Shown in pieces: positions 1 to 64,000 of a stretch of 64,000 bases of DNA. The position numbers and the translations under genes were made by a program. The notes beneath the pieces are model-generated. The model worked only from the letters and a program-made list of their open reading frames with translations. It did no database searches and was not told where the DNA came from. The DNA is taken from contig CAZMQW010000001.1 of the NCBI GenBank assembly GCA_964568775.1, forward strand, positions 719 through 64,718, read 5' to 3'. Every line of letters starts with the position of its first letter. The first letter of the stretch is position 1. The DNA comes from an uncultured Candidatus Saccharibacteria bacterium. GTDB taxonomy: Bacteria; Patescibacteriota; Minisyncoccia; Minisyncoccales; MHMH01.

Positions 1-151
1 TTCTTGGTATCCCTGCTCTTTTCATTGCGCGAAGAATTGTATCATCGCTAACTTTAAACAGTTTACAAAGTCTATCCATAGGTATACGAGGGTTTTGATA
101 TAAATTGCCAAGCCTGACTATCTGCTTATCTTTCAATTTGTATCTAGGCAT
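1..151 (-). CDS. partial CDS, small HTH-like protein (C-terminus lies beyond window start)
   Basis: ATG at 151..149 (minus). Reads MPRYKLKDKQIVRLGNLYQNPRIPMDRLCKLFKVSDDTILRAMKRAGIPR.. with no stop before position 1. Below the ORF-track size cutoff. Confidence 0.3.
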   Translation of the reverse strand, partial: MPRYKLKDKQIVRLGNLYQNPRIPMDRLCKLFKVSDDTILRAMKRAGIPR

Positions 152-183
152 ATTAATTATTGTAATTTATTCTATAATAAAAA

Positions 184-708
184 TCAAGTTAAAATCTGCA
201 AATCAATCAGAGCTTTCTCGTAAATGTCTAAAGCGTTTTTTGCGTCTTCTATGCTCAAGTGGTGAGTGGGATCTTGCACAAGGCTGTTGCGCAACTGGTG
301 GGCCCCGTGAACATCTTTGATATTGGGCAGAATGGCCGAAGTCAATTTTTCCAGCCTTTCCTCCAAGGCCTGGCCCTCGTAGCCCATTCTCTTCAAACAA
401 TAATCCAGCATGTCATCGGCTTCAATAACAGCTGTTTTATACTCCGACTCCAAGCCGCTCTCCAGCCTTTTGACAATTTTCCGCCATCTGCGGACCAATC
501 TTCTGGCGCCGAAAGCCCGGAAAGTCAAAAACTCTCCCACGTTCTGCATCAAAAGCCACTCCAAATAATGGCTTTTTAAAAGGATAAAGATGATTGTCGC
601 AACAAGCAACCCGGCTACGACAAAAAATCCGATCCTGACCGCAAACAGGTTTTCCTGCACCTCGGCTGAGGTTAAAAAAGGAATAATGGCGTTGAAATCA
701 ATATTCAT
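184..708 (-). CDS. hypothetical membrane-anchored protein
   Basis: 174-aa ORF with one hydrophobic helix (FFVVAGLLVATIIFILL). Overlaps the gatA stop by 11 nt, so it is probably the last gene of the operon. Confidence 0.5.
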   Translation of the reverse strand: MNIDFNAIIPFLTSAEVQENLFAVRIGFFVVAGLLVATIIFILLKSHYLEWLLMQNVGEFLTFRAFGARRLVRRWRKIVKRLESGLESEYKTAVIEADDMLDYCLKRMGYEGQALEERLEKLTSAILPNIKDVHGAHQLRNSLVQDPTHHLSIEDAKNALDIYEKALIDLQILT

Positions 709-2110
709 AGATTTTGCCTAATTCTAATATTTTATACTCTTCAAACGGCTGGCCGATGATCTGCAAGCCAACCGGCAGCTTGCCCACTTTACCAACCGGC
801 AGAGAAAGAGCGGGCAGACCCACTAGGTTTACGGAAACCGTATAGACATCGGTCAAATACATTGAAAGCGGATTATTAACTTTTTCCCCGACTTTGAAAG
901 GCAGAGAGGGAGAGGTTGGGGTTAAAATCACATCAACCTTTTTAAAAGCTTTTTTGAAATCCTCAATCACCTTGGTCCTGACTTTCTGGGCTTTTAAATA
1001 ATACGCCTCGTAATAACCCGAAGATAATGTGTAAGTGCCCAGCATAATCCTTCTTTTCACCTCGGCCCCAAAGCCCTTGCCCCTAGAATTCAGATAAACG
1101 TCCATCAAATCTTTTCCTTGCCGGTCGGAGTAGCCGTATTTTATCCCGTCGTACCTGGCTAAATTGGCCGAAGCTTCCGAAGGATTAATAATATAATAAG
1201 CTGACAAAGCATAATCGGTGTGGGGCAGGCTGACCTCAACAATCTTAACCCCCATCTTTTCGTATTTGCCGATCGCTTCTTTAATTGTTTTCTCAATGTT
1301 CTTATCTATCCCTTTGACAAAATACTCTTTGGGAATGCCCGCGCGCAAACCTTTGATTTTTATATTTCTTGCCTTTGACTTTGGAGCAATACTGGTCGAG
1401 TCAAGTGCGTCTTCCCCGGCGATCGCTTCAAAAACAAGTTGGGCGTCTTCGGCAGTTTTGGCCAAAGGACCAATTTGGTCCAAAGAAGAGGCAAAAGCGA
1501 TCAAACCGTAGCGGGAAACCGCCCCGTAAGTCGGTTTCAACCCGGCCACTCCGCAGAAAGAAGCTGGCAGACGAATGGAGCCGCCGGTATCAGAGCCTAA
1601 AGCGTAAAAAGCCATCTCACTAGCCACTGCTGCAGCCGAACCGCCGGAAGAGCCGCCCGGCACGCGGGACAAATCGTGAGGATTGCGGGTCGGTCCGAAA
1701 GCAGAATTCTCGGTTGAAGAACCCATGGCAAACTCGTCCAGATTTGTTTTCCCCAAAATAACCGCTTCCTGTTTTTTAAGCTTCTCTATCACCGTGGCAT
1801 TGTAAGGAGCTACGTAATCGGCCAAAATCTTTGAGGCAGCGGTGCACTTTACCCCTTCAACCAGAATATTGTCTTTAATGGCTACAGGAATACCCGCCAA
1901 CAAAGGGAGCTTTTTGCCACCAGCCAGCAAACTATCGACTTTCTTGGCCTGAGCTAGGGCTGATTTTTCATTAACAGTCAAAAAAGCGTGGATTGCCCTG
2001 TCTTTTTCCTTGATTTTATTTAAACAGGCCTGGCAAAGCTCCAGAGCGGAAAATTGTTTCTTCCTCAGCCCCTGGTGCGCCTGGGTGATGGTAAGTCCGG
2101 TCAAGTTCAT
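698..2110 (-). CDS. gatA: Asp/Glu-tRNA amidotransferase subunit A
   Basis: 470 aa with the amidase signature GGSSGGSAAAVA and ..DTGGSIRLPASFCG... ATGA-type overlap with gatC. Confidence 0.95.
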   Translation of the reverse strand: MNLTGLTITQAHQGLRKKQFSALELCQACLNKIKEKDRAIHAFLTVNEKSALAQAKKVDSLLAGGKKLPLLAGIPVAIKDNILVEGVKCTAASKILADYVAPYNATVIEKLKKQEAVILGKTNLDEFAMGSSTENSAFGPTRNPHDLSRVPGGSSGGSAAAVASEMAFYALGSDTGGSIRLPASFCGVAGLKPTYGAVSRYGLIAFASSLDQIGPLAKTAEDAQLVFEAIAGEDALDSTSIAPKSKARNIKIKGLRAGIPKEYFVKGIDKNIEKTIKEAIGKYEKMGVKIVEVSLPHTDYALSAYYIINPSEASANLARYDGIKYGYSDRQGKDLMDVYLNSRGKGFGAEVKRRIMLGTYTLSSGYYEAYYLKAQKVRTKVIEDFKKAFKKVDVILTPTSPSLPFKVGEKVNNPLSMYLTDVYTVSVNLVGLPALSLPVGKVGKLPVGLQIIGQPFEEYKILELGKIYEY

Positions 2111-2385
2111 TTTAAGATAGATTTTACTTTAACAAAACCGGCCTTGGTTTCCGGCGCCAAAGACAGCAGTTTTTGTTTTGACGGCCGGCCTTCGTCCCGC
2201 CTCGTCACGTTTTCCACCTGGAAAGGATGGCTAGTTGTCTCAACCCCGGTTAATTTAACTTTTTTCAATTTTTCAATATAACCCAAAATCAAAGAGAGCT
2301 CTTTCTGGTAAGTAGCTGTTTCTTTTTCGTTCAGGCCCAAGCGGGCCAGTTTGGCGATATGTTTTACTTCCTCCTTTTTGATCAT
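2107..2385 (-). CDS. gatC: Asp/Glu-tRNA amidotransferase subunit C
   Basis: 92 aa. EVKHIAKLARLGLNEKE.. is a typical GatC N-terminus, and the gene is directly upstream of gatA. Confidence 0.85.
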   Translation of the reverse strand: MIKKEEVKHIAKLARLGLNEKETATYQKELSLILGYIEKLKKVKLTGVETTSHPFQVENVTRRDEGRPSKQKLLSLAPETKAGFVKVKSILK

Positions 2386-2386
2386 G

Positions 2387-3439
2387 TTATTTGGGCGGTT
2401 CTAATTCTTCGGTGTCAGCCAGCACCTCTCTTAAAACATCAATGTTTTCGAGCACCATGCCGGCTCCCCGGGCTACGGCTGTGACCGGATCTTCAATGAT
2501 TTTGGTCGGAATTTTGGTTTCTTTGGTGATTAAAGTATCGATGCCTTTAAGTAAACTCCCCCCGCCGGTCAGATGGATTCCTTTGGTCATCACGTCAGCC
2601 AGCAGTTCGGGCGGCGTCTCCTCAATAGCTGCTTTGATAGTATCAACGATTTGCCGAACCGATTTTTCCATGGCTCTTCTGATATCATCATCCGACACCA
2701 TGATTTCCTCGGGCAGGCCGGTAACGAAATTCCTGCCCCGCAAAGGCATTTCTTTCTTCTCTTTTAAAGCGTGGGCTGAGCCGATGCCGATTTTCACTTC
2801 CTCGGCCGTCCGCTCCCCGATCAGCAGTTTATATTCTTCCTGGGCGAAATTAATTATATCTTCGTTTAGCTTGTCGCCGGCCACTTTCAGGGTTTTGGCC
2901 AGAACTATCCCGCCCAGAGAAATGACCACCACCTGGGTGGTGCCCCCGCCGATGTCAACGATGAAATTGCCTCCGGCCTCCTGAACCAGTAATCTAGCCC
3001 CGATGGCTGCAGCCATCGGCTGTTCAATCAAATAAACTTCCCTGGCGCCCGCGTTCTTGGCCGCGTCCTGAACCGCTTTTTTCTCAACTTCGGTCACGCC
3101 GCACGGCACCCCGATAATCACCCTGGGCTTGGGAGTAAACCAGAACTTTCTCCGCTGCACCTTTTCAATGAAATATCGCAGCATCTGCTCGGTCACTTCA
3201 AAATCGGAAATCACTCCTTTGACCAAGGGACGGGTGGCCACGATGTGGGCCGGAGTCCGACCCACCATTTTTTTGGCATCTTCGCCGATCGCTAAAACCT
3301 GACCGGTTTTCTGGTTGACGGCCACTACCGAAGGCTCAAAGATAACAATCCCCTGTCCTTTGGCGTAAACAAGAGTGGTGGCTGTACCCAAATCAATAGC
3401 AATATCCTGGTATAAATAGGAAAAAATTTTATTGAACAT
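2387..3439 (-). CDS. mreB: actin-like rod-shape protein MreB (paralog 1)
   Basis: 350 aa with IAIDLGTATTLVY, DIGGGTTQV and HLTGGGSLLKGID actin-fold ATPase motifs. Confidence 0.9.
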   Translation of the reverse strand: MFNKIFSYLYQDIAIDLGTATTLVYAKGQGIVIFEPSVVAVNQKTGQVLAIGEDAKKMVGRTPAHIVATRPLVKGVISDFEVTEQMLRYFIEKVQRRKFWFTPKPRVIIGVPCGVTEVEKKAVQDAAKNAGAREVYLIEQPMAAAIGARLLVQEAGGNFIVDIGGGTTQVVVISLGGIVLAKTLKVAGDKLNEDIINFAQEEYKLLIGERTAEEVKIGIGSAHALKEKKEMPLRGRNFVTGLPEEIMVSDDDIRRAMEKSVRQIVDTIKAAIEETPPELLADVMTKGIHLTGGGSLLKGIDTLITKETKIPTKIIEDPVTAVARGAGMVLENIDVLREVLADTEELEPPK

Positions 3440-4667
3440 ATTTTACAATCCGGCTAAGTTTGACCAGCTTAATCTTTTTTTCATTTCTCTTTTTAGCTTC
3501 AACCGAATTTGTTTTCAAAGTTTTCTCGCTCACCACCAGTCTTAAAGGCAGGCCAATTAAATCGGCTTCAACGAATTTCTCGCCCGCTGTCTTATTTGTT
3601 CTGTCGTCATACAATACCTCAACCCCTGACTTCTGCAAATCATAATAGAGCTTGGCGGCTGTTTCTTTGACTCTCCGGCTATTCTCAATCTTTATTAAAT
3701 GAACCTGGAACGGCGCCACTTCTTTGGGCCAGATAATGCCGTCTTTGTCATGGTGGATTTCAACGATCGTGGCCAAAGCCCTGTCCAACCCAATGCCGTA
3801 GCAACCCATAATAATTGGCTTTTTCTTGCCGTCCGCATCAACGAAATAAGCGTCTAAATCTTTGGAATATTTATCGCCCAAGGGGAAAATATTGGCCACC
3901 TCAACCCCCCGGTCTGATTTTAGCGTTTGCCCGCAAACAGGACATTTTGTTCCCGCTTTCGCTATTTCTTTATTTTGGGCAAAATGACCCCGGGGACAAA
4001 AAATTATCGTATCTTCCCCGGCTCCAGTCAAAACCTGAAACTCGTGAGTGTATTCTTCGGTAAAATCGCTCCCGGAAGCCTGAACGATCAAGGTCGGCAA
4101 ACCGCATCTTTTGAATATTTTCTGATAGACTTTCTTGATAAATTCGTAATATTTTTCAAAATCTTTCTGGTCTTCATGAAAACTGTAAAGGTCTTTCATT
4201 AAAAACTCTCTGGTCCGCAGCAGCCCGCCGGTAGCCCTTATTTCGTTGCGGAATTTGTTCTGAATCTGAAACAGGGCCAAAGGCAAGTCTTTGAAAGTTT
4301 TTATCCGCCGGCTGACCACGTAAGTTACGACCTCTTCGTGCGTGGAGCCCAAAGCCAGCTCCTTCTGATGCCGGTCTTTTAATTTGAAAAGGGGTGGATC
4401 CATCGTCTGCCAGCGGCCGGTTTTTTCCCAAAGGGATTTCGGCTGGAGGGCCGGCATGGCCATTTCCTGGGCTTTAATACCTTCCATTTCCTCCCGGATA
4501 ATCCTGGCTATTTTGTTTTGAACTCTCAACCCCAAAGGTAAAAAAACGTAAATGCCCGAAGCTATTTGTTCAATAAAATCAGCCCGGGTCAATAATTTAT
4601 GGGAAATGGTTTCTGCTTCCCGGGGCGGTTCTTTTTTAATTTTGGCGAAAAGCTGAGATTGAAACAT
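3429..4667 (-). CDS. proS: prolyl-tRNA synthetase, bacterial type, lacking the INS editing domain
   Basis: 412 aa. The N-terminus (SHKLLTRADFI.. GIYVFLPLG) and GVEVANIFPLGDKYS match bacterial ProRS. Only about 30 aa lie between THEFQVL and GVEV. Confidence 0.9.
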   Translation of the reverse strand: MFQSQLFAKIKKEPPREAETISHKLLTRADFIEQIASGIYVFLPLGLRVQNKIARIIREEMEGIKAQEMAMPALQPKSLWEKTGRWQTMDPPLFKLKDRHQKELALGSTHEEVVTYVVSRRIKTFKDLPLALFQIQNKFRNEIRATGGLLRTREFLMKDLYSFHEDQKDFEKYYEFIKKVYQKIFKRCGLPTLIVQASGSDFTEEYTHEFQVLTGAGEDTIIFCPRGHFAQNKEIAKAGTKCPVCGQTLKSDRGVEVANIFPLGDKYSKDLDAYFVDADGKKKPIIMGCYGIGLDRALATIVEIHHDKDGIIWPKEVAPFQVHLIKIENSRRVKETAAKLYYDLQKSGVEVLYDDRTNKTAGEKFVEADLIGLPLRLVVSEKTLKTNSVEAKKRNEKKIKLVKLSRIVKYVQ

Positions 4668-4671
4668 AAAG

Positions 4672-5742
4672 TTAAAATAAGCGCGGTATGTCGAATTTTA
4701 TAGTGACGAAAATCAACAAAAGAATCATCAGAATAAAGAAAGTGGCTGAAATCTTCTGCTCTATTTTGTAATTAATCGGCCGGCCACGCAGCCATTCAAC
4801 GCACAAAAACACAATTTTTCCCCCGTCCAGAGCCGGAATCGGCAGGATATTGACCAAAGCTAGAGCCACCGATATCAAAGAGACCAAAAACAGAAAGTAA
4901 TTTATCCCCAGATTGAAATATTCTCTCAAAAGATCAAGAATGCCGAGCGGCCCCCTCAATTCCATTTCCACTCCCTTGGGCAACTCTTCTAACCCAACCA
5001 TGCTTTTAACTCCCATAACCCAGCCTTGGACAATGTTGGCAGTCAGCTGACCGCAGGCCAGCACCCCCTGAACGGGCGCCTGATACCAGGGATAGGGCTT
5101 TAAAGCAACTCTGGTCAAACCAATGCCCAAAGGCCCTTCGTCAACCGGATAAGAGGTCCGCAAAGCAATGTTCTTTTCATAAACATCCTGGCCCCTCTTA
5201 ACCATTAAAGTGACTTCCTGGGCCGGCTGCTCTTTTATGAAATCCTGCAAATCCCTTACTTTGTCAAAACCAAGAATCACGTCGCCTGTTTTTAAATCAG
5301 CTGCCCGGGCCGGAGAATCGGGCATTACCAAGGCAACCTGGACTTTGGGTTCAATTAAATTACTGTTGTCATCATCGTTCACAGCCACGGGCAACCCCCA
5401 AACGCCAGCCACAACACTTAACAGAATGGCTGAAACTATCCAAAAAGAAACCACTCCCCCCAGAACTATAGAAATCCTCTGCCACATGGGCAAGCCGATA
5501 AAACTGCGGTAATCTTCCACCCCGCCCTGTTCGCCGCGTATCTTAACAAAAGCGCCGAAAGGCAAAAGGTTGATTGAATAAAAGGTTTCCCCGAACTGGC
5601 GGCCGAAAAGCCTGGGCGGATAGCCGACGCCGAATTCTTCAACCTTGGTTCCGAACTTCTTAGCTAAGATAAAATGGCCGAACTCGTGAATGACAATCAA
5701 AATAATCAGGCTGAAAAGAGCGATTAAAACAGTTAATATCAT
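4672..5742 (-). CDS. rseP: site-2 metalloprotease RseP/M50 with PDZ domain
   Basis: 356 aa with HEFGH zinc motif at the N-terminus, a central PDZ-like region (PARAADLKTGDVILG) and the NILPIPALDGG motif. Confidence 0.85.
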   Translation of the reverse strand: MILTVLIALFSLIILIVIHEFGHFILAKKFGTKVEEFGVGYPPRLFGRQFGETFYSINLLPFGAFVKIRGEQGGVEDYRSFIGLPMWQRISIVLGGVVSFWIVSAILLSVVAGVWGLPVAVNDDDNSNLIEPKVQVALVMPDSPARAADLKTGDVILGFDKVRDLQDFIKEQPAQEVTLMVKRGQDVYEKNIALRTSYPVDEGPLGIGLTRVALKPYPWYQAPVQGVLACGQLTANIVQGWVMGVKSMVGLEELPKGVEMELRGPLGILDLLREYFNLGINYFLFLVSLISVALALVNILPIPALDGGKIVFLCVEWLRGRPINYKIEQKISATFFILMILLLIFVTIKFDIPRLF

Positions 5743-5745
5743 AGG

Positions 5746-6300
5746 TTATTCGCTTATTTCCCTTTTTTTCTTATCCCCCAGATCGTCAACCTTTTTACTG
5801 TAATCGTCGATCAGTTTCTGCAGATCGTCCTTGGCCCGGAACTTGTCGTCCTCCCTGATTTTCCCGTCTTTAAACCCGTCCTGGACTTCCCGCCAGGCCT
5901 GCTCCCGCCACCTCCGCAAAACTTTGCGGGCTTCCTCCTGCTTTTCCGACAAAAGCCGGCCCAATTGTTTGCGGTAATCCTCGGTCAACGGAGGCAAATT
6001 GATTCTGACGGTGTCCTTGTCAACGATCGGGCTGGCGCCGATTCCGCTCTTTTCCAAAGCAGCCACAATGCCCTCAATGTAAGATTTGTCCCAGGGCTGG
6101 ATTGAAATCTGCTTTGTTTCGGGAGTGGAAATGGCCGCCAGCTGTTTTAAGGGAAGTTTCTGGCCGAAACAGTCAACCACAATGTCCTCGACCAAAGAAG
6201 GAGTGGCTCTGGATGTTCTGATTTTGGCCATCTCAGTTTCAAAAAAATGAATGACTTTGTCCAGTTCCGGCTTAATTTTATTGATTATTTCTTGATGCAT
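5746..6300 (-). CDS. frr: ribosome recycling factor
   Basis: 184 aa with full-length RRF-like sequence (..IRTSRATPSLVEDI.. LPPLTEDYRKQL..). Confidence 0.95.
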   Translation of the reverse strand: MHQEIINKIKPELDKVIHFFETEMAKIRTSRATPSLVEDIVVDCFGQKLPLKQLAAISTPETKQISIQPWDKSYIEGIVAALEKSGIGASPIVDKDTVRINLPPLTEDYRKQLGRLLSEKQEEARKVLRRWREQAWREVQDGFKDGKIREDDKFRAKDDLQKLIDDYSKKVDDLGDKKKREISE

Positions 6301-6329
6301 ATCTAATTAAAATAATAGCAGAATTTTTC

Positions 6330-7127
6330 CTACAATTCCAGCATTAAAATTTCCAGAGCCAGCCGGGGGTTAACGTTGGTCGTGGAAACCAAAAAATTGG
6401 TTGTTTGGATAAGCTTTAAAATATTCTTTAGCTTAACCAGGGAATATTCTTTGGATTTATTGCTGACTGCAGCCAACAGCATCTCCCGGAAATATCTGAG
6501 CCAGATATCAAGAATTTCTTTCAGGTTTTGGGGCTCTTGAGACAGCTCTTTGGCGTATTGGAAACGGTCGGCCAAATTAGATTGAGTTATTTTTAAAATA
6601 TCTTTAATTCTTTTGTCCTGGCGGTCAACACTCAAAGAGCCGCCGTAGAATCTCAAGCGCTCCACTCTAGAGAGAACTGTCGGCAGCAGCATTTCGGGAT
6701 ACTCGGTAACTAAAATAAAAACAGTTTTGCCCTTGGGCTCTTCCAACAGTTTTAAAAAAGCGCTCTGAGCTTCCTGATTCAGACAGTGGGCCTCGTCAAT
6801 AATCACCGCTTTGAAAGGGGCAGAATAAGCCCTCAAAGAAAGATGGGCAGTCAAGTCCCTGATCTGGGCTATTTTTATTTCCTTGCCTTGGGGTTCAACG
6901 ATAAACAGGTCGGGATGAACGTTCTTGGCGATGTCCCCACAGGCGCGGCACTGCTGGCAGGGTCTCTTTTCAAAATCCTTGTTCTCGCAATTGAGGAGCT
7001 TTATAAACTCTAAGGCTAGAGCTTTCTTGCCGAGAGAATTCTGGCCGTAAAATAACAGAGCGTGGGGTGTTTTTTCAAGCTCCACGCTTTTTTTAAGAAA
7101 CTGCCATTGTTTTTGATGGCCGATCAT
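6330..7127 (-). CDS. holB: DNA polymerase III delta' subunit
   Basis: HALLFYGQNSLGKKALA P-loop-like region and Cys cluster CQQCRAC. I chose the ATG at 7127 (ATGA overlap with the mreB stop) over the track start at 7202. Confidence 0.8.
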   Translation of the reverse strand: MIGHQKQWQFLKKSVELEKTPHALLFYGQNSLGKKALALEFIKLLNCENKDFEKRPCQQCRACGDIAKNVHPDLFIVEPQGKEIKIAQIRDLTAHLSLRAYSAPFKAVIIDEAHCLNQEAQSAFLKLLEEPKGKTVFILVTEYPEMLLPTVLSRVERLRFYGGSLSVDRQDKRIKDILKITQSNLADRFQYAKELSQEPQNLKEILDIWLRYFREMLLAAVSNKSKEYSLVKLKNILKLIQTTNFLVSTTNVNPRLALEILMLEL

Positions 7128-8134
7128 TTCCGCTTGCTCATTATGCTTTTTTTGTAAACCGCTAGATTCTCCAGAACAACGCCCGTACCCTTGGCCACGC
7201 ACAAAAGCGGGTCATCAGCAATAAAGCAGGGCACGCCAGTCTCCTGAGCTATCAAGGTATCAATGTTGCGCAGCAAAGCTCCCCCGCCCGACAAAATCAT
7301 GCCCTTATCCATAACGTCAGCCGACAGTTCGGGCGGTGTGTCTCTGAGAACCTGCTTGATAACCTGGATGATATCGATTAAAGAATCTCTAATCGCCCCG
7401 GAAATCTCGTTGGAAGAAATCTTAATGTTGCGCGGCAGACCCAGCACCAGGTCCCGGCCGCGGATTTCCATTTTCTTTTCTTCCTTCTCGGGCAGGGCAG
7501 TGCCGATTTTAATCTTAATGTCTTCGGCCGTCTGCTCCCCGATCGCCAGATTGTATTTCTTTTTAATGTATTCGGAAATGGCCACGTTCATCTTGTCCCC
7601 GGCCACCCTGGCCGAACTGGCAGTAACAATACCGCCCAAAGAGATAACTGCTACTTCCGAGGTGCCCCCGCCAATATCAACGATCAAATGGCCCGAGCAG
7701 GCGTTAATCGGTATGCCAGCGCCGATGGCCGCCAATATCGGCTCTTTGGCCACGAATGTCTCCTTGGCGCCCGCATTAGTAGCCGCTTCAATCACCGCCC
7801 TTCTTTCGGTTGAGGTAATGCCGGCTGGCACAGCTATCATTAATTCGGGCTTTAAAAACTTAAAAAATCCGGCTGTTTTTTTAATGAAATATCTGATCAT
7901 GGCCTGGGTAACCCTGAAATCAGCAATCACCCCGTCTCTCAACGGCCGGTAAACCCGGATAGTGTCGGGAGTCCTTCCGGTCATTTCCTTGGCTTCCTCG
8001 CCCACGGCCAAAATCCTGTTCTCGTTAAGAGAAACAGCCACGACCGATGGCTCCTGTAAAACTACGCCTTTGTTGGGAACAAAGACCAAGGAGTTGCACG
8101 TGCCCAAATCAATGCCGATTTTTCTAACTAACAT
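7124..8134 (-). CDS. mreB: actin-like protein MreB (paralog 2)
   Basis: 336 aa with IGIDLGTCNSLVF, DIGGGTSEV and ILSGGGALLRNID motifs. Confidence 0.9.
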   Translation of the reverse strand: MLVRKIGIDLGTCNSLVFVPNKGVVLQEPSVVAVSLNENRILAVGEEAKEMTGRTPDTIRVYRPLRDGVIADFRVTQAMIRYFIKKTAGFFKFLKPELMIAVPAGITSTERRAVIEAATNAGAKETFVAKEPILAAIGAGIPINACSGHLIVDIGGGTSEVAVISLGGIVTASSARVAGDKMNVAISEYIKKKYNLAIGEQTAEDIKIKIGTALPEKEEKKMEIRGRDLVLGLPRNIKISSNEISGAIRDSLIDIIQVIKQVLRDTPPELSADVMDKGMILSGGGALLRNIDTLIAQETGVPCFIADDPLLCVAKGTGVVLENLAVYKKSIMSKRK

Positions 8135-8140
8135 ATATGT

Positions 8141-9406
8141 TTAATCTTTTACCCTTTTAATATCAGCGCCCAATTTCTGCAGCCTCTCCTCTATCTGCTC
8201 GTAACCCCTGTCTATCTGGTATACATTATTAATAATAGTTTTGCCTTTGGCAATCAAGCCCGCGATTATCAGGGCGGCCCCGCCCCTTAAATCGAAAGAG
8301 CCCAATTCCCTGCCCTGCAACTGGGTCGGCCCGTTAATAATGGCACGGTGCGGATCGGCAAAATATATCTCCGCTCCCATCTTATTTATCTCTTCCAGAT
8401 ATTTCAGCCGGCCTTCGTAAAGCGGGTCGTGGATCAGGGTGGAACCGGGAGCCTGGGTAGCCAGAACTCCAAAAGCTGACTGCAAATCAGATGGTATGCC
8501 CGGATAGGGCAGGCTCTGAATCTTGTCTATTTTCAGTTTTTTCCAGGGCAGAACCCTGACAGTGTTCTTACCCACAATCTGATATGGCACCCCGCAGTCT
8601 CTGAGTTTTTTCAAAGGCAGCTCCAGATAAGCCAGCTCCACGTTTTTCACCAGTACATTGCCTCTGGTGGCGGCCGCTGTCAAAATAAAAGTGCCTGCTT
8701 CAATCGGGTCATAAATCAAATGATGCCTGACTCCTTTCAATTTAGGCGAGCCTTCAACAATAATTTCATGGGTGCCCGCCCCTTTAATTTTAACTCCCAT
8801 CTTTTTCAAAAAACTGGCCAGCTCTTTAACCTGGTAATCCTGATCAGCTGTCTTAATCACGGTCTTCTGAGGCAGCAGAGAGCTAAAAAGCATCAGGTTC
8901 TCGGTGGCGGTCACGCTGAACTCGTTCAGAACAACTTCTTTCTCTTTGTTTTTGCGAGCCTTTAATAAATATTTGTCTTTGTCTTTGGCAATCTTAACGC
9001 CTAGCTGAGCAAAACCGTCCAAATGCGTATCAATCGGTCTGGCGCCGATAACGCAGCCACCCGGCTGGGGCAGCTTTATGTGGCCGAATCTGGCCAATAA
9101 AGGCCCGAAAAAAAGCACCGAACCACGCAAAAGACAGATTAAATCCTGTTTGGCTTTAGCTGGGTTGATTTGGGTGTTTTTAATCTTAATGGAGCGCTCC
9201 CCCACCCAGGTGATTTTAGAACCCATGGCTTTGAGGATTTCAATCATGCGGAAAACGTCCTCAATCAAGGGAAGATTCTCAATTAGGCATTCCTCACGGG
9301 TCAAAAGAGAAGCAGCTAAAATCGGAAAGGCGGCGTTTTTGGCGCCCCTGACTTCGATTTCGCCTTTCAACGGCTTACCGCCGTTGATGATGAATTTATC
9401 GGCCAT
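8141..9406 (-). CDS. murA: UDP-N-acetylglucosamine 1-carboxyvinyltransferase
   Basis: 421 aa with GAKNAAFPILAASLL and the active-site region LPQPGGCVIGARPID. Confidence 0.95.
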   Translation of the reverse strand: MADKFIINGGKPLKGEIEVRGAKNAAFPILAASLLTREECLIENLPLIEDVFRMIEILKAMGSKITWVGERSIKIKNTQINPAKAKQDLICLLRGSVLFFGPLLARFGHIKLPQPGGCVIGARPIDTHLDGFAQLGVKIAKDKDKYLLKARKNKEKEVVLNEFSVTATENLMLFSSLLPQKTVIKTADQDYQVKELASFLKKMGVKIKGAGTHEIIVEGSPKLKGVRHHLIYDPIEAGTFILTAAATRGNVLVKNVELAYLELPLKKLRDCGVPYQIVGKNTVRVLPWKKLKIDKIQSLPYPGIPSDLQSAFGVLATQAPGSTLIHDPLYEGRLKYLEEINKMGAEIYFADPHRAIINGPTQLQGRELGSFDLRGGAALIIAGLIAKGKTIINNVYQIDRGYEQIEERLQKLGADIKRVKD

Positions 9407-9417
9407 ATGCTCTTTTT

Positions 9418-9446
9418 ATCCTATCTTAAAATAACGAAGTTGGCAA
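9418..9446 (-). promoter_or_regulatory. sigma70-type promoter of the murA operon
   Basis: Minus strand TTGCCA-N17-TAGGAT. The -10 ends 11 nt before the murA ATG. Confidence 0.45.
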
Positions 9447-9543
9447 ATATAAATATGGTCGATGTTTATCCTTAAGCAAATTAAAAAGGACGTCTGGCTA
9501 AATTCGGCCAGGCGCCCTATTTATTTGTAGTTTTAACGCTTTC

Positions 9544-9738
9544 TTACCAATCTTCTTTTAATATGGTATCTAATTTACCTTCGTGGTTCTCGTGGTAAAA
9601 TAGCGTTTCCGGCGACGTATCTTCCAGCGCCGCCTCTTTTACTTCTTCATAAACTCCACAATGCTTGGAGATTTTCCTCCCGTTTTTATTCATCGCGACT
9701 ACCGTGTCAAATTGAGTTCTTATCAAACTGTGAATCAT
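9544..9738 (-). CDS. hypothetical small protein
   Basis: 64-aa ORF preceded by GAAGGAGA about 7 nt upstream of the ATG. Confidence 0.5.
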   Translation of the reverse strand: MIHSLIRTQFDTVVAMNKNGRKISKHCGVYEEVKEAALEDTSPETLFYHENHEGKLDTILKEDW

Positions 9739-9786
9739 GTTTTTTCTCCTTCTGTATTAAATTTTTAACAACCCAATCTTAACAGA

Positions 9787-9815
9787 TTGATTTTAACCTG
9801 TCAATAAGATAAAAT
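9787..9815 (+). promoter_or_regulatory. sigma70-type promoter of the PEGA-domain gene
   Basis: TTGATT-N17-TAAAAT, with the -10 ending 9 nt before the ATG at 9825. Confidence 0.45.
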
Positions 9816-9824
9816 GGATAAGAT

Positions 9825-10595
9825 ATGCAAAAAAGAACCAGAACTATTTTATTCATCATCTGCGTGGTTTTATTCTGCCTGGCCGCCCCTTCAATAATTC
9901 TCTATTCCCAAGGCTACCGGGTTGATTTGGGAGGAAAAAGAATCGTGCAGACCGGCGGTCTGTATTTCAAAGCCCTGCCCCCCAACGCCGAAATCTATAT
10001 CAACGGAGAATTTAGAGACAAGACCGCTTTTCTGACTAACTCCCTTTTTATAGAAAACCTGCTGCCAAAAACCTATCAGGTAGAGGTAAAAAAAGAGGGC
10101 TACCGCTCTTGGGAGAAAAACCTGACGGTTGAGGAAAGGAAAGTGACCGACGCCAAAAACATCATTCTTATCACCCAAGAGCCCGATTTCACGCTTTTTT
10201 CAACCAGCACTCAAGAAATCAACCTGACTGTTGCCGGCATAACGGCTAGCGCCACTTCTTCCGACAAGGAAAAAATTATTGAAGCCACGGACTACGAAAT
10301 CTGGGTTTTCTTTCCGAATAAACAAACCGAAAAACCTTCAATTGAACAAAAAGAAAGGATATTTTTGACCCGCTTCTCGGAAAAAATCGGTAAAATATTC
10401 TGGTTTAACGATTACTATCTGATTTTCAACCTGAGCGATAAAATAAAAGTCGTCGAAATCGACGACCGCGACAGAATAAATATGGTTGACATAGCTGAGT
10501 TTGAAAATCCGGAGATATTCTGGAGCCAGAAAGACAAAAAGCTGTATGTTTTAAGCGAAGGCAAATTATACGTTGCAACTAACCTACTTCCCTGA
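9825..10595 (+). CDS. membrane-anchored PEGA-domain protein
   Basis: 256 aa with an N-terminal TM helix. PPNAEIYINGEF...YQVEVKKEGYRSWEKNLTV resembles a PEGA domain. Confidence 0.6.
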   Translation: MQKRTRTILFIICVVLFCLAAPSIILYSQGYRVDLGGKRIVQTGGLYFKALPPNAEIYINGEFRDKTAFLTNSLFIENLLPKTYQVEVKKEGYRSWEKNLTVEERKVTDAKNIILITQEPDFTLFSTSTQEINLTVAGITASATSSDKEKIIEATDYEIWVFFPNKQTEKPSIEQKERIFLTRFSEKIGKIFWFNDYYLIFNLSDKIKVVEIDDRDRINMVDIAEFENPEIFWSQKDKKLYVLSEGKLYVATNLLP

Positions 10596-11273
10596 AGACT
10601 CCACCTTCTTTTTAAAATCGGCCCATTTCACCTCTCCCCCGTCAACCTTGGAGCAAACATCTTTGAACTGACAATAACGACATTGCCAGTTTCCCGGATA
10701 ATCGGTCAGCCGGCCGGGGATAATGTCGGAATCGATCTTTTTCTTGATTTCGTTCAAATTATTTAACAGGGCCAAAACTCTCTTTTTGTCGTAATTATAA
10801 ACGAACTCTTTCAACTCCAAGCTGTTCTTGTTAACGTACAAAAGAATGCCTTTGGGAATTTTAAAGTAATGCAGATAAAGCTGGATCTGGTCGATATTTT
10901 CCGGCTTAGCTTCCGCCAATTTGTCAAATATCATGCTGTTCATGCTTTTAATGTCCAAAACATACATGTTTTTGCCGTCGCTCAAAATAGCGTCGGCCCG
11001 GCCGCTGATTATCTCCTGAGGAGGAATATTCACTTCGGAAGCAACCACGTGAATGTCTCTAATACTTAACAGCGGCTTCATGATCAGCTGGTGGATATGG
11101 TCGCCGTGATCAAATAATCTCAAGATATTCGCCTTCATATCTCCCCGGGGCGCGTTTTTAAACTTGAAAAAAAGCGCCCGGCCGCATTTGCCCGCGTCCG
11201 TAATATAAAAATGGTGCTGTTCCCTGTCTTTCTGCCTGTCCAAATAATATTGGTCAATAGACTCTTTAAGCAT
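10584..11273 (-). CDS. PD-(D/E)XK nuclease with Cas4-like 4-Cys cluster
   Basis: 229 aa with an N-terminal Cys (DAGKCGR), nuclease core ..ADAIL..YVLDIKS.., a QLYLHY motif and C-terminal CRYCQFKDVC. Confidence 0.65.
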   Translation of the reverse strand: MLKESIDQYYLDRQKDREQHHFYITDAGKCGRALFFKFKNAPRGDMKANILRLFDHGDHIHQLIMKPLLSIRDIHVVASEVNIPPQEIISGRADAILSDGKNMYVLDIKSMNSMIFDKLAEAKPENIDQIQLYLHYFKIPKGILLYVNKNSLELKEFVYNYDKKRVLALLNNLNEIKKKIDSDIIPGRLTDYPGNWQCRYCQFKDVCSKVDGGEVKWADFKKKVESSGK

Positions 11274-11274
11274 A

Positions 11275-11724
11275 TTATCTCTTTTTCCATTGAGGAGCTC
11301 TGCGAGCTCTTTTTAAACCTGGTTTTTTACGCTCCCGCATCCTGGAATCCCGAGTCAGAAAGCCGGCTTTTTTCAGTCTCTGGCGCAGTTCGGGGCTGAA
11401 TTTCACCAAGGCTCGGGCTATCCCGTGCCTGACGGCCTCGGCTTGGGCGTGCAACCCGCCTCCTTTCACTTTAACCACTGCTTTAAATTTATCCAAGCTA
11501 TCTGCCTGAACTAAAGAATCTTGAACGGCTTGCTGCCATTCCAAAACAGGAAAATATTTTTCCAAAGTTTTTTCGTTGACTAAAATTTCTCCCTTGCCCT
11601 GGGCTTGCAGCCTGACTCTGGCCACGGCCGTCTTTCTTCGGCCGACCGCCTCAAAATAGCGCTCTTTCTTGACTTGCGGTTTTGGCTTAGCTTTTGCTTG
11701 TTTTTTGGTTTTTTTAACTGCCAT
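11275..11724 (-). CDS. rpsI: 30S ribosomal protein S9 (K-rich N-terminal extension)
   Basis: GRRKTAVARV... and C-terminal ..RKKPGLKRARRAPQWKKR. Follows rplM. Confidence 0.95.
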   Translation of the reverse strand: MAVKKTKKQAKAKPKPQVKKERYFEAVGRRKTAVARVRLQAQGKGEILVNEKTLEKYFPVLEWQQAVQDSLVQADSLDKFKAVVKVKGGGLHAQAEAVRHGIARALVKFSPELRQRLKKAGFLTRDSRMRERKKPGLKRARRAPQWKKR

Positions 11725-11727
11725 GGA

Positions 11728-12078
11728 TTATTGAAATTTGAGCCTTTTAATTTGTTCTGCCCTTAATTTGTTCCTGGGCAGCATGCCGAAAACTGTCCTT
11801 TTTAAAACTTCTGCCGGACTCTTTTCAAAAACCTTTTTAAAGGGCGTTTCTTTCAAGCCGCCCGGATAGCCCGAATGACGGTAATATTTTTTTTGCTCCA
11901 TTTTTCGGCCGCTCAGTTTGACTTTATCAACGTTTTTTATTACCACGATATCGCCCGAATCCTGATTGGGCCGAAAATCGGGCCTGTGCTTGCCGCGCAA
12001 AAAAACAGCGATTTTTGTCGCCAGCCGGCCCAACACCATGTTGGTAGCGTCAATTGTTTGAGTTTGTCTTTTTATCAT
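11728..12078 (-). CDS. rplM: 50S ribosomal protein L13
   Basis: MIKRQTQTIDATNMVLGRLATKIA.. I chose the ATG at 12078. The track start at 12147 would add a non-homologous extension. Confidence 0.9.
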   Translation of the reverse strand: MIKRQTQTIDATNMVLGRLATKIAVFLRGKHRPDFRPNQDSGDIVVIKNVDKVKLSGRKMEQKKYYRHSGYPGGLKETPFKKVFEKSPAEVLKRTVFGMLPRNKLRAEQIKRLKFQ

Positions 12079-12433
12079 GTTGCTGTTTAACGAGTTCAAT
12101 GAAAGCGACTCTGGCGCCGTCCGACTGCCTTTGACCGATTTTAACAATACTGGTATAGCCTCCTTTTCTGGCTTTATAGCGCGGCGCTATCTCGGTAATC
12201 ATTTTTTTAACCAGGGCGGGCGAAAAAAGTCCGGACAGCTTTCGTTGGGAGGTTAAATCTTTTTTCTTGGCCAGGGTAATGAGTTTTTCAGCAAAACCGG
12301 CGACCTCTTTTGCTTTGGCTTCGGTCGTCTTGATCTTCTCCCGCAAAAATAAAGCGCTGGCCAGGGTTCTGAGCAAAGCCCGGCGCTGGTCTTTCTCTCT
12401 ATTTAGTTTTCTTCCTTTTTTTCTTTTTCGCAT
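12050..12433 (-). CDS. rplQ: 50S ribosomal protein L17
   Basis: MRKRKKGRKLNREKDQRRALLRTLA.. is a typical L17 N-terminus. The start overlaps the rpoA 3' end by 35 nt. Confidence 0.9.
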   Translation of the reverse strand: MRKRKKGRKLNREKDQRRALLRTLASALFLREKIKTTEAKAKEVAGFAEKLITLAKKKDLTSQRKLSGLFSPALVKKMITEIAPRYKARKGGYTSIVKIGQRQSDGARVAFIELVKQQHDKKTNSNN

Positions 12434-13202
12434 TTTTTTTAGCAGAAACTTTTTTCACTTTTTTGGCCGGTTTTTTTCTTGGCTTTTTCTTTAAAACTGG
12501 CGCAGCTTCAGCCGCAACTTTTTTGAATGCTTCGCCGAGCAAGCCAAAATGCTTAACTAAAATTCCGGCTGCCTCGCTCAACGCTTCTTCCGGAGTCACG
12601 GTGCCGTCGGTCTCAAGCTCAATAGAAAGGCGGTCAAAATCAGTCCTTTCTCCCACTCTCATGTTTTCCACTCGGTAGCTGACTTTTCTGACCGGAGTGA
12701 AAATAGCATCTAAAGCAATCGTGCCGATTTCCATTTTTCCCTTTTTCCTGATTTCGGCCGGCTCATAGCCTAAACCTTTTTCAATCAGAATTTCTATTTC
12801 CAAATGGGCTGTTTTGGCGGTTAAGGTTGCGACGGATGCCTCTTTGTTCATTAATTCTACCTGAGAAGGCAACTGAAAAGCCGAACCTTTGACGGTTTTT
12901 GCACCCTTGACCGACAGTTTGGCTTTCTGGGACTCCTCGCCGTAAAGCTTAAATCTCAACTGCTTAATGTTCAGCAAAATATTGATAACGTCTTCCCGGA
13001 CTCCGGGGATGGTTGAGAACTCGTGCTGGGTATTTTTAATTTTAACCTGGGTGACGGCTGCCCCGGGGAGAGAAGAAAGCAAAACTCTTCTCAAACTGTT
13101 GCCGATGGTCACCCCGTACCCGGGATAAAGACCCTCGAATTCAAAAATGGCTGAATTGCCTTTTTTCTCGACGACTTTCGGTTGAAGGGGTAAAGGAATC
13201 AT
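12399..13202 (-). CDS. rpoA: RNA polymerase alpha subunit, NTD only plus lysine-rich tail
   Basis: 267 aa. The alpha-NTD sequence (GNSLRRVLLSSLPG.. RVGERTDFDRL..) ends near aa 225. The remaining 42 aa are KKKPRKKPAKKVKKVSAKKNAKKKKRKKTK-like. Confidence 0.9.
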   Translation of the reverse strand: MIPLPLQPKVVEKKGNSAIFEFEGLYPGYGVTIGNSLRRVLLSSLPGAAVTQVKIKNTQHEFSTIPGVREDVINILLNIKQLRFKLYGEESQKAKLSVKGAKTVKGSAFQLPSQVELMNKEASVATLTAKTAHLEIEILIEKGLGYEPAEIRKKGKMEIGTIALDAIFTPVRKVSYRVENMRVGERTDFDRLSIELETDGTVTPEEALSEAAGILVKHFGLLGEAFKKVAAEAAPVLKKKPRKKPAKKVKKVSAKKNAKKKKRKKTK

Positions 13203-13231
13203 ATGATTAAAAATTAATAATTAATGTTACT

Positions 13232-13861
13232 TTAGCGCGAATAATATTCGAAAATGGTTGAGATTTCAGCTGGCGGGCTGGCTTCCTCTAAGTTGGGCAA
13301 GCCAACTACCTCGCCTTCCAATTTCTCCACATTTACTTTCAGCCAGCTCGGTGCTTGGTGTTTTTTTAATATGGGAGCCAGGTTGCTGAAAATCTTTTTT
13401 TTCTGGGATAGAGGCCGCAGAGTCACTTTGTCTCCTTTCTTCAGTTGACAGGCCGGAATGTTTACCCGCTTGCCATTGATCAGAAAATGGCCATGGGAAA
13501 CAATCTGCCGGGCCTGAGATCGGGAAGAAGCAAAACCCAAACGAAAAACAACATTGTCAAAGCGGCTCTCCAGCTTTTGGATTAAAAGGTTGGCCGCATC
13601 GCCGGTTCGGCTTTTTTTATTAAGAATCTCTTTGACGTATTTGCGAAACTGTCTTTCTCTTAGATTATACCAGTTTCTCAGTTTTTGTTTTTCCCTCAGT
13701 TCTTTGCCGTATTCGGAAAGGGCCCGTGGTCTTTTTTTTCTTTTCATACCGGGTGGATAAGGTTTTCTAATCAAAGGGCACTTAGGTGAGAGACATTTTT
13801 CGCCTTTCAAAAAAAGTTTGACACCAAGTCTGCGGCAAATTTTACATTTATTATCCAGCAT
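13232..13861 (-). CDS. rpsD: 30S ribosomal protein S4
   Basis: 209 aa with an N-terminal Cys cluster (CKICRRLG..CLSPKC) and an S4 domain. Confidence 0.95.
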   Translation of the reverse strand: MLDNKCKICRRLGVKLFLKGEKCLSPKCPLIRKPYPPGMKRKKRPRALSEYGKELREKQKLRNWYNLRERQFRKYVKEILNKKSRTGDAANLLIQKLESRFDNVVFRLGFASSRSQARQIVSHGHFLINGKRVNIPACQLKKGDKVTLRPLSQKKKIFSNLAPILKKHQAPSWLKVNVEKLEGEVVGLPNLEEASPPAEISTIFEYYSR

Positions 13862-13865
13862 AAAT

Positions 13866-14321
13866 TTAGACTCTTCTTACTTTCGGCGACCGACAGCCGT
13901 TATGAGGCACCGGGGTAATATCAGTGATGGCCACGATATCCAAGCCGCGGGCAGCCAGCGACCTGATGGCTGATTCCCGGCCCGAGCCAATACCTTTAAT
14001 GAAAACAGCGATTTTTTCTATGCCCAATTTCTGAATTGTCGGCATGATGGCTTCGGCCACCTTGGAAGCAGCAAAGGGTGTCGCTTTTTTCGTCCCCTTG
14101 AACCCGATGGCTCCTGCTGACGTCCAAGCCAAAACATTACCCCGCAAATCGGTCAGAGTAATAATGGTGTTGTTGTAGGAAGAAGAAATGTAGATTTTAC
14201 CTTCTTTGATCCTAGCTGAAGGAACTTCTACTTTTGTTTCTTTTTTAACCGCAGCTTCAATCTTTTCTCTTTCTTCCAGCAACTCCTTCTCGGTTTTTTG
14301 GATAATGCGTTTCTTGCCCAT
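13866..14321 (-). CDS. rpsK: 30S ribosomal protein S11
   Basis: ..NNTIITLTDLRGNVLAWTSAG..GFKGTKKATPFAA.. with an N-terminal extension. Confidence 0.95.
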   Translation of the reverse strand: MGKKRIIQKTEKELLEEREKIEAAVKKETKVEVPSARIKEGKIYISSSYNNTIITLTDLRGNVLAWTSAGAIGFKGTKKATPFAASKVAEAIMPTIQKLGIEKIAVFIKGIGSGRESAIRSLAARGLDIVAITDITPVPHNGCRSPKVRRV

Positions 14322-14325
14322 AATT

Positions 14326-14715
14326 TTAGGTTGGTTCGGACGGCGGTTTTCGGCCGGAGCCCACAGTTTTTCTCACGTTGCCCCTGACCGTTCTGGTATT
14401 GGTTTTGGTTCGCTGACCCCTGACCGGCAGACCTTTGATGTGACGGATGCCCCGCCACGAACCCACGTCTTTCAGTCTTTTTATATTCATCATTTTTTCC
14501 CTTCTCAATTCCCCCTCGATCTTGTAGTTCTTCTCAATCGCCTCTTTCAGCTTATTCACCTCGGTAGCGGAAAGCTTAGCGGCTTTGGTTTGAGGATTTA
14601 TTTTGGTCTCGACCAGGATTTTTCTGCTCAAAGAATGACCTATACCGTAAATATAGGTCAAAGCGGTCTCTATTTGCTTTTGCTCTGGGATATTGACTCC
14701 CGCGATTCTTGGCAT
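14326..14715 (-). CDS. rpsM: 30S ribosomal protein S13
   Basis: MPRIAGVNIPEQKQIETALTYIYGIG.. Confidence 0.95.
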   Translation of the reverse strand: MPRIAGVNIPEQKQIETALTYIYGIGHSLSRKILVETKINPQTKAAKLSATEVNKLKEAIEKNYKIEGELRREKMMNIKRLKDVGSWRGIRHIKGLPVRGQRTKTNTRTVRGNVRKTVGSGRKPPSEPT

Positions 14716-14717
14716 AA

Positions 14718-14831
14718 TTATCCTTGTCTTTGTTTATGTTTGGGATTTTTACAAATTACATAAATCCGACCTTTACGTCGGACAATTTTGCAGTTTTTGC
14801 AAATTTTTTTTACCGATGGTCTGACTTTCAT
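14718..14831 (-). CDS. rpmJ: 50S ribosomal protein L36 (Zn-binding form)
   Basis: Hand-translated and not in the ORF track: [37 protein letters not shown]. The ATG overlaps the infA TGA (ATGA). Confidence 0.9.
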
Positions 14832-15049
14832 TTCCCTCGATAGATTATCCTTCCCCGCTTCTCATCGTACGGGCTCATTTCCACTTGAACCGTGTCGCCG
14901 GGCAGTATCTTAATATGAAACATCCGCAACTTACCCGCCAAATGAGCCATTATTTCCTGGCCGTCGTCCAAACGAACCTTGAAATGAGTGCTGGGAAGGG
15001 CTTCTAAAACAATACCTGTTTTTCTCAGGTTTTTTCTGTTTAGTTCCAT
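14828..15049 (-). CDS. infA: translation initiation factor IF-1
   Basis: [42 protein letters not shown].. I chose the ATG at 15049 because the track start at 15061 is TTG. Confidence 0.9.
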
Positions 15050-15088
15050 TTGATAAGACAATTATTGATGATACCAGACTCCATTGAA

Positions 15089-16321
15089 TTAGTCAACAAT
15101 TACTTTGACTTCAATTTCAGCGCTGTCAACCGGCACGGTCGTCACCCAGAAAGGCCAGAGTCTGGCCTGGACTTGCTCGATCTCGGGGAAAGCCCTCAAA
15201 GTCGCTCTGATTTCGTCCGGCCTCAGATCCCTCACTTTTTCTTTGAGATAATTCTCGTCCAGCGCCGAATAGATTTCGCCGCTAATCTCGATGCCCAAAG
15301 TAATCTGGCCATTTTCAATATCAATGGCTTCGGGTAGATAGCTGATGCCGACCGAACCTTCAATCAAAACCTTATCCGTTGGTATTTGGCTGAGAATATA
15401 ATCTCGGGCGAAATCTTTCAGGTCAGACTTTTTCAATACCGGCACCTCTCCCTCAACTTTAATTTGACAGACAAAATTGTTAACCACCTGGCCAACCTCA
15501 GTCAAAGGAATGAACTCAATAACTTTTATCTTCATTTCTTCCTCGATCACAATATAGTCATCAGCCGAAACAGCGCTCTCCAGGGCTGTCTGGCATTCCT
15601 GCCGGGCTTTTTCTTCCAAAATCTTTTCAGCGTTGTCCAGATCGGCCTGGGTGACCTGGGTAACTGAAGTTTTTTTGCCCCCGCTCATGACCGACGAAGA
15701 TTCGCCGTAAACAGATGTGTAGCGGGGGCTGCCTTTTAAACCGGGCACGGAAAAAGTACAGGGACCGATGTTATATTCTTCCCCGGCGCTTGAAGCGATG
15801 ACTTCTACGTCAAGGTATTGCTGAGCCGGAACCACCACTCTTTCTTTAGTTTTGAATTCCCTCAGGTTTTCGTCATCAAAACACCAAAAACGGGTATTGG
15901 CCACTAGAATCTGGTCGAGAGAGTAATTATTGTAAACTCTGATAACTCCCTGGGCTTTATCTTCCCTGGCCGCCTGGCCGCTAGATGGAAACTCCTGGGA
16001 GATAAAATGCTCTTTTTTTATAATTTCCCCCGCAGAAGAAAACTGGCTGGAGAATTCAACCGGAGTTTTGACCGGCCGAATCTCTATTACTGCCTTGGAT
16101 TCAATGAAAACAAGGCAAAGGATAATAATAACCAGCAATCCCCCGATTATTAAAACTGGCTTGCGAAGCCGGAAAGCCCGGGGTAACTTGGGCATTATTT
16201 TCTTCACCTCAATCTTTTTAAACTTGGCCCGCCGCATTGCTTTGGCTGTTTTGGTCGGACTGCTGGATTTTAAGGCTTCTTGCGGCGGTGTAATGTCGAA
16301 TATTTTCTTTTTGTTGGCCAT
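15089..16321 (-). CDS. hypothetical membrane-anchored protein
   Basis: 410 aa with a basic N-terminus, one TM helix (PVLIIGGLLVIIILCLVFI) and a large extracytoplasmic part. I recognise no family. Confidence 0.6.
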   Translation of the reverse strand: MANKKKIFDITPPQEALKSSSPTKTAKAMRRAKFKKIEVKKIMPKLPRAFRLRKPVLIIGGLLVIIILCLVFIESKAVIEIRPVKTPVEFSSQFSSAGEIIKKEHFISQEFPSSGQAAREDKAQGVIRVYNNYSLDQILVANTRFWCFDDENLREFKTKERVVVPAQQYLDVEVIASSAGEEYNIGPCTFSVPGLKGSPRYTSVYGESSSVMSGGKKTSVTQVTQADLDNAEKILEEKARQECQTALESAVSADDYIVIEEEMKIKVIEFIPLTEVGQVVNNFVCQIKVEGEVPVLKKSDLKDFARDYILSQIPTDKVLIEGSVGISYLPEAIDIENGQITLGIEISGEIYSALDENYLKEKVRDLRPDEIRATLRAFPEIEQVQARLWPFWVTTVPVDSAEIEVKVIVD

Positions 16322-16337
16322 AGATATATTATATAAT

Positions 16338-18089
16338 TTATTCCAAAATTGCTCTAATGCGTCTAATGCCCGCGCCAGAAGATTCTTCTTTGACGATTTT
16401 AAAATGGCCCAATTCGCCGGTTCTCTCAGCGTGGGGGCCGGCGCAGATTTCTTTGGAAAATTCGCCGATTGAATAAACTGTCACAGTTTCGGGATATTTT
16501 TCTTTGAAAAAAGCCAAAACATCCTTTTTCACAGCTTCATTATAGCTTATTTCAGCCTTTTCTACCTTTAAATTATCTTTAATCTGCTTGTTAACCAATG
16601 TTTCGACTTTTTTTAACTCTCCGGCCGTTACTTTCTTGAAATGGGAAAAATCAAACCTTAGCCTGGCAGCGGTAATATCAGAACCCATTTGCTTGACGTG
16701 GCTGCCCAAAACTTTTCTCAAAGCGGTGTGAAGTAAATGGGTGGCGGTATGTAATTTGGCGGCGGCAACGCCGGCATCCTTGCCCACGCCGCCGAACTTC
16801 TTTTCAGCACCGGCCCGGGAAACGTCCCGGTGCTTTCTAAATGCTTCCTCAAATCCCATTCTATCAATCTTCAAACCTTTTTCCCTGGCCAATTCTTCAC
16901 TCAATTCCAAAGGAAAACCATAAGTGTCAAAAAGATGAAAGGCGTCCGCCCCGTTAATATCTCCCAGGGCAGCAATTTTTTCAAACTGTTTTAGACCCCT
17001 CTCCAGAGTCTTGGAAAACTTCTCTTCCTCTTTCTGGATTACGGTCAGAATGTCGCTTTCCCGCGAACGAACGGAGGGGTAAACGTCCTGATAAATTTCA
17101 ATGACTTTTTGAGCCAAAGGAATCAGGAAATTCTGAGGGAAGTTAAGTAATCTGCCGAATCTCATAACCCTTCTCAGCAACCTTCTTAAAACATAGCCCT
17201 GTTCGACGTTGGAGGGAAAAATTCCCTCGCTGGCCAGAAAAACAGCGCCTTTGATGTGGTCGGCGACAATACGGTAAGGTTTGGGATTCTGCTGATAGGG
17301 TTCGGCAGAAATCTTTTCGATTTCTTCGAGCAATGGCTTGAACAAATCTGTTTCAAAAACAGATGAAGTGTCTTGACTCGCTATAGCTAATCTTTCCAAA
17401 CCCATGCCCGTATCAACTCCTTTTTTCTTCAAAAGAGTCAGGTTTTTGTTTTTATCCTGATAATATTCGTTGAACACCAAATTCCAAACCTCAACGAACC
17501 GGCCGCATTTACAATTGGGTAAACATTGCTTTCCTTTTTTGCAGGGTTTTAAGGTCAGATCGTAATGGATTTCCGTAGTCGGACCGCAGGGACCGGTCTG
17601 ACCGGTCGGCCCCCAAAAGTTATCCTGCCGGCCGGACCCGTAAATCTTTTTGGGAGAAATACCCAGGCTTTGCCATATTTTCTTTGACTCTTTGTCTTCG
17701 GGCACTTCTTTATCCCCCTTGAAATAGGTAAACCACAATCTGTCTTGAGAAAGCTGGTATTTTTTAACCAAAAGTTCAAAAGCGAATTCAATCGCCTCTT
17801 TTTTGAAATAATCACCGAAACTGAAATTGCCCAGCATCTCCAGAAAAGTCAAATGATCAGTATCCCCCACCTCCTCAATATCGGAGGTACGGAAACACTG
17901 CTGGCAGGAAACCGTCCTCGGACCGTAAGGCGACTTTTTCCCCAGAAAATATTCCTTGAACTGCTGCATGCCGGCCGTAGTAAAAAGCACTGATGGATCG
18001 GTCGGCAACAACGAAGAAGAGGGCACTATTTTGTGTCCTTTTTCCTCAAAAAACTTCAAAAATTCGCTCCGCAGTTGCTTGGATGTCAT
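16338..18089 (-). CDS. alaS: alanyl-tRNA synthetase lacking the C-Ala domain
   Basis: 583 aa with N-terminus LRSEFLKFFEEKGHKIVPSSSL and editing-domain motifs HTATHLLH and CAGPH. The protein ends right after the editing domain. Confidence 0.9.
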   Translation of the reverse strand: MTSKQLRSEFLKFFEEKGHKIVPSSSLLPTDPSVLFTTAGMQQFKEYFLGKKSPYGPRTVSCQQCFRTSDIEEVGDTDHLTFLEMLGNFSFGDYFKKEAIEFAFELLVKKYQLSQDRLWFTYFKGDKEVPEDKESKKIWQSLGISPKKIYGSGRQDNFWGPTGQTGPCGPTTEIHYDLTLKPCKKGKQCLPNCKCGRFVEVWNLVFNEYYQDKNKNLTLLKKKGVDTGMGLERLAIASQDTSSVFETDLFKPLLEEIEKISAEPYQQNPKPYRIVADHIKGAVFLASEGIFPSNVEQGYVLRRLLRRVMRFGRLLNFPQNFLIPLAQKVIEIYQDVYPSVRSRESDILTVIQKEEEKFSKTLERGLKQFEKIAALGDINGADAFHLFDTYGFPLELSEELAREKGLKIDRMGFEEAFRKHRDVSRAGAEKKFGGVGKDAGVAAAKLHTATHLLHTALRKVLGSHVKQMGSDITAARLRFDFSHFKKVTAGELKKVETLVNKQIKDNLKVEKAEISYNEAVKKDVLAFFKEKYPETVTVYSIGEFSKEICAGPHAERTGELGHFKIVKEESSGAGIRRIRAILE

Positions 18090-18173
18090 TACTATTTAAA
18101 TAGTATCAGAAACAAACCAAAAACAAAAGACCAGAGGTGCTCATCGCTTCGAGAGAATCCCAAAAGGGTAATC

Positions 18174-19106
18174 TTATTTGATGATGCCCCCGCCCAAAAC
18201 TTCCTCGCCTTTATAAAAAACAACCGACTGACCGGGAGTTATAGCGCGCTGGGGGCGGCTGAAGACAACTTTGTTATTTTTATGAACCACGGCGGGAGCT
18301 GACTTCGAGCGATATCTGATTTTAGCTTTAACTTTCAAAGGAAACTTTAACGGCCTGCCCGCAATCCAATTGGCTTTTTTGAACGTCAATTCTTTTTTGA
18401 ATAAATCTTTTTCGTTTTTAGTCAGGATAAGGTTTTTCTCTGCATCCCTTCCCAAAACCCAAAATGGACCTCCTGGCAGCCCAATCCCCTTTCTTTGGCC
18501 AATTGTATAAAACTTTACCCCCGCAGGAATTTTAAAGCAGATATCTTGCGATCCAGCTTTTTCAAACATCGGCAGTCTGAATTTTTTAGTAAAATCCCTG
18601 ACTTCATCCTTAGTATACTGGCCGACCGGAAATAAAACGCGTTTCAATTGTTTTGAAGTGAGCCGCCAGAGGAAATACGACTGATCTTTATTTTTATCTT
18701 TAGCCTGCAGCAGCTTGCCCCGGAAAGCTCTGGCATAGTGGCCGGTGGCCACCAAATCAGCTTTTAAACCGAATAAAACGTCAAACTTTATTTCCTTATT
18801 GCAAACCACGCAAGGATTAGGCGTCCGGCCAGCTTGATATTCTTTCAAAAAATAATCGATGATCTTTTCTTTAAATTCTTTCCTCAAATCCAAAACCCGC
18901 AAGGGAATTTTAAGTATTCCGGCGATTCTCCGGGCTCTTTTTTCTCCTTCTTTGAAGTTCTGGGAATCGTAAAGTTTCAGAAAAACCCCTTCAACATTAA
19001 AACCAGCCCTTTTCAAAAGGGCCGCACTGACCGAGGAATCGACTCCTCCCGACATAGCGCAAATGACTTTTTTAGGAAAAACGGTCCGCAACGACTGAAG
19101 CGACAT
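18174..19106 (-). CDS. mnmA: tRNA 2-thiouridylase
   Basis: 310 aa with PP-loop CAMSGGVDSSVSA, NPCVVCN and ATGHYAR. Confidence 0.85.
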   Translation of the reverse strand: MSLQSLRTVFPKKVICAMSGGVDSSVSAALLKRAGFNVEGVFLKLYDSQNFKEGEKRARRIAGILKIPLRVLDLRKEFKEKIIDYFLKEYQAGRTPNPCVVCNKEIKFDVLFGLKADLVATGHYARAFRGKLLQAKDKNKDQSYFLWRLTSKQLKRVLFPVGQYTKDEVRDFTKKFRLPMFEKAGSQDICFKIPAGVKFYTIGQRKGIGLPGGPFWVLGRDAEKNLILTKNEKDLFKKELTFKKANWIAGRPLKFPLKVKAKIRYRSKSAPAVVHKNNKVVFSRPQRAITPGQSVVFYKGEEVLGGGIIK

Positions 19107-19587
19107 ATGATTCTGGTTTTATTTTTGGCTCAAACCCGTTGCCTCGGATCAAACCGACCACCTCTTTGATCATATCTTTGGTCTGGCCGTTCTCGCCCAC
19201 GTCAGCATGAATGTAGCGAAACTCGTAGTTGGTCGGCTTAACAGAAAACTTCTCCACGCGCTGGGCTATTTTTTCTCTCAGGGTCAAAGCCAGCTGACAG
19301 GAAAGATAAACCTCGTTCAAAATACGTTCTTTCCAGTTGTAGAATTTCTTACTGGACGGATATTTTATCCTTTTGAGAAAAAATCTACCACCTTCCCCCT
19401 TTCGCAAAGCAACTATGGCCAAAGGAAAATGAGGCTCCTCGCCCGAAGAAGAATCGCATCCGACAATAACGTCGTAGAATTTTTCCGGCTCTTCGGTAAT
19501 GTAGCTGAATAGTTCCTTAATCACCCCGTCGAGCGTCAAATTGCCCCGGGTGGGATTATAAAAATGACCGTTGATGATATCTTGCAT
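19072..19587 (-). CDS. YkuK/DUF458-like RNase-H-fold protein
   Basis: 171 aa. The layout ..VIVGCDSS.. FPLAIVALRKGEGGRFF.. IHADVGENG.. resembles the DUF458 family, recognised from memory only. Confidence 0.5.
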   Translation of the reverse strand: MQDIINGHFYNPTRGNLTLDGVIKELFSYITEEPEKFYDVIVGCDSSSGEEPHFPLAIVALRKGEGGRFFLKRIKYPSSKKFYNWKERILNEVYLSCQLALTLREKIAQRVEKFSVKPTNYEFRYIHADVGENGQTKDMIKEVVGLIRGNGFEPKIKPESYVASVVADRFS

Positions 19588-19597
19588 AAACTATCTT

Positions 19598-20221
19598 CTA
19601 ACGATAACAGACATTCTTGATTATGTCAATGAATTCTTTCGGCTTCAAGGATGCGCCCCCGACTAAAAGTCCCTGGAAGCCGGCTTCTTTAATATAGGTT
19701 GCCGCGTTTTGCGAATTAACGCTGCCACCGTACAACACCGGCACTCTTCCCGCAGCTTTATTAATAGCTATTCTCATTTTACTGGCCCTGGCCGGACTGC
19801 AGGCCTTGCCGGTGCCGATGGCAAAAAGCGGTTCGTAAGCGATAATTAGCCCTTTGGTGCTTTTGGGGATTTGCGAAACCTTATCAACGCACAAAATCGG
19901 CTTCAGCCCTGCTTTTAAAACAGCTTCCAATTTTCCAGCGATCATCTCGTTCGTTTCCCGCTGATATTTCCTTCTCTCCGAATGGCCGATAATAACGTAC
20001 TTGACCCCTAAGTTCTTAAGCATCAGGGGCGAAATTTCGCCGGTAAAAGCGCCTGATTTTTCCCAAAAAACATCCTGGGCGCCGTTAGCTTTCAAAACTG
20101 ACAAATAAATAAAAGGTGGACAAATAATGCCGCCTGATTTCTTAACCCGGCTGAAAAGAAGTTTGGCTTCTTTTAAGGTTTGGGGGTTCATTTTCCAGTT
20201 GGCGACGATTAAAGGTTTCAT
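19598..20221 (-). CDS. tpiA: triosephosphate isomerase (short form)
   Basis: 207 aa with IVANWKMN, IIGHSERR, AYEPLFAIGTG and LVGGASL. Confidence 0.85.
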   Translation of the reverse strand: MKPLIVANWKMNPQTLKEAKLLFSRVKKSGGIICPPFIYLSVLKANGAQDVFWEKSGAFTGEISPLMLKNLGVKYVIIGHSERRKYQRETNEMIAGKLEAVLKAGLKPILCVDKVSQIPKSTKGLIIAYEPLFAIGTGKACSPARASKMRIAINKAAGRVPVLYGGSVNSQNAATYIKEAGFQGLLVGGASLKPKEFIDIIKNVCYR

Positions 20222-20225
20222 AAGT

Positions 20226-20684
20226 TTAGATAAAATTTATTATTCCCAAAGTAGTTAAGGTGACGATGGCGCCGGCGATGACTACGCCGAGAACTATTAA
20301 AGGAAAAGCTTTTTTAAAAGGAATGCCGAAAACAAAAGCGCACAGAGAGCCGGTCCAGGCACCGGTAAACGGCAAAGGAATAGCCACTAAAATTACCAAG
20401 GCCAATTCTTTCCACCTCTCAAATTTCGCAGCATGCTTTTTCCTTGTTTTTTCAAACAACCAGTTGAAGAAACGATTTAAAAAAGCAAAGTGCCCGCTTA
20501 AATATCGTGAAACGGATTCTAATAGTAAAAGGATGAAAATAACCGGCACGATATTGCCAATAACGGAAAACAGATAAGCAGACCAAACCGGCAGCTGTTC
20601 GGCGCCCAAAGCCAGCGGAATCGATCCCCTCAGTTCGATAATCGGCGACATGGCGATTAAAAAAATTTTCAACTCAGCTATCAT
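20226..20684 (-). CDS. small multi-TM membrane protein (small multidrug-export-like, COG2426-like)
   Basis: 152 aa with 4 predicted TM helices. The SPIIELRGSIPLAL motif is typical of that family; this is a by-eye call. Confidence 0.5.
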   Translation of the reverse strand: MIAELKIFLIAMSPIIELRGSIPLALGAEQLPVWSAYLFSVIGNIVPVIFILLLLESVSRYLSGHFAFLNRFFNWLFEKTRKKHAAKFERWKELALVILVAIPLPFTGAWTGSLCAFVFGIPFKKAFPLIVLGVVIAGAIVTLTTLGIINFI

Positions 20685-20695
20685 GTGGTATTAAT

Positions 20696-20704
20696 ATTCT
20701 ACCA
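20696..20704 (-). promoter_or_regulatory. extended -10 element (TGgTAGAAT)
   Basis: Minus strand TGGTAGAAT, ending 11 nt before the ATG at 20684 and directly after a terminator. Confidence 0.4.
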
Positions 20705-20714
20705 TAAAAAACTT

Positions 20715-20757
20715 TAAAAATAAAAAGGGTGCTTAATCCGAAGACTAAAGCATCCTT
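20715..20757 (-). terminator. rho-independent terminator after the 72-aa ORF
   Basis: 10-bp stem AAGGAUGCUU/AAGCACCCUU (one G-U pair) followed by UUUAUUUUU on the minus strand. Confidence 0.55.
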
Positions 20758-20779
20758 TATTTTTGTTATTTAATCACGG

Positions 20780-20998
20780 CTATTTAATTATTTCGAGGTC
20801 CCAGGGATCAAAGCGTTCCCGTTCCCCCTCTATGATAACCCAGACTTTTACGTTTATATCATCAATTCCGTCGGTTTTTCCTTCTTTTCCGATGAATTTG
20901 GCAGGGTTAGAAGAGACGCCCTTGACCATTCCTTCCGGCCCCATATCTTTTATTTTAACCGTAAGCCCTTCTTCGACAAAATCAGATAAACCAGCCAT
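20780..20998 (-). CDS. hypothetical small protein
   Basis: 72-aa ORF with AAGGAGGG 5 nt upstream of the ATG. Follows map. Confidence 0.5.
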   Translation of the reverse strand: MAGLSDFVEEGLTVKIKDMGPEGMVKGVSSNPAKFIGKEGKTDGIDDINVKVWVIIEGERERFDPWDLEIIK

Positions 20999-21041
20999 TA
21001 AACCCTCCTTTGTATTTTATCTGCTCTATCTTAAGCTATTT

Positions 21042-21788
21042 TTAAACTACCGTCAATACTTTGGCTCCGTTTTTCGTCGCCACCATCATATGCTCGAAAT
21101 GGGCCGAAAGAGAACCGTCTTGCGTTTCAAAACCGAAGCCGTCTTTGTTTTTTTTAATATTATAATCCCCTACTACCACCATAGGCTCTAAACAAAAAAC
21201 CATGCCCTCCTTGATCTCTTCGCCGGTATGGCGGCTTCCATAATTCAAAATTTGCGGGTCTTCGTGCAGTTCCCGGCCGATGCCGTGGCCGCAAAGATCT
21301 CTGACCACTCCGAACCCCTGTCCCTCAACGTATCTTTGGATGGTATTGCCGATATCGCCGAAAGTGTTGCCAGGTTTTGCTTTCTTGATACCTCTTTTCA
21401 AGGCTTTCTTGGTCACCCTGATTAATCTGGCGGTCTCTGGCAAAACCTTGCCGACCGGCAAAGTCACGGCCATATCAGCGTGAAAGCCTTTATAAAAAAT
21501 ACCCAGATCAAGCGAAATAACATCGCCTTCTTTCAAAACTCTGGCCGAAGGAACAACATGAACTATCTCCTGGTTGATTGAAGCGCACAAACAGGTCGGA
21601 TATCCTTCATACCCTTTAAAAGAGCATTTTCCTCCGGATTTTAAAATCAGGGCTTCGGCTGCCCTGTTTAATTCAATAGTGGTAATGCCCGGCTTAACCC
21701 TTTTCTCCAGTTCTTTCATGATGCGGGCCAGAATTTTGCCACCTTCTCTCATTACCTCAATCTCTTTTTTCGACTTAATTGTAATCAT
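21042..21788 (-). CDS. map: methionine aminopeptidase type I
   Basis: 248 aa with metal ligands in the contexts ..ISLDLG.. FHADMA.. CGHGIG.. FCLEPM.. FEHM.. Confidence 0.95.
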   Translation of the reverse strand: MITIKSKKEIEVMREGGKILARIMKELEKRVKPGITTIELNRAAEALILKSGGKCSFKGYEGYPTCLCASINQEIVHVVPSARVLKEGDVISLDLGIFYKGFHADMAVTLPVGKVLPETARLIRVTKKALKRGIKKAKPGNTFGDIGNTIQRYVEGQGFGVVRDLCGHGIGRELHEDPQILNYGSRHTGEEIKEGMVFCLEPMVVVGDYNIKKNKDGFGFETQDGSLSAHFEHMMVATKNGAKVLTVV

Positions 21789-22450
21789 TTGACAGCTTTG
21801 AGTACGTCTTTAAAAACAGCTTCGATTAACTGCTCGCCGTTGATCCTGATCAACTTCCCTCTCTTTTTATAATAATTAATGACCGGCATTACTTCTTTCT
21901 TAAACCAGCCCAGCCTGTTCCTGATAGCTTTTTCGTTATCGTCTTTCCTGGTGAAAAGCTCTCCGCCGCACTTGTCGCATTTCTTCATTTTTCTGAATTC
22001 ACCGACAAAAGGCATAATCCGGCCGCATTTCCTGCACATCCTTCTCCTGGTCAATCGCCAGACAGCTTCTTTTAAAGAAATATCAATGTAAATGACTTTT
22101 TTATTTTTCCACTCGTACCAATCCAAAGCCAATTCCAGCATTTCTGCTTCGGGAACGGTCCGCGGGCTGCCTTCTACGGCCAATCCTTTAAATCTTTTTT
22201 TATTCTTGAACTCCTCCAGTTTATCCATCCACATTTTAAAAATAACCGGCGTGGGGACTCTTAACCCCCGGTCTATCACCCGGCCAATTTTTGCTCCGGT
22301 AAAATCTTTTTTCTTTTTTCTTGCCCTCAGTAAATCTCCGCTGCTAATGTATTCCAGGCCAAATTTTTCTATTAACATCTTAGCCTGGGTTCCTTTGCCA
22401 GAACCCTGAACGCCTAAAATAATAATGGCTAATGGTTTAGAAGGTTTCAT
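21785..22450 (-). CDS. adk: adenylate kinase (Zn-lid form)
   Basis: P-loop ILGVQGSGKGTQAK and LID region CRKCGR...CDKCGG. Confidence 0.9.
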   Translation of the reverse strand: MKPSKPLAIIILGVQGSGKGTQAKMLIEKFGLEYISSGDLLRARKKKKDFTGAKIGRVIDRGLRVPTPVIFKMWMDKLEEFKNKKRFKGLAVEGSPRTVPEAEMLELALDWYEWKNKKVIYIDISLKEAVWRLTRRRMCRKCGRIMPFVGEFRKMKKCDKCGGELFTRKDDNEKAIRNRLGWFKKEVMPVINYYKKRGKLIRINGEQLIEAVFKDVLKAVK

Positions 22451-23717
22451 ATTCTCTCATTTGCAATTGAGCGTTAATTTGCCGCATGGTTTCCAGAACA
22501 ACCGAAACAGTAATCAGCAGAGCCGTGCCGCCGATCAAGAAAGAAAAAACAGTGATGCCGGTCGCCCCCCCGACGATAGAGGGCAAAACCGCAATGGTTC
22601 CCAAAAACAGGGCGCCGATCAGCAGAATGCGGTTTAAAATATAATAAAGGAAATTGGCGGTTGACTCACCCGGTCTGATGCCGGGCACGAAACCGCCCAT
22701 TTTCTGCAAATTGGAAGCAATTGCTTTTGGGTCAAAGGTAACAGCCGTATAGAAATAAGTGAAAAGACAGACCAAAATAAAATATAAAATGCCGTAAATC
22801 CAAATGTTCTCAAAAAGAGCACCGATGTACTGCGCTACTTGACCGACCATGCCGCCAGCGCCCGACAGGAAATTGGCAATCATCCCCGGGAAAAGCATAA
22901 TAGAGAGAGCGAAAATAATCGGTATCACCCCGGCCGGATTAATGTTCAGGGGTAAATAAGTTGACACTCCCCCGTACATGCGCGTACCTTTGACTCTTTT
23001 AGCATAAGAAACGGGTATGTTGCGTCGGCCTTCGTTAATCAAAACCACGCCCGCTATAATCAGCAAAGCCATGCCGAAAAAGAGCAGATAAGCGGGTAAT
23101 TGAGACGGATCCCATTTGACGATAGATTCTCTGATGCTGGTCGGCACTTGGGCGATAATGCCGGCAAAAATCAGCAAGCTGACGCCGTTGCCGATTCCTC
23201 TTTCAGTAATCAACTCACCCAGCCACATTAAAAAGAGACAGCCGGCCGCCACGGTAATAATGGAGGTTAAAACAGTGGCCGGTGAAATTGCGCCGATTGC
23301 TCCCTGCCTTTGGAATAATGTCAGCATGGCATAGCCCTGCAGCATGGCCAATGGCACGGTTAAAATCCTGCCGTACTGGTTGAATTTTCGTTTGCCGGCC
23401 TCGCCTTCTTCTTTATACATGCGTTCCAATGGCGGGAAAATCATGGTCAAAAGCTGCATGATAATGGTGGCGGTAATGTAGGGGCCCAAACCCAACATAA
23501 CGATCGAAAGGTTGGCTAAAGTGCCGCCGGTAAAAAGATTCAAAAGGCCGAAAACCTGGAACTGGTCAAAAAACGATTTTAGATTCTCAATATCAATGCC
23601 CGGCATGGGAATGCTGGCCATCAACCGAAAAACAACAAAAACCCCCAGAACAAAGAGGATTTTCTTCCGCAGATCGGGAATTTTAAATACTTGAATGACT
23701 TTATTTAACCAGGCCAT
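22437..23717 (-). CDS. secY: preprotein translocase subunit SecY
   Basis: 426 aa, 10-TM pattern, canonical position after rplO. Confidence 0.95.
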   Translation of the reverse strand: MAWLNKVIQVFKIPDLRKKILFVLGVFVVFRLMASIPMPGIDIENLKSFFDQFQVFGLLNLFTGGTLANLSIVMLGLGPYITATIIMQLLTMIFPPLERMYKEEGEAGKRKFNQYGRILTVPLAMLQGYAMLTLFQRQGAIGAISPATVLTSIITVAAGCLFLMWLGELITERGIGNGVSLLIFAGIIAQVPTSIRESIVKWDPSQLPAYLLFFGMALLIIAGVVLINEGRRNIPVSYAKRVKGTRMYGGVSTYLPLNINPAGVIPIIFALSIMLFPGMIANFLSGAGGMVGQVAQYIGALFENIWIYGILYFILVCLFTYFYTAVTFDPKAIASNLQKMGGFVPGIRPGESTANFLYYILNRILLIGALFLGTIAVLPSIVGGATGITVFSFLIGGTALLITVSVVLETMRQINAQLQMREYETF

Positions 23718-24132
23718 TGGCTTTTTTGATTTGGTCGGCAGCTCCCTTTGATATCTTGCAGCCTTCGACCGTTAAAGATTTGCTCAACTTGCCTTTGCCC
23801 AAAATCTTGACCGGGGGCATCTTCCCTTTTATTTTACGAATTAATTTGTTCTCGAGCAAGGTTTGGGGGTTGACGGTTCCGCCGGCTTTGAACTTTTTTT
23901 CCAGTTCGGCCAAATTGACAATGGCCGGCTTTCTGCTCCGGGAACTGAATCTGTAGCCCCTTAATTTGGGATATCTTTTCAGCACGCTGCGGATAGCTGG
24001 CTTTAACCTGCGGCCCGACCTAGATTTCTGACCTTTCATGCCCCGGCCCGAATAAGTGCCTCTTTTGCCGCCTCGGCCGACTCTTTTCCTTGTTTTTTTT
24101 CTGTGAGTTGGTTTAAGTTCGTGGAGCTGCAT
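23701..24132 (-). CDS. rplO: 50S ribosomal protein L15
   Basis: MQLHELKPTHRKKTRKRVGRGGKRGTYSGRG.. Confidence 0.9.
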   Translation of the reverse strand: MQLHELKPTHRKKTRKRVGRGGKRGTYSGRGMKGQKSRSGRRLKPAIRSVLKRYPKLRGYRFSSRSRKPAIVNLAELEKKFKAGGTVNPQTLLENKLIRKIKGKMPPVKILGKGKLSKSLTVEGCKISKGAADQIKKANGLVK

Positions 24133-24610
24133 TTTGTTTAAGCTTTAATTTTTTCAAAGATTCCATGGTCGCCCGGGCATTGTTGATTTTATTGCCGGTT
24201 CGGCTGAGAATTTTCGAGGAAATGTTTCTAATGCCGGCCAAACTGCAAACCACCCTGACCGTACCGCCGGCCACCAGTCCACGGCCCTTTCGCTGCGGCC
24301 TTAATAAAACCCGGGCCGCTCCGACCTTGGCTTCAACCTCGTGAGGAATGGTATCTTCCACAATCGGTATCTCAATCAGATATTTTTTGGACAGCCGGGT
24401 GGCTTTTTCAATCGCCAGCTGGACATCGCTCCCCTTGGCAATACCCAAACCAACCTTGCCTTTTTTGTCGCCGGTCACAATTACGGCCCTAAATCTCATT
24501 TTCCGGCCGCCGGCCCTGGTATGGGAAATTCTGGCCAAATCTAAAAGCTTGGACTCAAATTCGTCTTTCGGTTTTTCTTTATGAAATTTTCTAAATCTCT
24601 CTCTGTACAT
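24113..24610 (-). CDS. rpsE: 30S ribosomal protein S5
   Basis: ..RFRAVIVTGDKKGKVGLGIAKG.. I chose the ATG at 24610 because the track start at 24619 is TTG. The 3' end overlaps rplO by 20 nt, with no L30 gene between them. Confidence 0.9.
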   Translation of the reverse strand: MYRERFRKFHKEKPKDEFESKLLDLARISHTRAGGRKMRFRAVIVTGDKKGKVGLGIAKGSDVQLAIEKATRLSKKYLIEIPIVEDTIPHEVEAKVGAARVLLRPQRKGRGLVAGGTVRVVCSLAGIRNISSKILSRTGNKINNARATMESLKKLKLKQNAAPRT

Positions 24611-24612
24611 AA

Positions 24613-24640
24613 TTGACAATTTTACCTTATTTTATAAAAT
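24613..24640 (+). promoter_or_regulatory. promoter of the plus-strand small membrane protein gene
   Basis: TTGACA-N16-TAAAAT, followed by the SD GGAAAGGAGGG 6 nt before the ATG at 24666. Confidence 0.55.
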
Positions 24641-24647
24641 GATTCAA
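24619..24647 (-). promoter_or_regulatory. promoter of rpsE-rplO-secY-adk-map
   Basis: Minus strand TTGAAT-N17-TAAAAT, with the -10 ending 8 nt before the rpsE ATG. Confidence 0.5.
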
Positions 24648-24665
24648 TAGGAAAGGAGGGCTGAA

Positions 24666-24914
24666 ATGAAAAAAGAGCTTAAGGCAATCCTGGCTGATAT
24701 CATCATACTTATCGCGGCCATGGCCCTGGTAATCGCCGGAGGAGAGGCATTAATCCGTTCCCATTATCCTGCAGGAGCTCCGGCCTGGATGTATATATCT
24801 GCTCTTTGCCTGATGACAGCGGTAATAGTGATAGCTGATAAATGGAGCTGGTATTTTATCTTCTCAAAGATCTTTGAAAAATTCCGGCACATCTTTTCTG
24901 AAAGATTTCTTTAA
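24666..24914 (+). CDS. small two-TM membrane protein encoded antisense to the spc cluster
   Basis: 82 aa with its own promoter, a strong SD and its own terminator. Confidence 0.65.
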   Translation: MKKELKAILADIIILIAAMALVIAGGEALIRSHYPAGAPAWMYISALCLMTAVIVIADKWSWYFIFSKIFEKFRHIFSERFL

Positions 24915-24947
24915 GAGGGTTTCTGCAATGCTTTGCCCTCTTTTTAT
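24914..24947 (+). terminator. rho-independent terminator
   Basis: AGAGGG(24914-19)...CCCTCT(24936-41) followed by TTTTTATTT. Confidence 0.6.
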
Positions 24948-25295
24948 TTAAAATTTCAATCCGCCTTCCCGGGCGCCTTCGGCTACGGCCTTGACCCGGC
25001 CGTGGTATTTGTACCCGCCCCGGTCAAAAACAACTTTTTCAATCTTTTTCTCCAAGGCTTTTTTGGCAACCGATTTCCCGACTTCTTTTGCCCAGTCAGC
25101 TTTTATTTTTTTGCTTTTCTTAAACTCCTGGCTACTGGCCGAAACAATCGTTTTGCCTTTGTCGTCGTCAACCAATTGAACATAGATATGCTGGTGCGAA
25201 CGGAAAACAACCAGTCTTGGTACTTTAGCCGTACCTTTTATTTTAGCTCTTACTCTCCGATGACGTCTTAATCTTTTTACTTGTTTATTCAACAT
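24948..25295 (-). CDS. rplR: 50S ribosomal protein L18
   Basis: [41 protein letters not shown].. I chose the ATG at 25295, just after the rplF stop. Confidence 0.9.
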
Positions 25296-25296
25296 A

Positions 25297-25842
25297 TTAT
25301 TGGGCGGTGGTAGCGGCTTTTTTGCCGACCTTTCTTCTAATTTGTTCTCCGGCATATCTAATGCCCTTGCCCTTATAGGGTTCGGGCGGTCTGACCTGCC
25401 TTATTTTGGCGGCCATCTGACCGACCAATCCCTTATCAACTCCGTTGATAGTAATAATATTCTTCTCGGCCGCAAATTTAATATTTTCTGGCGCTTTTAT
25501 CTTAACCGGATGGGAAAAGCCGATATTCAAAACCAAATCCTGGCCCTCTAAACTGGCTTTGTAGCCGACGCCTTCAATCTCTAATTTTTTCTCATAACCT
25601 TCGCTCACCCCCTTGACGTCGTTCTGCAGCAGAGCCCTGGTCAGTCCCCATAAAGCCCTTGTTTTTTTAGTTTCTATTTGGACTGTGGCAAAGATTTTTC
25701 CTTCTTTAGTTTCAACCTTGATCTCCGGCCGAACCGTCTGGGAAAGTTCGCCTTTTGGGCCTTTGATATTTACCTGCTGGCCAATAATTTTCACTTCGAC
25801 GCCCTGGGGTATTTCAATTGGTTTTTTGCCGATTCTTGACAT
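25297..25842 (-). CDS. rplF: 50S ribosomal protein L6
   Basis: [17 protein letters not shown].. Confidence 0.95.
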
Positions 25843-25843
25843 A

Positions 25844-26230
25844 TTACCAAATTTCGCAGAGAACTTCTCCGCCTAATTTTTGTTTTTTAGCTTCTTTCCC
25901 CGTCATAAGACCTTTAGAGGTTGAAATGATGGCCAAACCGTAGCCGCCTTTGACCGGCCTGATTTTTTTGGCCGGCAGATAGATTCTCTGGCCCGGCTTG
26001 GAAACTCTCTTCAACCCCGAAATAATCCCTACTTTATTCTCGTATTTCAAAGTAATCTCAATGGATTTTTTTTCCTTTTTGCCTGCCTTAACCACCTTTC
26101 CAATTAAGCCTTTTTTCTCCAAAAGCTTAGCTATCCCGTATTTCAAATCGGAATAAGGCATCTCAACTTGGGGATGTAAAACAGCCTGCGCGTTCCTTAT
26201 TCTGTTTAACATGTCTGTTATTGGATCCAT
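25844..26230 (-). CDS. rpsH: 30S ribosomal protein S8
   Basis: DPITDMLNRIRNA.. Confidence 0.95.
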   Translation of the reverse strand: MDPITDMLNRIRNAQAVLHPQVEMPYSDLKYGIAKLLEKKGLIGKVVKAGKKEKKSIEITLKYENKVGIISGLKRVSKPGQRIYLPAKKIRPVKGGYGLAIISTSKGLMTGKEAKKQKLGGEVLCEIW

Positions 26231-26234
26231 ATGT

Positions 26235-26420
26235 TTACCAGCTTGATTTTTTAACGCCGGGGATTAAACCTTTATTAGCCATTTCTCTAAAACAGATCCG
26301 GCAAAGGCCGAACTTTCTCATATAACCTCTTTTCCGGCCGCAGCGAAAACAACGCCGCACCAATCGACTTGAATACTTCGGTTTCTTTTTTGATTTAGCT
26401 ATTTGCGCTTTGGTGGCCAT
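26235..26420 (-). CDS. rpsN: 30S ribosomal protein S14, type Z (Zn form)
   Basis: 61 aa with [20 protein letters not shown]. Confidence 0.95.
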
Positions 26421-26421
26421 A

Positions 26422-26976
26422 TTATTTAATCGGTAAACCTAATGATTTTAATAATTTCAAACCTTTTCCCCTATCCTTGGCGGTCGTCACAATGGTAACC
26501 TCAAAACTGAAAAGCATCTTAGTTTTTTCCGGCGATATTTCCGGAAAAGCGATGTGCTCTTTAATCGCCAGGGTTAAATTGCCCTGCCCGTCAACGGCTT
26601 GCGACTCAATCCCCTGAAAATCACGGGAGCGCGGCAGAGCCATGTGAATCAGCCTTTCTAAAAAATCATACATTTTCTGGCCTCTCAGAGTAACACAAGC
26701 CCCTATCGGCATGCCTTTTCTGGTTTTAAAGCTGGCGATGGCTTTCTTGGCCCGGGTCAAGACAGCTCTCTGTCCAGCGATCAAAGTCAAATCATTAATC
26801 ACAGCTTCCTGGATTTTTTTCTGCTCTTCTCCGGTCTTGCCGACCACCTGCCGGCCAAATCCGGTATTCAAAACAATCTTGTCAATCCTGGGAACGGCCA
26901 TATTACTCCGACAGCCGAACTCTTTCATCAACTGGGGCACTATTTCTTTTTGGTATTTTTCTTTTAAACGCATCAT
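26422..26976 (-). CDS. rplE: 50S ribosomal protein L5
   Basis: [21 protein letters not shown].. The ATG at 26976 overlaps the rplX TGA. Confidence 0.9.
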
Positions 26977-27278
26977 AATTCTTTGCCGCATTTCTTGCAA
27001 ATGCGGTATTTATTATTTTCAATAATTTTATGACCGATCCGAGTGGGCTGACCGCACTTGGGACAAATCAGTTTGACGTTGGAAACAGCAATTGGTGAGG
27101 GCACCTGAACTATCTGGCCTTTTTCGCCGGATTTCTTGGGTCGGACGTGCTTTTTCCTAATGTTGACGCCTTCAACCATTACTTTCTCCTCTTGAGGAAA
27201 AACATCCAAAACCTTGCCTCTCTTGCCCCGGTCTTTGCCTGAAATTATTAATACTTGGTCGTCTTTTTTGATTTTCAT
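26973..27278 (-). CDS. rplX: 50S ribosomal protein L24 with C-terminal CxxC..CxxC
   Basis: MKIKKDDQVLIISGKDRGKRGKV.. (KOW motif). The C-terminus is CPKCGQPTRIGHKIIENNKYRICKKCG. Confidence 0.9.
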   Translation of the reverse strand: MKIKKDDQVLIISGKDRGKRGKVLDVFPQEEKVMVEGVNIRKKHVRPKKSGEKGQIVQVPSPIAVSNVKLICPKCGQPTRIGHKIIENNKYRICKKCGKEL

Positions 27279-27646
27279 ATTAGTTCTTCAGCCAAGGCGG
27301 CTATTTTATCAAAACCTTTTTCTTTTATCTCTTTGGCTACCGGACCGAAAATACGGCCGCCCTTGGGCTCTTTGGTCTTAGCATCCAGGATAACGCAGGC
27401 GTTATCATCAAACCGAATGTAAGAGCCGTCGCTCCGGCGAAGAGCCTTTTTCTGCCTGACAATCACGGCCCTGGTTTTTTCATGCTTCTTGACGATCTTT
27501 CTCGGTTCAGCTTTTTTCACCGTGCCGATGATGACGTCGCCAATCTGAGCATAGCGGTGGCGAGTTCCACCCAAAATCTGAAAACACTGCAGAATTTTTG
27601 CGCCAGTGTTGTCAGCTACTTTTAATTTGGTTTGATTTTGAATCAT
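27275..27646 (-). CDS. rplN: 50S ribosomal protein L14
   Basis: MIQNQTKLKVADNTGAK.. Confidence 0.95.
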   Translation of the reverse strand: MIQNQTKLKVADNTGAKILQCFQILGGTRHRYAQIGDVIIGTVKKAEPRKIVKKHEKTRAVIVRQKKALRRSDGSYIRFDDNACVILDAKTKEPKGGRIFGPVAKEIKEKGFDKIAALAEELI

Positions 27647-27876
27647 ATTTTTTTAATTACCTGCCATTTCTTACGTTTGGAAATCGGCCGGCACTCTTCA
27701 ATGACCACTTTGTCGCCAACCGCATAATCGCCGCTGGCAACGTGGGCTTGGTATTTTTTGTGAACCTTGTATCTTTTTTTATATTTGGGATGTTTTTTTA
27801 TCCTTTCCACCTTGACGACCGCGGTTTGGGGCGTCTTGGTTGAAACGATAAAGCCGGTTAGTTGTTTTTTAGGCAT
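27643..27876 (-). CDS. rpsQ: 30S ribosomal protein S17
   Basis: 77 aa with ..VVKVERIKKHPKYKKRY.. Confidence 0.9.
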   Translation of the reverse strand: MPKKQLTGFIVSTKTPQTAVVKVERIKKHPKYKKRYKVHKKYQAHVASGDYAVGDKVVIEECRPISKRKKWQVIKKI

Positions 27877-28054
27877 GTTGTTTTAATAAGGTTAAAATTC
27901 TGGCAATTTCTTTTTTCAATGCCCTGATTACCCTGACGTTTTTAACTTTGCCCGAAGCCAAATCGAATTTTAAATTCCTCAAATGTTCCCGCTGGTCTGA
28001 AAGTATTTTCTGCAATTCGGCTTTGGATTTTTGCCTTAATTCTTTTATCTCCAT
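27869..28054 (-). CDS. rpmC: 50S ribosomal protein L29
   Basis: 61 aa with ELRQKSKAELQKIL..L..LKF.. Confidence 0.9.
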   Translation of the reverse strand: MEIKELRQKSKAELQKILSDQREHLRNLKFDLASGKVKNVRVIRALKKEIARILTLLKQHA

Positions 28055-28470
28055 TATTTTTGTATAAATTTAGTTTTAATCGGCAGTTTGGCAGATGCCT
28101 TCTGGAAAGCTTCTCTGGCTATTTCTTCCTTGATCCCTTCCAGTTCGAAAATAATGCGGCCGGGCTTAATGGGAAAAGCGTAATGGTCAACCGACCCCTT
28201 TCCCCCGCCCATCGGCACCTCGGTCCCTTTTTGTGTTACGGGCTTGTCGGGAAAAATCCTGATCCAAAGCTTGCCACCTTTCTTCAAATACCTAATGACT
28301 GCTCGCCGGGCAGCTTCAATCTGACGGGCGCTCAGCCATTTGGATTCCATGGCTTTTAACCCAAAGCTGCCAAAACTCAATTCCGAGCCTCTTATTGAAA
28401 CGCCCAAGCCCCTTCGGCGGCCCTTGTGCCATTTACGGTGTTTTACTTTTTTCGGCATTAAAATTGACAT
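28054..28470 (-). CDS. rplP: 50S ribosomal protein L16
   Basis: ..[18 protein letters not shown].. The start may instead be the ATG at 28458. Confidence 0.9.
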
Positions 28471-28475
28471 AAGCT

Positions 28476-29123
28476 TTATTCAAATTTTTCTCCTTTATAA
28501 ATCCAGACTTTAACCCCGATGACGCCGTAAGAACAGAAAGCTTCTGCCTGATGGTAATCAATCACCGAACGAATCGTTTGACGGGGCAAACGGCCCTTTT
28601 TAAGCCATTCTCTCCTGGCTATTTCCGAACCACCCAAGCGGCCGGAAACCTCAATCCTGGCTCCCTGAACTTCCTTGCTGGCCATGATTTTTTCCAAAGA
28701 TTGTTTGATGACCCGGCGATGCGGCATTCTCCTTTCCAGCTGTTGGGCGACCCATTGAGCCGCCAGAGAAGCAGAAGCCCAAACGTTCTTCACCTCCCTA
28801 ATTTCAATCCTTAATTCTCTTTTTTCGTCTTTTCTAACGGGCAGAATCCTTTCTATTTCTTTTTTCAGGTCTTCGGCTCCTTTGCCACCTCTTCCTATAA
28901 TCAAACCCGGCCGGGCGCTGTTGATAATTAAATTAACCTTGCCCGTAGATCTTTCAATCTCAACCTTCTCAACCGCGCAATCCTTTAGTTTTTTCTCCAA
29001 AAATTCCCTAATCCTAAAATCTTCTTCCAAATACTGGGAAGTTTTCTTTTTGTCCAGCCAGCGGGAATCCCAATCCTGCGAATTTCTCAAGCGAAATGAT
29101 TTAGGATGAACTTTGTGGGACAT
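28476..29123 (-). CDS. rpsC: 30S ribosomal protein S3
   Basis: [22 protein letters not shown].. Confidence 0.95.
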
Positions 29124-29499
29124 GTTTTTTAATTACTTTAACTTTTTTCGCTGTTTTTTTCTTGGTTTTAACTTCGTCCAGGACCAAATTAATGTGGGAG
29201 GTTTTTTTCTGGATCTCATAAGCCTGTCCTCTGGCTCGCGGCCGGAATCTTTTGTATTTTGGTCCTTCATTCACTTCGATTTTTGAAATGTAAAAATCGG
29301 CTTCGGCCAGTTTGGGATTGTTCTTGGCGTTGGCTGCGGCCGAATTCAAAAGTTTCAGTAAGGGCGGGGCTCCTTTCTTAACGGTAAAACGCAGGATGTT
29401 GCGAGCTTCCTCGATTGATTTTCCCCGGATAGCATCGGCCACCAGTCTGACTTTGCGGGGTGCGATTCTTAAATATTGTAATTTGGCTGTAACAGTCAT
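29101..29499 (-). CDS. rplV: 50S ribosomal protein L22
   Basis: MTVTAKLQYLRIAPRKVRLVADAIRG.. I chose the ATG at 29499. The track ORF extends upstream into rpsS. Confidence 0.9.
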   Translation of the reverse strand: MTVTAKLQYLRIAPRKVRLVADAIRGKSIEEARNILRFTVKKGAPPLLKLLNSAAANAKNNPKLAEADFYISKIEVNEGPKYKRFRPRARGQAYEIQKKTSHINLVLDEVKTKKKTAKKVKVIKKHVPQSSS

Positions 29500-29503
29500 A
29501 AAA

Positions 29504-29839
29504 TTATTTCGGTTTTTCTTCTTTGGCCGCTTCCACTTTGGCCGCTTCTTTCTCGGTTGCTTGCGTTTCCAACTCTCTCTGCATGCGGCCGCCGTGTCGG
29601 CCGAATTTGGTGGTCGGAGCGAATTCGCCCAAGCGATGGCCGACCATGTCTTCGGAAACATAAACCGGCACATGCTCCCGGCCATTATGCACGCCAAAGG
29701 TGAAACCGACCATTTCCGGCGTTATGGTGCAAGATCGGCACCAGGTTTTAACAATGGTTTTGCTGCCTTGTTTTATATCTTTCAGCTTTTTCAATAATTT
29801 CTCGTCGATATAGGGACCTTTTTTTAAACTTCTTGACAT
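29504..29839 (-). CDS. rpsS: 30S ribosomal protein S19 (charged C-terminal extension)
   Basis: [19 protein letters not shown].. Confidence 0.95.
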
Positions 29840-29841
29840 GG

Positions 29842-30642
29842 TTATTCTTTACGTCTTCTTTGAATAATATATTTATCCGTCCATCTTCTTTTTCTGGTTT
29901 TAACCCCTAAAGCCGGTTTGCCCCAGGGAGTTTTTGGATGCTTTAAACCGATCGGCGCTTTGCCTTCCCCTCCGCCGTGGGGATGGTCGGCCGGAATCAT
30001 GGCCGAGCCTCTGACTGTCGGCCGGCGGCCCTGATGGCGCGATCTGCCCGCCTTGCCTATCTTCATATAAATATGTTCCGGCCGGGAAAGCATGCCACAA
30101 GTGGCAAAACATTCCTGGGGTATTTGCCTGACTTCGGTAGAAGGCATTTCAATCTGGGCGTATTTGCCTTCATGAGCCAGAACACTGGCAGCTGCCCCCG
30201 CTCCTCTGGCTAGCTTACCTCCTTGACCCGGTATAATTTCAATATTGTAAACCGTGGTGCCGACAGGTATGTTTTTCAATTTCAGTCGGTTACCAGGCTT
30301 TAAGTCGGCTTTATCCTGACAGATGACGCTGTCGCCGATTTTCAAGTTTTGAGGCGCCAAGCGGTAGCGCTTCTCGCCGTCTTCGTACTCCAAAAGCATG
30401 ATAAAGGCGGAACGATAAGGATCGTATTCTAAAGAAGCAACCTTGGCTTTAATATTAATTTTTTCCTGGCCAAAATCAACCATGCGATAAAGTTTTTTCT
30501 CGCCCCCGCCCTGGTGTCTGACAGTAATGCGGCCGGTGCGGCCTCTGCCTGCTTTCTGCTGCAACCTTAAAAGCAAGCTCTTTTCCGGCTTTTTCTTGGT
30601 CAACATCTTAAAGTCTTCTTTTGTCGCGTTTTTCTTCAACAT
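29842..30642 (-). CDS. rplB: 50S ribosomal protein L2
   Basis: ..[21 protein letters not shown].. HPHGGGEGK.. Confidence 0.95.
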
Positions 30643-30644
30643 AA

Positions 30645-31058
30645 TTATCTTGGCAATAATTCTATCTTCTGGCCCTCTTTTACCCTAACAACTGCTTTTT
30701 TGTAAGCTTTGCGCCAACCTTCTGTCCGGCCCAATCTTCGCTGCTTGGGAGGCACTTGGATCACCTGAACCTTAACAACATCCACCCCGTAAAGATCTTC
30801 AATGGTTTTTCTGATGTCTTTCTTGTTAGCGTCGGCAAAAACCTTAAAAACGTACTGGTTGTTTTTCGTCAAATCGGTTGCCTTTTCGGTTATCTGCGGC
30901 GTTTTCAAAACCCGGTAAGCGATAAACGGTGTTTTCTTGGGTTTGGGCGCTGCTTTAACCGGCTTCTTTTCGACCGGGGCGGTTTTCTCAACCTCTTTCT
31001 TGACTGCTTTCTTTATTTTATCTTTTTTCTTTTTTTTAAAAAAATTAAACAAAGCCAT
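30645..31058 (-). CDS. rplW: 50S ribosomal protein L23 (K-rich N-terminal extension)
   Basis: ..LKTPQITEKATDL.. with about 45 aa of basic extension. Confidence 0.9.
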   Translation of the reverse strand: MALFNFFKKKKKDKIKKAVKKEVEKTAPVEKKPVKAAPKPKKTPFIAYRVLKTPQITEKATDLTKNNQYVFKVFADANKKDIRKTIEDLYGVDVVKVQVIQVPPKQRRLGRTEGWRKAYKKAVVRVKEGQKIELLPR

Positions 31059-31060
31059 GA

Positions 31061-31690
31061 TTATTTCAAAAATGTTTCCTTAATTACTTTGACAGCGGTC
31101 TTAGGCATAATCAAATATTTAAAATTGAGCAAGTCCAAGGCGTTTAAATCTTTGGCCTGGATTGTTTCTGCCTGGGCAAGATTTTTAGCCGCCCTGATAA
31201 TATTTTTATCCATCCCCGGCAAAACAATCAGGGAACTTTGTTCTTTGCAGGGCAACTTTTTTAAAATTCCGGTCATCAGCTTTGTTTTCGGTTTTTCAAT
31301 TTTCAAATTATCAAGCAAAACCAATAATTTGTTTTTGGCCTTGGCTGATAAAACCATTAACAGGGCTTTCCTTTTTATTTTCTGGTTGATTTTCTTTTTA
31401 AAAATCCTTTGGTTGGTCGGCCCGAAAGTAACTCCGCCTCCCTTCCATAAAGGCGAACGGCGCGAACCGTGGCGGGCTCTGCCCGTGCCTTTCTGGCGCC
31501 AGGGCTTTCTGCCCCCGCCCCTGACCTCAGCCCGGCTTTTGCTGTGAGCTGAAGCTTGCCGACGGTTAGCCGTCTGGGAAACCGCCACCTGATGAATTAA
31601 ATCAGGGTTTACCTCAACGTCAAAAATCTCCTTGGGCAAAAGGGACTGGCTGATTATTTTGCCTTGTTGGTCATAAACATTAACTTTCAT
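31061..31690 (-). CDS. rplD: 50S ribosomal protein L4
   Basis: ..RGGGRKPWRQKGTGRARHGSRRSPLWKGGG.. Confidence 0.95.
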   Translation of the reverse strand: MKVNVYDQQGKIISQSLLPKEIFDVEVNPDLIHQVAVSQTANRRQASAHSKSRAEVRGGGRKPWRQKGTGRARHGSRRSPLWKGGGVTFGPTNQRIFKKKINQKIKRKALLMVLSAKAKNKLLVLLDNLKIEKPKTKLMTGILKKLPCKEQSSLIVLPGMDKNIIRAAKNLAQAETIQAKDLNALDLLNFKYLIMPKTAVKVIKETFLK

Positions 31691-32270
31691 AAATCTCCAG
31701 CAACGTGCCTTTGGGGCCAGGTACCGCTCCCTTGACCGCCAACAAATTATTTTCTTTGTCGACTTTTATTATTTCTAAATTTTTCACCGTCACCCTTTCC
31801 GAACCCATTCTGCCCGGCATCTTCTTGCCCTTGATAACTCTTTGGGGGCCGGTGGTGCCGACTGATCCCAAAGTGCGATGTTCGTGCTTGACTCCATGAG
31901 TGGCATTTCTCCCCGAAAATCCCCATCTTTTGACAGCGCCCTGAAAACCTTTACCCTTGGAAATACCTGAAACTTTGACCGTATCCCCTGCTTGAAAAAC
32001 TGAAGCGTCTATTTTCTCGCCCGCTTTATAGTCGTTACCCGGGAACTCTCGCAGAAAACGGAAAGGTTTTTTCTGCATTGGCTTTTTTATCTTTTTCTTT
32101 TTCTCAATATTCCCGAAACCAAGCTGGACGGCTACGTAGCCGTCTTTCTCTTTTGTCTTAATCTGAGTTACCTGGCATGGTCCAGCCTCAATCAAAGTGA
32201 CCGGAACCATCTTCCCTTTCTCGCCAAACACCTGCAGCATGCCTAATTTTATTCCTAAAATGAATTTCAT
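31680..32270 (-). CDS. rplC: 50S ribosomal protein L3
   Basis: ..GISKGKGFQGAVKRWGF.. Confidence 0.95.
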   Translation of the reverse strand: MKFILGIKLGMLQVFGEKGKMVPVTLIEAGPCQVTQIKTKEKDGYVAVQLGFGNIEKKKKIKKPMQKKPFRFLREFPGNDYKAGEKIDASVFQAGDTVKVSGISKGKGFQGAVKRWGFSGRNATHGVKHEHRTLGSVGTTGPQRVIKGKKMPGRMGSERVTVKNLEIIKVDKENNLLAVKGAVPGPKGTLLEIYES

Positions 32271-32285
32271 ATTTTCATCTCAATG

Positions 32286-32306
32286 AAAAACTGGGCCATT
32301 GCCCAG
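32286..32306 (-). promoter_or_regulatory. terminator-like hairpin in the rplC leader (possible attenuator)
   Basis: Minus strand CUGGGC-AAUG-GCCCAG followed by UUUUUC. The U-tract ends 15 nt upstream of the rplC ATG. Confidence 0.4.
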
Positions 32307-32493
32307 CTGTCCAAGGCAATTTAACTAATGTTTTTTTAGGAAAATAAAAACATGTTGTTGAACCTTATTATATAATAAACCTAACATTATCCGTAAAATC
32401 TGTCAATTCCCCGTTTTATATTGTCCTATCTTCTATTCTAACAAAAAACTGTCTGTTTAGCGATAAGTTGATAAAAGTTTATTCTAGGAATTG

Positions 32494-32524
32494 AAATAAA
32501 AAACCCTCTATATTGCCTAGAGGG
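32494..32524 (-). terminator. rho-independent terminator after the 105-aa ORF
   Basis: Minus strand CCCUCUA-GGCAAUA-UAGAGGG followed by UUUUUUAUUU. Confidence 0.6.
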
Positions 32525-32548
32525 TTTAGCGGCAGAAGAGCCATTTTT

Positions 32549-32866
32549 TTATTGATAAGATGGGAGAATTCTGAACACGAAAAATATTCTCGTGGCAGTT
32601 GGAGATGTTGTTTCATTATCGTCTTGCGTATAATCTATCTTGACTTCCCAGCCCGCACGCCGATATCTTTCTCTCAATGTGCGTTTAACAAGGTCTGTGA
32701 GGCGAAGATCGTCAAACGAACCGATATCAATTCTCGCGTGGCCATTGCGCTTAAGAACCTTCATCTTTTTTTTAAGGTGCTGGTCAATCTTTTTCTCCAG
32801 GTCTTTTACGGTTTTCCGCTCTTCGTCGCTAAGAAGCTTAATCACCCGTTTAGCTTTAACGACCAT
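32549..32866 (-). CDS. hypothetical basic protein inserted between rpsJ and rplC
   Basis: 105 aa with its own promoter, a perfect SD (AAGGAGG 4 nt from the ATG) and its own terminator. Confidence 0.65.
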   Translation of the reverse strand: MVVKAKRVIKLLSDEERKTVKDLEKKIDQHLKKKMKVLKRNGHARIDIGSFDDLRLTDLVKRTLRERYRRAGWEVKIDYTQDDNETTSPTATRIFFVFRILPSYQ

Positions 32867-32901
32867 CTTTCCTCCTTAACGCTGCAAAGTTTTCTCTCTA
32901 A

Positions 32902-32930
32902 CCATATTCTATCCTTGATGCATTGTCAAG
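32902..32930 (-). promoter_or_regulatory. promoter of the 105-aa ORF
   Basis: Minus strand TTGACA-N17-TATGGT. Confidence 0.5.
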
Positions 32931-32945
32931 GAAATCATTAGGAAA

Positions 32946-32972
32946 CGAAAAACCGCCTCACGGCGGTTTTTC
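32946..32972. terminator. bidirectional hairpin terminator directly after rpsJ
   Basis: ACCGCC-(4 nt)-GGCGGT, flanked by an A-run and a T-run. On the minus strand it is followed by UUUUUC. Confidence 0.6.
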
Positions 32973-32977
32973 TAACA

Positions 32978-33319
32978 TTACATTTTGATTTCTATATCCA
33001 CGCCAGCCGGCAAGGTCAAACTAGTCAGGGCGTCAATCACTCTTGAGTTGGGAGTCAGGATGTCAATCAGTCTTTTGTGGACCCTCATTTCAAACTGCTC
33101 TCTGGCGTCCTTGTGCACGAAGCTGGAACGATTAACCGTGTACTTGCGGATTTCGGTGGGCAAGGGCACGGGACCGGAAACCTCGGACCCATAGCGCAAA
33201 GCCGTCTCAACGATCTGTCGAGCGCTATTGTCAATCACCTTATGGTCATAAGCGCGGAGCTTAATTCTAATCTTGGGCTTAACGGCTCCGCTGGCTTCGG
33301 CTGTCTTTTTCTTGGGCAT
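32978..33319 (-). CDS. rpsJ: 30S ribosomal protein S10
   Basis: ..[24 protein letters not shown].. Confidence 0.95.
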
Positions 33320-34518
33320 TATTTAATTATTTTGGTAACAACACCTGCCCCAACTGTTTTGCCGCCTTCCCGAATGGCGAATCTTTGCTGCTCTTCCAGA
33401 GCCACGGGCGCGATCAGTTTGACTTTCAAATTAACCGTGTCGCCGGGCATAACCATTTCAGTGCCTTCGGGCAAAGTAACATCGCCGGTCACATCGGTAG
33501 TCCTGATGTAAAACTGGGGCTTGTAACCCGGGAAGAAAGGAGTATGACGTCCGCCTTCTTCCTTGGTTAAAACGTAAATCTCGCCTTCAAATTCAGTATG
33601 AGGAGTAATTGAACCTGGCTTAGCCAAAACCTGCCCCCTTTCCACTTCTTCCTTTTTCAACCCTCTCATCAGTATACCGACATTGTCGCCAGCCTGTCCT
33701 TCATCCAACAGCTTGTTGAACATTTCAATACTGACCGCAATGGTTTTAGTGGTTGGTTTAATACCGACCAGTTCCACTTCTTCGTTCGGCTTAACGGCTC
33801 CTCTTTCAATTCTGCCCGTAGCGACCGTACCTCTTCCGGCAATTGAGAAAACGTCTTCAATCGCCATTAAAAACGGCTTATCGGTTTCGCGGGTCGGTTC
33901 GGGGATTGATTCGTCTAAAGCCTTGACCAAATCCAAAATTGGTTTGGCTGCTTCGTCATCAGCTGACTTGGCGTCCAGAGCTTTCAAAGCTGAACCGCGG
34001 ATAATGGGAATCTTGTCGCCGGGAAACTTGTATTTGTTCAAAAGTTCCCTGACTTCCGACTCAACCAGGTCAATGATTTCTGGATCGTCCACCGCGTCGC
34101 ATTTGTTCAAAAAGACAACGATGGAAGGCAGTCCTACCTGTCGCGCCAAAAGAATATGCTCTCTGGTTTGTGGCATAGGACCGTCGGGAGCGGAAACCAC
34201 TAAAATGGCGCCGTCCATCTGCGCGGCCCCGGTAATCATGTTTTTGATGTAGTCAGCGTGACCGGGACAGTCAATGTGGGCATAGTGCCTTTTATCGGTT
34301 TCGTATTCCAGGTGCGAGACCGCAATAGTCAAACCACGAGCCTTTTCTTCGGGAGCAGAGTCAATCTGATCCACGGATTTTTCTGACGCCTTAAAGCCCT
34401 TCAACTTTAAAATGTGAAGGATAGCGGCGGTTAAGGTTGTTTTACCGTGGTCAACGTGACCGATGGTACCAACGTTAACATGGGGTTTTCCCCTGACAAA
34501 CTTTTCTTTTTCTGCCAT
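33319..34518 (-). CDS. tuf: elongation factor Tu
   Basis: 399 aa with [18 protein letters not shown] and NKCD. Confidence 0.97.
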
Positions 34519-34594
34519 GTTTTTTCTTAATTATTAATTGTTATTAATTATTAACTAATTATCATCTTAACGAACCAGAAAGATTTTGTCAACA

Positions 34595-34795
34595 TCAGAA
34601 AGGCAAATCCTCGATCTTCAGCTCTTCCTCGTTTGATTCCGGAGGAACTGGCTTTTCTGTTTTTTTCTCCGGTTCGGGTTTAGTTTTGGCATAATCTTCA
34701 AAAGAAGTAATAACCAAAATCGGCTTACCCTGCTCCACCACGATGATTTTTCCTCCTTCTTTTTCAATTATTTTTTTGATTTCGTCTAAATCCAT
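34595..34795 (-). CDS. small acidic-tailed protein (Phd/YefM-like N-terminal segment?)
   Basis: 66 aa from the ATG at 34795: MDLDEIKKIIEKEGGKIIVVEQGKPILVITSFEDYAK, then a PE-rich linker, ending ..EELKIEDLPF. Lies between fusA and tuf. Confidence 0.5.
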   Translation of the reverse strand: MDLDEIKKIIEKEGGKIIVVEQGKPILVITSFEDYAKTKPEPEKKTEKPVPPESNEEELKIEDLPF

Positions 34796-34796
34796 A

Positions 34797-36887
34797 TTAT
34801 TTTCTTTTGCCTTCAACAATCTCCTGGGCGATATTCTGGGGCACCTCTTCGTACTTGTCAAACTCCATAGTGAATGTACCCCTGCCTTCGGTCATTGAGC
34901 GCAGGGCAGTGGCGTAGCCGAACATCTGGGCTAAAGGCACTTTAGCGTCAATCACTTTCATATTAACCCGATCGCTGGTTTCTTCAATCTTGCCTCGCCT
35001 GGCCGACAAATCACCGATGCTGTCACCCAAAAATTCTGAAGGCACCACCACTTCCAGTTTCATAATAGGCTCAAGCAAAACGCTCTTGGCTTTTTTGCAT
35101 GCTGCCTGCAGGGCCTGGGAACCGGCAATCTTGAAAGCTACTTCGGAAGAATCAACTTCGTGATAGGAACCGTCGTACAAGGCAACAGACATGTCCACTA
35201 ATGGATAGCCAGCCACCACTCCCTTGTCCATGGCTTCTTTGACGCCTTTTCCAACCGCCGGGATAAATTCCTGGGGTATGGTGCCGCCCTTGATCTCGTT
35301 GATAAATTCAAATCCTTCTCCCCTTTCTTTGGGTTCCACTCTCAGCCAGACATGGCCGTATTGTCCACGGCCGCCCGATTGTCTGATATATTTTCCTTCG
35401 GCTTCCGCTTCCTTTTTGATTGTTTCCTTGTAAGCAACCTGGGGACGACCCACAGAAGCTTCCACTTTGAATTCTCTTTTCATGCGGTCGGCAATAATTT
35501 CCAAATGCAGCTCGCCCATGCCCGAAATAATTGTTTCGCCGGTTTCCGTATCGCCCTTAACCCGAAAAGTCGGATCTTCCTCTGATAATTTCTTCAGGGC
35601 CAAACCCATCTTTTCCTGGTCGGCTTTAGTCTTGGGTTCAATACGAATGGAAATGACCGGTTCGGGGAATATAATTTTTTCGAGTACAATAGGCCCGTCC
35701 TCGGCGCACAAAGTGTGGCCGGTTGAAGTATTTTTCAAACCGACCGTAGCCGCAATATCGCCGGTGAAAAGCTCCTGGACTTCTTCCCTCTCGGCCGCGT
35801 GCATTCTTAAAATTCTCCCGATCCTTTCCTTTTCTCCGGTAACTGAATTCAAAAGATAGGAACCCTTGGTTAATATACCGGAGTAAATGCGAAAGTAAGT
35901 CAAAGTACCAACGTAAGGGTCAGTAGCAACTTTAAAGGCTAAAGCGGAAAACATTTCTTTATCGTCAGCCTTTCTCTCAATTTCCTGACCGGTTTTGGGA
36001 TCGGTTCCCTTAACCGGCGGAAGATCAATCGGCGAGGGCAGATAATAGACAACGGCATCCAGTATTTGCTGCACTCCCTTGTTTTTCAGAGCTGAACCGC
36101 AGAAAACCGGCACCAGTTTGTAATCTAAAACCGCTTTTCTCAAAACTTTTCTTAATTCTTCAACCGATATTTCCTTGCCGGCTAAATACCGGTCAAGCAT
36201 TTTTTCATCTTCGGCCGCGATCTTTTCAATTAATTTTTCCCGCCAGCTTTTGGCTTCAACTGCCATGTCGGCGGGAATTTCTTCTTCTTTAACAATCTGG
36301 CCGAAATCGCCCTCGAACCTCAGAGCTTTCATGGTCAAAAGATCAACCACGCCCTCTAATTTATCTTCCAAGCCGATGGGAAGCTGCATAGCCACCGCAT
36401 CGGGCGTTAGTTTCTGCCAGATTGATTCCAGACTTTTTTCGAAAGAAGCGCCCAGCCTATCTAATTTATTAATAAAACAGAGGCGGGGAACTTTGAATTT
36501 ATCAGCCTGGCGCCAGACTGTTTCTGACTGCGGCTCCACGCCAGCCACCCCGTCAAAAACCACCACCGCTCCGTCTAAAACCCGCAGAGACCGCTGCACT
36601 TCGGCGGTAAAATCAATGTGGCCGGGCGTATCAATAATATTGAAACGATGCTCCTCTCCGCCTCCGGCTTTCCAAAAACAAGTGGTGGCGGCCGAAGTAA
36701 TAGTAATACCCCTTTCCCTTTCCTGGGCCATCCAGTCCATAATAGCTTTGCCTTCGTGCACCTCTCCGATCTTATGGGAAATGCCCGTGTAAAACAAAAC
36801 ACGCTCGGTCATGGTTGTTTTACCGGCATCAATATGGGCGATAATGCCAATATCTCTGACTCTTTCAATTGGATATTTTCTGGGCAT
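34797..36887 (-). CDS. fusA: elongation factor G
   Basis: [17 protein letters not shown] and NKLD. I chose the ATG at 36887 because the track start at 36899 is TTG. Confidence 0.95.
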
Positions 36888-36892
36888 ATAAT

Positions 36893-37360
36893 TTACCAAG
36901 CAAAATGAGCAAAGGCCCGATTGGCTTCGGCCATGCGGTGAGTATCTTCTTTCTTTTTAATGGCCGAACCTTCGTTTTTCGCTGCCATCATCAGCTCTTC
37001 GGCCAATTTTTCGGCCATCGGCCTACCTTTCTTGGAACGGGCGGCCGTAATAATCCATCTCATAGACAGGGTTATTTTTCTGTCGCCCCTGACTTCCATG
37101 GGCACCTGGTAGGTCGCTCCCCCGACTCTTTTAGGTTTAACTTCCAGCAAGGGTGAGGCATTATCCAAAGCTTTTTCAAAAACCTCAATCGGTTCTTTTT
37201 TGCTTTTTTCTTTTATAATATCAAAAGCGCGGTAAACGATTTTCCGCGCAATGTTTTTCTTGCCCCGCCTCATTATCTGGTTGATGAATTTGGCCACCAG
37301 AACATGGCGGTAAACCGAATCGGGCGATATTGCTCTTTTTGTTTTTTTACCTCGGGCCAT
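36893..37360 (-). CDS. rpsG: 30S ribosomal protein S7
   Basis: 155 aa, ending ..[15 protein letters not shown]. Confidence 0.95.
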
Positions 37361-37362
37361 AA

Positions 37363-37773
37363 TTATTCTGCTCTTTTGGTGCCGTATTTACTTCTTTCCT
37401 GCTTGCGGCCTTCTACCCCGCCCGTATCCAAAACTCCCCTGACCACGTGATACCTGACCCCGGGCAGATCCTTGACTCGGCCGCCCCGGATAACCACCAC
37501 CGAGTGCTCTTGCAGGTTGTGGCCCTCGCCGGGAATGTAAGCGGTAACCTCCATGCCGTTGGTCAAGCGAACCCGGGCCACTTTTCTTAGGGCCGAGTTG
37601 GGCTTTTTGGGAGTAGCGGTGAAAACTTTCAAACAGACTCCCCTTTTAAAAGGCGACTGGTATTCTTTGGGCCGATTTTTCAAAACGTTGAAACCGAAAG
37701 TCAGGGCGGGCGTAGCGTCCTTCTTTTTTGCTTTTTTCCTTCCTTTCTTGGTCAGTTGATGGATTGTCGGCAT
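37363..37773 (-). CDS. rpsL: 30S ribosomal protein S12
   Basis: [14 protein letters not shown].. [16 protein letters not shown].. Confidence 0.95.
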
Positions 37774-37782
37774 AATGCTCAA

Positions 37783-37811
37783 AATTTACCAGAAAATTAA
37801 ATATCTGTCAA
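37783..37811 (-). promoter_or_regulatory. promoter of the str operon (rpsL-rpsG-fusA-orf-tuf-rpsJ)
   Basis: Minus strand TTGACA-N17-TAAATT, with the -10 ending 9 nt before the rpsL ATG. Confidence 0.55.
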
Positions 37812-37816
37812 CATTT

Positions 37817-38437
37817 TTATATGACGAAAGAGTGACTGGCGATTAAATAATACAAAACTGAGGCGGCCCGGAAAACGAAACTCAGCCCGCCGAAGAATAA
37901 AAAGAAAAGCAGAATGAAGAGGCCGAACTGGTGCATAAACAGTTTGATATTGTTGAAGCTTGCAGGCAGAAAAGAAAAAAGAATATGAGAACCGTCCAAA
38001 GGCGGAATCGGCACCAGGTTGAATATGCCCCAGGCGAAATTATAGATGACGATGATGCTAAAAAGAATCAAAAGGGTTTCGGGCAAGGGAATGAATCTGA
38101 TGGCCAGACCGAAAATAATAGCCACCAGAAAATTCATACTCGGCCCGGCCACCGAAACTTTCAACGTTCCCCATTTCTGGTCCCGGAAATTAAAAGGGTT
38201 GATCGGCACTGGCTTGGCCCAGCCGAAAATCGGTCCTTGGCCGGCCGTAAACAAAAGTAAAAGTAAGGGCAGAATAACCGAACCGAAAGGATCCAAATGC
38301 TTGATCGGGTTCAAAGTCAATCTGCCAGCGTTCTTGGCGGTCGGATCCCCTAAACGCAAAGCCACTGACCCGTGGGCCAGTTCGTGAAGCACAATGGAAA
38401 AAAGCAGAACGATCAGGGAGAATATTGTCAACCACAT
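37817..38437 (-). CDS. M50-family membrane metalloprotease
   Basis: HELAHG zinc motif, multiple TM helices and LVPIPPLDGSH. Confidence 0.75.
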   Translation of the reverse strand: MWLTIFSLIVLLFSIVLHELAHGSVALRLGDPTAKNAGRLTLNPIKHLDPFGSVILPLLLLLFTAGQGPIFGWAKPVPINPFNFRDQKWGTLKVSVAGPSMNFLVAIIFGLAIRFIPLPETLLILFSIIVIYNFAWGIFNLVPIPPLDGSHILFSFLPASFNNIKLFMHQFGLFILLFFLFFGGLSFVFRAASVLYYLIASHSFVI

Positions 38438-38453
38438 ATTTTTATGATAGCAT
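38425..38453 (+). promoter_or_regulatory. promoter of rpmB-tRNA-Pro
   Basis: TTGTCA-N17-TAGCAT, with the -10 ending 8 nt before the rpmB ATG. Confidence 0.4.
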
Positions 38454-38461
38454 ACTATTAT

Positions 38462-38644
38462 ATGGCTAAACAATGCGCGATTTGCGGCAAAAAAGGCAGA
38501 ATGATTTGGAAGCTGAAAAAATTAAGAGGAAAATACAACCCAACCAGCAAAAAAAAGAAGCACCCCAATCTCCAATGGGTCAAGTTGGCTTCGGGCAAAA
38601 GAGTCAAAGCCTGCGCCCGCTGCATAAAACGGCTGAATAAATAA
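38462..38644 (+). CDS. rpmB: 50S ribosomal protein L28 (Cys4 form)
   Basis: MAKQCAICGKKG...HPNLQWVKL.SGKRVKACARCIK. The ATG is at 38462. Confidence 0.85.
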   Translation: MAKQCAICGKKGRMIWKLKKLRGKYNPTSKKKKHPNLQWVKLASGKRVKACARCIKRLNK

Positions 38645-38715
38645 CGGGCTGTGGTATATTGGTATTATGCAGAGCTGGGGGCTCTGCGAACTGAGTTCAA
38701 TTCTCAGCAGCCCGA
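38645..38715 (+). tRNA. tRNA-Pro (anticodon GGG)
   Basis: Hand-folded. Acceptor CGGGCUG/CAGCCCG (C1-G72, A73), anticodon stem CAGAG/CUCUG with loop CUGGGGG, T arm CUGAG-UUCAAUU-CUCAG. No encoded CCA. Starts immediately after the rpmB stop. Confidence 0.8.
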
Positions 38716-38729
38716 AAACAATCAAAAAG

Positions 38730-38750
38730 TCCGCCTAAAGCGGATTTTTT
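38730..38750. terminator. bidirectional hairpin terminator
   Basis: TCCGC-CTAAA-GCGGA followed by TTTTTT on plus. On minus the same hairpin is followed by CUUUUUG. Confidence 0.55.
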
Positions 38751-38899
38751 GAGGCCCTGACATTTCTAGAGAATTCTTCTGGAAAATAATGTAAGTGGGT
38801 GTCCGCAGGGTAGCCACTATGGGAAGCGCTACCAGATATAGGACTCCCTTTAAGCACGTTTGTCCCAGAATCTGCTAGAAATGATTAGGGCTCTTTTTA
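38751..38899. ncRNA. about 145-nt long imperfect hairpin element (structured RNA or MITE-like); identity unknown
   Basis: Nested pairings: GAGgCCCT/AGGGCTC, TTTCTAG/CTAGAAA, TTCTGG/CCAGAA, GGGtGTCC/GGACtCCC, GGTAGC/GCTACC. A T5 run follows on plus. Confidence 0.35.
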
Positions 38900-38929
38900 T
38901 TGTAGCACAAAAAACTCTGTCAAGAAAAT

Positions 38930-39994
38930 TTAAAGATGCAAAACCTCAACCGTTTGCTTGATCAAAGAGAGTACCACGGCCGCAGCCAGCAAACTGTAGG
39001 AGGGAACGCCCTCATCGTCAGCCACGACCCAGGGCTTTTCCTTGACAGCAACCTTCTGGCCGTCCCATTGGTAGTAGTATTCGGGAGTGAGCTCGTAGTC
39101 GTCAACGTAAGTTTTGGCTAGGGTCTCCGGCACCGAATTTCTCAGGAAGATTTTGGGAATGCCGTAGAGAGAGGCGGCCTGCTGGATCAGCTCTTCGTCT
39201 TTGAGCAGCCTGGCTTTAATGGGGCCTATCCCCTTTTCGTCGCCTTCTTTTGGTTGAAGCTTGACGCTTTTGCACCGGGGATTGTCGCACAAAAGATAAA
39301 ATTCTTTTTTCTTTGCATCGTACTCCACTTTTGAAGTGGGCAATAATTTCAAATTCCTCGATGTCTGGCATTTAGGACAAACCCGACGGTATTTCATCCG
39401 CTCGTCAATAATCTTCTCCGGCACATTGAACAAGATGAAAACATCGGGGTCTTCGCGGTAGCCGATCAGGTCGCGGAAGAAAAGCGTAAAGTTTATCTGG
39501 TCCAAGCCCCGGGGGAAGCCGTCGATAAAAAGTGTTTTCTTTTTGCCCCGGCTTATTTGTCTTTTAGCCAGAACTAAAATCAAGTCGGTCGGGAGAAGTG
39601 GGGCTGAAGTGCTTCTTTTTTTCAAAAAAGAAAGCAGTTCTTCAACCGAATGTCCGCCCCGGTAATTCTTTTCCAAGAAAGTGATTAATTCTTTCTTCTT
39701 TTTGGCGTCTTTCAAATCCCGATCAATCTCTCTGATCATGTCACCAATGGAAAAATGTTCAACGTACTGGTGGCCGATGATTTCAGCGAACATCTTGGAA
39801 TAAGTCCCTTTGCCAGAATTCTTCTTGCCTAAAAGATAAGCGATGAAAGTGTTGCCTTTTTTGAAGTAGGCTCTCAGTTTTTTAATCTCCGGACCGGCCT
39901 TCAATTCAAAATACTGCCTTCTGCCCGCAGGGCTGTTCAAGTCAAACTTTTTCGTCACGCCTTTTACTTTAGTTCTAAAGACTGGGAACTGCAT
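38930..39994 (-). CDS. divergent adenylate-kinase-like NMP kinase with N- and C-terminal extensions
   Basis: 354 aa with P-loop LLGKKNSGKGTYSKMF, IDGFPRG and a LID-like CPKC...C....C segment. About 110 extra C-terminal residues. Confidence 0.6.
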   Translation of the reverse strand: MQFPVFRTKVKGVTKKFDLNSPAGRRQYFELKAGPEIKKLRAYFKKGNTFIAYLLGKKNSGKGTYSKMFAEIIGHQYVEHFSIGDMIREIDRDLKDAKKKKELITFLEKNYRGGHSVEELLSFLKKRSTSAPLLPTDLILVLAKRQISRGKKKTLFIDGFPRGLDQINFTLFFRDLIGYREDPDVFILFNVPEKIIDERMKYRRVCPKCQTSRNLKLLPTSKVEYDAKKKEFYLLCDNPRCKSVKLQPKEGDEKGIGPIKARLLKDEELIQQAASLYGIPKIFLRNSVPETLAKTYVDDYELTPEYYYQWDGQKVAVKEKPWVVADDEGVPSYSLLAAAVVLSLIKQTVEVLHL

Positions 39995-40800
39995 AAAAAT
40001 TTAATATCGCCGTTAAGATCGGTTCTTAAAACGTTTATACCATACTTTTCCAAAATCGCCAAAGTTTCGGGATGGGGATGGCCGTAGCTGTTGTCCCGGC
40101 CAGCCGAAACAACGGCAATTTCCGGAGAAACCGCTTTGATGAATTCTTCGGCGCTGGAGGTTTTGCTGCCATGATGCCCGACCTTTAAAACATCAACGTC
40201 AACTTTCATCCCCTGCCTGACCAAATCTATCTCGACCGACTTGTAAGCGTCGCCGGTGAACAAAAAACTGTTTTCGCCGAAAACCAGCCGAACGCTGACA
40301 GAGGTATTATTGACATTGCTGACGGTTTTGCCGTTAAAATCCTCAAACGGATACAAAACCTCGATCCAGGCCGAACCACCGTTAATCTGCTGGCCGGCTT
40401 GGGCAATAAAGATTTCCGCTTCTTCTTCCCCGATCAGCCTCTGCCACTCCTGATATTCGGCCGTATCTCTCAAAACGCCGGTCCACAATATATTTTCAAC
40501 CCGATATCTCGACAAAACTTCTATCAAACCGGCAATGTGGTCGTGCTCGGGATGAGTTAAAATAATCAGATCAATTGTTCTGTCCCAAAAAGGCATCTCT
40601 TCCCCCAGCTTTTCCAAAACCGTTGCATCCGGTCCCCCATCAATCAGAATCTGGTGGTTCTGCGGGGTTTCAATGAAAATACTGTCTCCCTGACCCACGT
40701 CAAAAAAAGTCACCTTGAGAAACTGAGGCTGGCTTAAATTATAAACGGCCACCCAGGCGAGAATGTTCAGGCCGAACAGAAGAAATAAAATTTTCTTCAT
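39964..40800 (-). CDS. ComEC/Rec2-related metallo-beta-lactamase-domain protein (MBL domain only, signal/TM anchor)
   Basis: MKKILFLLFGLNILAWVAV.., DVGQGDS, HPEHDHIAGL and KVGHHGS. Confidence 0.7.
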   Translation of the reverse strand: MKKILFLLFGLNILAWVAVYNLSQPQFLKVTFFDVGQGDSIFIETPQNHQILIDGGPDATVLEKLGEEMPFWDRTIDLIILTHPEHDHIAGLIEVLSRYRVENILWTGVLRDTAEYQEWQRLIGEEEAEIFIAQAGQQINGGSAWIEVLYPFEDFNGKTVSNVNNTSVSVRLVFGENSFLFTGDAYKSVEIDLVRQGMKVDVDVLKVGHHGSKTSSAEEFIKAVSPEIAVVSAGRDNSYGHPHPETLAILEKYGINVLRTDLNGDIKFLCSSQSLELK

Positions 40801-40806
40801 TAACCT

Positions 40807-40812
40807 ATTATA
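40807..40812 (-). promoter_or_regulatory. -10 box TATAAT, 6 nt from the ATG
   Basis: Minus strand TATAAT-aggtta-ATG(40800). I saw no convincing -35. Confidence 0.35.
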
Positions 40813-40838
40813 CAACAAAAGCCGTCTTTTAAGACGAC
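40813..40838 (-). terminator. rho-independent terminator after the DUF5679-like gene
   Basis: Minus strand GUCGUC-UUAAAA-GACGGC followed by UUUUGUUG. Confidence 0.45.
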
Positions 40839-40882
40839 CTTTGTGTTTATTTCAAAGATTTCTAGAATCTTCAAATCCCAAT

Positions 40883-41038
40883 CTAGGCTTTGCCCATGAT
40901 GCGGAACATCTTGGTGCCGCATTTGGGGCATTTGCCGGTCATGGCTTTTCTTTTCACGCCGCCCTTGCCCTTCATGATTACTTCTTTAGCATCATCCATT
41001 TCTCTTTTAGCCTTACATTTGACACAATAACCTTCCAT
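40883..41038 (-). CDS. zinc-ribbon mini-protein (DUF5679-like)
   Basis: Hand-translated, 51 aa, not in the ORF track: MEGYCVKCKAKREMDDAKEVIMKGKGGVKRKAMTGKCPKCGTKMFRIMGKA*. Confidence 0.6.
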   Translation of the reverse strand: MEGYCVKCKAKREMDDAKEVIMKGKGGVKRKAMTGKCPKCGTKMFRIMGKA

Positions 41039-41143
41039 AATAAAAAATATGTTTTACTTAAAATTTTCCCAAATCGACCTTTAATTTAGTTTTCTATGTC
41101 CTTATTTTACCTTAATTTAAGCCAAAAAGCCAGTCAAGCCCCC

Positions 41144-41416
41144 TTAAGCGAATAAACTTAAAAATCCTTTTAAGCCAATCAAACCAGCAAAAATAAAAAA
41201 AACCAAAGGCGGAAAACTCATTGACAAGCTCAAAATCAGCAAAATGCCAACCATAATATCAAATAAACTACCAATATCCATTAAAAACATCAAAGCTTTC
41301 AAAAAAAGATAAACAGCCAAAGCAATCACCAAACCGTACGGCAAAGTCACCTGATAAGCCGCCCCCACTAAAAGAGCCGCTGCTAATAGATCAAAAACGC
41401 CTAAAATTTTTACCAT
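41144..41416 (-). CDS. small 3-TM membrane protein
   Basis: 90 aa, almost entirely hydrophobic helices. Confidence 0.5.
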   Translation of the reverse strand: MVKILGVFDLLAAALLVGAAYQVTLPYGLVIALAVYLFLKALMFLMDIGSLFDIMVGILLILSLSMSFPPLVFFIFAGLIGLKGFLSLFA

Positions 41417-41439
41417 ACTAATTTAAATATTAACTACTT

Positions 41440-42012
41440 TTATCCAAGTTTCTCTAAAACTTTAAAATCTTTCCTCAAGGTTTCTTTCATGTTGGAGTTG
41501 TAAGTAGCCACGGCGGGATGATAAAGAGGAATAATTTTTATACTTTGAAAGAGATTTTTAACTTCGAAAATCCTGCCGTGAATTTTACTTATTCCCTGAA
41601 CTTGGTTTTTTAATCCATATTTTTCCATTAGGTAGACTGTGGAAAAATTTCCTAACGTACAGATTATCTTCGGCCTTATAATTTCGATCTGTCTCTCCAG
41701 ATACGAAGCGCAAGCTTGAATTTCTTCTTTCTGGGGGTTGCGATTACCGGGCGGACGGCATTTAAGGATATTGCAAATATAAATATCTTTCCTTTTTATT
41801 TTTATTGAGTCTAAAAGCTCGTCTAAAATTTCTCCGGCCGCTCCGCAAAAAGGGCGACCAGTCCTGTCTTCATTAGCTCCCGGTGCTTCTCCTATAAACA
41901 TTATCTCAGCTTTATCGTCCCCTTCTCCGACTACTGGAAAATTCCTTGTTTTATAAAGAAGACATTTCCTGCAATCGGCAATTTCGGTTTTAATTTTTTC
42001 TAAATCACTCAT
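41440..42012 (-). CDS. family-4 uracil-DNA glycosylase (Fe-S type)
   Basis: CRKCLLYKTRNFPVVGEG.., IMFIGEAPG and HPAVATY. Confidence 0.8.
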   Translation of the reverse strand: MSDLEKIKTEIADCRKCLLYKTRNFPVVGEGDDKAEIMFIGEAPGANEDRTGRPFCGAAGEILDELLDSIKIKRKDIYICNILKCRPPGNRNPQKEEIQACASYLERQIEIIRPKIICTLGNFSTVYLMEKYGLKNQVQGISKIHGRIFEVKNLFQSIKIIPLYHPAVATYNSNMKETLRKDFKVLEKLG

Positions 42013-42035
42013 CTTAAAAATTTAAGTTCGCAGGT

Positions 42036-43424
42036 TCAGACCAGGCCCAGTATCATAGCTATTCCCAATCCTAACACGATCAGGCCGGAGATTAAATTCA
42101 GGTATCTTATATTTCTTACCTGCCAGCTTGAAATGTTTTCAACTCTTGACAGGCCTAAATAAATTATCAAAACCACGGCCAGCATTGGCAAGACAAATAT
42201 TAAATTATAAAACAGCAGCCAGGGCAGAGCTTTCAGTAGACCCAAAGGGCAAAGAATGCCTCCGCAGATAATATAGGGGCCGATGGTGCAGGGAAGCAAA
42301 AATATGGTCACGAAAGCTCCGACCGCAAAAGCACCCTTGGGACTGGTTATTCTTGCAATAACTTTGTCTACTTTCGGTGATATTTTGCAAACTGCCTTGG
42401 CCTGGAAAAAATCTTTTAATTTCAAACAGCCTAAAATTACGGCTCCGGCGCCTAAAATTTTATAAAGCCATAATCTAACGGCGGTTAAAACTTGAACGAG
42501 CTGGAATGATTTAATAATAATTAATCCATAAATTAAATACATAACGAAAACCGAAACAATGAAAGCTAGCCCAGCCAATAAAATATTCCTTTTTTTAGTC
42601 GGATTATAAGTCAGAATGGCGATAAGCATCAAAGTTAAAACCGCCAAGGCGCAAGGGTTGACGGCGTCTATGGCCGCCAGGGACAAAACCTTAGCCATGG
42701 TAAGTTTTAAGTCGGATTCAGCCAAGGGGGTTTCTTCCGTGGCCGTTTCTCCTTCCGAGGGCAAAACTTCCAAAGCGGGTCCATTCCACTGAAAGATCCA
42801 ATTGCCAATTGAAATTCCATTGTCAAATCCGACATATTTCCCAGAAAGAGGAATTTTAAAAGGTTTTATCTCCTGAAACTCAATGTCCTTTAAGACTTCA
42901 TTCAAATCATCTTTGACCAACAATTCTTTTAATAATTCACTGTCTCCACCTGGGCCAACTTTTATCAAAATTTTTCCTTGATACCAAATTTTTGGGAAAC
43001 CAGAAAGTGAAACAAGATTTAAATCGCTGAAATCAACAGAACTACCGTCTATTAAAGGGCATTTATTTAACTGAAATCCTTCAATCGTTTCTCTCGCTTC
43101 TTGAGGTATTGAAAAGCTGCCGGATAGACTCTGTTCTTTATTAAAAATTATCAAAGGAATCCCCAATCCAGAATTATATTCTTCATTATACCGATAAATT
43201 AAAGGAGCATTCTCTGTCTGTTGGTAAATTTCGTACTCAATCACAACAAAATTAGCGTATTCTCGGGGCAATTCTTCAAGCACGATAGGATCTGTTTCAG
43301 CGCAATGAGGACAACCAACGCCGGTAAAATAAACAGCGCAGACATAATCCTTTTGTGCTAAGACATTTTGCAAAGAAAAAAATAGCAGACCCAAAACAAA
43401 AATGGCGAAAATAAATTTCTTCAT
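42036..43424 (-). CDS. secreted thioredoxin-fold domain fused to a CcdA/DsbD-type transmembrane thiol-disulfide transporter
   Basis: Signal peptide MKKFIFAIFVLGLLFFSLQNVLAQ, CPHC motif, then a multi-TM C-terminal half with AIDAVNPCAL and LLPCTIGPY. Confidence 0.7.
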   Translation of the reverse strand: MKKFIFAIFVLGLLFFSLQNVLAQKDYVCAVYFTGVGCPHCAETDPIVLEELPREYANFVVIEYEIYQQTENAPLIYRYNEEYNSGLGIPLIIFNKEQSLSGSFSIPQEARETIEGFQLNKCPLIDGSSVDFSDLNLVSLSGFPKIWYQGKILIKVGPGGDSELLKELLVKDDLNEVLKDIEFQEIKPFKIPLSGKYVGFDNGISIGNWIFQWNGPALEVLPSEGETATEETPLAESDLKLTMAKVLSLAAIDAVNPCALAVLTLMLIAILTYNPTKKRNILLAGLAFIVSVFVMYLIYGLIIIKSFQLVQVLTAVRLWLYKILGAGAVILGCLKLKDFFQAKAVCKISPKVDKVIARITSPKGAFAVGAFVTIFLLPCTIGPYIICGGILCPLGLLKALPWLLFYNLIFVLPMLAVVLIIYLGLSRVENISSWQVRNIRYLNLISGLIVLGLGIAMILGLV

Positions 43425-43487
43425 AATTTACTCAACCTTAATTCAAGATTATATAATTTATAGTCTAACAAGCCAAGGTTTCGCCGG

Positions 43488-43775
43488 TTATTGACGAGGC
43501 ATGGTTCTTATCTTTATGGCCTTACCCTCTGTTAGGGCTTGGGCTATTTTTTTATGAGCCGAGGTAAGAATTCTCTGAAAGGTGCTCTGGGAAATATTCA
43601 TTTTTTTAGCGGCCTCAGCCTGATTCAAATCTTTCAAATCACAAAGTCTCACAGCCTCTAATTCATCAGCTGCCAAATCTACCTCTTCTAATTGAAGAAG
43701 AGGTACTGCCCTAGGTTTAAAATAAGTCACGTTTGGATCAAAGAGAATTTTTCTTTGTTTTGGAGGTCTTGCCAT
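43488..43775 (-). CDS. DUF134/UPF0251 putative DNA-binding protein
   Basis: MARPPKQRKILFDPNVTYFKPRAVP...DELEAVRLCDLKDLNQAEAAKKMNISQSTFQRIL. The start overlaps the upstream gene by 49 nt. Confidence 0.7.
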   Translation of the reverse strand: MARPPKQRKILFDPNVTYFKPRAVPLLQLEEVDLAADELEAVRLCDLKDLNQAEAAKKMNISQSTFQRILTSAHKKIAQALTEGKAIKIRTMPRQ

Positions 43776-44620
43776 ATTTCTTTAATTTCTTTTTTAGCTT
43801 TCAGGTTGGTCTCTAAAATCGGGGTCAAATCGGCAATTGCTTTGAATATTTTTTTGTCATAAGATATTTTACCCAAAAATTTTGGACCTGACCATTCTTT
43901 TATTTTTTGGCTTAGCTGAGGATTAATGTCCCATTTATTTATTACCAAGCCCCAGGGGATTTTAAAATGATTGACTACTTCTAAAACTCTTTTTAAATCA
44001 GAGAATCCGGAGGGAGTGGGCTCGGTGATTAAAACTGTAAAATCGGCTCCCTGCAAGGAAGCGATAACCGGGCACCCGGTACCGGGAGCGGAATCAATAA
44101 TCATCAAACTGTGTTTCAGTTTCTCTGCTTCTTTTTTTATTTCTGCCACCACTTTCCCGGAGCCTGTATTTCCCGGAAAAAGATTCCCCGAAACCAAGGA
44201 GAAGCCGTGCCTGTTTTTTTTAATCTTTATCTCCCCGTTCTGAACCGTCTTTAATTTTATTGCTTTTTGCGGACAAATAACTTCGCAAGCGCCGCATCCT
44301 TCACATAGGAATGGATTTAATTTCGGTTTGCCACCGGCCATTTTTATTGCTGAAAACCGACAATTTCTGGCGCAAAGACCGCAACCATCGCATTTTTTGT
44401 AGTCAATCTCTGGCAGGGCGGCAGCGAGAACCGGAATGGTTTTGTCCCATTTTTTAACTCCACCCAACCAAATCGCTAAGTTGGGTGTATCGGCGTCACA
44501 ATCCACTGCCACTGTTTTTTTAGTTTTAGCAGAAAGCACGGCTAAGGCCGAAGCTAGCATTGATTTTCCTACTCCGCCCTTTCCTGATGCAATTACCAAT
44601 TTAAATTTTTTATCTTGCAT
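43727..44620 (-). CDS. MinD/ParA-type P-loop ATPase with inserted 2x[4Fe-4S] ferredoxin domain (COG1149-like), copy 2
   Basis: ASGKGGVGKS, CDGCGLCARNC, CEGCGACEVICP and DSAPGTGCPV. I chose the ATG at 44620. Confidence 0.8.
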   Translation of the reverse strand: MQDKKFKLVIASGKGGVGKSMLASALAVLSAKTKKTVAVDCDADTPNLAIWLGGVKKWDKTIPVLAAALPEIDYKKCDGCGLCARNCRFSAIKMAGGKPKLNPFLCEGCGACEVICPQKAIKLKTVQNGEIKIKKNRHGFSLVSGNLFPGNTGSGKVVAEIKKEAEKLKHSLMIIDSAPGTGCPVIASLQGADFTVLITEPTPSGFSDLKRVLEVVNHFKIPWGLVINKWDINPQLSQKIKEWSGPKFLGKISYDKKIFKAIADLTPILETNLKAKKEIKEIWQDLQNKEKFSLIQT

Positions 44621-44628
44621 TGCGCCGT

Positions 44629-45222
44629 TTATTTTACAAACAATCCGCAAAAACAATGGCCATCTCTTTCAATTTCCTCTCGATGCCATTGGCAGGGGCA
44701 AATTTTAGGACGATCTTCTTCTTGATTCTCACTTATCCTCCGACAAGGACAATACCTGGCTCCCCATTTCTTCTCGTTGGCCAAAAGGCCCGCTACTAAT
44801 TTTTCCACTGCTTTCCTGTCCGGATTCAGCTTAAATCCATTTTTCTGAGCATAACTTTCGTAGTTTTTGATTACTTCTTCAATTTTTTCCATAACTTGAT
44901 TAATAATTTTTTGATTTTCTTCCAACCATTGCCTTATTATTTGCTCGGGCCTTGCCCCCAAAAATCCGCTGATCGGCCTTCCCCATTCAAAAAGAATGAC
45001 GGTTGGAATCTGTTCGACCTTATATTTTTGAGCAGTAAGAGGAGCTTCGTCTACGTTGACTTTAGCCAAAATCAACTTATCCTCATGATCTTCAACTACT
45101 TTTTCCAAAATAGGGGCCAGCGCAGAACAAGGCATGCACCACTGCGCCCAAAAGTCAATTAGAATCGGCTTATCCGCTGCTTGAATTTCTTTCTCAAAAT
45201 TTTCATCAGTAAGAGTAAGCAT
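44629..45222 (-). CDS. thioredoxin fused to a ferredoxin:thioredoxin-reductase catalytic-subunit-like domain
   Basis: N-terminal Trx fold with WCMPC. C-terminal CPC-x14-CPC-x12-CFC (ARYCPCRR...KICPCQWH...GHCFCGLF). Confidence 0.7.
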   Translation of the reverse strand: MLTLTDENFEKEIQAADKPILIDFWAQWCMPCSALAPILEKVVEDHEDKLILAKVNVDEAPLTAQKYKVEQIPTVILFEWGRPISGFLGARPEQIIRQWLEENQKIINQVMEKIEEVIKNYESYAQKNGFKLNPDRKAVEKLVAGLLANEKKWGARYCPCRRISENQEEDRPKICPCQWHREEIERDGHCFCGLFVK

Positions 45223-45232
45223 TTTTATTTAT

Positions 45233-46426
45233 TCACTCCGAACATAGCTTTGTTCTGGTTATTCGGGCTATCTCTGGATTTAAAGCTCTTAAACGACCTT
45301 TATCCAAATTGTGGATATTATTCTCCCCGCAGGCGCCAGCAATCATTTTTATCTCTTCGGTGCAATTTTTAATGTAATCGGCAATATCCCGGGAAGCCTC
45401 TTCAACATTTAGATTTTTCCTTAGTTCTGGGTCTTGGGTAGCAATGCCTTTCGGACATTTTCCTAAATAACATTGCTGGCAATAAGTGCAGCCCATGGCA
45501 ATTAATAATGGGAAAGCAACAAATACTGCATCAGCTCCCAAAGCCAAGGCTTTAGCGAAATCTGCTCCCTGATTGAGGCCTCCACCAATCCATAATTCCT
45601 GTTTAGCTTTAATTTTATCCAAAACCTCTCTGGCTTTTACCAAGACCGCCAAAGTAGGGATGCCGACCTCATTCAGCATTACCTCCGGCGCAGCTCCGGT
45701 TCCCCCTTCCAAACCATCAATGGCAATAATATCGGGATTCGCTTTTACCGCGAATTTTACATCGCTCTCAATATCTCCGGGTCCTAACTTTAAAATAATC
45801 GGCACTCCTCCGGTCAGATTTCTCAACCAATAGATTCTCTTTTTCAGATCGTCAACATTCTTAATGTCTGAATGATAGGCTGGAGAATGAACGTCTTTGC
45901 CTTTTTCAATTTTTCTCACTTCGGCAATTTCATCAGTTATTTTTTCCTTAGGGAGAAGACCTCCCTGGCCAGGCTTTGCTCCTTGGCCAATTTTTATTTC
46001 AATGGCATCTGCCTTTCTCAAAACGTCTTCTGTAATGCCGAACCTGCCGGTGGAATACTGGATAATGAGTTTTTCTGAAAATTCTCTCTCTTCCGGCAGC
46101 AGCCCTCCTTCACCGGTATTACCCATGGTCCCAGCCATAGCCGAAGCTTTAGCCAGGGCGATTTTAGCTTCTTTGCTTAACGCTCCGAAGCTCATTGCTC
46201 CAATTACTATTGGAGTTTTTAATTCAATCGGCCTTTTACTGTTTTTGCCAATCACGGTTCTGGAGCTTATTTCCTCTTTAAAATAATCCACCGGCCTCTT
46301 GGTTAATTGGGCAGGCACAAAAACCAAATCATTAAAGCTAATTTTATCGGCTTTATCGGACCGGCCGCCGCTTACTGGAACACCTTTAACTCTCTTTTGA
46401 ATTTCTTTAATCCAATTTCTGTCCAT
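45233..46426 (-). CDS. glutamate-synthase-related FMN-binding (GltB domain-2-like) protein
   Basis: 397 aa with ..IKIGQGAKPGQGGLLP.., DGLEGGTGAAP and CTYCQQCYLGKCPKGIATQDPELR. Confidence 0.75.
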   Translation of the reverse strand: MDRNWIKEIQKRVKGVPVSGGRSDKADKISFNDLVFVPAQLTKRPVDYFKEEISSRTVIGKNSKRPIELKTPIVIGAMSFGALSKEAKIALAKASAMAGTMGNTGEGGLLPEEREFSEKLIIQYSTGRFGITEDVLRKADAIEIKIGQGAKPGQGGLLPKEKITDEIAEVRKIEKGKDVHSPAYHSDIKNVDDLKKRIYWLRNLTGGVPIILKLGPGDIESDVKFAVKANPDIIAIDGLEGGTGAAPEVMLNEVGIPTLAVLVKAREVLDKIKAKQELWIGGGLNQGADFAKALALGADAVFVAFPLLIAMGCTYCQQCYLGKCPKGIATQDPELRKNLNVEEASRDIADYIKNCTEEIKMIAGACGENNIHNLDKGRLRALNPEIARITRTKLCSE

Positions 46427-46431
46427 AATTC

Positions 46432-47253
46432 CTAAAAATTAAAATTTATTAATTGACCCTTTGAGTAGGCTTCGACTAATTCCCGGGAATAAGGAATTTC
46501 CTGCTCTATTTTTGTTTTGAATTTTTTAATGACGGGGTAAATCTTTCTTTTGTCGCCTAAATCGGCTTGGTTCAAAATTACTTTAGTTGGTACATTTAAT
46601 TTCCGGCATAAATCTAAAATTAAATTTAAATCGTAGGCGCCCATCGGCGTAGGTTCGGTAACCGCGTAAGCCGAGTCGCAATTGATCAAGGCGGAGACAA
46701 CCGGGCAATGAATACCGGCTGCTGTATCGAATAAAACAAAATCTGCTTTAATCTTCCTAGCCAAATCCAAGGCGAATTTTTTAGTTTGAGCCACCACCGG
46801 GCCGGTCTCTTCAAGCCCGGCCTTGGCCATTCCCGTTATCAGCCAATAGTTCTTATTTATTTTATTAACGAAGACCTGGCCCGTTTCTTCTTTTTTGGGC
46901 TTAATTGCCTTATGCGGACAAATAATCCAACAAGCCCCGCAACCAGAACATAAATCCTTAAGAAAGACGGGGTATTGTCCCGGTGTCTGAAAAATGGCAT
47001 TGCTCCGGCAAGTTTTGGCGCATAAACCACATTTTTTGCATTTTTCTTCAATCAACTCTGGAAATTCGGCATAAATTTTCTCCATCGGTTTTTTTAATTT
47101 TTCTCCCAGGAGCAGATAATCATTAGGGCATTCTACGTCGCAATCACAAAGAATAACCTTCTTGTCTTTTTTAACAAACTGATTAGCAAACAAGATAGCA
47201 ATAGTGCTTTTGCCGGTGCCGCCTTTTCCCCCGCTAATGGCGATTTTTTCCAT
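46432..47253 (-). CDS. MinD/ParA-type P-loop ATPase with inserted 2x[4Fe-4S] ferredoxin domain, copy 1
   Basis: SGGKGGTGKS, CKKCGLCAKTC, CSGCGACWIICP and DTAAGIHCPV. Confidence 0.8.
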   Translation of the reverse strand: MEKIAISGGKGGTGKSTIAILFANQFVKKDKKVILCDCDVECPNDYLLLGEKLKKPMEKIYAEFPELIEEKCKKCGLCAKTCRSNAIFQTPGQYPVFLKDLCSGCGACWIICPHKAIKPKKEETGQVFVNKINKNYWLITGMAKAGLEETGPVVAQTKKFALDLARKIKADFVLFDTAAGIHCPVVSALINCDSAYAVTEPTPMGAYDLNLILDLCRKLNVPTKVILNQADLGDKRKIYPVIKKFKTKIEQEIPYSRELVEAYSKGQLINFNF

Positions 47254-47277
47254 ATTTTTTCAAAAAATATTCTTTTT

Positions 47278-47598
47278 TTACAATTTTTTTAGTTTTTCCT
47301 CTTGGAAACTTTTGACATTCTCAGCAATATTTTTTTCAAGAGCCTCATAAATTTTAATTCCGAAATCTTTGAATTTTTCAAATGCTCTCTGCCCCAAATC
47401 AAAACAAATTACCGCACTTACGTCCAGTTTATTTAAAAATTCCGGCGGCAGTTCTTTCCGGCCGGCAATTTCAGGATTCGGGAAAACATTAAAATCTTTG
47501 GTATCAGTATTATAAATCAGATAATTTTTAGCTTGGCCGAAATGAAATGTCACCAAATCATCTAAATTTTCTCCGTCGGTCGGCAGAGCAATTTTCAT
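47278..47598 (-). CDS. NifX/NifB-C-terminal-like (dinitrogenase FeMo-cofactor-binding family) protein
   Basis: 106 aa: MKIALPTDGENLDDLVTFHFGQAKNYLIY.. ..VSAVICFDLGQRAFEKFKDFGIKIY. Confidence 0.65.
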   Translation of the reverse strand: MKIALPTDGENLDDLVTFHFGQAKNYLIYNTDTKDFNVFPNPEIAGRKELPPEFLNKLDVSAVICFDLGQRAFEKFKDFGIKIYEALEKNIAENVKSFQEEKLKKL

Positions 47599-48824
47599 GC
47601 TGAGATTTCTTTAATTAGGTCCCCGAGTTTTTTATTGGTCAACTCTATTCCGATATTGAAACTCTCCAAATTGGCCCTGGCGTTAGAACCAATCTCTCTG
47701 GTAATAATCTTATCGGCTGAAACTGCTTTGGCAAACCTTGCCCCGTGAGCATTTTCCGCTTCAAAGAAAGAATTTTCAATTATTTCTTTTTGTAAAATTT
47801 TTCCATTTTTTATGTCTATCACTAAATATTGAGCGACGCCGAAAATATCGGCAATTTCGTTTTTCTTCCCGTCGAAAGGAACTATGATTCTTTCGCCTAA
47901 TTTTTTGGGTCCGATCTGCTCGAAGCCCTTCAAGGCATAAATCATCTTGCCGAAACCTGAAACAATAGTGCTGCTTTTCATTTCGTGAGATTCTATAGAA
48001 ATGACAATATATTTTAATCCAGGGATATTCCGAAGAAGTCTCTCTTCTAAAGTTTTGGTTATCTTACTGACTTCATCAACCCTTAATTCCGGGTCTAATT
48101 GAATTTTAAGTTCGGCGAAGTTGGCAGCGCCAATCTTTCTAGTTTTTAATCCTGAGATGTTGATTTTGTGGGCGGAGCAAATTTTTCTGATTCTCTCTTC
48201 TATGTTTTTGTTAGAAACATCTAAAAGAGAATCGGTGATCTCTTTGCCGATGCTGAACGACTGCCAAATCACATAAAAGCCAATTAAAATCGCAATAACG
48301 GCATCGGCATAAATGAAATATCTTATCAAAACCAACCCGATTAAAACTCCCGCAGAAGAGATAACATCGGCTCGGGAGTGCTCGGCATCAGCCACCAGGG
48401 AAAGGCTTTCATGCTTCCGACCATAATAAAATTTTAATCTGGCCATTACCTCGTTAACCACAGTGGAAACGACCATCAAGCCTATAGCCCAAAGAGTAAA
48501 AGTGACCGGTTCCAGTTTCAGAAAGCGGCCTATTCCTTCGTAAATAATCCAAACTGCCGAAATAGTTAAAAGCAAAGCCACCGTTAAGCCGGCCAGGGTT
48601 TCTGCCCGATAAAAGCCATAAGGATGTTTTTCATCAACTGGTTTTTTAGCTATCTTAATTCCTAAAAAAGTGACGAAAGAAGAAAAAACATCTAAGCCGG
48701 AATGGATGGCATCGGCAACCAAAGCTACGCTGCCAACCGTAAATCCGGCTATCAACTTAAAGACAGCCAAAATAAAATTAACGACAGTACTAATAATAGA
48801 AATTTTCTCTTGGTTCATTTTCAT
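47595..48824 (-). CDS. cation diffusion facilitator transporter fused to a C-terminal NifX-like domain
   Basis: CDF core (..VALVADAIHSGLDVFSS.. HPYGFYRAETL.. ADAEHSRADV..). The last ~110 aa (..IIVPFDG..FGVAQYLVIDIKNGK.. ..ADKIITREIGSNARANLESFNI) are NifX-like. Confidence 0.7.
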   Translation of the reverse strand: MKMNQEKISIISTVVNFILAVFKLIAGFTVGSVALVADAIHSGLDVFSSFVTFLGIKIAKKPVDEKHPYGFYRAETLAGLTVALLLTISAVWIIYEGIGRFLKLEPVTFTLWAIGLMVVSTVVNEVMARLKFYYGRKHESLSLVADAEHSRADVISSAGVLIGLVLIRYFIYADAVIAILIGFYVIWQSFSIGKEITDSLLDVSNKNIEERIRKICSAHKINISGLKTRKIGAANFAELKIQLDPELRVDEVSKITKTLEERLLRNIPGLKYIVISIESHEMKSSTIVSGFGKMIYALKGFEQIGPKKLGERIIVPFDGKKNEIADIFGVAQYLVIDIKNGKILQKEIIENSFFEAENAHGARFAKAVSADKIITREIGSNARANLESFNIGIELTNKKLGDLIKEISA

Positions 48825-49261
48825 CTTCCTCTAAATCTATTCGGGCCCATTCCCCGTCCTCTGCCACCGCCCCTTTCCCTGCCTCTTCCGGAAAAACCAA
48901 GGCCAAAGTGGCCAGGAGTAGTTGGGGTTTCTATTTCTTTTAATTCGCCTTTATTATATTTATCAATAACCTCTCTGACGGTTAAGTCAAAAACCCCGGG
49001 ATATACTTTAACTCCGGACATTCGTAAAACCGAAAAAGCGTTAGGCCCAAAATTCCCGCAAATAACTGCTTCCGCTTTTTCAAAGACAACAATTTGGGCG
49101 GCAGCCACTCCTGCTCCCCTGCCAGTTTGCAAAGCCGTATTAGGCACTGCTTTAAATTCTTCGGTCTTTTTATCGATAATTAAAAAATAAGCGCAGCGGC
49201 CAAAAACTGATGACACTTGAGAGTCTAAATCGGGGGCATTGGCGCAAATACAAATCTTCAT
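48821..49261 (-). CDS. NifX-like protein with C-terminal Arg/Gly-rich tail
   Basis: MKICICANAPDLDSQVSSVFGRCAYFLIID.. GAGVAAAQ.. ICGNFGPNAFSVL.., then the tail GRGRERGGGRGRGMGPNRFRGR. The ATG is at 49261. Confidence 0.7.
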   Translation of the reverse strand: MKICICANAPDLDSQVSSVFGRCAYFLIIDKKTEEFKAVPNTALQTGRGAGVAAAQIVVFEKAEAVICGNFGPNAFSVLRMSGVKVYPGVFDLTVREVIDKYNKGELKEIETPTTPGHFGLGFSGRGRERGGGRGRGMGPNRFRGR

Positions 49262-49269
49262 ATTATAAA

Positions 49270-49482
49270 TTATCGGGCCCGGGTCATTGGTTGACCGCAT
49301 TTGGGGCAACGATGCTCATAGCAGGTAATTCCTCGGCGATGAGGGATCCTAGTGCCACAGCCCAGACAGATACACTCGCCGCCGGGTCCCAAACCAAAAC
49401 CACCTGGCTGACGGCCTTGTCCTCCCCCGCCTAACCTTCGGCCGGTTTTTGATCCTTGATTGAATCTTTTTCCGTTTGGCAT
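49270..49482 (-). CDS. Gly-rich N-terminus plus Cys/His zinc-ribbon mini-protein
   Basis: 70 aa: MPNGKRFNQGSKTGRRLGGGGQGRQPGGFGLGPGG, then CICLGCG..H...CYEHRCPKCG. Confidence 0.6.
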   Translation of the reverse strand: MPNGKRFNQGSKTGRRLGGGGQGRQPGGFGLGPGGECICLGCGTRIPHRRGITCYEHRCPKCGQPMTRAR

Positions 49483-49483
49483 A

Positions 49484-49756
49484 TTATTTTTTTGCTCCCA
49501 GTTCTTTTATCCTATTCTCAATATTTTTCATTTCTTCTCTCAAGGCTTGCAAATCTTCATTCAGTATTGCTTTTTCCTCTTTTGGGGCGGGAGGTTGGAA
49601 TGAATAATCCGGCCCCCAGCCAAACTGCCCCCAGCCCCTGCCAAAGCCTCTCCCCCAGCCGCGACGCCGACCCAAACCGGCTCCGCAGGGACCTCTGCCC
49701 CAACCGGCGCCGGAACCACCGCCCCAAACAGGGCCTCTTCCGTCAAATCCTGGCAT
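49484..49756 (-). CDS. DUF5320-like protein (Gly/Arg/Trp-rich N-terminus plus C-terminal coiled coil)
   Basis: MPGFDGRGPVWGGGSGAGWGRGPCGAGLGRRRGWGRGFGRGWGQFGWGP..., then KEEKAILNEDLQALREEMKNIENRIKELGAKK. Confidence 0.65.
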   Translation of the reverse strand: MPGFDGRGPVWGGGSGAGWGRGPCGAGLGRRRGWGRGFGRGWGQFGWGPDYSFQPPAPKEEKAILNEDLQALREEMKNIENRIKELGAKK

Positions 49757-49806
49757 AGTTTTTTTGCTTTTAAAATTAATTGAAAATTGCGACCTTTCCT
49801 ATTTTG

Positions 49807-49835
49807 AGTATATACCCATAATAACGCCCTGTCAA
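49807..49835 (-). promoter_or_regulatory. promoter of the 12-gene operon
   Basis: Minus strand TTGACA-N17-TATACT, about 50 nt upstream of the ATG at 49756. Confidence 0.55.
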
Positions 49836-49846
49836 GTGGATAAATC

Positions 49847-49875
49847 TTGACGACCTATTAAATAAAATATATAAT
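49847..49875 (+). promoter_or_regulatory. divergent promoter of the CxxC mini-protein gene
   Basis: TTGACG-N17-TATAAT. The ~90-nt leader contains the hairpin AAAGCGGC...GTCGCTTT. Confidence 0.55.
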
Positions 49876-49965
49876 GATTACAGGCCTTGTAAGTCGTATC
49901 TTAAAGTAAATTTTTAAGCAAAGCGGCTTATAAGTTTAAAGGTCGCTTTAATTTGTAAATTCATT

Positions 49966-50154
49966 ATGATGTTCAAAAAATCAGACGATGCTCCCAGGAA
50001 GGATTTTCCTCCTCGGGAGATGGTGAAAGGCAATTGGAAGTGCGCCGAATGCGGCAAAGAAATAACCGAAATGCCGTTTGAGCCTTCACCCGACAGACCA
50101 ATTTATTGCCGAGACTGCTGGTCAAAACGAAGAAGTCAAAGATTCGGACGATAA
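49966..50154 (+). CDS. CxxC-x18-CxxC zinc-ribbon protein
   Basis: 62 aa: ..WKCAECGKEITEMPFEPSPDRPIYCRDCWSKRR.. Confidence 0.65.
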   Translation: MMFKKSDDAPRKDFPPREMVKGNWKCAECGKEITEMPFEPSPDRPIYCRDCWSKRRSQRFGR

Positions 50155-50158
50155 ATGC

Positions 50159-50186
50159 AAAAACCCCGGCCAACGCCGGGGTTTTG
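50159..50186. terminator. bidirectional terminator between convergent genes
   Basis: AAAAA-CCCCGGC-CAAC-GCCGGGG-TTTT. Confidence 0.7.
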
Positions 50187-50192
50187 GTTACA

Positions 50193-50957
50193 TTAATCTT
50201 TGTCTGGCGTTTTCTTGCCGAATCTTTCAAAGGCTCTCAGAATCTCCAGGGGTACGGCAAACACAATGGTGTTAGATTGGTCGGAGCTGATGTCGTTGAT
50301 CGACTGCAGGGTTCTCAAATGCAGAGCGCCTTTGGCTTCCGATAAGGTCTGGGCGGCCTTGGCCATGTTGTCGGCGGCAATCACTTCTCCCTCGGCCTTG
50401 ATGATAATGGCTCTTTTTTCCCTTTCGGCTTCAGCCTGCTTACCAATCACTCTTTTCATTTCTTCAGGTAAAGTAATATCCTTCAGTTCAACATTATCTA
50501 CCTTAATTCCCCACGGATCGGTGGCCTTATCGATAATGGTTCTGATTTGTTCTGAAACCCTATCTCTTTGCGACAATAACTCGTCTAGGGAAACCTGGCC
50601 GACAGCGTTTCTCATGGTGGTTTGGGCCAACTGCGAAATAGCGTAATAAAAGTTTTCCACTTCTATGACAGCTTTATTGGCATCCTGCACCTTGTAGTAA
50701 ATAACCGCATTAACGCTGACTGAAATATTGTCTTTGGTAATAGCTTCCTGGTTGGGTACATCAACCGCTTTCACTCTGAGGTCTATTTTTTTGTAAAAAT
50801 AGAGTATCGGCCAGACCAGTCTCCAGCCCGGCTCCATCAACCCAACATACTTGCCCAGCCTGAATTTGACTCCTTTCTGGTACTGGTTAATCTGCCTGAT
50901 GGAGATTAAAACGATAAAGGCGATAACGCCCAAAACTATATAGATAACTGTTAGCAT
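50193..50957 (-). CDS. SPFH/band-7 (stomatin/slipin-like) protein
   Basis: 254 aa with an N-terminal TM helix and ..AEREKRAIIIKAEGE.. Confidence 0.85.
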   Translation of the reverse strand: MLTVIYIVLGVIAFIVLISIRQINQYQKGVKFRLGKYVGLMEPGWRLVWPILYFYKKIDLRVKAVDVPNQEAITKDNISVSVNAVIYYKVQDANKAVIEVENFYYAISQLAQTTMRNAVGQVSLDELLSQRDRVSEQIRTIIDKATDPWGIKVDNVELKDITLPEEMKRVIGKQAEAEREKRAIIIKAEGEVIAADNMAKAAQTLSEAKGALHLRTLQSINDISSDQSNTIVFAVPLEILRAFERFGKKTPDKD

Positions 50958-50970
50958 ATTTTTTTTATAT

Positions 50971-51402
50971 TTAAGTTTGACGACCTTTTTTAATTAACAA
51001 AACAACACTGCCTGTCATCCCGATTAAAAAGATTATCGGACAAATGGGGATGGCAATAAAGAAGAAAGCAACGTGCAGAGCCTGGGCCAAATATCTTAAA
51101 ACAGCGATCTGGCCGGCTACTTCGTTCAAAGCGTAGAAAATATTGTGCAGGAAAACAGCCAGAAAAAATCCGACCGAGGAAATGCCGGCCAGAAACAAGA
51201 ATTTGCCCAACTTGCCTTCCACCTTCTCTTTCAAGGTTAATACCAATAGAGCTATGCCCAGTAGAGAGAAAATAGCCATCGGCGCCATAAACAATTCCAC
51301 ACCCCTGAGCAAATCCTGAAAAACCGGCAGATAAAATTGGCAGACCAAAATAATGAAAAATGCGACCTGCGTCCAAAATACGATAATGATTGACTTTTTC
51401 AT
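50971..51402 (-). CDS. hypothetical 4-TM membrane protein
   Basis: 143 aa, hydrophobic, upstream of the SPFH gene. Confidence 0.5.
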   Translation of the reverse strand: MKKSIIIVFWTQVAFFIILVCQFYLPVFQDLLRGVELFMAPMAIFSLLGIALLVLTLKEKVEGKLGKFLFLAGISSVGFFLAVFLHNIFYALNEVAGQIAVLRYLAQALHVAFFFIAIPICPIIFLIGMTGSVVLLIKKGRQT

Positions 51403-51464
51403 ATTATAGATTAATTATACCAGAAAACCGTATTTCCAGCTAATTCACATATAGCCGAAAATAA

Positions 51465-51587
51465 TCATTTGGCTATCTTTATTTTTTGTTTCAAAGTCAC
51501 CCTCGGCCTTCTCTTGGTATATTTCTTTGAAACAAATTTACCGCTGATGGCGCTACGGTAGACGGTTTTTATTTTTCTTTTTGCCAT
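51465..51587 (-). CDS. small basic protein (40 aa), hypothetical
   Basis: Hand-translated: MAKRKIKTVYRSAISGKFVSKKYTKRRPRVTLKQKIKIAK*. A TAGAAT -10-like box lies about 32 nt upstream. Confidence 0.35.
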   Translation of the reverse strand: MAKRKIKTVYRSAISGKFVSKKYTKRRPRVTLKQKIKIAK

Positions 51588-51626
51588 ATTCGGGCAATTT
51601 TAAATTTGACCTTTATATTATTCTAC

Positions 51627-51647
51627 CAAAAAACCGCCCAAAAGGCG
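51627..51647 (-). terminator. short GC hairpin plus U-tract
   Basis: Minus strand CGCC-UUUU-GGGCG followed by GUUUUUU. Confidence 0.4.
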
Positions 51648-51828
51648 ATTGTTTGAGCTCTCTAATGTCATTATAGAATGCTCCCCCTATTGGACGCATT
51701 TAGAACCTTGGATTGGAAGGAAATGAGGGAAGGATTAGAGGAATTAAGCTTTATATAAGAGAAAACCGCCTCAACTAATTAAATAGTCTATTGGCGGTTA
51801 CAGTAAACCTCCTTATCTTAGGAAGTCT

Positions 51829-52164
51829 TTAATTTTTAGGGAAGGTGATATGCAATTGTATTATACGAATCACATCCCCTACGGTTTCAATGTTCTCGTA
51901 TCTTTCTCCAGTTTCCTCTATGAAAGTCTTTTTGAATATTGAGTCTCCGGCAGCGAGACCGAATTCTTTTGCTATATCGATTTCCCAAAGAATAAAGTCC
52001 TCAGCGTCAAACCCAAGATTTTCTCCAGGATAATCATGATAGATCCCTGTTCCCGGAGTCATCTCATTTATCGCCTTCGTCTGTTGCGGTGTTAAATAGG
52101 ACACACCGAAATAATAATTTTGCTTCCTTGCGGTCTTTTTCAACCGTTCTATTATGTTTTCCAT
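51829..52164 (-). CDS. hypothetical protein
   Basis: 111-aa ORF with AGGAGAGG 6 nt upstream of the ATG. Confidence 0.55.
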   Translation of the reverse strand: MENIIERLKKTARKQNYYFGVSYLTPQQTKAINEMTPGTGIYHDYPGENLGFDAEDFILWEIDIAKEFGLAAGDSIFKKTFIEETGERYENIETVGDVIRIIQLHITFPKN

Positions 52165-52227
52165 TCCAACCTCTCCTATATTTCAAATTCTATATGAAAC
52201 AGCTTAAAGCTATATTAAGAAGTGCTA

Positions 52228-52255
52228 ACTAAATAATACCACATTTAGTGGTATT
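52228..52255 (-). terminator. hairpin downstream of tRNA-Asn
   Basis: AAUACCAC-(5 nt)-GUGGUAUU followed by AUUUAGUU. Confidence 0.3.
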
Positions 52256-52268
52256 TGTCAAGCATATG

Positions 52269-52340
52269 CTCCGGGGACAGGATTCGAACCTGTAACCATC
52301 TCCTTAACAGGGAGCCGCTCTACCGTTGAGCTACCCCGGA
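52269..52340 (-). tRNA. tRNA-Asn (anticodon GUU)
   Basis: Hand-folded. Acceptor UCCGGGG/CCCCGGA with G73, D arm GCUC-AACGGUA-GAGC, anticodon loop CUGUUAA, T arm ACAGG-UUCGAAU-CCUGU. No encoded CCA. Confidence 0.85.
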
Positions 52341-52349
52341 ATGTGCTTT

Positions 52350-52378
52350 ATTATACAATGTTTTCAATATATTTTCAA
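52350..52378 (-). promoter_or_regulatory. promoter of tRNA-Asn
   Basis: Minus strand TTGAAA-N17-TATAAT, with the -10 ending 9 nt before tRNA position 1. Confidence 0.55.
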
Positions 52379-52765
52379 CTATTGAAGAAAGAAATAACTA
52401 ACCACTACGAACGAAAAAACAAAGAAACCAAATACCGTAATAACCCTCTGCGGAACGGGAAGACCGATCCTCATTAAAACCTCTCTAGTAAAAGAGCGAT
52501 TATAGTTCTCCGGATTTGAAACCGCCAAACCCTGCAGACGCTGGCTAAGCGTTGTCAAAATGCAGGTCGGACGGAAGTTGCCTGTCCGGAATTTAATAAT
52601 ACTGCCCCAAACAAATTGATGGCCGAACATGGTGATAGTGAAGAAAAAATGAAAAGAAACTTTGTCTGGCCACCAGGCTGCCGGCACAAAAAACAAACTG
52701 CACCAAAAACACATGATGCCGTAATGAGAAAAATCAACAAACTTGCTCAAAAACTTCCGCCGCAT
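52379..52765 (-). CDS. hypothetical membrane protein
   Basis: 128 aa with 3-4 hydrophobic helices. Confidence 0.5.
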   Translation of the reverse strand: MRRKFLSKFVDFSHYGIMCFWCSLFFVPAAWWPDKVSFHFFFTITMFGHQFVWGSIIKFRTGNFRPTCILTTLSQRLQGLAVSNPENYNRSFTREVLMRIGLPVPQRVITVFGFFVFSFVVVSYFFLQ

Positions 52766-52770
52766 ATCTA

Positions 52771-54030
52771 CTAATATCCTTTTAATTTTTTTAAGGCGCG
52801 GTGTTCGCGAATCCTATCCAGGGCCTTGGCTTCAATCTGACGAATCCGCTCACGGGTCACGCCAAACTCGTTGCCAACTTCTTCCAAGGTATGGGTAATG
52901 CCGTCTTCCAAACCAAATCTCATAGCCAATATTTTCTGCTCCCGAGGCGTCAAATCAGCCAAGATTTCTTTCAATCTTCCTTTCAAAAGAGTCCTGGCTG
53001 CTTCCAGGGAAGGAGCGATTACTTTTTCGTCCTCAATAAATTCAGCCAAAACGCTATCGTCTTCGTCCTCGCCCACCGGCGTCTCCAGAGAAACTGTGTC
53101 CTGGGATATTTTCTGGATATGGTGAACCTTGCTAACGTCAATCCCCATTTCAGCCGCAATCTCCTCGGCCAAAGGCTCTCTGCCCAAATCCTGCAGCAGT
53201 CTGCGCCTGACTTGGGTATATTTGGAAATGGTTTCCACCATGTGGACCGGTATGCGGATGGTCCTGGCCTGATCGGCCAAAGCCCTGGTTATCGCCTGTC
53301 TTATCCACCAGGTAGCGTAGGTGGAAAACTTGTAGCCTCTTCTCCAATCAAATTTTTCCACGGCCCGAAAAAGCCCCAAATTTCCCTCCTGTATCAAATC
53401 CAGCAGAGTGAGATTGGGAGAGCGGCCGATGTATTTCTTGGCAATCGAAACAACCAGTCTTAAGTTGGCCCGGGCCAGTTTTTTCCTGGCTTCGTCGTCC
53501 CCTTTCTCAATTTTCTTGGACAGTTCTTTTTCTTCTTCAGCCTTCAAAAAAGCAACCTTGCCGATTTCTTTCAGATACATCTGAACCGGATCCAGCCGCA
53601 CCTCGCCGCTCGGCTCGATAAGTTTCTGGTCGTCTTTCTCGGTCTCCAGAAACTCCCTGGCTTCTTTGACTTCAATCCCCTTTTTGTCCAATTCGTCGTA
53701 CAGGTTCTCCAGAGCTTTGATATTTTTCTCTATATCGGGGAAATAATATAAAATTTCCGAGTAGGTGACGAATTTCCGGTCAACTCCTTTCTGGATCAAT
53801 TCAGCCATTTTTTCAGAAACAACCGGCGCTTTCTTTGTCCTTTTTCTCGCTCTTTTGCTCGGTTTTTTCCTTTTTCTGGCTTTTGCCTTTTTCCTGACTT
53901 TCGCCTTCTTTTTTCTGACTGTTTTTCTGGTTTTTTTCTTTGGCTTCCCTTTTGGTTTCTTAATCCTTTTCTTCCGCATTAACCTTGTTTTTTTGCAAGA
54001 AGGCTTCTTTTTGGGTTTCTTCTTCTTCAT
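52771..54030 (-). CDS. rpoD: primary sigma factor (sigma-70 family) with polybasic N-terminal extension
   Basis: Regions 2-4 are present ([37 protein letters not shown].. [20 protein letters not shown]). The first ~70 aa are almost pure K/R. Confidence 0.9.
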
Positions 54031-55757
54031 TCCTTGACCACTAGTTTATTGGCTAATTTATTGAATTCCCGGGTTAGATTCTGAACCCTTTCCAGCTCTT
54101 TTTCCGTTTCGGCCTTTTTAATCTCCTGAGAGATGCTGTCCAGCCGGCTTTTGGTGTCAATCATTTCTATTCCCCTCAAGCAAAGCTGAACCTCGTTCTT
54201 GCAGTCAATCCCCTCTCCCTCAACTTCTGCTTTCAGGTAAAGGTATTTGATGAAATCGTCTTCTTCAATCTTTTTTCCTTTTTTTAAATCAGTGAAGATA
54301 GTCTGGATGTGCGGCGAAAACCAGCACAGACAATCCTGATTAATCAATTCTAAAGTGTTTTCCGGGTTATTAACCACCAGGGCAGCCACCGTTTCTTCCA
54401 ACAGCTGCTTCCTGGGAATTATCTTAATCGGCTCTGGCTCTCCGGCCGGTTCGGCCGAAGCAACTTCGTGATAAGCGCCGTTAACGTTTTTCAAGCCTTC
54501 CTCCACCACTTCTTCTTTGACCCCCAGCCTCTTAGCCAGCTCCTGGATCCAGTGGGCCCGTTCAATGACATTGGGAATCCGTTTGATAACCGGCAGAATT
54601 ATTTTTGAAATGTCCCTTTTGCCTTCGGGAGTGCCAGCGTCAAACCTGGAGAAAGTGTTTTCAAAGTAGAACTGGAGAATAGATTTAGCCTCAACAATCT
54701 TCTGCTGCCAGGCTTCGGGGCTTTCCAGAATAAGGTCGGCCGGATCCTGGCCCTGATCCATGGTAATGATTTTTATGTTGAATCCCTGAGCCTGCGCTAA
54801 CTCAATCCCCCTTTTGGTGGCCGAATCGCCAGCCACGTCCATGTCAAAAGCGGTCAGTAAATTGCTGGAGTAGCGTTTTAAAATTTTCAACTGGAAAGGA
54901 GTTAAAGCTGTACCGGAAGTGGCAACTACGTTTTCCGTGCCGGACTGGAAAGCCATAATGGCGTCAACATAGCCCTCGACCATAATACAGGCGTCGTTCT
55001 TGCGAATAGCTACCTTGCTCTTATCCAAGCCGTAAAGCAACTTACCTTTGTCGTAAAGCATGGTCTGGGGAGTGTTGACGTATTTGGCGATTTCTTTTTT
55101 GTCTTTTTCTTTGAATACTCTGCCGCCGAAACCGATTACCTGGGAATTTAAGTCAAATATGGGAAAAATGATACGGCCGCGGAAGCGATCGTAGAAAGAA
55201 CCCTTTTCTGAAGTTAAACCGAGACCTGCTTTTTCAATCTCGCCCTTCTGATAGCCCCGGGAGTTCAAAAAATCGGACAATCCCTGCCAGACAGCCGGCG
55301 CGTAGCCGACTCGCCATTTTTTCAAAGATTCTTTGTTGATCCCCCTGCCCAGAAGATATTTTTCTGCCTCCTGCCCGACAGAGCTTGCCGCCAGCTGCTT
55401 TTCAAAAAAGCGGCAAGTTAACTCGCAAATTTCGTAAAGCCTGTTCCTTTCTGTTTTTAATTTAGGATCCTGCCTTTTCAGCTCTATCCCGGCTTTCTGG
55501 GCCAGAATTCTTAAAGCGTCGCCGAATTCCACTCCCTCAATCTGCATAACGAACCGGAAGATGTCACCGCCCTGACCGCAGCCGAAACAATGCCAGATCT
55601 GGCGGGTCGGCGAAACGAAAAGAGAAGGTTTTTTCTCGGAATGGAAAGGGCAGACAGCCCGAAAATTAGCTCCGGCCTTTTGGAGTTTTATATAGGAACT
55701 GATTACTTCGACAATGTCCAGTCGATTTTTAATTTCATCGATCGGTGAGGAAATCAT
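54027..55757 (-). CDS. dnaG: DNA primase
   Basis: Zinc finger [21 protein letters not shown] and a TOPRIM region (..MVEGYVD.. DMDVAGDSA). Confidence 0.92.
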
Positions 55758-55760
55758 AAA

Positions 55761-56576
55761 TTATTTTTCTCTTTGCCAAATTGACATTTGCGGGAAGGGA
55801 ATTTCAATGCCTTCAGCGTCAAAGGTTTTCTTCAGCCTTCGCCTGAATTCCTTGAGAACGTCCCACTGCTTCAAGGGCTTAGTTTCCCCCAGCACCTTTA
55901 TCTCAACGCCCGAAGCGCTGAAATTGTTGGGGCCGGGCCCCATAACCTGAATGGGCTTTATGATGTAATCCTGCCAGGGGGCAACGTTGGCCATTTCCTG
56001 GCCCACCCTATTAATCACCTCAATCACCTTGTCCAAATCTTCCTTGTAAGCGACCAAAACATTCATGTGGGCCCTGGAGTAATCGGTCGTCAGGTTGGCA
56101 GCCACTTTGAACGTGCCGTTGGGAATATGATGAACCTTGCCGTCTAAATCGCGCATCACCGTCTTCCTTAAAGTAATAGCTTCCACTCCCCCGCACGTCT
56201 TATCCAAACAAACCACATCGCCCACCCTATACTGATTCTCCAGTATTATAAACAATCCCGCTAAAAAGTCACGGATCATGTATTGGGCGCCAAAACCCAA
56301 AGCCACTCCCAGCACACCGGCACCGGCTAACACCGGACCGATGTCAATATCAAAAGCAGACAGAATCATCATCACAGCTGTTAACCAAACTACTATTTTC
56401 AAAATGCCGCTGAAAATGCCGATCAAGGTATCTTCTCTTTTCTTTTCCGCCTCCTTATCTTCGCCCCTGACCGTTTTTCTGACGGCACGAGCAATAAATT
56501 TTCTGCCAACTTTATTAATTATAACGACGGCCACTATTATTAGAACTGTTTTGATAATTGCTACTATAGAGTCCAT
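55761..56576 (-). CDS. MscS-family mechanosensitive channel
   Basis: 271 aa with TM helices, then ..FIILENQYRVGDVV.. HIPNG.. Confidence 0.8.
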   Translation of the reverse strand: MDSIVAIIKTVLIIVAVVIINKVGRKFIARAVRKTVRGEDKEAEKKREDTLIGIFSGILKIVVWLTAVMMILSAFDIDIGPVLAGAGVLGVALGFGAQYMIRDFLAGLFIILENQYRVGDVVCLDKTCGGVEAITLRKTVMRDLDGKVHHIPNGTFKVAANLTTDYSRAHMNVLVAYKEDLDKVIEVINRVGQEMANVAPWQDYIIKPIQVMGPGPNNFSASGVEIKVLGETKPLKQWDVLKEFRRRLKKTFDAEGIEIPFPQMSIWQREK

Positions 56577-56591
56577 AATATTGAAAACAAA

Positions 56592-57080
56592 TTAATAATT
56601 AAACTTAACCTGGGAAGAATCTCCCCCTTTTAAGATTCTATCAACCATTTCAATTTCTTCCAAGATGCCCCCGATCAAATCGTAATTCTTGGCTTCTTCA
56701 AAAGTAACCCACTGGTATTCGGTATTTTCCTCGTTCAATGCCACCTCGCCCGATTTCCAGTCGCAATAATAGCTCAGAGTGAGAACCGGGATGCCGTCGG
56801 GCCGCAGAAAAGTAAGATCAAGCAGATAATGCAGTTCGCCGACTTCCAAACCAGTTTCCTCTTTAATCTCCCGCCTTAAAGAATTCGTCAGAACAAAGTA
56901 CCAAGCATCGGGAGTAGCTTTGGGCGTATTTACGTAATCTTCAAGTTCCAGCCCGCCTCCAGTCACTGTCCAGCGGCCGGGAAAAGCTTTTTTGTCCAAG
57001 CTTCTTTTCAAAATCAGGTACTTGCCGTCTTTGTGGATAATAGCGGTGGAAGTAATGCGATGCAGTTCTTTGTTCTCCAT
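56592..57080 (-). CDS. Nudix hydrolase
   Basis: GGGLE...LRREIKEETGLEVG is a Nudix-box-like sequence. I chose the ATG at 57080. Confidence 0.75.
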   Translation of the reverse strand: MENKELHRITSTAIIHKDGKYLILKRSLDKKAFPGRWTVTGGGLELEDYVNTPKATPDAWYFVLTNSLRREIKEETGLEVGELHYLLDLTFLRPDGIPVLTLSYYCDWKSGEVALNEENTEYQWVTFEEAKNYDLIGGILEEIEMVDRILKGGDSSQVKFNY

Positions 57081-57081
57081 G

Positions 57082-57432
57082 TTATTTCTCGTTCCAATCA
57101 ATGCCTTTTCTCTTGGCTTTCTTCTGGGTAAAGCCTCCCGGATATCTCTTTTGAAGCTTGTCAATGTTTTCTTTTAGAACTTCGTCAAAATCCCAGCCGA
57201 AAAAGTTGCAGATCATGGCCATATACCACAAGGTATCGCCCAAGTTCTCTTTGATCCCTGACACCTGGCTGTTTTTATGAGAAAAGGTTTTTTTGATGCA
57301 GCTGGCCAAATCCCCTGCTTCCCCGGCCACGCCCAAGCCCCAGGTCATTATTTCTTTATCTTTGTTTTTAAACTTCTGGGCAGTTTTTTTGCAGAGTTTT
57401 TGGTAATCTTTAAGGTTTTTTATTTTCTTCAT
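57082..57432 (-). CDS. MazG-like nucleotide pyrophosphohydrolase
   Basis: 116 aa with ..GLGVAGEAGDLASCIKK.. LGDTLWYMAMIC.. Confidence 0.7.
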   Translation of the reverse strand: MKKIKNLKDYQKLCKKTAQKFKNKDKEIMTWGLGVAGEAGDLASCIKKTFSHKNSQVSGIKENLGDTLWYMAMICNFFGWDFDEVLKENIDKLQKRYPGGFTQKKAKRKGIDWNEK

Positions 57433-57441
57433 AAATTTTGG

Positions 57442-57885
57442 CTAAACTATTTTAGTTAAATCACCCCCAAGTAAAACTGGTTTTACCCCCAATATCTCTT
57501 CTTTGTATGAAGTCTCTGGAATCGGATTTAAGAGATAAATTTTTTTATTCAAATAAAACGCCAAGCCCATTTCCATTAATGTGTTTGCTCCAATATAGCC
57601 CTCAATATTATTTTTGGCGTAATTTAAAACCAATATCGCATCCGACCAAGCAACCTTATCAAAATGCTTCTTCATCGCCCATTCTTTCCTATCCCAAACC
57701 CAGCCTTCATTGCTCAAACTTGTTTTCCTGATTTTGTAATACTGTAAAGCTGAAATCGGATTGCCGTTTCCGTCTTCAAGTTGTGACGGAGGTAATTTCA
57801 CTTCGTGGCCTATTTTTCCCAATTCTTCTTTGGTTTTTAACATTTCGTTGTAAAACGCAATGCTACCGCAAATAGTGATTTTCAT
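57442..57885 (-). CDS. nucleoside 2-deoxyribosyltransferase-like protein
   Basis: 147 aa. MKITICGSIAFY.. ..DAILVLNY...GYIGANTLMEMGLAFYLNKKIYLL is NDT-fold-like by eye. Confidence 0.45.
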   Translation of the reverse strand: MKITICGSIAFYNEMLKTKEELGKIGHEVKLPPSQLEDGNGNPISALQYYKIRKTSLSNEGWVWDRKEWAMKKHFDKVAWSDAILVLNYAKNNIEGYIGANTLMEMGLAFYLNKKIYLLNPIPETSYKEEILGVKPVLLGGDLTKIV

Positions 57886-57901
57886 GGTAAAAAATTTAAA
57901 C

Positions 57902-58483
57902 TTATTCTTTATACCCGATTTCTTTTAACATCTCAACTATAGTTTCCAGAGGAATGCCTCCTAAGAGATTATAGTAACTTCCCGATATATTTTTGACGAA
58001 TGAGGCGCTATAGTGTCTGATGGGATCATATCCCAAAGCGTAGGTGTTGTAATTAGGGTCTTCATCCAGGTATCTATTAATCTCTTCTTCGGAAAGTTTC
58101 CTGGTTGAAACATCTGTTTTAACGATTCTTGATAAAGTTTTCCCGGAGCTACTATTAACCATGTGAATCCCTGTATAGAATTGATGATTATTACCGGAAA
58201 GAGCTTTCAACCTTTGGAAATCTTCCTCTTTTGACTTTGGTTTTTCAAGAATCTGGCCGTCAAAATAAGTGACCGAATCCATGCCGATTACAATGGCATC
58301 GGAATGATTTCTAGCTACTGCTTCAGCCTTTAATTTAGAAAGTCCTTTCACTAATTCTTCCGGATTATCTCTCTCCGATTGCGATTCATCTACATTACTT
58401 CCCTCCACCCCAAAAGGAATACCTAAATATCCGAAGACTTCTTTACGATAAGGCGAAATTGTGGCTAAAATTATCTTTTGCAT
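57902..58483 (-). CDS. maf: Maf-family nucleoside triphosphate pyrophosphatase
   Basis: 193 aa with ILATISPYRKEVF.. ..VIGMDSV.. ..GGIPLE.. Confidence 0.8.
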   Translation of the reverse strand: MQKIILATISPYRKEVFGYLGIPFGVEGSNVDESQSERDNPEELVKGLSKLKAEAVARNHSDAIVIGMDSVTYFDGQILEKPKSKEEDFQRLKALSGNNHQFYTGIHMVNSSSGKTLSRIVKTDVSTRKLSEEEINRYLDEDPNYNTYALGYDPIRHYSASFVKNISGSYYNLLGGIPLETIVEMLKEIGYKE

Positions 58484-58659
58484 AATGGCGGGACACTCGG
58501 GTTAAGTACCCCGAGCAGCTACGTTTTTAAGAACATTATGGCACTTTTTTGGGGTTTAAGCAAACGACTAATTTGAGGCACGTGGGTCGGGGGCTTGTTT
58601 TCTAAAAAGTCTCCTTTTATTTCGGAATAAAGATTTGGGACGATTTCGGGTTTTTTGGT

Positions 58660-58718
58660 GTGTCCCATTTTGCATTACAAATAGAAATTTTGAAGCTAAA
58701 GTGGGACAAATGGGACAC
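58660..58718. repeat. 11-bp perfect inverted repeat GTGTCCCATTT / AAATGGGACAC
   Basis: Arms at 58660-58670 and 58708-58718. GGGACA is duplicated at 58702-58717. Confidence 0.7.
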
Positions 58719-58728
58719 AAAAAGCAAT

Positions 58729-58742
58729 GTTCCGAATGGAAC
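58729..58742. repeat. 14-bp palindrome GTTCCGAATGGAAC
   Basis: Read directly from the sequence. Confidence 0.7.
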
Positions 58743-58904
58743 AGCAGGGTGTGCCGTTTTGGAGTTTTAAGAGCGTCTTATCGATGTGTCTAAGTCTAGA
58801 CGTGTTTTATTTGGGAAATAAAACAAACGAGACACTAGACAAGGGTATATTTTGGTGTTTCATCCCAGAAAGATGAAAAGGGGAAATTTTAAAGATATCC
58901 ACAG

Positions 58905-58929
58905 CCCTGTTGCTTGACAGGGGTTTTTA
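58905..58929 (+). terminator. orphan plus-strand rho-independent terminator
   Basis: CCCTGT-TGCTTG-ACAGGG followed by GTTTTTAT. No annotated plus-strand gene lies upstream. Confidence 0.5.
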
Positions 58930-58970
58930 TGATATAGTCTATTAAGAGTATCGAAAAAGGGCGTCGACCG

Positions 58971-59777
58971 TTAGGACGATGGCCCTTTTTCATTTTCGTT
59001 ATCGAAAACTAATGGCAATCTCTGTCTTGCGTCTTTATCAATAAAAATATTAAAATTATAGTTCCTAAATCCATTCTCTATAAAATTTTTAACCCCAAGG
59101 TTTGTTTTAAAATGCTCTAAAAATCTTCTTTTATATTTATCTCCTCGTAAAATTACTCCTGTTGAAAGTTTTAGATCATAATTTATGGCTCCCACCATAA
59201 GATCTGTAAGTTGCAAAAGATCGTTTGAGCGCGAATCAAAACGACATACTCCAGCAATCGCCAATCTTTTAAGATTATCGTTTATTTTTCTTTTCACATT
59301 AACTTCAAATTTTACATGATCGGGTGTAGAGACATAGTCGGCAACAACAATAAGAATTTCGTCATCAGTAGTAGCAGCGGATTTTAATACTCTAATTGAG
59401 ATATCTTCGTAGGCTTTCCAGGGATCTCCTCCGAATTCCTTGTTAAAGTATTCTCCTTGTTTATCGAGTGAATACGAATGAAAATATAAATTTCTTGTTG
59501 AGAAAAAATTATCTAAAGCATGTTTTGCGAAGTCAAGATTTTTATTAGATAATTTATTGAATTTCATCTCATCATGAAAGTTTTGTTTTTTACGTTCGTA
59601 GATAATCTTACTGTTTATGTAATATGGCTGAGAACATCTAATAAAACCTACGGTAAAAAATGGATCTTTAACATCCATTAAACTACCACTCTCATCAAGA
59701 AAACAAAATCTAGTCCAAATTCCTTTATAATCAGCGAGGGTTAATTTTTTATTATCTTTATTAAAAAGTTTAACCAT
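58971..59777 (-). CDS. DUF3800-family protein
   Basis: 268 aa. The N-terminal ..FCFLDESGS.. motif is typical of DUF3800. The gene is visibly more AT-rich than its neighbours. Confidence 0.65.
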   Translation of the reverse strand: MVKLFNKDNKKLTLADYKGIWTRFCFLDESGSLMDVKDPFFTVGFIRCSQPYYINSKIIYERKKQNFHDEMKFNKLSNKNLDFAKHALDNFFSTRNLYFHSYSLDKQGEYFNKEFGGDPWKAYEDISIRVLKSAATTDDEILIVVADYVSTPDHVKFEVNVKRKINDNLKRLAIAGVCRFDSRSNDLLQLTDLMVGAINYDLKLSTGVILRGDKYKRRFLEHFKTNLGVKNFIENGFRNYNFNIFIDKDARQRLPLVFDNENEKGPSS

Positions 59778-59916
59778 TTTTGTTTTAGGTGGATTCTTTC
59801 TTTATATTTTTCTTTCATAGCTTATCTGCTTTAAGAATAGCTCTATTTTAATGAAAACTCAAGGTGGAGTTGAAGGTAGTTATTTAGCGGTTTTGGGGCA
59901 AATTTTAGGTTAAAAG

Positions 59917-59990
59917 TTATCAACTGCTGGGGTCTGGACTAAAGGTCGCTCTTGCGTCATTCCTTGTCTTGAAAGGTCGAATTATCAACT
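59917..59990 (+). repeat. paired short repeats upstream of the recombinase gene
   Basis: TTATCAACT at 59917 and 59982. AAAGGTCG at 59941 and 59972. Confidence 0.6.
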
Positions 59991-60007
59991 AAATAATAGC
60001 TAAAAAT

Positions 60008-61336
60008 ATGGAACAAGGAATAACACAAATTCGCAGCCCACAACAGCCTATAACTACCACTCCCCTTCGGTACTGCCTTTATGCCCGTAAATCAATGGAG
60101 TCGGAAGAACGACAAGTGCTTTCCATAGATTCTCAAGTCAAAGAGATGCTCCAGTTGGCCGAACGGGAGGGCTTGGAGATCGCGGAAATCAAGCGGGAGT
60201 CCCACTCGGCGAAAGATACGGGCCAGAGGCCTATCTTCAATGAAATCGTGGAAGAAATCAAACAAGGAAAATTCAACGGGATCCTCACTTGGGCGCCGGA
60301 TAGGATATCAAGGAACGCCGGAGATTTGGGAAGAATCGTGGATTTGATGGATCAGAAGCTGTTGCTCGAAATCCGCACTTACGGCCAGAGATTCACCAAT
60401 AATCCGAATGAGAAGTTTCTTCTAATGATACTTGGCAGCCAGGCTAAGCTTGAAAATGACAATCGGGGCATCAACGTAAAACGCGGCTTGAGAACGAGGG
60501 TGGAAATGGGCTTGTGGCCCGGAGTGGCTCCTTTGGGATACCTTAACCAGAAGCTGATGGATAAAAAGTGCCAGATTCTCGTTGACCCAGCGCGGGCTCC
60601 TATTATAAAGAAAATGTTTGAAAAAGTGGCATACGAACAATTTTCCGGAAGAAAGCTTTATAACTGGCTGAAGTTCGAACTGAACTTCTATACCAGGGGC
60701 AATAAATCGCTGACGCTTTCGGGCATCTACCGGATACTCGATAATCCCTTTTATTACGGCGTCTTCGAATTCCCGAGAAACAGCGGCAACCTCTATCAGA
60801 GCAAACATCAGCCGCTGATTAATCAGGAATTGTTCGAAAAAGCCAAAGCCCAGCTGAAACGCGATCAAATAGTTAGAGAAAATAAAGAGTTTGCCTTCAC
60901 TAAACTCTTCACTTGCGGCTACTGCGGATCGGGCATATCGGCCGAAGAGAAATGGAAAGCGCTTAAAGACGGCACATCGGCTCACTACATCTATTACGGA
61001 TGCAGCCGGGCAAAGGATAGAAACTGCAAGAACAAATACATCCGCGAAGAAGAACTAATCGAAGAACTACTTAAGATCATCGATAGGGTGAATCTCAACG
61101 AGCTCGGCATGAAGCAGAAGCTCGAGGATGAAATCAGGCGATTCAACAAGCTCCAGAAAATCGTGAACGGCAGAACCGGACAGGCGCTGGTCGAAGAAAA
61201 CGACGTAAACATCCGCCAATACGCCAAATATCTTCTAAAAGAAGGCAGTATATCGGACAAACGCGAATTGCTAGCAAATCTACGAAGTAGACTGAATTAC
61301 AAAGACAAAAAAATTACCCTGATTGAGGAGACATAA
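60008..61336 (+). CDS. large serine recombinase
   Basis: 442 aa with a resolvase-type N-terminal domain (YCLYARKSMESEERQ.., DRISRN), a recombinase domain and a zinc-ribbon (CGYCGS...YYGCSRAKDRNC). Confidence 0.85.
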   Translation: MEQGITQIRSPQQPITTTPLRYCLYARKSMESEERQVLSIDSQVKEMLQLAEREGLEIAEIKRESHSAKDTGQRPIFNEIVEEIKQGKFNGILTWAPDRISRNAGDLGRIVDLMDQKLLLEIRTYGQRFTNNPNEKFLLMILGSQAKLENDNRGINVKRGLRTRVEMGLWPGVAPLGYLNQKLMDKKCQILVDPARAPIIKKMFEKVAYEQFSGRKLYNWLKFELNFYTRGNKSLTLSGIYRILDNPFYYGVFEFPRNSGNLYQSKHQPLINQELFEKAKAQLKRDQIVRENKEFAFTKLFTCGYCGSGISAEEKWKALKDGTSAHYIYYGCSRAKDRNCKNKYIREEELIEELLKIIDRVNLNELGMKQKLEDEIRRFNKLQKIVNGRTGQALVEENDVNIRQYAKYLLKEGSISDKRELLANLRSRLNYKDKKITLIEET

Positions 61337-61389
61337 AAAAATAACAGGAAGGTTATCACTGCTCTGTTACTTTTCAAATTTATTAACTA

Positions 61390-61416
61390 GAGATTGCTAT
61401 TAATCTCGGCTTTTTC
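61390..61416. terminator. weak hairpin after the recombinase gene
   Basis: GAGATT-GCTATT-AATCTC followed by GGCTTTTT. Confidence 0.3.
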
Positions 61417-61464
61417 TGCGACAAAATTTAATTAAGGTTTAAAGTTAGTCTTGTAATGTCTTCG

Positions 61465-61890
61465 TTATAAATCATACAAACCCGGAGGAGAACTCACTTT
61501 TTTTATTGGTGGTTTGCGCTCTTTTGTAATCTTTATTATTTCAGGTAGAGAAATGGCGTTCTTTTTTAAGTCGTTCTTATCTTCTTCAGATATCTCATAG
61601 CCAACCTTACAATTTGAGCAGATTAAATATAGTTTTTTGTCTGCTTTTACAATTGGTATCCACAATAGATAAAATAAACCAAAACTGGCTGTGTTTGCTA
61701 ATTCCCATATTTCAAACATGGTATCACTGCTACAGTTTTCACAATGTAGTTTTCCGACAGTTGTTTGTGAGGTAAGTGCCTTATTGGTTTTTTGATACCA
61801 AAGCCCAATCCAATTCCGCACTATTTTTACCCTGTTATTTCCCAATTCTATCGCTTTCCATCTAGATAGAGCAATTATTTTGAAACACAT
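61465..61890 (-). CDS. hypothetical CxxC..CxxC protein with one TM helix
   Basis: 141 aa with CENC...(TM FGLFYLLWIPIV)...CSNC. No SD seen. Confidence 0.4.
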   Translation of the reverse strand: MCFKIIALSRWKAIELGNNRVKIVRNWIGLWYQKTNKALTSQTTVGKLHCENCSSDTMFEIWELANTASFGLFYLLWIPIVKADKKLYLICSNCKVGYEISEEDKNDLKKNAISLPEIIKITKERKPPIKKVSSPPGLYDL

Positions 61891-61930
61891 AAAAATGAGA
61901 GTTTAATTTTCATCCCCTACAAATTAACTA

Positions 61931-63544
61931 TTATTCCAAAAACTTAAAAGTGGAAAGCATGTTATCCTTAGCCCCCAAAACTTCGCCTTTAAGCCAGCCG
62001 AAAGCGTCATAAAGGTCTCCCGTAGAAGGCCCTTTTTGCTCGTAGGCAATAAAATTTTCGTTTTCCAACACATAAGTGGCGAACATCCAAATTCCGCCTT
62101 CCGTTTCATCAAGATCCTCTCTCAGGGCCTCGCAAAATTGTTCCTTTTCCTCGTTCAAACGACAATACTCCTCAGGACAAACATAAAGGTGTATAAAGGT
62201 TTGCATTTCTGTGGGTTCTGTGGTCGAATAATATGGTGCTATGGCATGCGTTTTGAAAGAAACCACATCGCACCCCAAAGATGATTTCGTTTCCGTTATT
62301 TCGTAACCGACTTCCTCGAAAATGGGAGCTATTCGAAATTCAAAATTACCCGCTTCGCCCCTATAAACGGTCCAATTTGAAGAATCCATGACCAACGCCT
62401 CGAAATACTTCTTGCATTCTACGGATGGATCTGCCGCTTTATCGCAAATCGTCGGATCGTCTAATATAAGAGATACTTTGCTATAGCAAGCATCTCTCTC
62501 TTCAGAGTAATAAATTTTTCCGCAAATTAGCTCGTCTTCTAGCGTATAGGCCAAGTAGTAATAACAGGCGTCTCTACCTTCGGTTTCGGCAATATTTTCA
62601 CAAAAACTTTCGTCTTTCTTCTGATAAGCAAATTTTTTGTAACAAGAATTTTGTTCTTCGGCATCGGATAATTTACCGCAAACGGTTTCGTCATTCTTTT
62701 CAAGGGCGACATCTGCATAACAAGAAGGTCTTGATATGTCTAAAAGATGGACGGGAATCTTATCGCACAAGGTTTCATCTTTTTTTATGACAGCCAGAGC
62801 TTCGTAGCAATCGCTTTTATACAAATTGTCTTCAATATTTTCGCAATAAGCTTCGCTTGATTTTTCTTTGGCTAAATCTACATAGCATTGCCATTTCTCA
62901 TATGTGGATGTTATTTCATCGCAAAATTCAACTCCTTCCAGCACGCTTTCTTCTATAAACCTGAACGCAGAAAGTATCTGGTCGTAAATATCTTGAGGAA
63001 AGGTGCCAATACCGCTGCTATGCGCTTCTATTCTAAAAAGCAAATCCGGCTCTTTCTTAAATATTGTATTAAAACTGCCACTGCTTACGGCAGAGCTTGA
63101 AAATTGCAATACGGAAATATCATTGATCGTATTTTCTTCGATATCCTTAACGTCATAAAGCTGGTATGATTTTTCCGGACCAGGATCGTCAAATAAAGTG
63201 AAAGCTGTTCCATTTTCGTCCAACCATTGCTGGGCGGAAAGATCAGTTTCTATTATGTAAAGATACAGTGCCGGATTATGAATGTTCTGATTTTCCCATT
63301 GGTTATCTGTAAATCCGACAGCCAAAACGGTAGGTTTTTGAGTTGTAAATTCTTCGACAAAAAAATGGTCAGGATATTTTAACTCAAATCCGTATTTTTC
63401 GTTTGTGTATGTTTGCCAGCCAGCGTCTTCGTCTTGATTTTCTGACTTTTTCAAATTTTCCCAAGCAAAAAATCCCACAACAATTAAACCGATCAGAATG
63501 AAGATTATAACTGAAACCTTAATAGATTTTTTCATGAATTTCAT
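61931..63544 (-). CDS. secreted/anchored two-domain protein with central Cys-rich repeats
   Basis: 537 aa with an N-terminal TM/signal. Two domains each start W.(T/V)Y.(N/G)E..(G/N)FE(L/F) and end with the ILSAFRFIE / MLSTFKFLE strand. Between them are ~6 repeats of D(E/A)x-C-x9-12-D-x-CY. Confidence 0.7.
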   Translation of the reverse strand: MKFMKKSIKVSVIIFILIGLIVVGFFAWENLKKSENQDEDAGWQTYTNEKYGFELKYPDHFFVEEFTTQKPTVLAVGFTDNQWENQNIHNPALYLYIIETDLSAQQWLDENGTAFTLFDDPGPEKSYQLYDVKDIEENTINDISVLQFSSSAVSSGSFNTIFKKEPDLLFRIEAHSSGIGTFPQDIYDQILSAFRFIEESVLEGVEFCDEITSTYEKWQCYVDLAKEKSSEAYCENIEDNLYKSDCYEALAVIKKDETLCDKIPVHLLDISRPSCYADVALEKNDETVCGKLSDAEEQNSCYKKFAYQKKDESFCENIAETEGRDACYYYLAYTLEDELICGKIYYSEERDACYSKVSLILDDPTICDKAADPSVECKKYFEALVMDSSNWTVYRGEAGNFEFRIAPIFEEVGYEITETKSSLGCDVVSFKTHAIAPYYSTTEPTEMQTFIHLYVCPEEYCRLNEEKEQFCEALREDLDETEGGIWMFATYVLENENFIAYEQKGPSTGDLYDAFGWLKGEVLGAKDNMLSTFKFLE

Positions 63545-64000
63545 TCTATAAACTTAAAAGTGGAAAGCATTTTATTTATGGGTCTCTCCACATCCCTCGA
63601 GAAATCGAAGTTTCTACATTCGGTTTCGTATTGGGTGCCGCAATAAGGCCCGCAGCTTTTCCCACAGCCGTTCGTGACCCTGATTAGAAAATTTATGACA
63701 TAATATTTCAAGTCTTTTTCGGTCACATAACAATAGTGAAAATAGCTTGATCCCAACGCACCGTCCCTACCTTCGTATAGGGTGTAATCAATATCATTCA
63801 TTCTTATTTCGCTTTGGCCCTCCACGGAAAAACCGGGGCATCCCTTTTCTATGGGATCTTCCTCAACAACAACCGTTATCTGAGGCGGCCAAAAATGCGG
63901 ATTCCATACCTGCCCGCCGAAATCTTTCGGATACTTCATCTCAAACCCAGCCTCCTCGTTTCTGTAAATCTGCCAATCAGCGGTTTCACTAGTTGCTTGC
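63541..64000 (-). CDS. paralogous secreted protein, partial (N-terminus beyond window end)
   Basis: The frame stays open upstream of the track ATG to position 64000 (..ETADWQIYRNEEAGFEMKYPKDF..). It ends ..NKMLSTFKFIE and overlaps the downstream gene start by 4 nt. Confidence 0.65.
   Translation of the reverse strand, partial: QATSETADWQIYRNEEAGFEMKYPKDFGGQVWNPHFWPPQITVVVEEDPIEKGCPGFSVEGQSEIRMNDIDYTLYEGRDGALGSSYFHYCYVTEKDLKYYVINFLIRVTNGCGKSCGPYCGTQYETECRNFDFSRDVERPINKMLSTFKFIE

What the first reader, a model, noticed from the sequence alone, without database searches (positions are those of the whole stretch)
47595..48824. CDF metal transporter covalently fused to a NifX-like cofactor-binding domain
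Seen in the sequence:
- A complete six-TM CDF core plus its cytoplasmic domain is followed by ~110 aa resembling the stand-alone NifX-like proteins encoded immediately upstream and downstream.
- Those two neighbours join it by 4-nt overlaps on both sides.

By inference, the fusion implies direct hand-off between a membrane metal transporter and soluble carrier domains. This looks more like a metallochaperone relay than simple efflux.
Basis: partly seen in the sequence, partly recalled or inferred. Interest (0 to 1): 0.55.

Follow-up and report, generated by a model that had tools for sequence, protein, structure and literature searches.

The report
Metal exporter fused to NifX-like domain
This gene really does encode a membrane metal transporter with a NifX-type cofactor-binding domain attached to its cytoplasmic end. 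It sits in an iron-sulfur-handling operon conserved across ultra-small bacteria and archaea, and nobody appears to have studied the combination.

Summary
ORF 47595-48824(-) encodes 409 aa in three parts:
- a six-helix CDF membrane domain, with transport site H41/D45/H149/D153;
- the CDF cytoplasmic dimerisation domain (aa 208-279);
- a conserved linker, then a divergent NifX/NafY/orange-protein-type domain (aa 311-408).

Pairwise BLAST and Pfam's threshold miss the last domain. Family profiles (hhalign E 3e-10 to the upstream neighbour's family) and a confident AlphaFold model detect it. The model's top 14 PDB matches are all this fold.

ATGA overlaps link both NifX-like neighbours to the gene.

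The fusion is not a one-off:
- 51 Patescibacteria species genomes carry this form.
- A related form with a canonical PF02579 domain is common in DPANN archaea and Microgenomates.
- It nearly always lies between a NifX-like protein with an IssA-like cationic Gly/Arg tail and Orp3/4-like MinD-ferredoxin ATPases.

Functional coupling of the transporter to a soluble metal-sulfur carrier or storage system is therefore well supported. Direct metal hand-off is not shown. The domain has no Cys and a cationic pocket, and CDFs are known as exporters. I favour a docking/sensing role that matches efflux to the state of the store.

No paper on this architecture was found. I rate it a new variant of a known kind.

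The parts
49807..49835 (-). Promoter-like site TTGACA-17-TATACT upstream of the first gene of the operon
   Evidence: Matches 11 of 12 consensus positions and is the best site on this strand in 43300-50300. This is a consensus match only.
49484..49756 (-). DUF5320 protein (90 aa) with a Gly/Arg/Trp-rich N-terminal half; first gene of the operon
   Evidence: PF17253, 3.9e-15. Present upstream of the cluster in 23 of 51 CPR loci and in a Diapherotrites locus.
49270..49482 (-). 70-aa Cys-rich (CxCxxC...CxxC) small protein with a Gly/Arg-rich N-terminus
   Evidence: ORF. Only a weak zinc-ribbon hit. Conserved in 27 of 51 loci.
48821..49261 (-). Upstream NifX-like protein (146 aa from ATG 49261) with an IssA-like cationic Gly/Arg tail; its stop overlaps the CDF start (ATGA)
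   Evidence: PF02579, 4.5e-20. Best PDB relatives are MTH1175 (7e-19) and orange protein (4e-16). The Gly/Arg-rich tail is conserved in orthologues and in a Woesearchaeota locus. Start and overlap read.
47595..48824 (-). CDF-NifX-like fusion protein, 409 aa (the finding)
48222..48797 (-). CDF transmembrane domain (aa 10-201), six helices; transport site A is H41, D45 (TM2), H149, D153 (TM5)
   Evidence: PF01545, 1.5e-50. Six helices in the model. Aligns to YiiP D45/D49/H153/D157. D45, H149 and D153 are invariant and H41 is at least 90% conserved.
47988..48203 (-). CDF cytoplasmic dimerisation domain (aa 208-279)
   Evidence: PF16916, 35.9 bits against GA 26.7. Alpha-beta-beta-alpha-beta fold in the model. 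YiiP site-C residues His232/248/261 align to S224/K240/S253.
47895..47987 (-). Linker (aa 280-310) carrying the start of the near-invariant motif G300-F-E-x-I-G305-P-K-K308-x-G310-x-R312-x-x-x-P316, which runs a few residues into the NifX-like domain
   Evidence: Conservation. Low pLDDT at 289-294. The motif is absent from the archaeal-type fusions.
47601..47894 (-). NifX/NafY/orange-protein-type domain (aa 311-408), cytoplasmic
   Evidence: Conserved Y333, D337, K346, N351, H360(R/K), G361, R363(K), F364, K366, D371, N381, E387.
47278..47598 (-). Downstream stand-alone NifX-like protein (106 aa); its start overlaps the CDF stop (ATGA)
   Evidence: PF02579, 2.6e-17. Overlap read. Present in only 5 of 51 related loci.
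46432..47253 (-). MinD/ParA-type P-loop ATPase with two 4Fe-4S ferredoxin motifs (Orp3/Orp4-like)
   Evidence: PF01656 plus Fer4 x2. Immediately downstream of the fusion in 41 of 51 CPR loci and in DPANN and Microgenomates loci.
45233..46426 (-). Stand-alone glutamate-synthase FMN-domain protein; operon member in this genome
   Evidence: PF01645, 6e-115. Not part of the conserved core.
44629..45222 (-). Thioredoxin fused to the ferredoxin-thioredoxin reductase catalytic chain
   Evidence: PF00085, 3.9e-28, plus PF02943, 5.6e-23. Found in 6 of 51 loci.
43727..44656 (-). Second MinD/ParA-ferredoxin ATPase (Orp3/Orp4-like); last gene of the operon. The likely start is ATG 44620.
   Evidence: PF01656 plus Fer4. 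Found in 27 of 51 loci. A 302-nt gap and a promoter-like site follow it.

Best explanation
What the gene encodes (shown):
- A genuine three-module protein: a CDF (cation diffusion facilitator) membrane domain, the CDF cytoplasmic dimerisation domain, and a divergent NifX/NafY/orange-protein-type (PF02579/IPR003731) domain that must lie in the cytoplasm.
- It is the membrane component of a tightly packed operon (49756 to 43727, minus strand).
- The conserved core of that operon is a NifX-like protein with an IssA-like cationic Gly/Arg tail, the CDF fusion, and two Orp3/Orp4-like MinD-ferredoxin ATPases. DUF5320 and a small Cys-rich protein often lie upstream.

How it most likely works (inferred):
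- The CDF part is a proton-coupled exporter of a divalent transition metal, either Fe2+ or Zn2+. The core resembles Fe/Mn-type CDFs, and the site is His-Asp-His-Asp.
- The NifX-like domain does not carry the bare cation. It acts as a membrane-tethered docking and/or ligand-sensing module, equivalent to Orp8 in the Desulfovibrio Orp3-Orp4-Orp8 complex.
- It would bind the operon's soluble partners, or their anionic metal-sulfide cargo, at the cytoplasmic mouth of the transporter.
- Metal efflux would then be matched to the loading state of the cytoplasmic iron-sulfur carrier and storage system, like an overflow valve.
For: Architecture:
-.

The fusion is selected, not accidental:
- 634 homologues were found. 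The 120 best are all 376-433 aa.
- 51 species-level genomes carry it.
- The NifX-like domain shows 0.60 mean pairwise identity against 0.68 for the TMD, with 30 of 98 columns at least 90% conserved.

Conserved neighbourhood:
- In the 51 CPR loci: upstream NifX-like gene 40 of 51, MinD-Fer4 41 of 51, second MinD-Fer4 27 of 51.
- The same cluster surrounds the canonical-PF02579 fusions in Woesearchaeota, Aenigmarchaeota, Microgenomates (next to feoAB) and Diapherotrites.

IssA-like upstream partner:
- It has a PF02579 domain. Its nearest solved relative is MTH1175.
- It carries a Gly/Arg-rich cationic tail in nearly all orthologues.

ORP analogy:
- Orp3 and Orp4 (MinD-like, two 4Fe-4S motifs) co-purify with the single-domain Di-Nase protein Orp8.
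- A Di-Nase domain is also fused to the Fe-S carrier MrpORP (PMC6345978).

Exporter type:
- The best NCBIfam similarities are MamM (152.7 bits), MamB (151.4), FieF (150.2) and MntE (143.3), against ZitB at 78.9.
- Site A is H41/D45/H149/D153.

Sensor or docking role rather than cation carrier:
- No Cys in the domain.
- H360 is replaced by R or K in 15 of 120.
- There is a conserved cationic cluster: K346, K350, R/K363, K366.
- The YiiP CTD metal-site His residues are missing, so the usual CTD metal sensor appears to be absent.
Against: - Partner binding, ligand and transported metal are all inferred.
- All specific CDF equivalog models score far below their cut-offs, so the substrate is open.
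- The archaeal-type fusions have a different site A, H/D-D-E/D-D. The metal may therefore differ between the two forms while the architecture is kept.
- One Thermoplasmatota fusion lies outside any such cluster.
- In NifB and MrpORP the fused NifX-like domain holds a cluster made or carried by the N-terminal part. By analogy this favours cargo hand-off over sensing.
- Conserved acidic residues D337, D371 and E387 could bind a cation.
Confidence: 0.45

Rival explanations
1. Metallochaperone relay. The NifX-like domain itself binds the transported metal. It passes the metal directly between the CDF transport pathway and the soluble NifX-like proteins, so the system channels metal rather than simply dumping it.
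For: - The genes are translationally coupled to NifX-like genes on both sides.
- The neighbourhood is conserved.
- There is precedent for NifX-like domains fused to the protein that supplies their cargo: MrpORP, and NifB as described in PMC8351635.
- The domain has conserved acidic residues D337, D371 and E387.
Against: - The domain has no Cys, and its His is not strictly conserved.
- Known ligands of this fold are anionic metal-sulfide clusters, not free cations. A CDF transports free cations (established knowledge).
- The downstream carrier is absent from 46 of 51 related loci.
Confidence: 0.25
2. Structural module only. The NifX-like domain has lost ligand binding and serves merely as an extra dimerisation or stability domain. 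The reasoning is that NifX-like domains dimerise, while the CTD has lost the YiiP-type metal bridge.
For: - It falls below the Pfam threshold.
- The canonical HFG motif is reduced to FG.
- YiiP site-C His residues are absent.
- The MrpORP Di-Nase domain elutes as a dimer.
Against: - Surface-type polar and charged residues are highly conserved: Y333, D337, K346, N351, H/R/K360, R/K363, K366, D371, N381, E387. That is more than a packing role needs.
- The archaeal-type fusions keep a canonical, strongly conserved PF02579 domain.
- The gene is persistently linked to NifX-like and MinD-ferredoxin genes.
Confidence: 0.12
3. Reversed CDF acting as an importer. In these episymbionts the CDF runs inward, and the cytoplasmic NifX-like domain receives the incoming metal for the IssA-like and ORP-like assembly proteins.
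For: - Placing an acceptor-type domain at the cytoplasmic exit would make sense for uptake.
- The operon otherwise contains only cytoplasmic metal-sulfur proteins.
- Antiporters are reversible in principle (established knowledge).
Against: - Characterised CDFs export from the cytoplasm (established knowledge).
- One related cluster sits beside feoAB, a dedicated Fe2+ importer. That argues uptake is handled separately.
- The objections about missing cation ligands apply here too.
Confidence: 0.08

Closest known systems
YiiP/FieF (E. coli, Shewanella) and the CDF family in general
   Same: - Six TM helices and a cytoplasmic alpha-beta-beta-alpha-beta dimerisation domain.
- A four-residue transport site on TM2 and TM5.
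- It is the best solved-structure match (2qfi, E 2.8e-28).
- The TIGR01297 superfamily model is passed.
   Different: - It has an extra roughly 30-aa linker and 98-aa NifX-like domain.
- Site A is H-D-H-D, not D-D-H-D.
- YiiP CTD residues His232/248/261 align to S224/K240/S253.
- The FieF equivalog models score 150 and 134 bits against cut-offs of 420 and 447.
Magnetosome CDFs MamM/MamB
   Same: - These are the highest-scoring named CDF models (152.7 and 151.4 bits).
- They are Fe-type CDFs that work with a dedicated iron-mineral system rather than for simple detoxification (established knowledge).
   Different: - The scores are far below the cut-off of 350.
- There are no magnetosome genes.
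- MamM and MamB have no NifX-like domain.
MrpORP (Orp9) of Desulfovibrio
   Same: - A Di-Nase/NifX-like domain is fused to the C-terminus of a metal-trafficking protein.
- It is encoded with Orp3/Orp4-type MinD-ferredoxin ATPases and a single-domain NifX-like protein (PMC6345978).
   Different: - Its N-terminal partner is a soluble Mrp/NBP35 ATPase, not a membrane transporter.
- Its Di-Nase domain has the Cys/His motifs CXHFGHCE and CDH and binds a [3Fe-4S] cluster. Those motifs are absent here.
- NF041136 is hit only partially and below its cut-off.
IssA (Pyrococcus furiosus iron-sulfur storage protein) and the 'IssX' clade
   Same: - The upstream, translationally coupled neighbour has the IssA architecture: an IPR003731 domain plus a cationic Gly/Arg-rich disordered tail.
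- Its nearest solved relative is the IssA-type MTH1175.
   Different: - This applies to the neighbour, not to the fusion's own domain, which has no such tail.
- The tail here is shorter (about 30 aa against 70 aa) and poorer in aromatic residues.
- Thioferrate binding is untested.
NifX / NafY / NifB C-terminal domain (nitrogenase cofactor carriers) and the orange protein (Orp8)
   Same: They share the fold (Foldseek hits 1p90, 9ian_F, 2wfb) and the family (PF02579).
   Different: - There are no nitrogenase genes in the operon.
- The host lineage (Patescibacteria) is not known to fix nitrogen.
- Sequence identity is only 11-25%.

Membership tests
Cation diffusion facilitator (CDF) family | Passes curated family models (Pfam PF01545, TIGR01297) | tested here: met
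   PF01545 scores 172.1 bits against 26.6. TIGR01297 scores 232.1 against 82.35.
Cation diffusion facilitator (CDF) family | Six transmembrane helices followed by a cytoplasmic alpha-beta-beta-alpha-beta domain | tested here: met
   The AlphaFold model has helices 5-30, 33-59, 72-103, 111-137, 141-166 and 173-200, then H-E-E-H-E at 206-277. PF16916 scores 35.9 against 26.7.
Cation diffusion facilitator (CDF) family | Tetrad of Asp/His metal ligands on TM2 and TM5 (site A) | tested here: met
   H41, D45, H149 and D153 align to YiiP D45, D49, H153 and D157. They are invariant or at least 90% conserved.
Cation diffusion facilitator (CDF) family | Metal/proton antiport out of the cytoplasm | not testable with these tools
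   Needs transport assays.
Named CDF equivalogs (FieF, MamM, MamB, MntE, ZitB, DmeF) | Score above the NCBIfam equivalog cut-off | tested here: not met
   Best scores are 152.7 (MamM, cut-off 350), 151.4 (MamB, 350), 150.2 (FieF, 420), 143.3 (MntE, 500) and 78.9 (ZitB, 408).
PF02579 / IPR003731 (Nitro_FeMo-Co, NifX-NafY-type domain) - C-terminal domain of the fusion | Pfam gathering score for this sequence | tested here: not met
   19.0 bits against 26.3, E 0.0017, although it covers profile positions 3-90 of 94. 41 of the 120 closest homologues do carry a precomputed PF02579 hit.
PF02579 / IPR003731 (Nitro_FeMo-Co, NifX-NafY-type domain) - C-terminal domain of the fusion | Profile-level homology to established members | tested here: met
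   The tail profile hits PH0822 (1.4e-6), TM1816 (5.5e-6) and MTH1175 (4.8e-5). hhalign against the upstream-neighbour family gives 96.8%, E 3.1e-10.
PF02579 / IPR003731 (Nitro_FeMo-Co, NifX-NafY-type domain) - C-terminal domain of the fusion | The family fold (three-stranded sheet start, then alternating helix and strand) | tested here: met
   The model has pLDDT above 90 for the domain. The top 14 Foldseek PDB hits are all family members, with TM-scores (normalised to the target) of 0.53-0.76.
PF02579 / IPR003731 (Nitro_FeMo-Co, NifX-NafY-type domain) - C-terminal domain of the fusion | Binds a metal-sulfur cluster or cofactor | not testable with these tools
   Needs anaerobic purification and spectroscopy.
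NifX / NafY proper (nitrogenase cofactor chaperones) | Encoded with nitrogenase or nifENB genes in a diazotroph | tested here: not met
   All nine operon genes were scanned, as were flanking genes. None is a nif gene. Relatives are in Patescibacteria and DPANN.
NifX / NafY proper (nitrogenase cofactor chaperones) | Cofactor-ligating His equivalent to NafY H121 | not tested
   Identity to NafY is 16%, too low for a reliable residue mapping. The only conserved His (H360) is R or K in 15 of 120 relatives.
IssA-type iron-sulfur storage proteins (applies to the upstream neighbour 48821-49261) | IPR003731 domain followed by a cationic, Gly-rich disordered tail | tested here: met
   PF02579, 4.5e-20. 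The tail is GHFGLGFSGRGRERGGGRGRGMGPNRFRGR. The last 45 residues are more than 25% Gly+Arg in about 40 of the 45 upstream-type orthologues listed, and in a Woesearchaeota locus. The definition is from PMC5524996.
IssA-type iron-sulfur storage proteins (applies to the upstream neighbour 48821-49261) | Forms thioferrate nanoparticles | not testable with these tools
   Experimental property.
ORP (orange protein) complex gene cluster | Two paralogous MinD-type ATPases, each with two 4Fe-4S motifs (Orp3/Orp4), plus a single-domain Di-Nase protein (Orp8) | tested here: met
   46432-47253 and 43727-44656 each match PF01656 plus Fer4 x2. The upstream NifX-like protein matches orange protein 2wfb at 4.4e-16. 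The complex is described in PMC6345978.
ORP (orange protein) complex gene cluster | MrpORP (Orp9: Mrp/NBP35 ATPase plus Di-Nase domain) | tested here: not met
   NF041136 is hit only in parts, at 31-47 bits against a cut-off of 450. The operon has no Mrp/NBP35 gene.
ORP (orange protein) complex gene cluster | Sigma-54/OrpR-dependent regulation | not tested
   Only a sigma-70-type consensus scan was run. It found a near-consensus site at 49835-49807.

The most novel reading that the evidence does not exclude
The CDF-NifX fusion may be the previously missing membrane component of the enigmatic ORP/IssX-type machinery. It would physically couple trans-membrane flux of Fe (or another metal) to the assembly or dissolution of a protein-bound metal-sulfide store, in a module shared by horizontal transfer between CPR bacteria and DPANN archaea. 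In the strongest form, the NifX-like domain exchanges metal-sulfide cargo with the IssA-like protein under control of the MinD-ferredoxin ATPases. The CDF then supplies or removes the metal ion at that site. This would be analogous to MamB/MamM in magnetite biomineralisation, but for an iron-sulfide phase.
Probability: 0.2. Interest if true: 0.8.

Novelty: new variant of a known kind. Interest (0 to 1): 0.55.

Why it matters
Two points make this worth following up.

- **CDF regulation.** CDF transporters are among the best-understood metal exporters. Their regulation is thought to reside in the cytoplasmic domain. A widespread subfamily that adds a NifX-type cofactor-binding domain, and in the CPR form lacks the YiiP-type CTD metal site, points to a different mode of control or cargo coupling.

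- **A handle on the ORP cluster.** The gene cluster of MinD-ferredoxin ATPases plus NifX-like proteins (ORP complex, IssA/IssX) is common in anaerobes. Its function has stayed unclear since its description. A physical link to a metal transporter gives a concrete, testable hypothesis: this machinery handles a transported metal. It also provides a membrane protein with which to pull the complex down.

Tried and rejected
- **Pairwise comparison with the neighbours.** BLASTP of the tail against both neighbours found nothing. Family profiles were needed.
- **'The tail is just the normal CDF cytoplasmic domain.'** Rejected. ZT_dimer ends at aa 279, and a separate, confidently folded NifX-type domain follows.
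- **Frameshift or assembly artefact joining two genes.** Rejected. The same architecture appears in over 100 independent assemblies.
- **Recent duplication of a neighbouring NifX-like gene.** Not supported. The tail profile scores the neighbours (16.8 and 8.6 bits) no better than distant archaeal PDB proteins (31.6 and 29.7 bits).
- **A true NifX.** Rejected for lack of any nif context.
- **Literature.** Searches for the fusion found no paper describing it. The terms used were CDF with Nitro_FeMo-Co, NifX or NafY; COG1433, COG1149 or DUF134; and thioferrate or IssA with Patescibacteria or DPANN. DUF5320 appears in only two unrelated papers.
- **The original ORP-operon paper** (PMC3133258) is not held.
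- **Source record of the window.** The look-up returned only a 3.7-kb Logan contig. The organism is therefore inferred from the best named homologues (80% identity, Candidatus Nealsonbacteria).
- **dN/dS by domain** was considered and dropped, because relatives at 50-80% protein identity are saturated at synonymous sites. Per-domain identity was used instead.
Full report
**1. The observation**

The ORF 47595..48824 on the minus strand encodes 409 aa. It breaks down as follows.

- Pfam places Cation_efflux at aa 10-201 (1.5e-50) and the CDF dimerisation domain ZT_dimer at aa 208-279 (7.6e-9).
- The CDF superfamily model TIGR01297 scores 232 bits against a cut-off of 82.
- About 130 residues remain with no hit at default thresholds.
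- Scanned alone, that tail hits only PF02579 (Nitro_FeMo-Co, the NifX/NafY/NifB-C domain). The hit is below threshold (19.0 against 26.3 bits, E 0.0017) but spans almost the whole profile.
- BLASTP against the two neighbours finds nothing.

It becomes clear with family information.

- A profile of homologous tails matches both neighbours in register.
- The same kind of profile finds three solved family members at 1e-6 to 5e-5.
- hhalign against an alignment of the upstream neighbour's orthologues gives 96.8% probability and E 3.1e-10 over 93 columns.
- An AlphaFold model of the tail is confident (pLDDT above 90 for aa 21-127 of the tail).
- Its 14 best Foldseek matches in the PDB are all proteins of this fold: PH0822, TM1816, MJ0327, the Desulfovibrio orange protein, MTH1175, TM1290, Ta1041m, NafY core and NifX bound to NifEN. 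Unrelated RNase-H-like folds start only at E > 0.02.
- The full-length model shows six TM helices, the alpha-beta-beta-alpha-beta CTD, a less confident beta-hairpin linker (aa 282-299) and the NifX-like domain at aa 311-408.

Both neighbours are bona fide PF02579 proteins, and both ATGA overlaps are in the DNA. Two small corrections apply.

- Most homologues start at the equivalent of Met3. The real start may therefore be ATG 48818, two bases after the upstream stop.
- The upstream gene most likely starts at ATG 49261 (146 aa), 8 nt after the preceding gene, not at the listed TTG.

**2. How widespread the fusion is**

*The CPR form.*
- A search of 5.8 billion proteins found 634 relatives. The best 120 are all 376-433 aa and cover 91-100% of the query.
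- Where named, they come from Candidatus Nealsonbacteria, Parcubacteria or Patescibacteria. 41 of the 120 have a precomputed PF02579 hit.
- A scan of one genome per GTDB species with a tail-only alignment found 51 species. All are Patescibacteria MAGs, including two complete Nealsonbacteria chromosomes.
- An exhaustive HMMER search of 1.84 billion cluster representatives with the tail profile found only 95 clusters at E <= 0.001. This divergent tail family is therefore narrow.

*The more distant form.*
- Among the hits were nine more distant proteins of about 400 aa. All have a CDF core plus a canonical, above-threshold PF02579 domain. One is from Candidatus Hodarchaeota.
- Searching with one of them gave 562 relatives. 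All 120 best carry PF01545, PF16916 and PF02579.
- Where named, they come from Aenigmarchaeota, Woesearchaeota, Diapherotrites, Thermoplasmatota and Microgenomates.

The CDF-NifX architecture is thus common in DPANN archaea and CPR bacteria. The window's protein belongs to a divergent Nealsonbacteria-type branch: 30% identity to a Woesearchaeota fusion over the CDF core, with the tails not alignable by BLAST.

**3. Context**

The gene sits in a tightly packed minus-strand operon from 49756 to 43727. A near-consensus promoter-like site lies upstream, and a 302-nt gap plus another promoter-like site lie after the last gene. The gene order is:

1. DUF5320
2. a 70-aa Cys-rich protein
3. a NifX-like protein with a Gly/Arg tail
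4. the CDF fusion
5. a NifX-like protein
6. a MinD/ParA ATPase with two 4Fe-4S motifs
7. a GltS FMN-domain protein
8. a thioredoxin-FTR-beta fusion
9. a second MinD-ferredoxin ATPase

Conservation in the 51 related loci:

| Gene | Loci with it (of 51) |
|---|---|
| Upstream NifX-like gene | 40 |
| First MinD-ferredoxin ATPase | 41 |
| Second MinD-ferredoxin ATPase | 27 |
| Cys-rich ORF | 27 |
| DUF5320 | 23 |
| Downstream NifX-like gene | 5 |

Many of the missing cases are at contig ends.

The canonical fusions sit in the same kind of cluster:
- Woesearchaeota: DUF134, NifX-like, fusion, two MinD-Fer4 genes, then a TRASH-domain protein.
- Aenigmarchaeota.
- Microgenomates, directly downstream of feoB-feoA.
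- Diapherotrites, which also has DUF5320.

One Thermoplasmatota fusion stands alone.

**4. What the partners are**

*The upstream protein.*
- Its nearest solved relatives are MTH1175 (7e-19) and the orange protein (4e-16).
- Its C-terminus (GHFGLGFSGRGRERGGGRGRGMGPNRFRGR) is a cationic Gly/Arg-rich tail. The tail is conserved in character in nearly all orthologues and in the Woesearchaeota cluster.
- Vaccaro et al. describe this architecture for IssA, the Pyrococcus protein that stores Fe and S as thioferrate, and for an uncharacterised mesophilic 'IssX' clade. They name MTH1175 as an IssA-type protein (PMC5524996).

*The MinD-ferredoxin ATPases.*
- They match the description of Orp3 and Orp4 of the Desulfovibrio ORP complex.
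- Orp3 and Orp4 co-purify with the single-domain NifX-like protein Orp8.
- The same complex contains MrpORP, an Fe-S carrier ATPase with a C-terminal NifX-like ('Di-Nase') domain that binds a [3Fe-4S] cluster (PMC6345978).

So there is precedent both for NifX-like domains as partners of these ATPases and for fusing such a domain to a metal-trafficking protein.

**5. The transporter part**

- Alignment to E. coli YiiP puts H41 and D45 (TM2) and H149 and D153 (TM5) at the transport site. D45, H149 and D153 are invariant, and H41 is at least 90% conserved.
- The core is most similar to the Fe/Mn-type models MamM, MamB, FieF and MntE (143-153 bits) and much less to ZitB (79 bits). It passes none of their cut-offs.
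- The three His residues of YiiP's cytoplasmic-domain metal site align to S224, K240 and S253. The usual CTD metal bridge seems to be absent in this branch.
- The archaeal-type fusions differ at site A: mostly H-D-E-D, and D-D-D-D in the Woesearchaeota example. The architecture, rather than one metal specificity, is what is conserved.

**6. The NifX-like domain**

- It is almost as conserved as the core. Mean pairwise identity is 0.60, against 0.68 for the TMD and 0.69 for the CTD. 30 of 98 columns are at least 90% conserved.
- It has no Cys in the query or in 111 of 120 relatives.
- Conserved polar residues are Y333, D337, K346, K350 (Glu in the query), N351, H360, R/K363, K366, D371, N381 and E387.
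- H360 is Arg or Lys in 15 of 120 relatives. That fits an electrostatic role better than a metal-ligating one.
- The median pI of linker plus tail is 9.4.
- Known ligands of this fold are anionic metal-sulfide species: FeMo-co, NifB-co, the Mo-Cu sulfide cluster, thioferrate and [3Fe-4S].
- A near-invariant linker motif (GFExIGPKKxGxRxxxP, aa 300-316) is specific to the CPR branch and remains unexplained.

**7. Interpretation**

*Shown:*
- The architecture.
- Its conservation.
- The operon linkage to IssA-like and ORP-like proteins in two domains of life.

*Inferred:*
- The NifX-like domain is cytoplasmic, from standard CDF topology.
- It couples the transporter functionally to the soluble metal-sulfur proteins.

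I favour a docking and/or sensing role, an Orp8-like module tethered to the exporter so that efflux of Fe2+ or Zn2+ is matched to the state of the store. Three reasons support this: the domain lacks cation ligands, it looks built for anionic ligands, and CDFs export.

A purely structural role and a reversed, importing CDF are less likely.

None of these can be separated without multimer modelling, anaerobic biochemistry or transport assays.

**8. Novelty**

The domain combination is visible in database annotations, always simply as 'cation diffusion facilitator family transporter'. I found no paper in the held library that mentions it or links CDFs to IssA or ORP clusters. It is a new variant of a known kind of transporter. 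It also offers a possible way into the function of the ORP/IssX cluster.

Noticed in passing
window 44629-45222 (-): A single ORF fuses a thioredoxin (PF00085, 3.9e-28) to the catalytic beta chain of ferredoxin-thioredoxin reductase (PF02943, 5.6e-23). It lies inside the same operon and recurs in 6 of 51 related loci.
   Followed up: partly
window 49484-49756 (-) and 49270-49482 (-): The DUF5320 protein has a Gly/Arg/Trp-rich N-terminal half. The 70-aa Cys-rich ORF has a Gly/Arg-rich N-terminus. Both therefore share the cationic Gly-rich character of the IssA-like tail next door. Both are conserved upstream of the cluster (23 and 27 of 51 loci), and DUF5320 also appears in a Diapherotrites cluster (L059).
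   Followed up: partly
window 47877-47927 (-), aa 300-316 of the fusion: The motif G-F-E-x-I-G-P-K-K-x-G-x-R-x-x-x-P lies between the CTD and the NifX-like domain. It is near-invariant in the Patescibacteria branch and absent from the archaeal-type fusions. Its function is unknown.
   Followed up: partly
loci L052-L057, L059; proteins P0212-P0338: The archaeal/DPANN-type CDF-NifX fusions have a different transport-site tetrad: mostly H-D-E-D, and D-D-D-D in a Woesearchaeota protein. Their NifX domain carries a very strongly conserved TKEIGEISFHTLRDNLVDVY-like motif.
   Followed up: partly
window 41440-42012 (-): A uracil-DNA glycosylase superfamily gene (PF03167, 2.7e-36) recurs close to the cluster in 17 of 51 related loci. 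Some UDG families are 4Fe-4S proteins (from general knowledge; not checked here).
   Followed up: no
window 45233-46426 (-): A stand-alone glutamate-synthase FMN-domain protein (PF01645, 6e-115) sits between the two MinD-ferredoxin ATPase genes. It is not part of the conserved core elsewhere.
   Followed up: no
window 52771-54030 (-): A sigma-70-type factor has an N-terminal extension of about 75 residues made almost entirely of Lys, Arg and Pro ([33 protein letters not shown]...).
   Followed up: no
window 49966-50154 (+): A divergently transcribed 62-aa treble-clef zinc-finger protein (PF23477, 3.5e-14) shares the promoter region with the operon. A near-consensus promoter-like site lies on each strand (49847-49875 plus strand, 49835-49807 minus strand).
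   Followed up: no
L056/L057 1485-3655: In Microgenomates bacterium DG_75 the CDF-NifX cluster lies directly downstream of feoB-feoA (ferrous iron uptake). A metallo-beta-lactamase-fold gene is inserted between the NifX-like gene and the fusion. A metallo-beta-lactamase-fold gene also lies at window 39964-40818.
   Followed up: no
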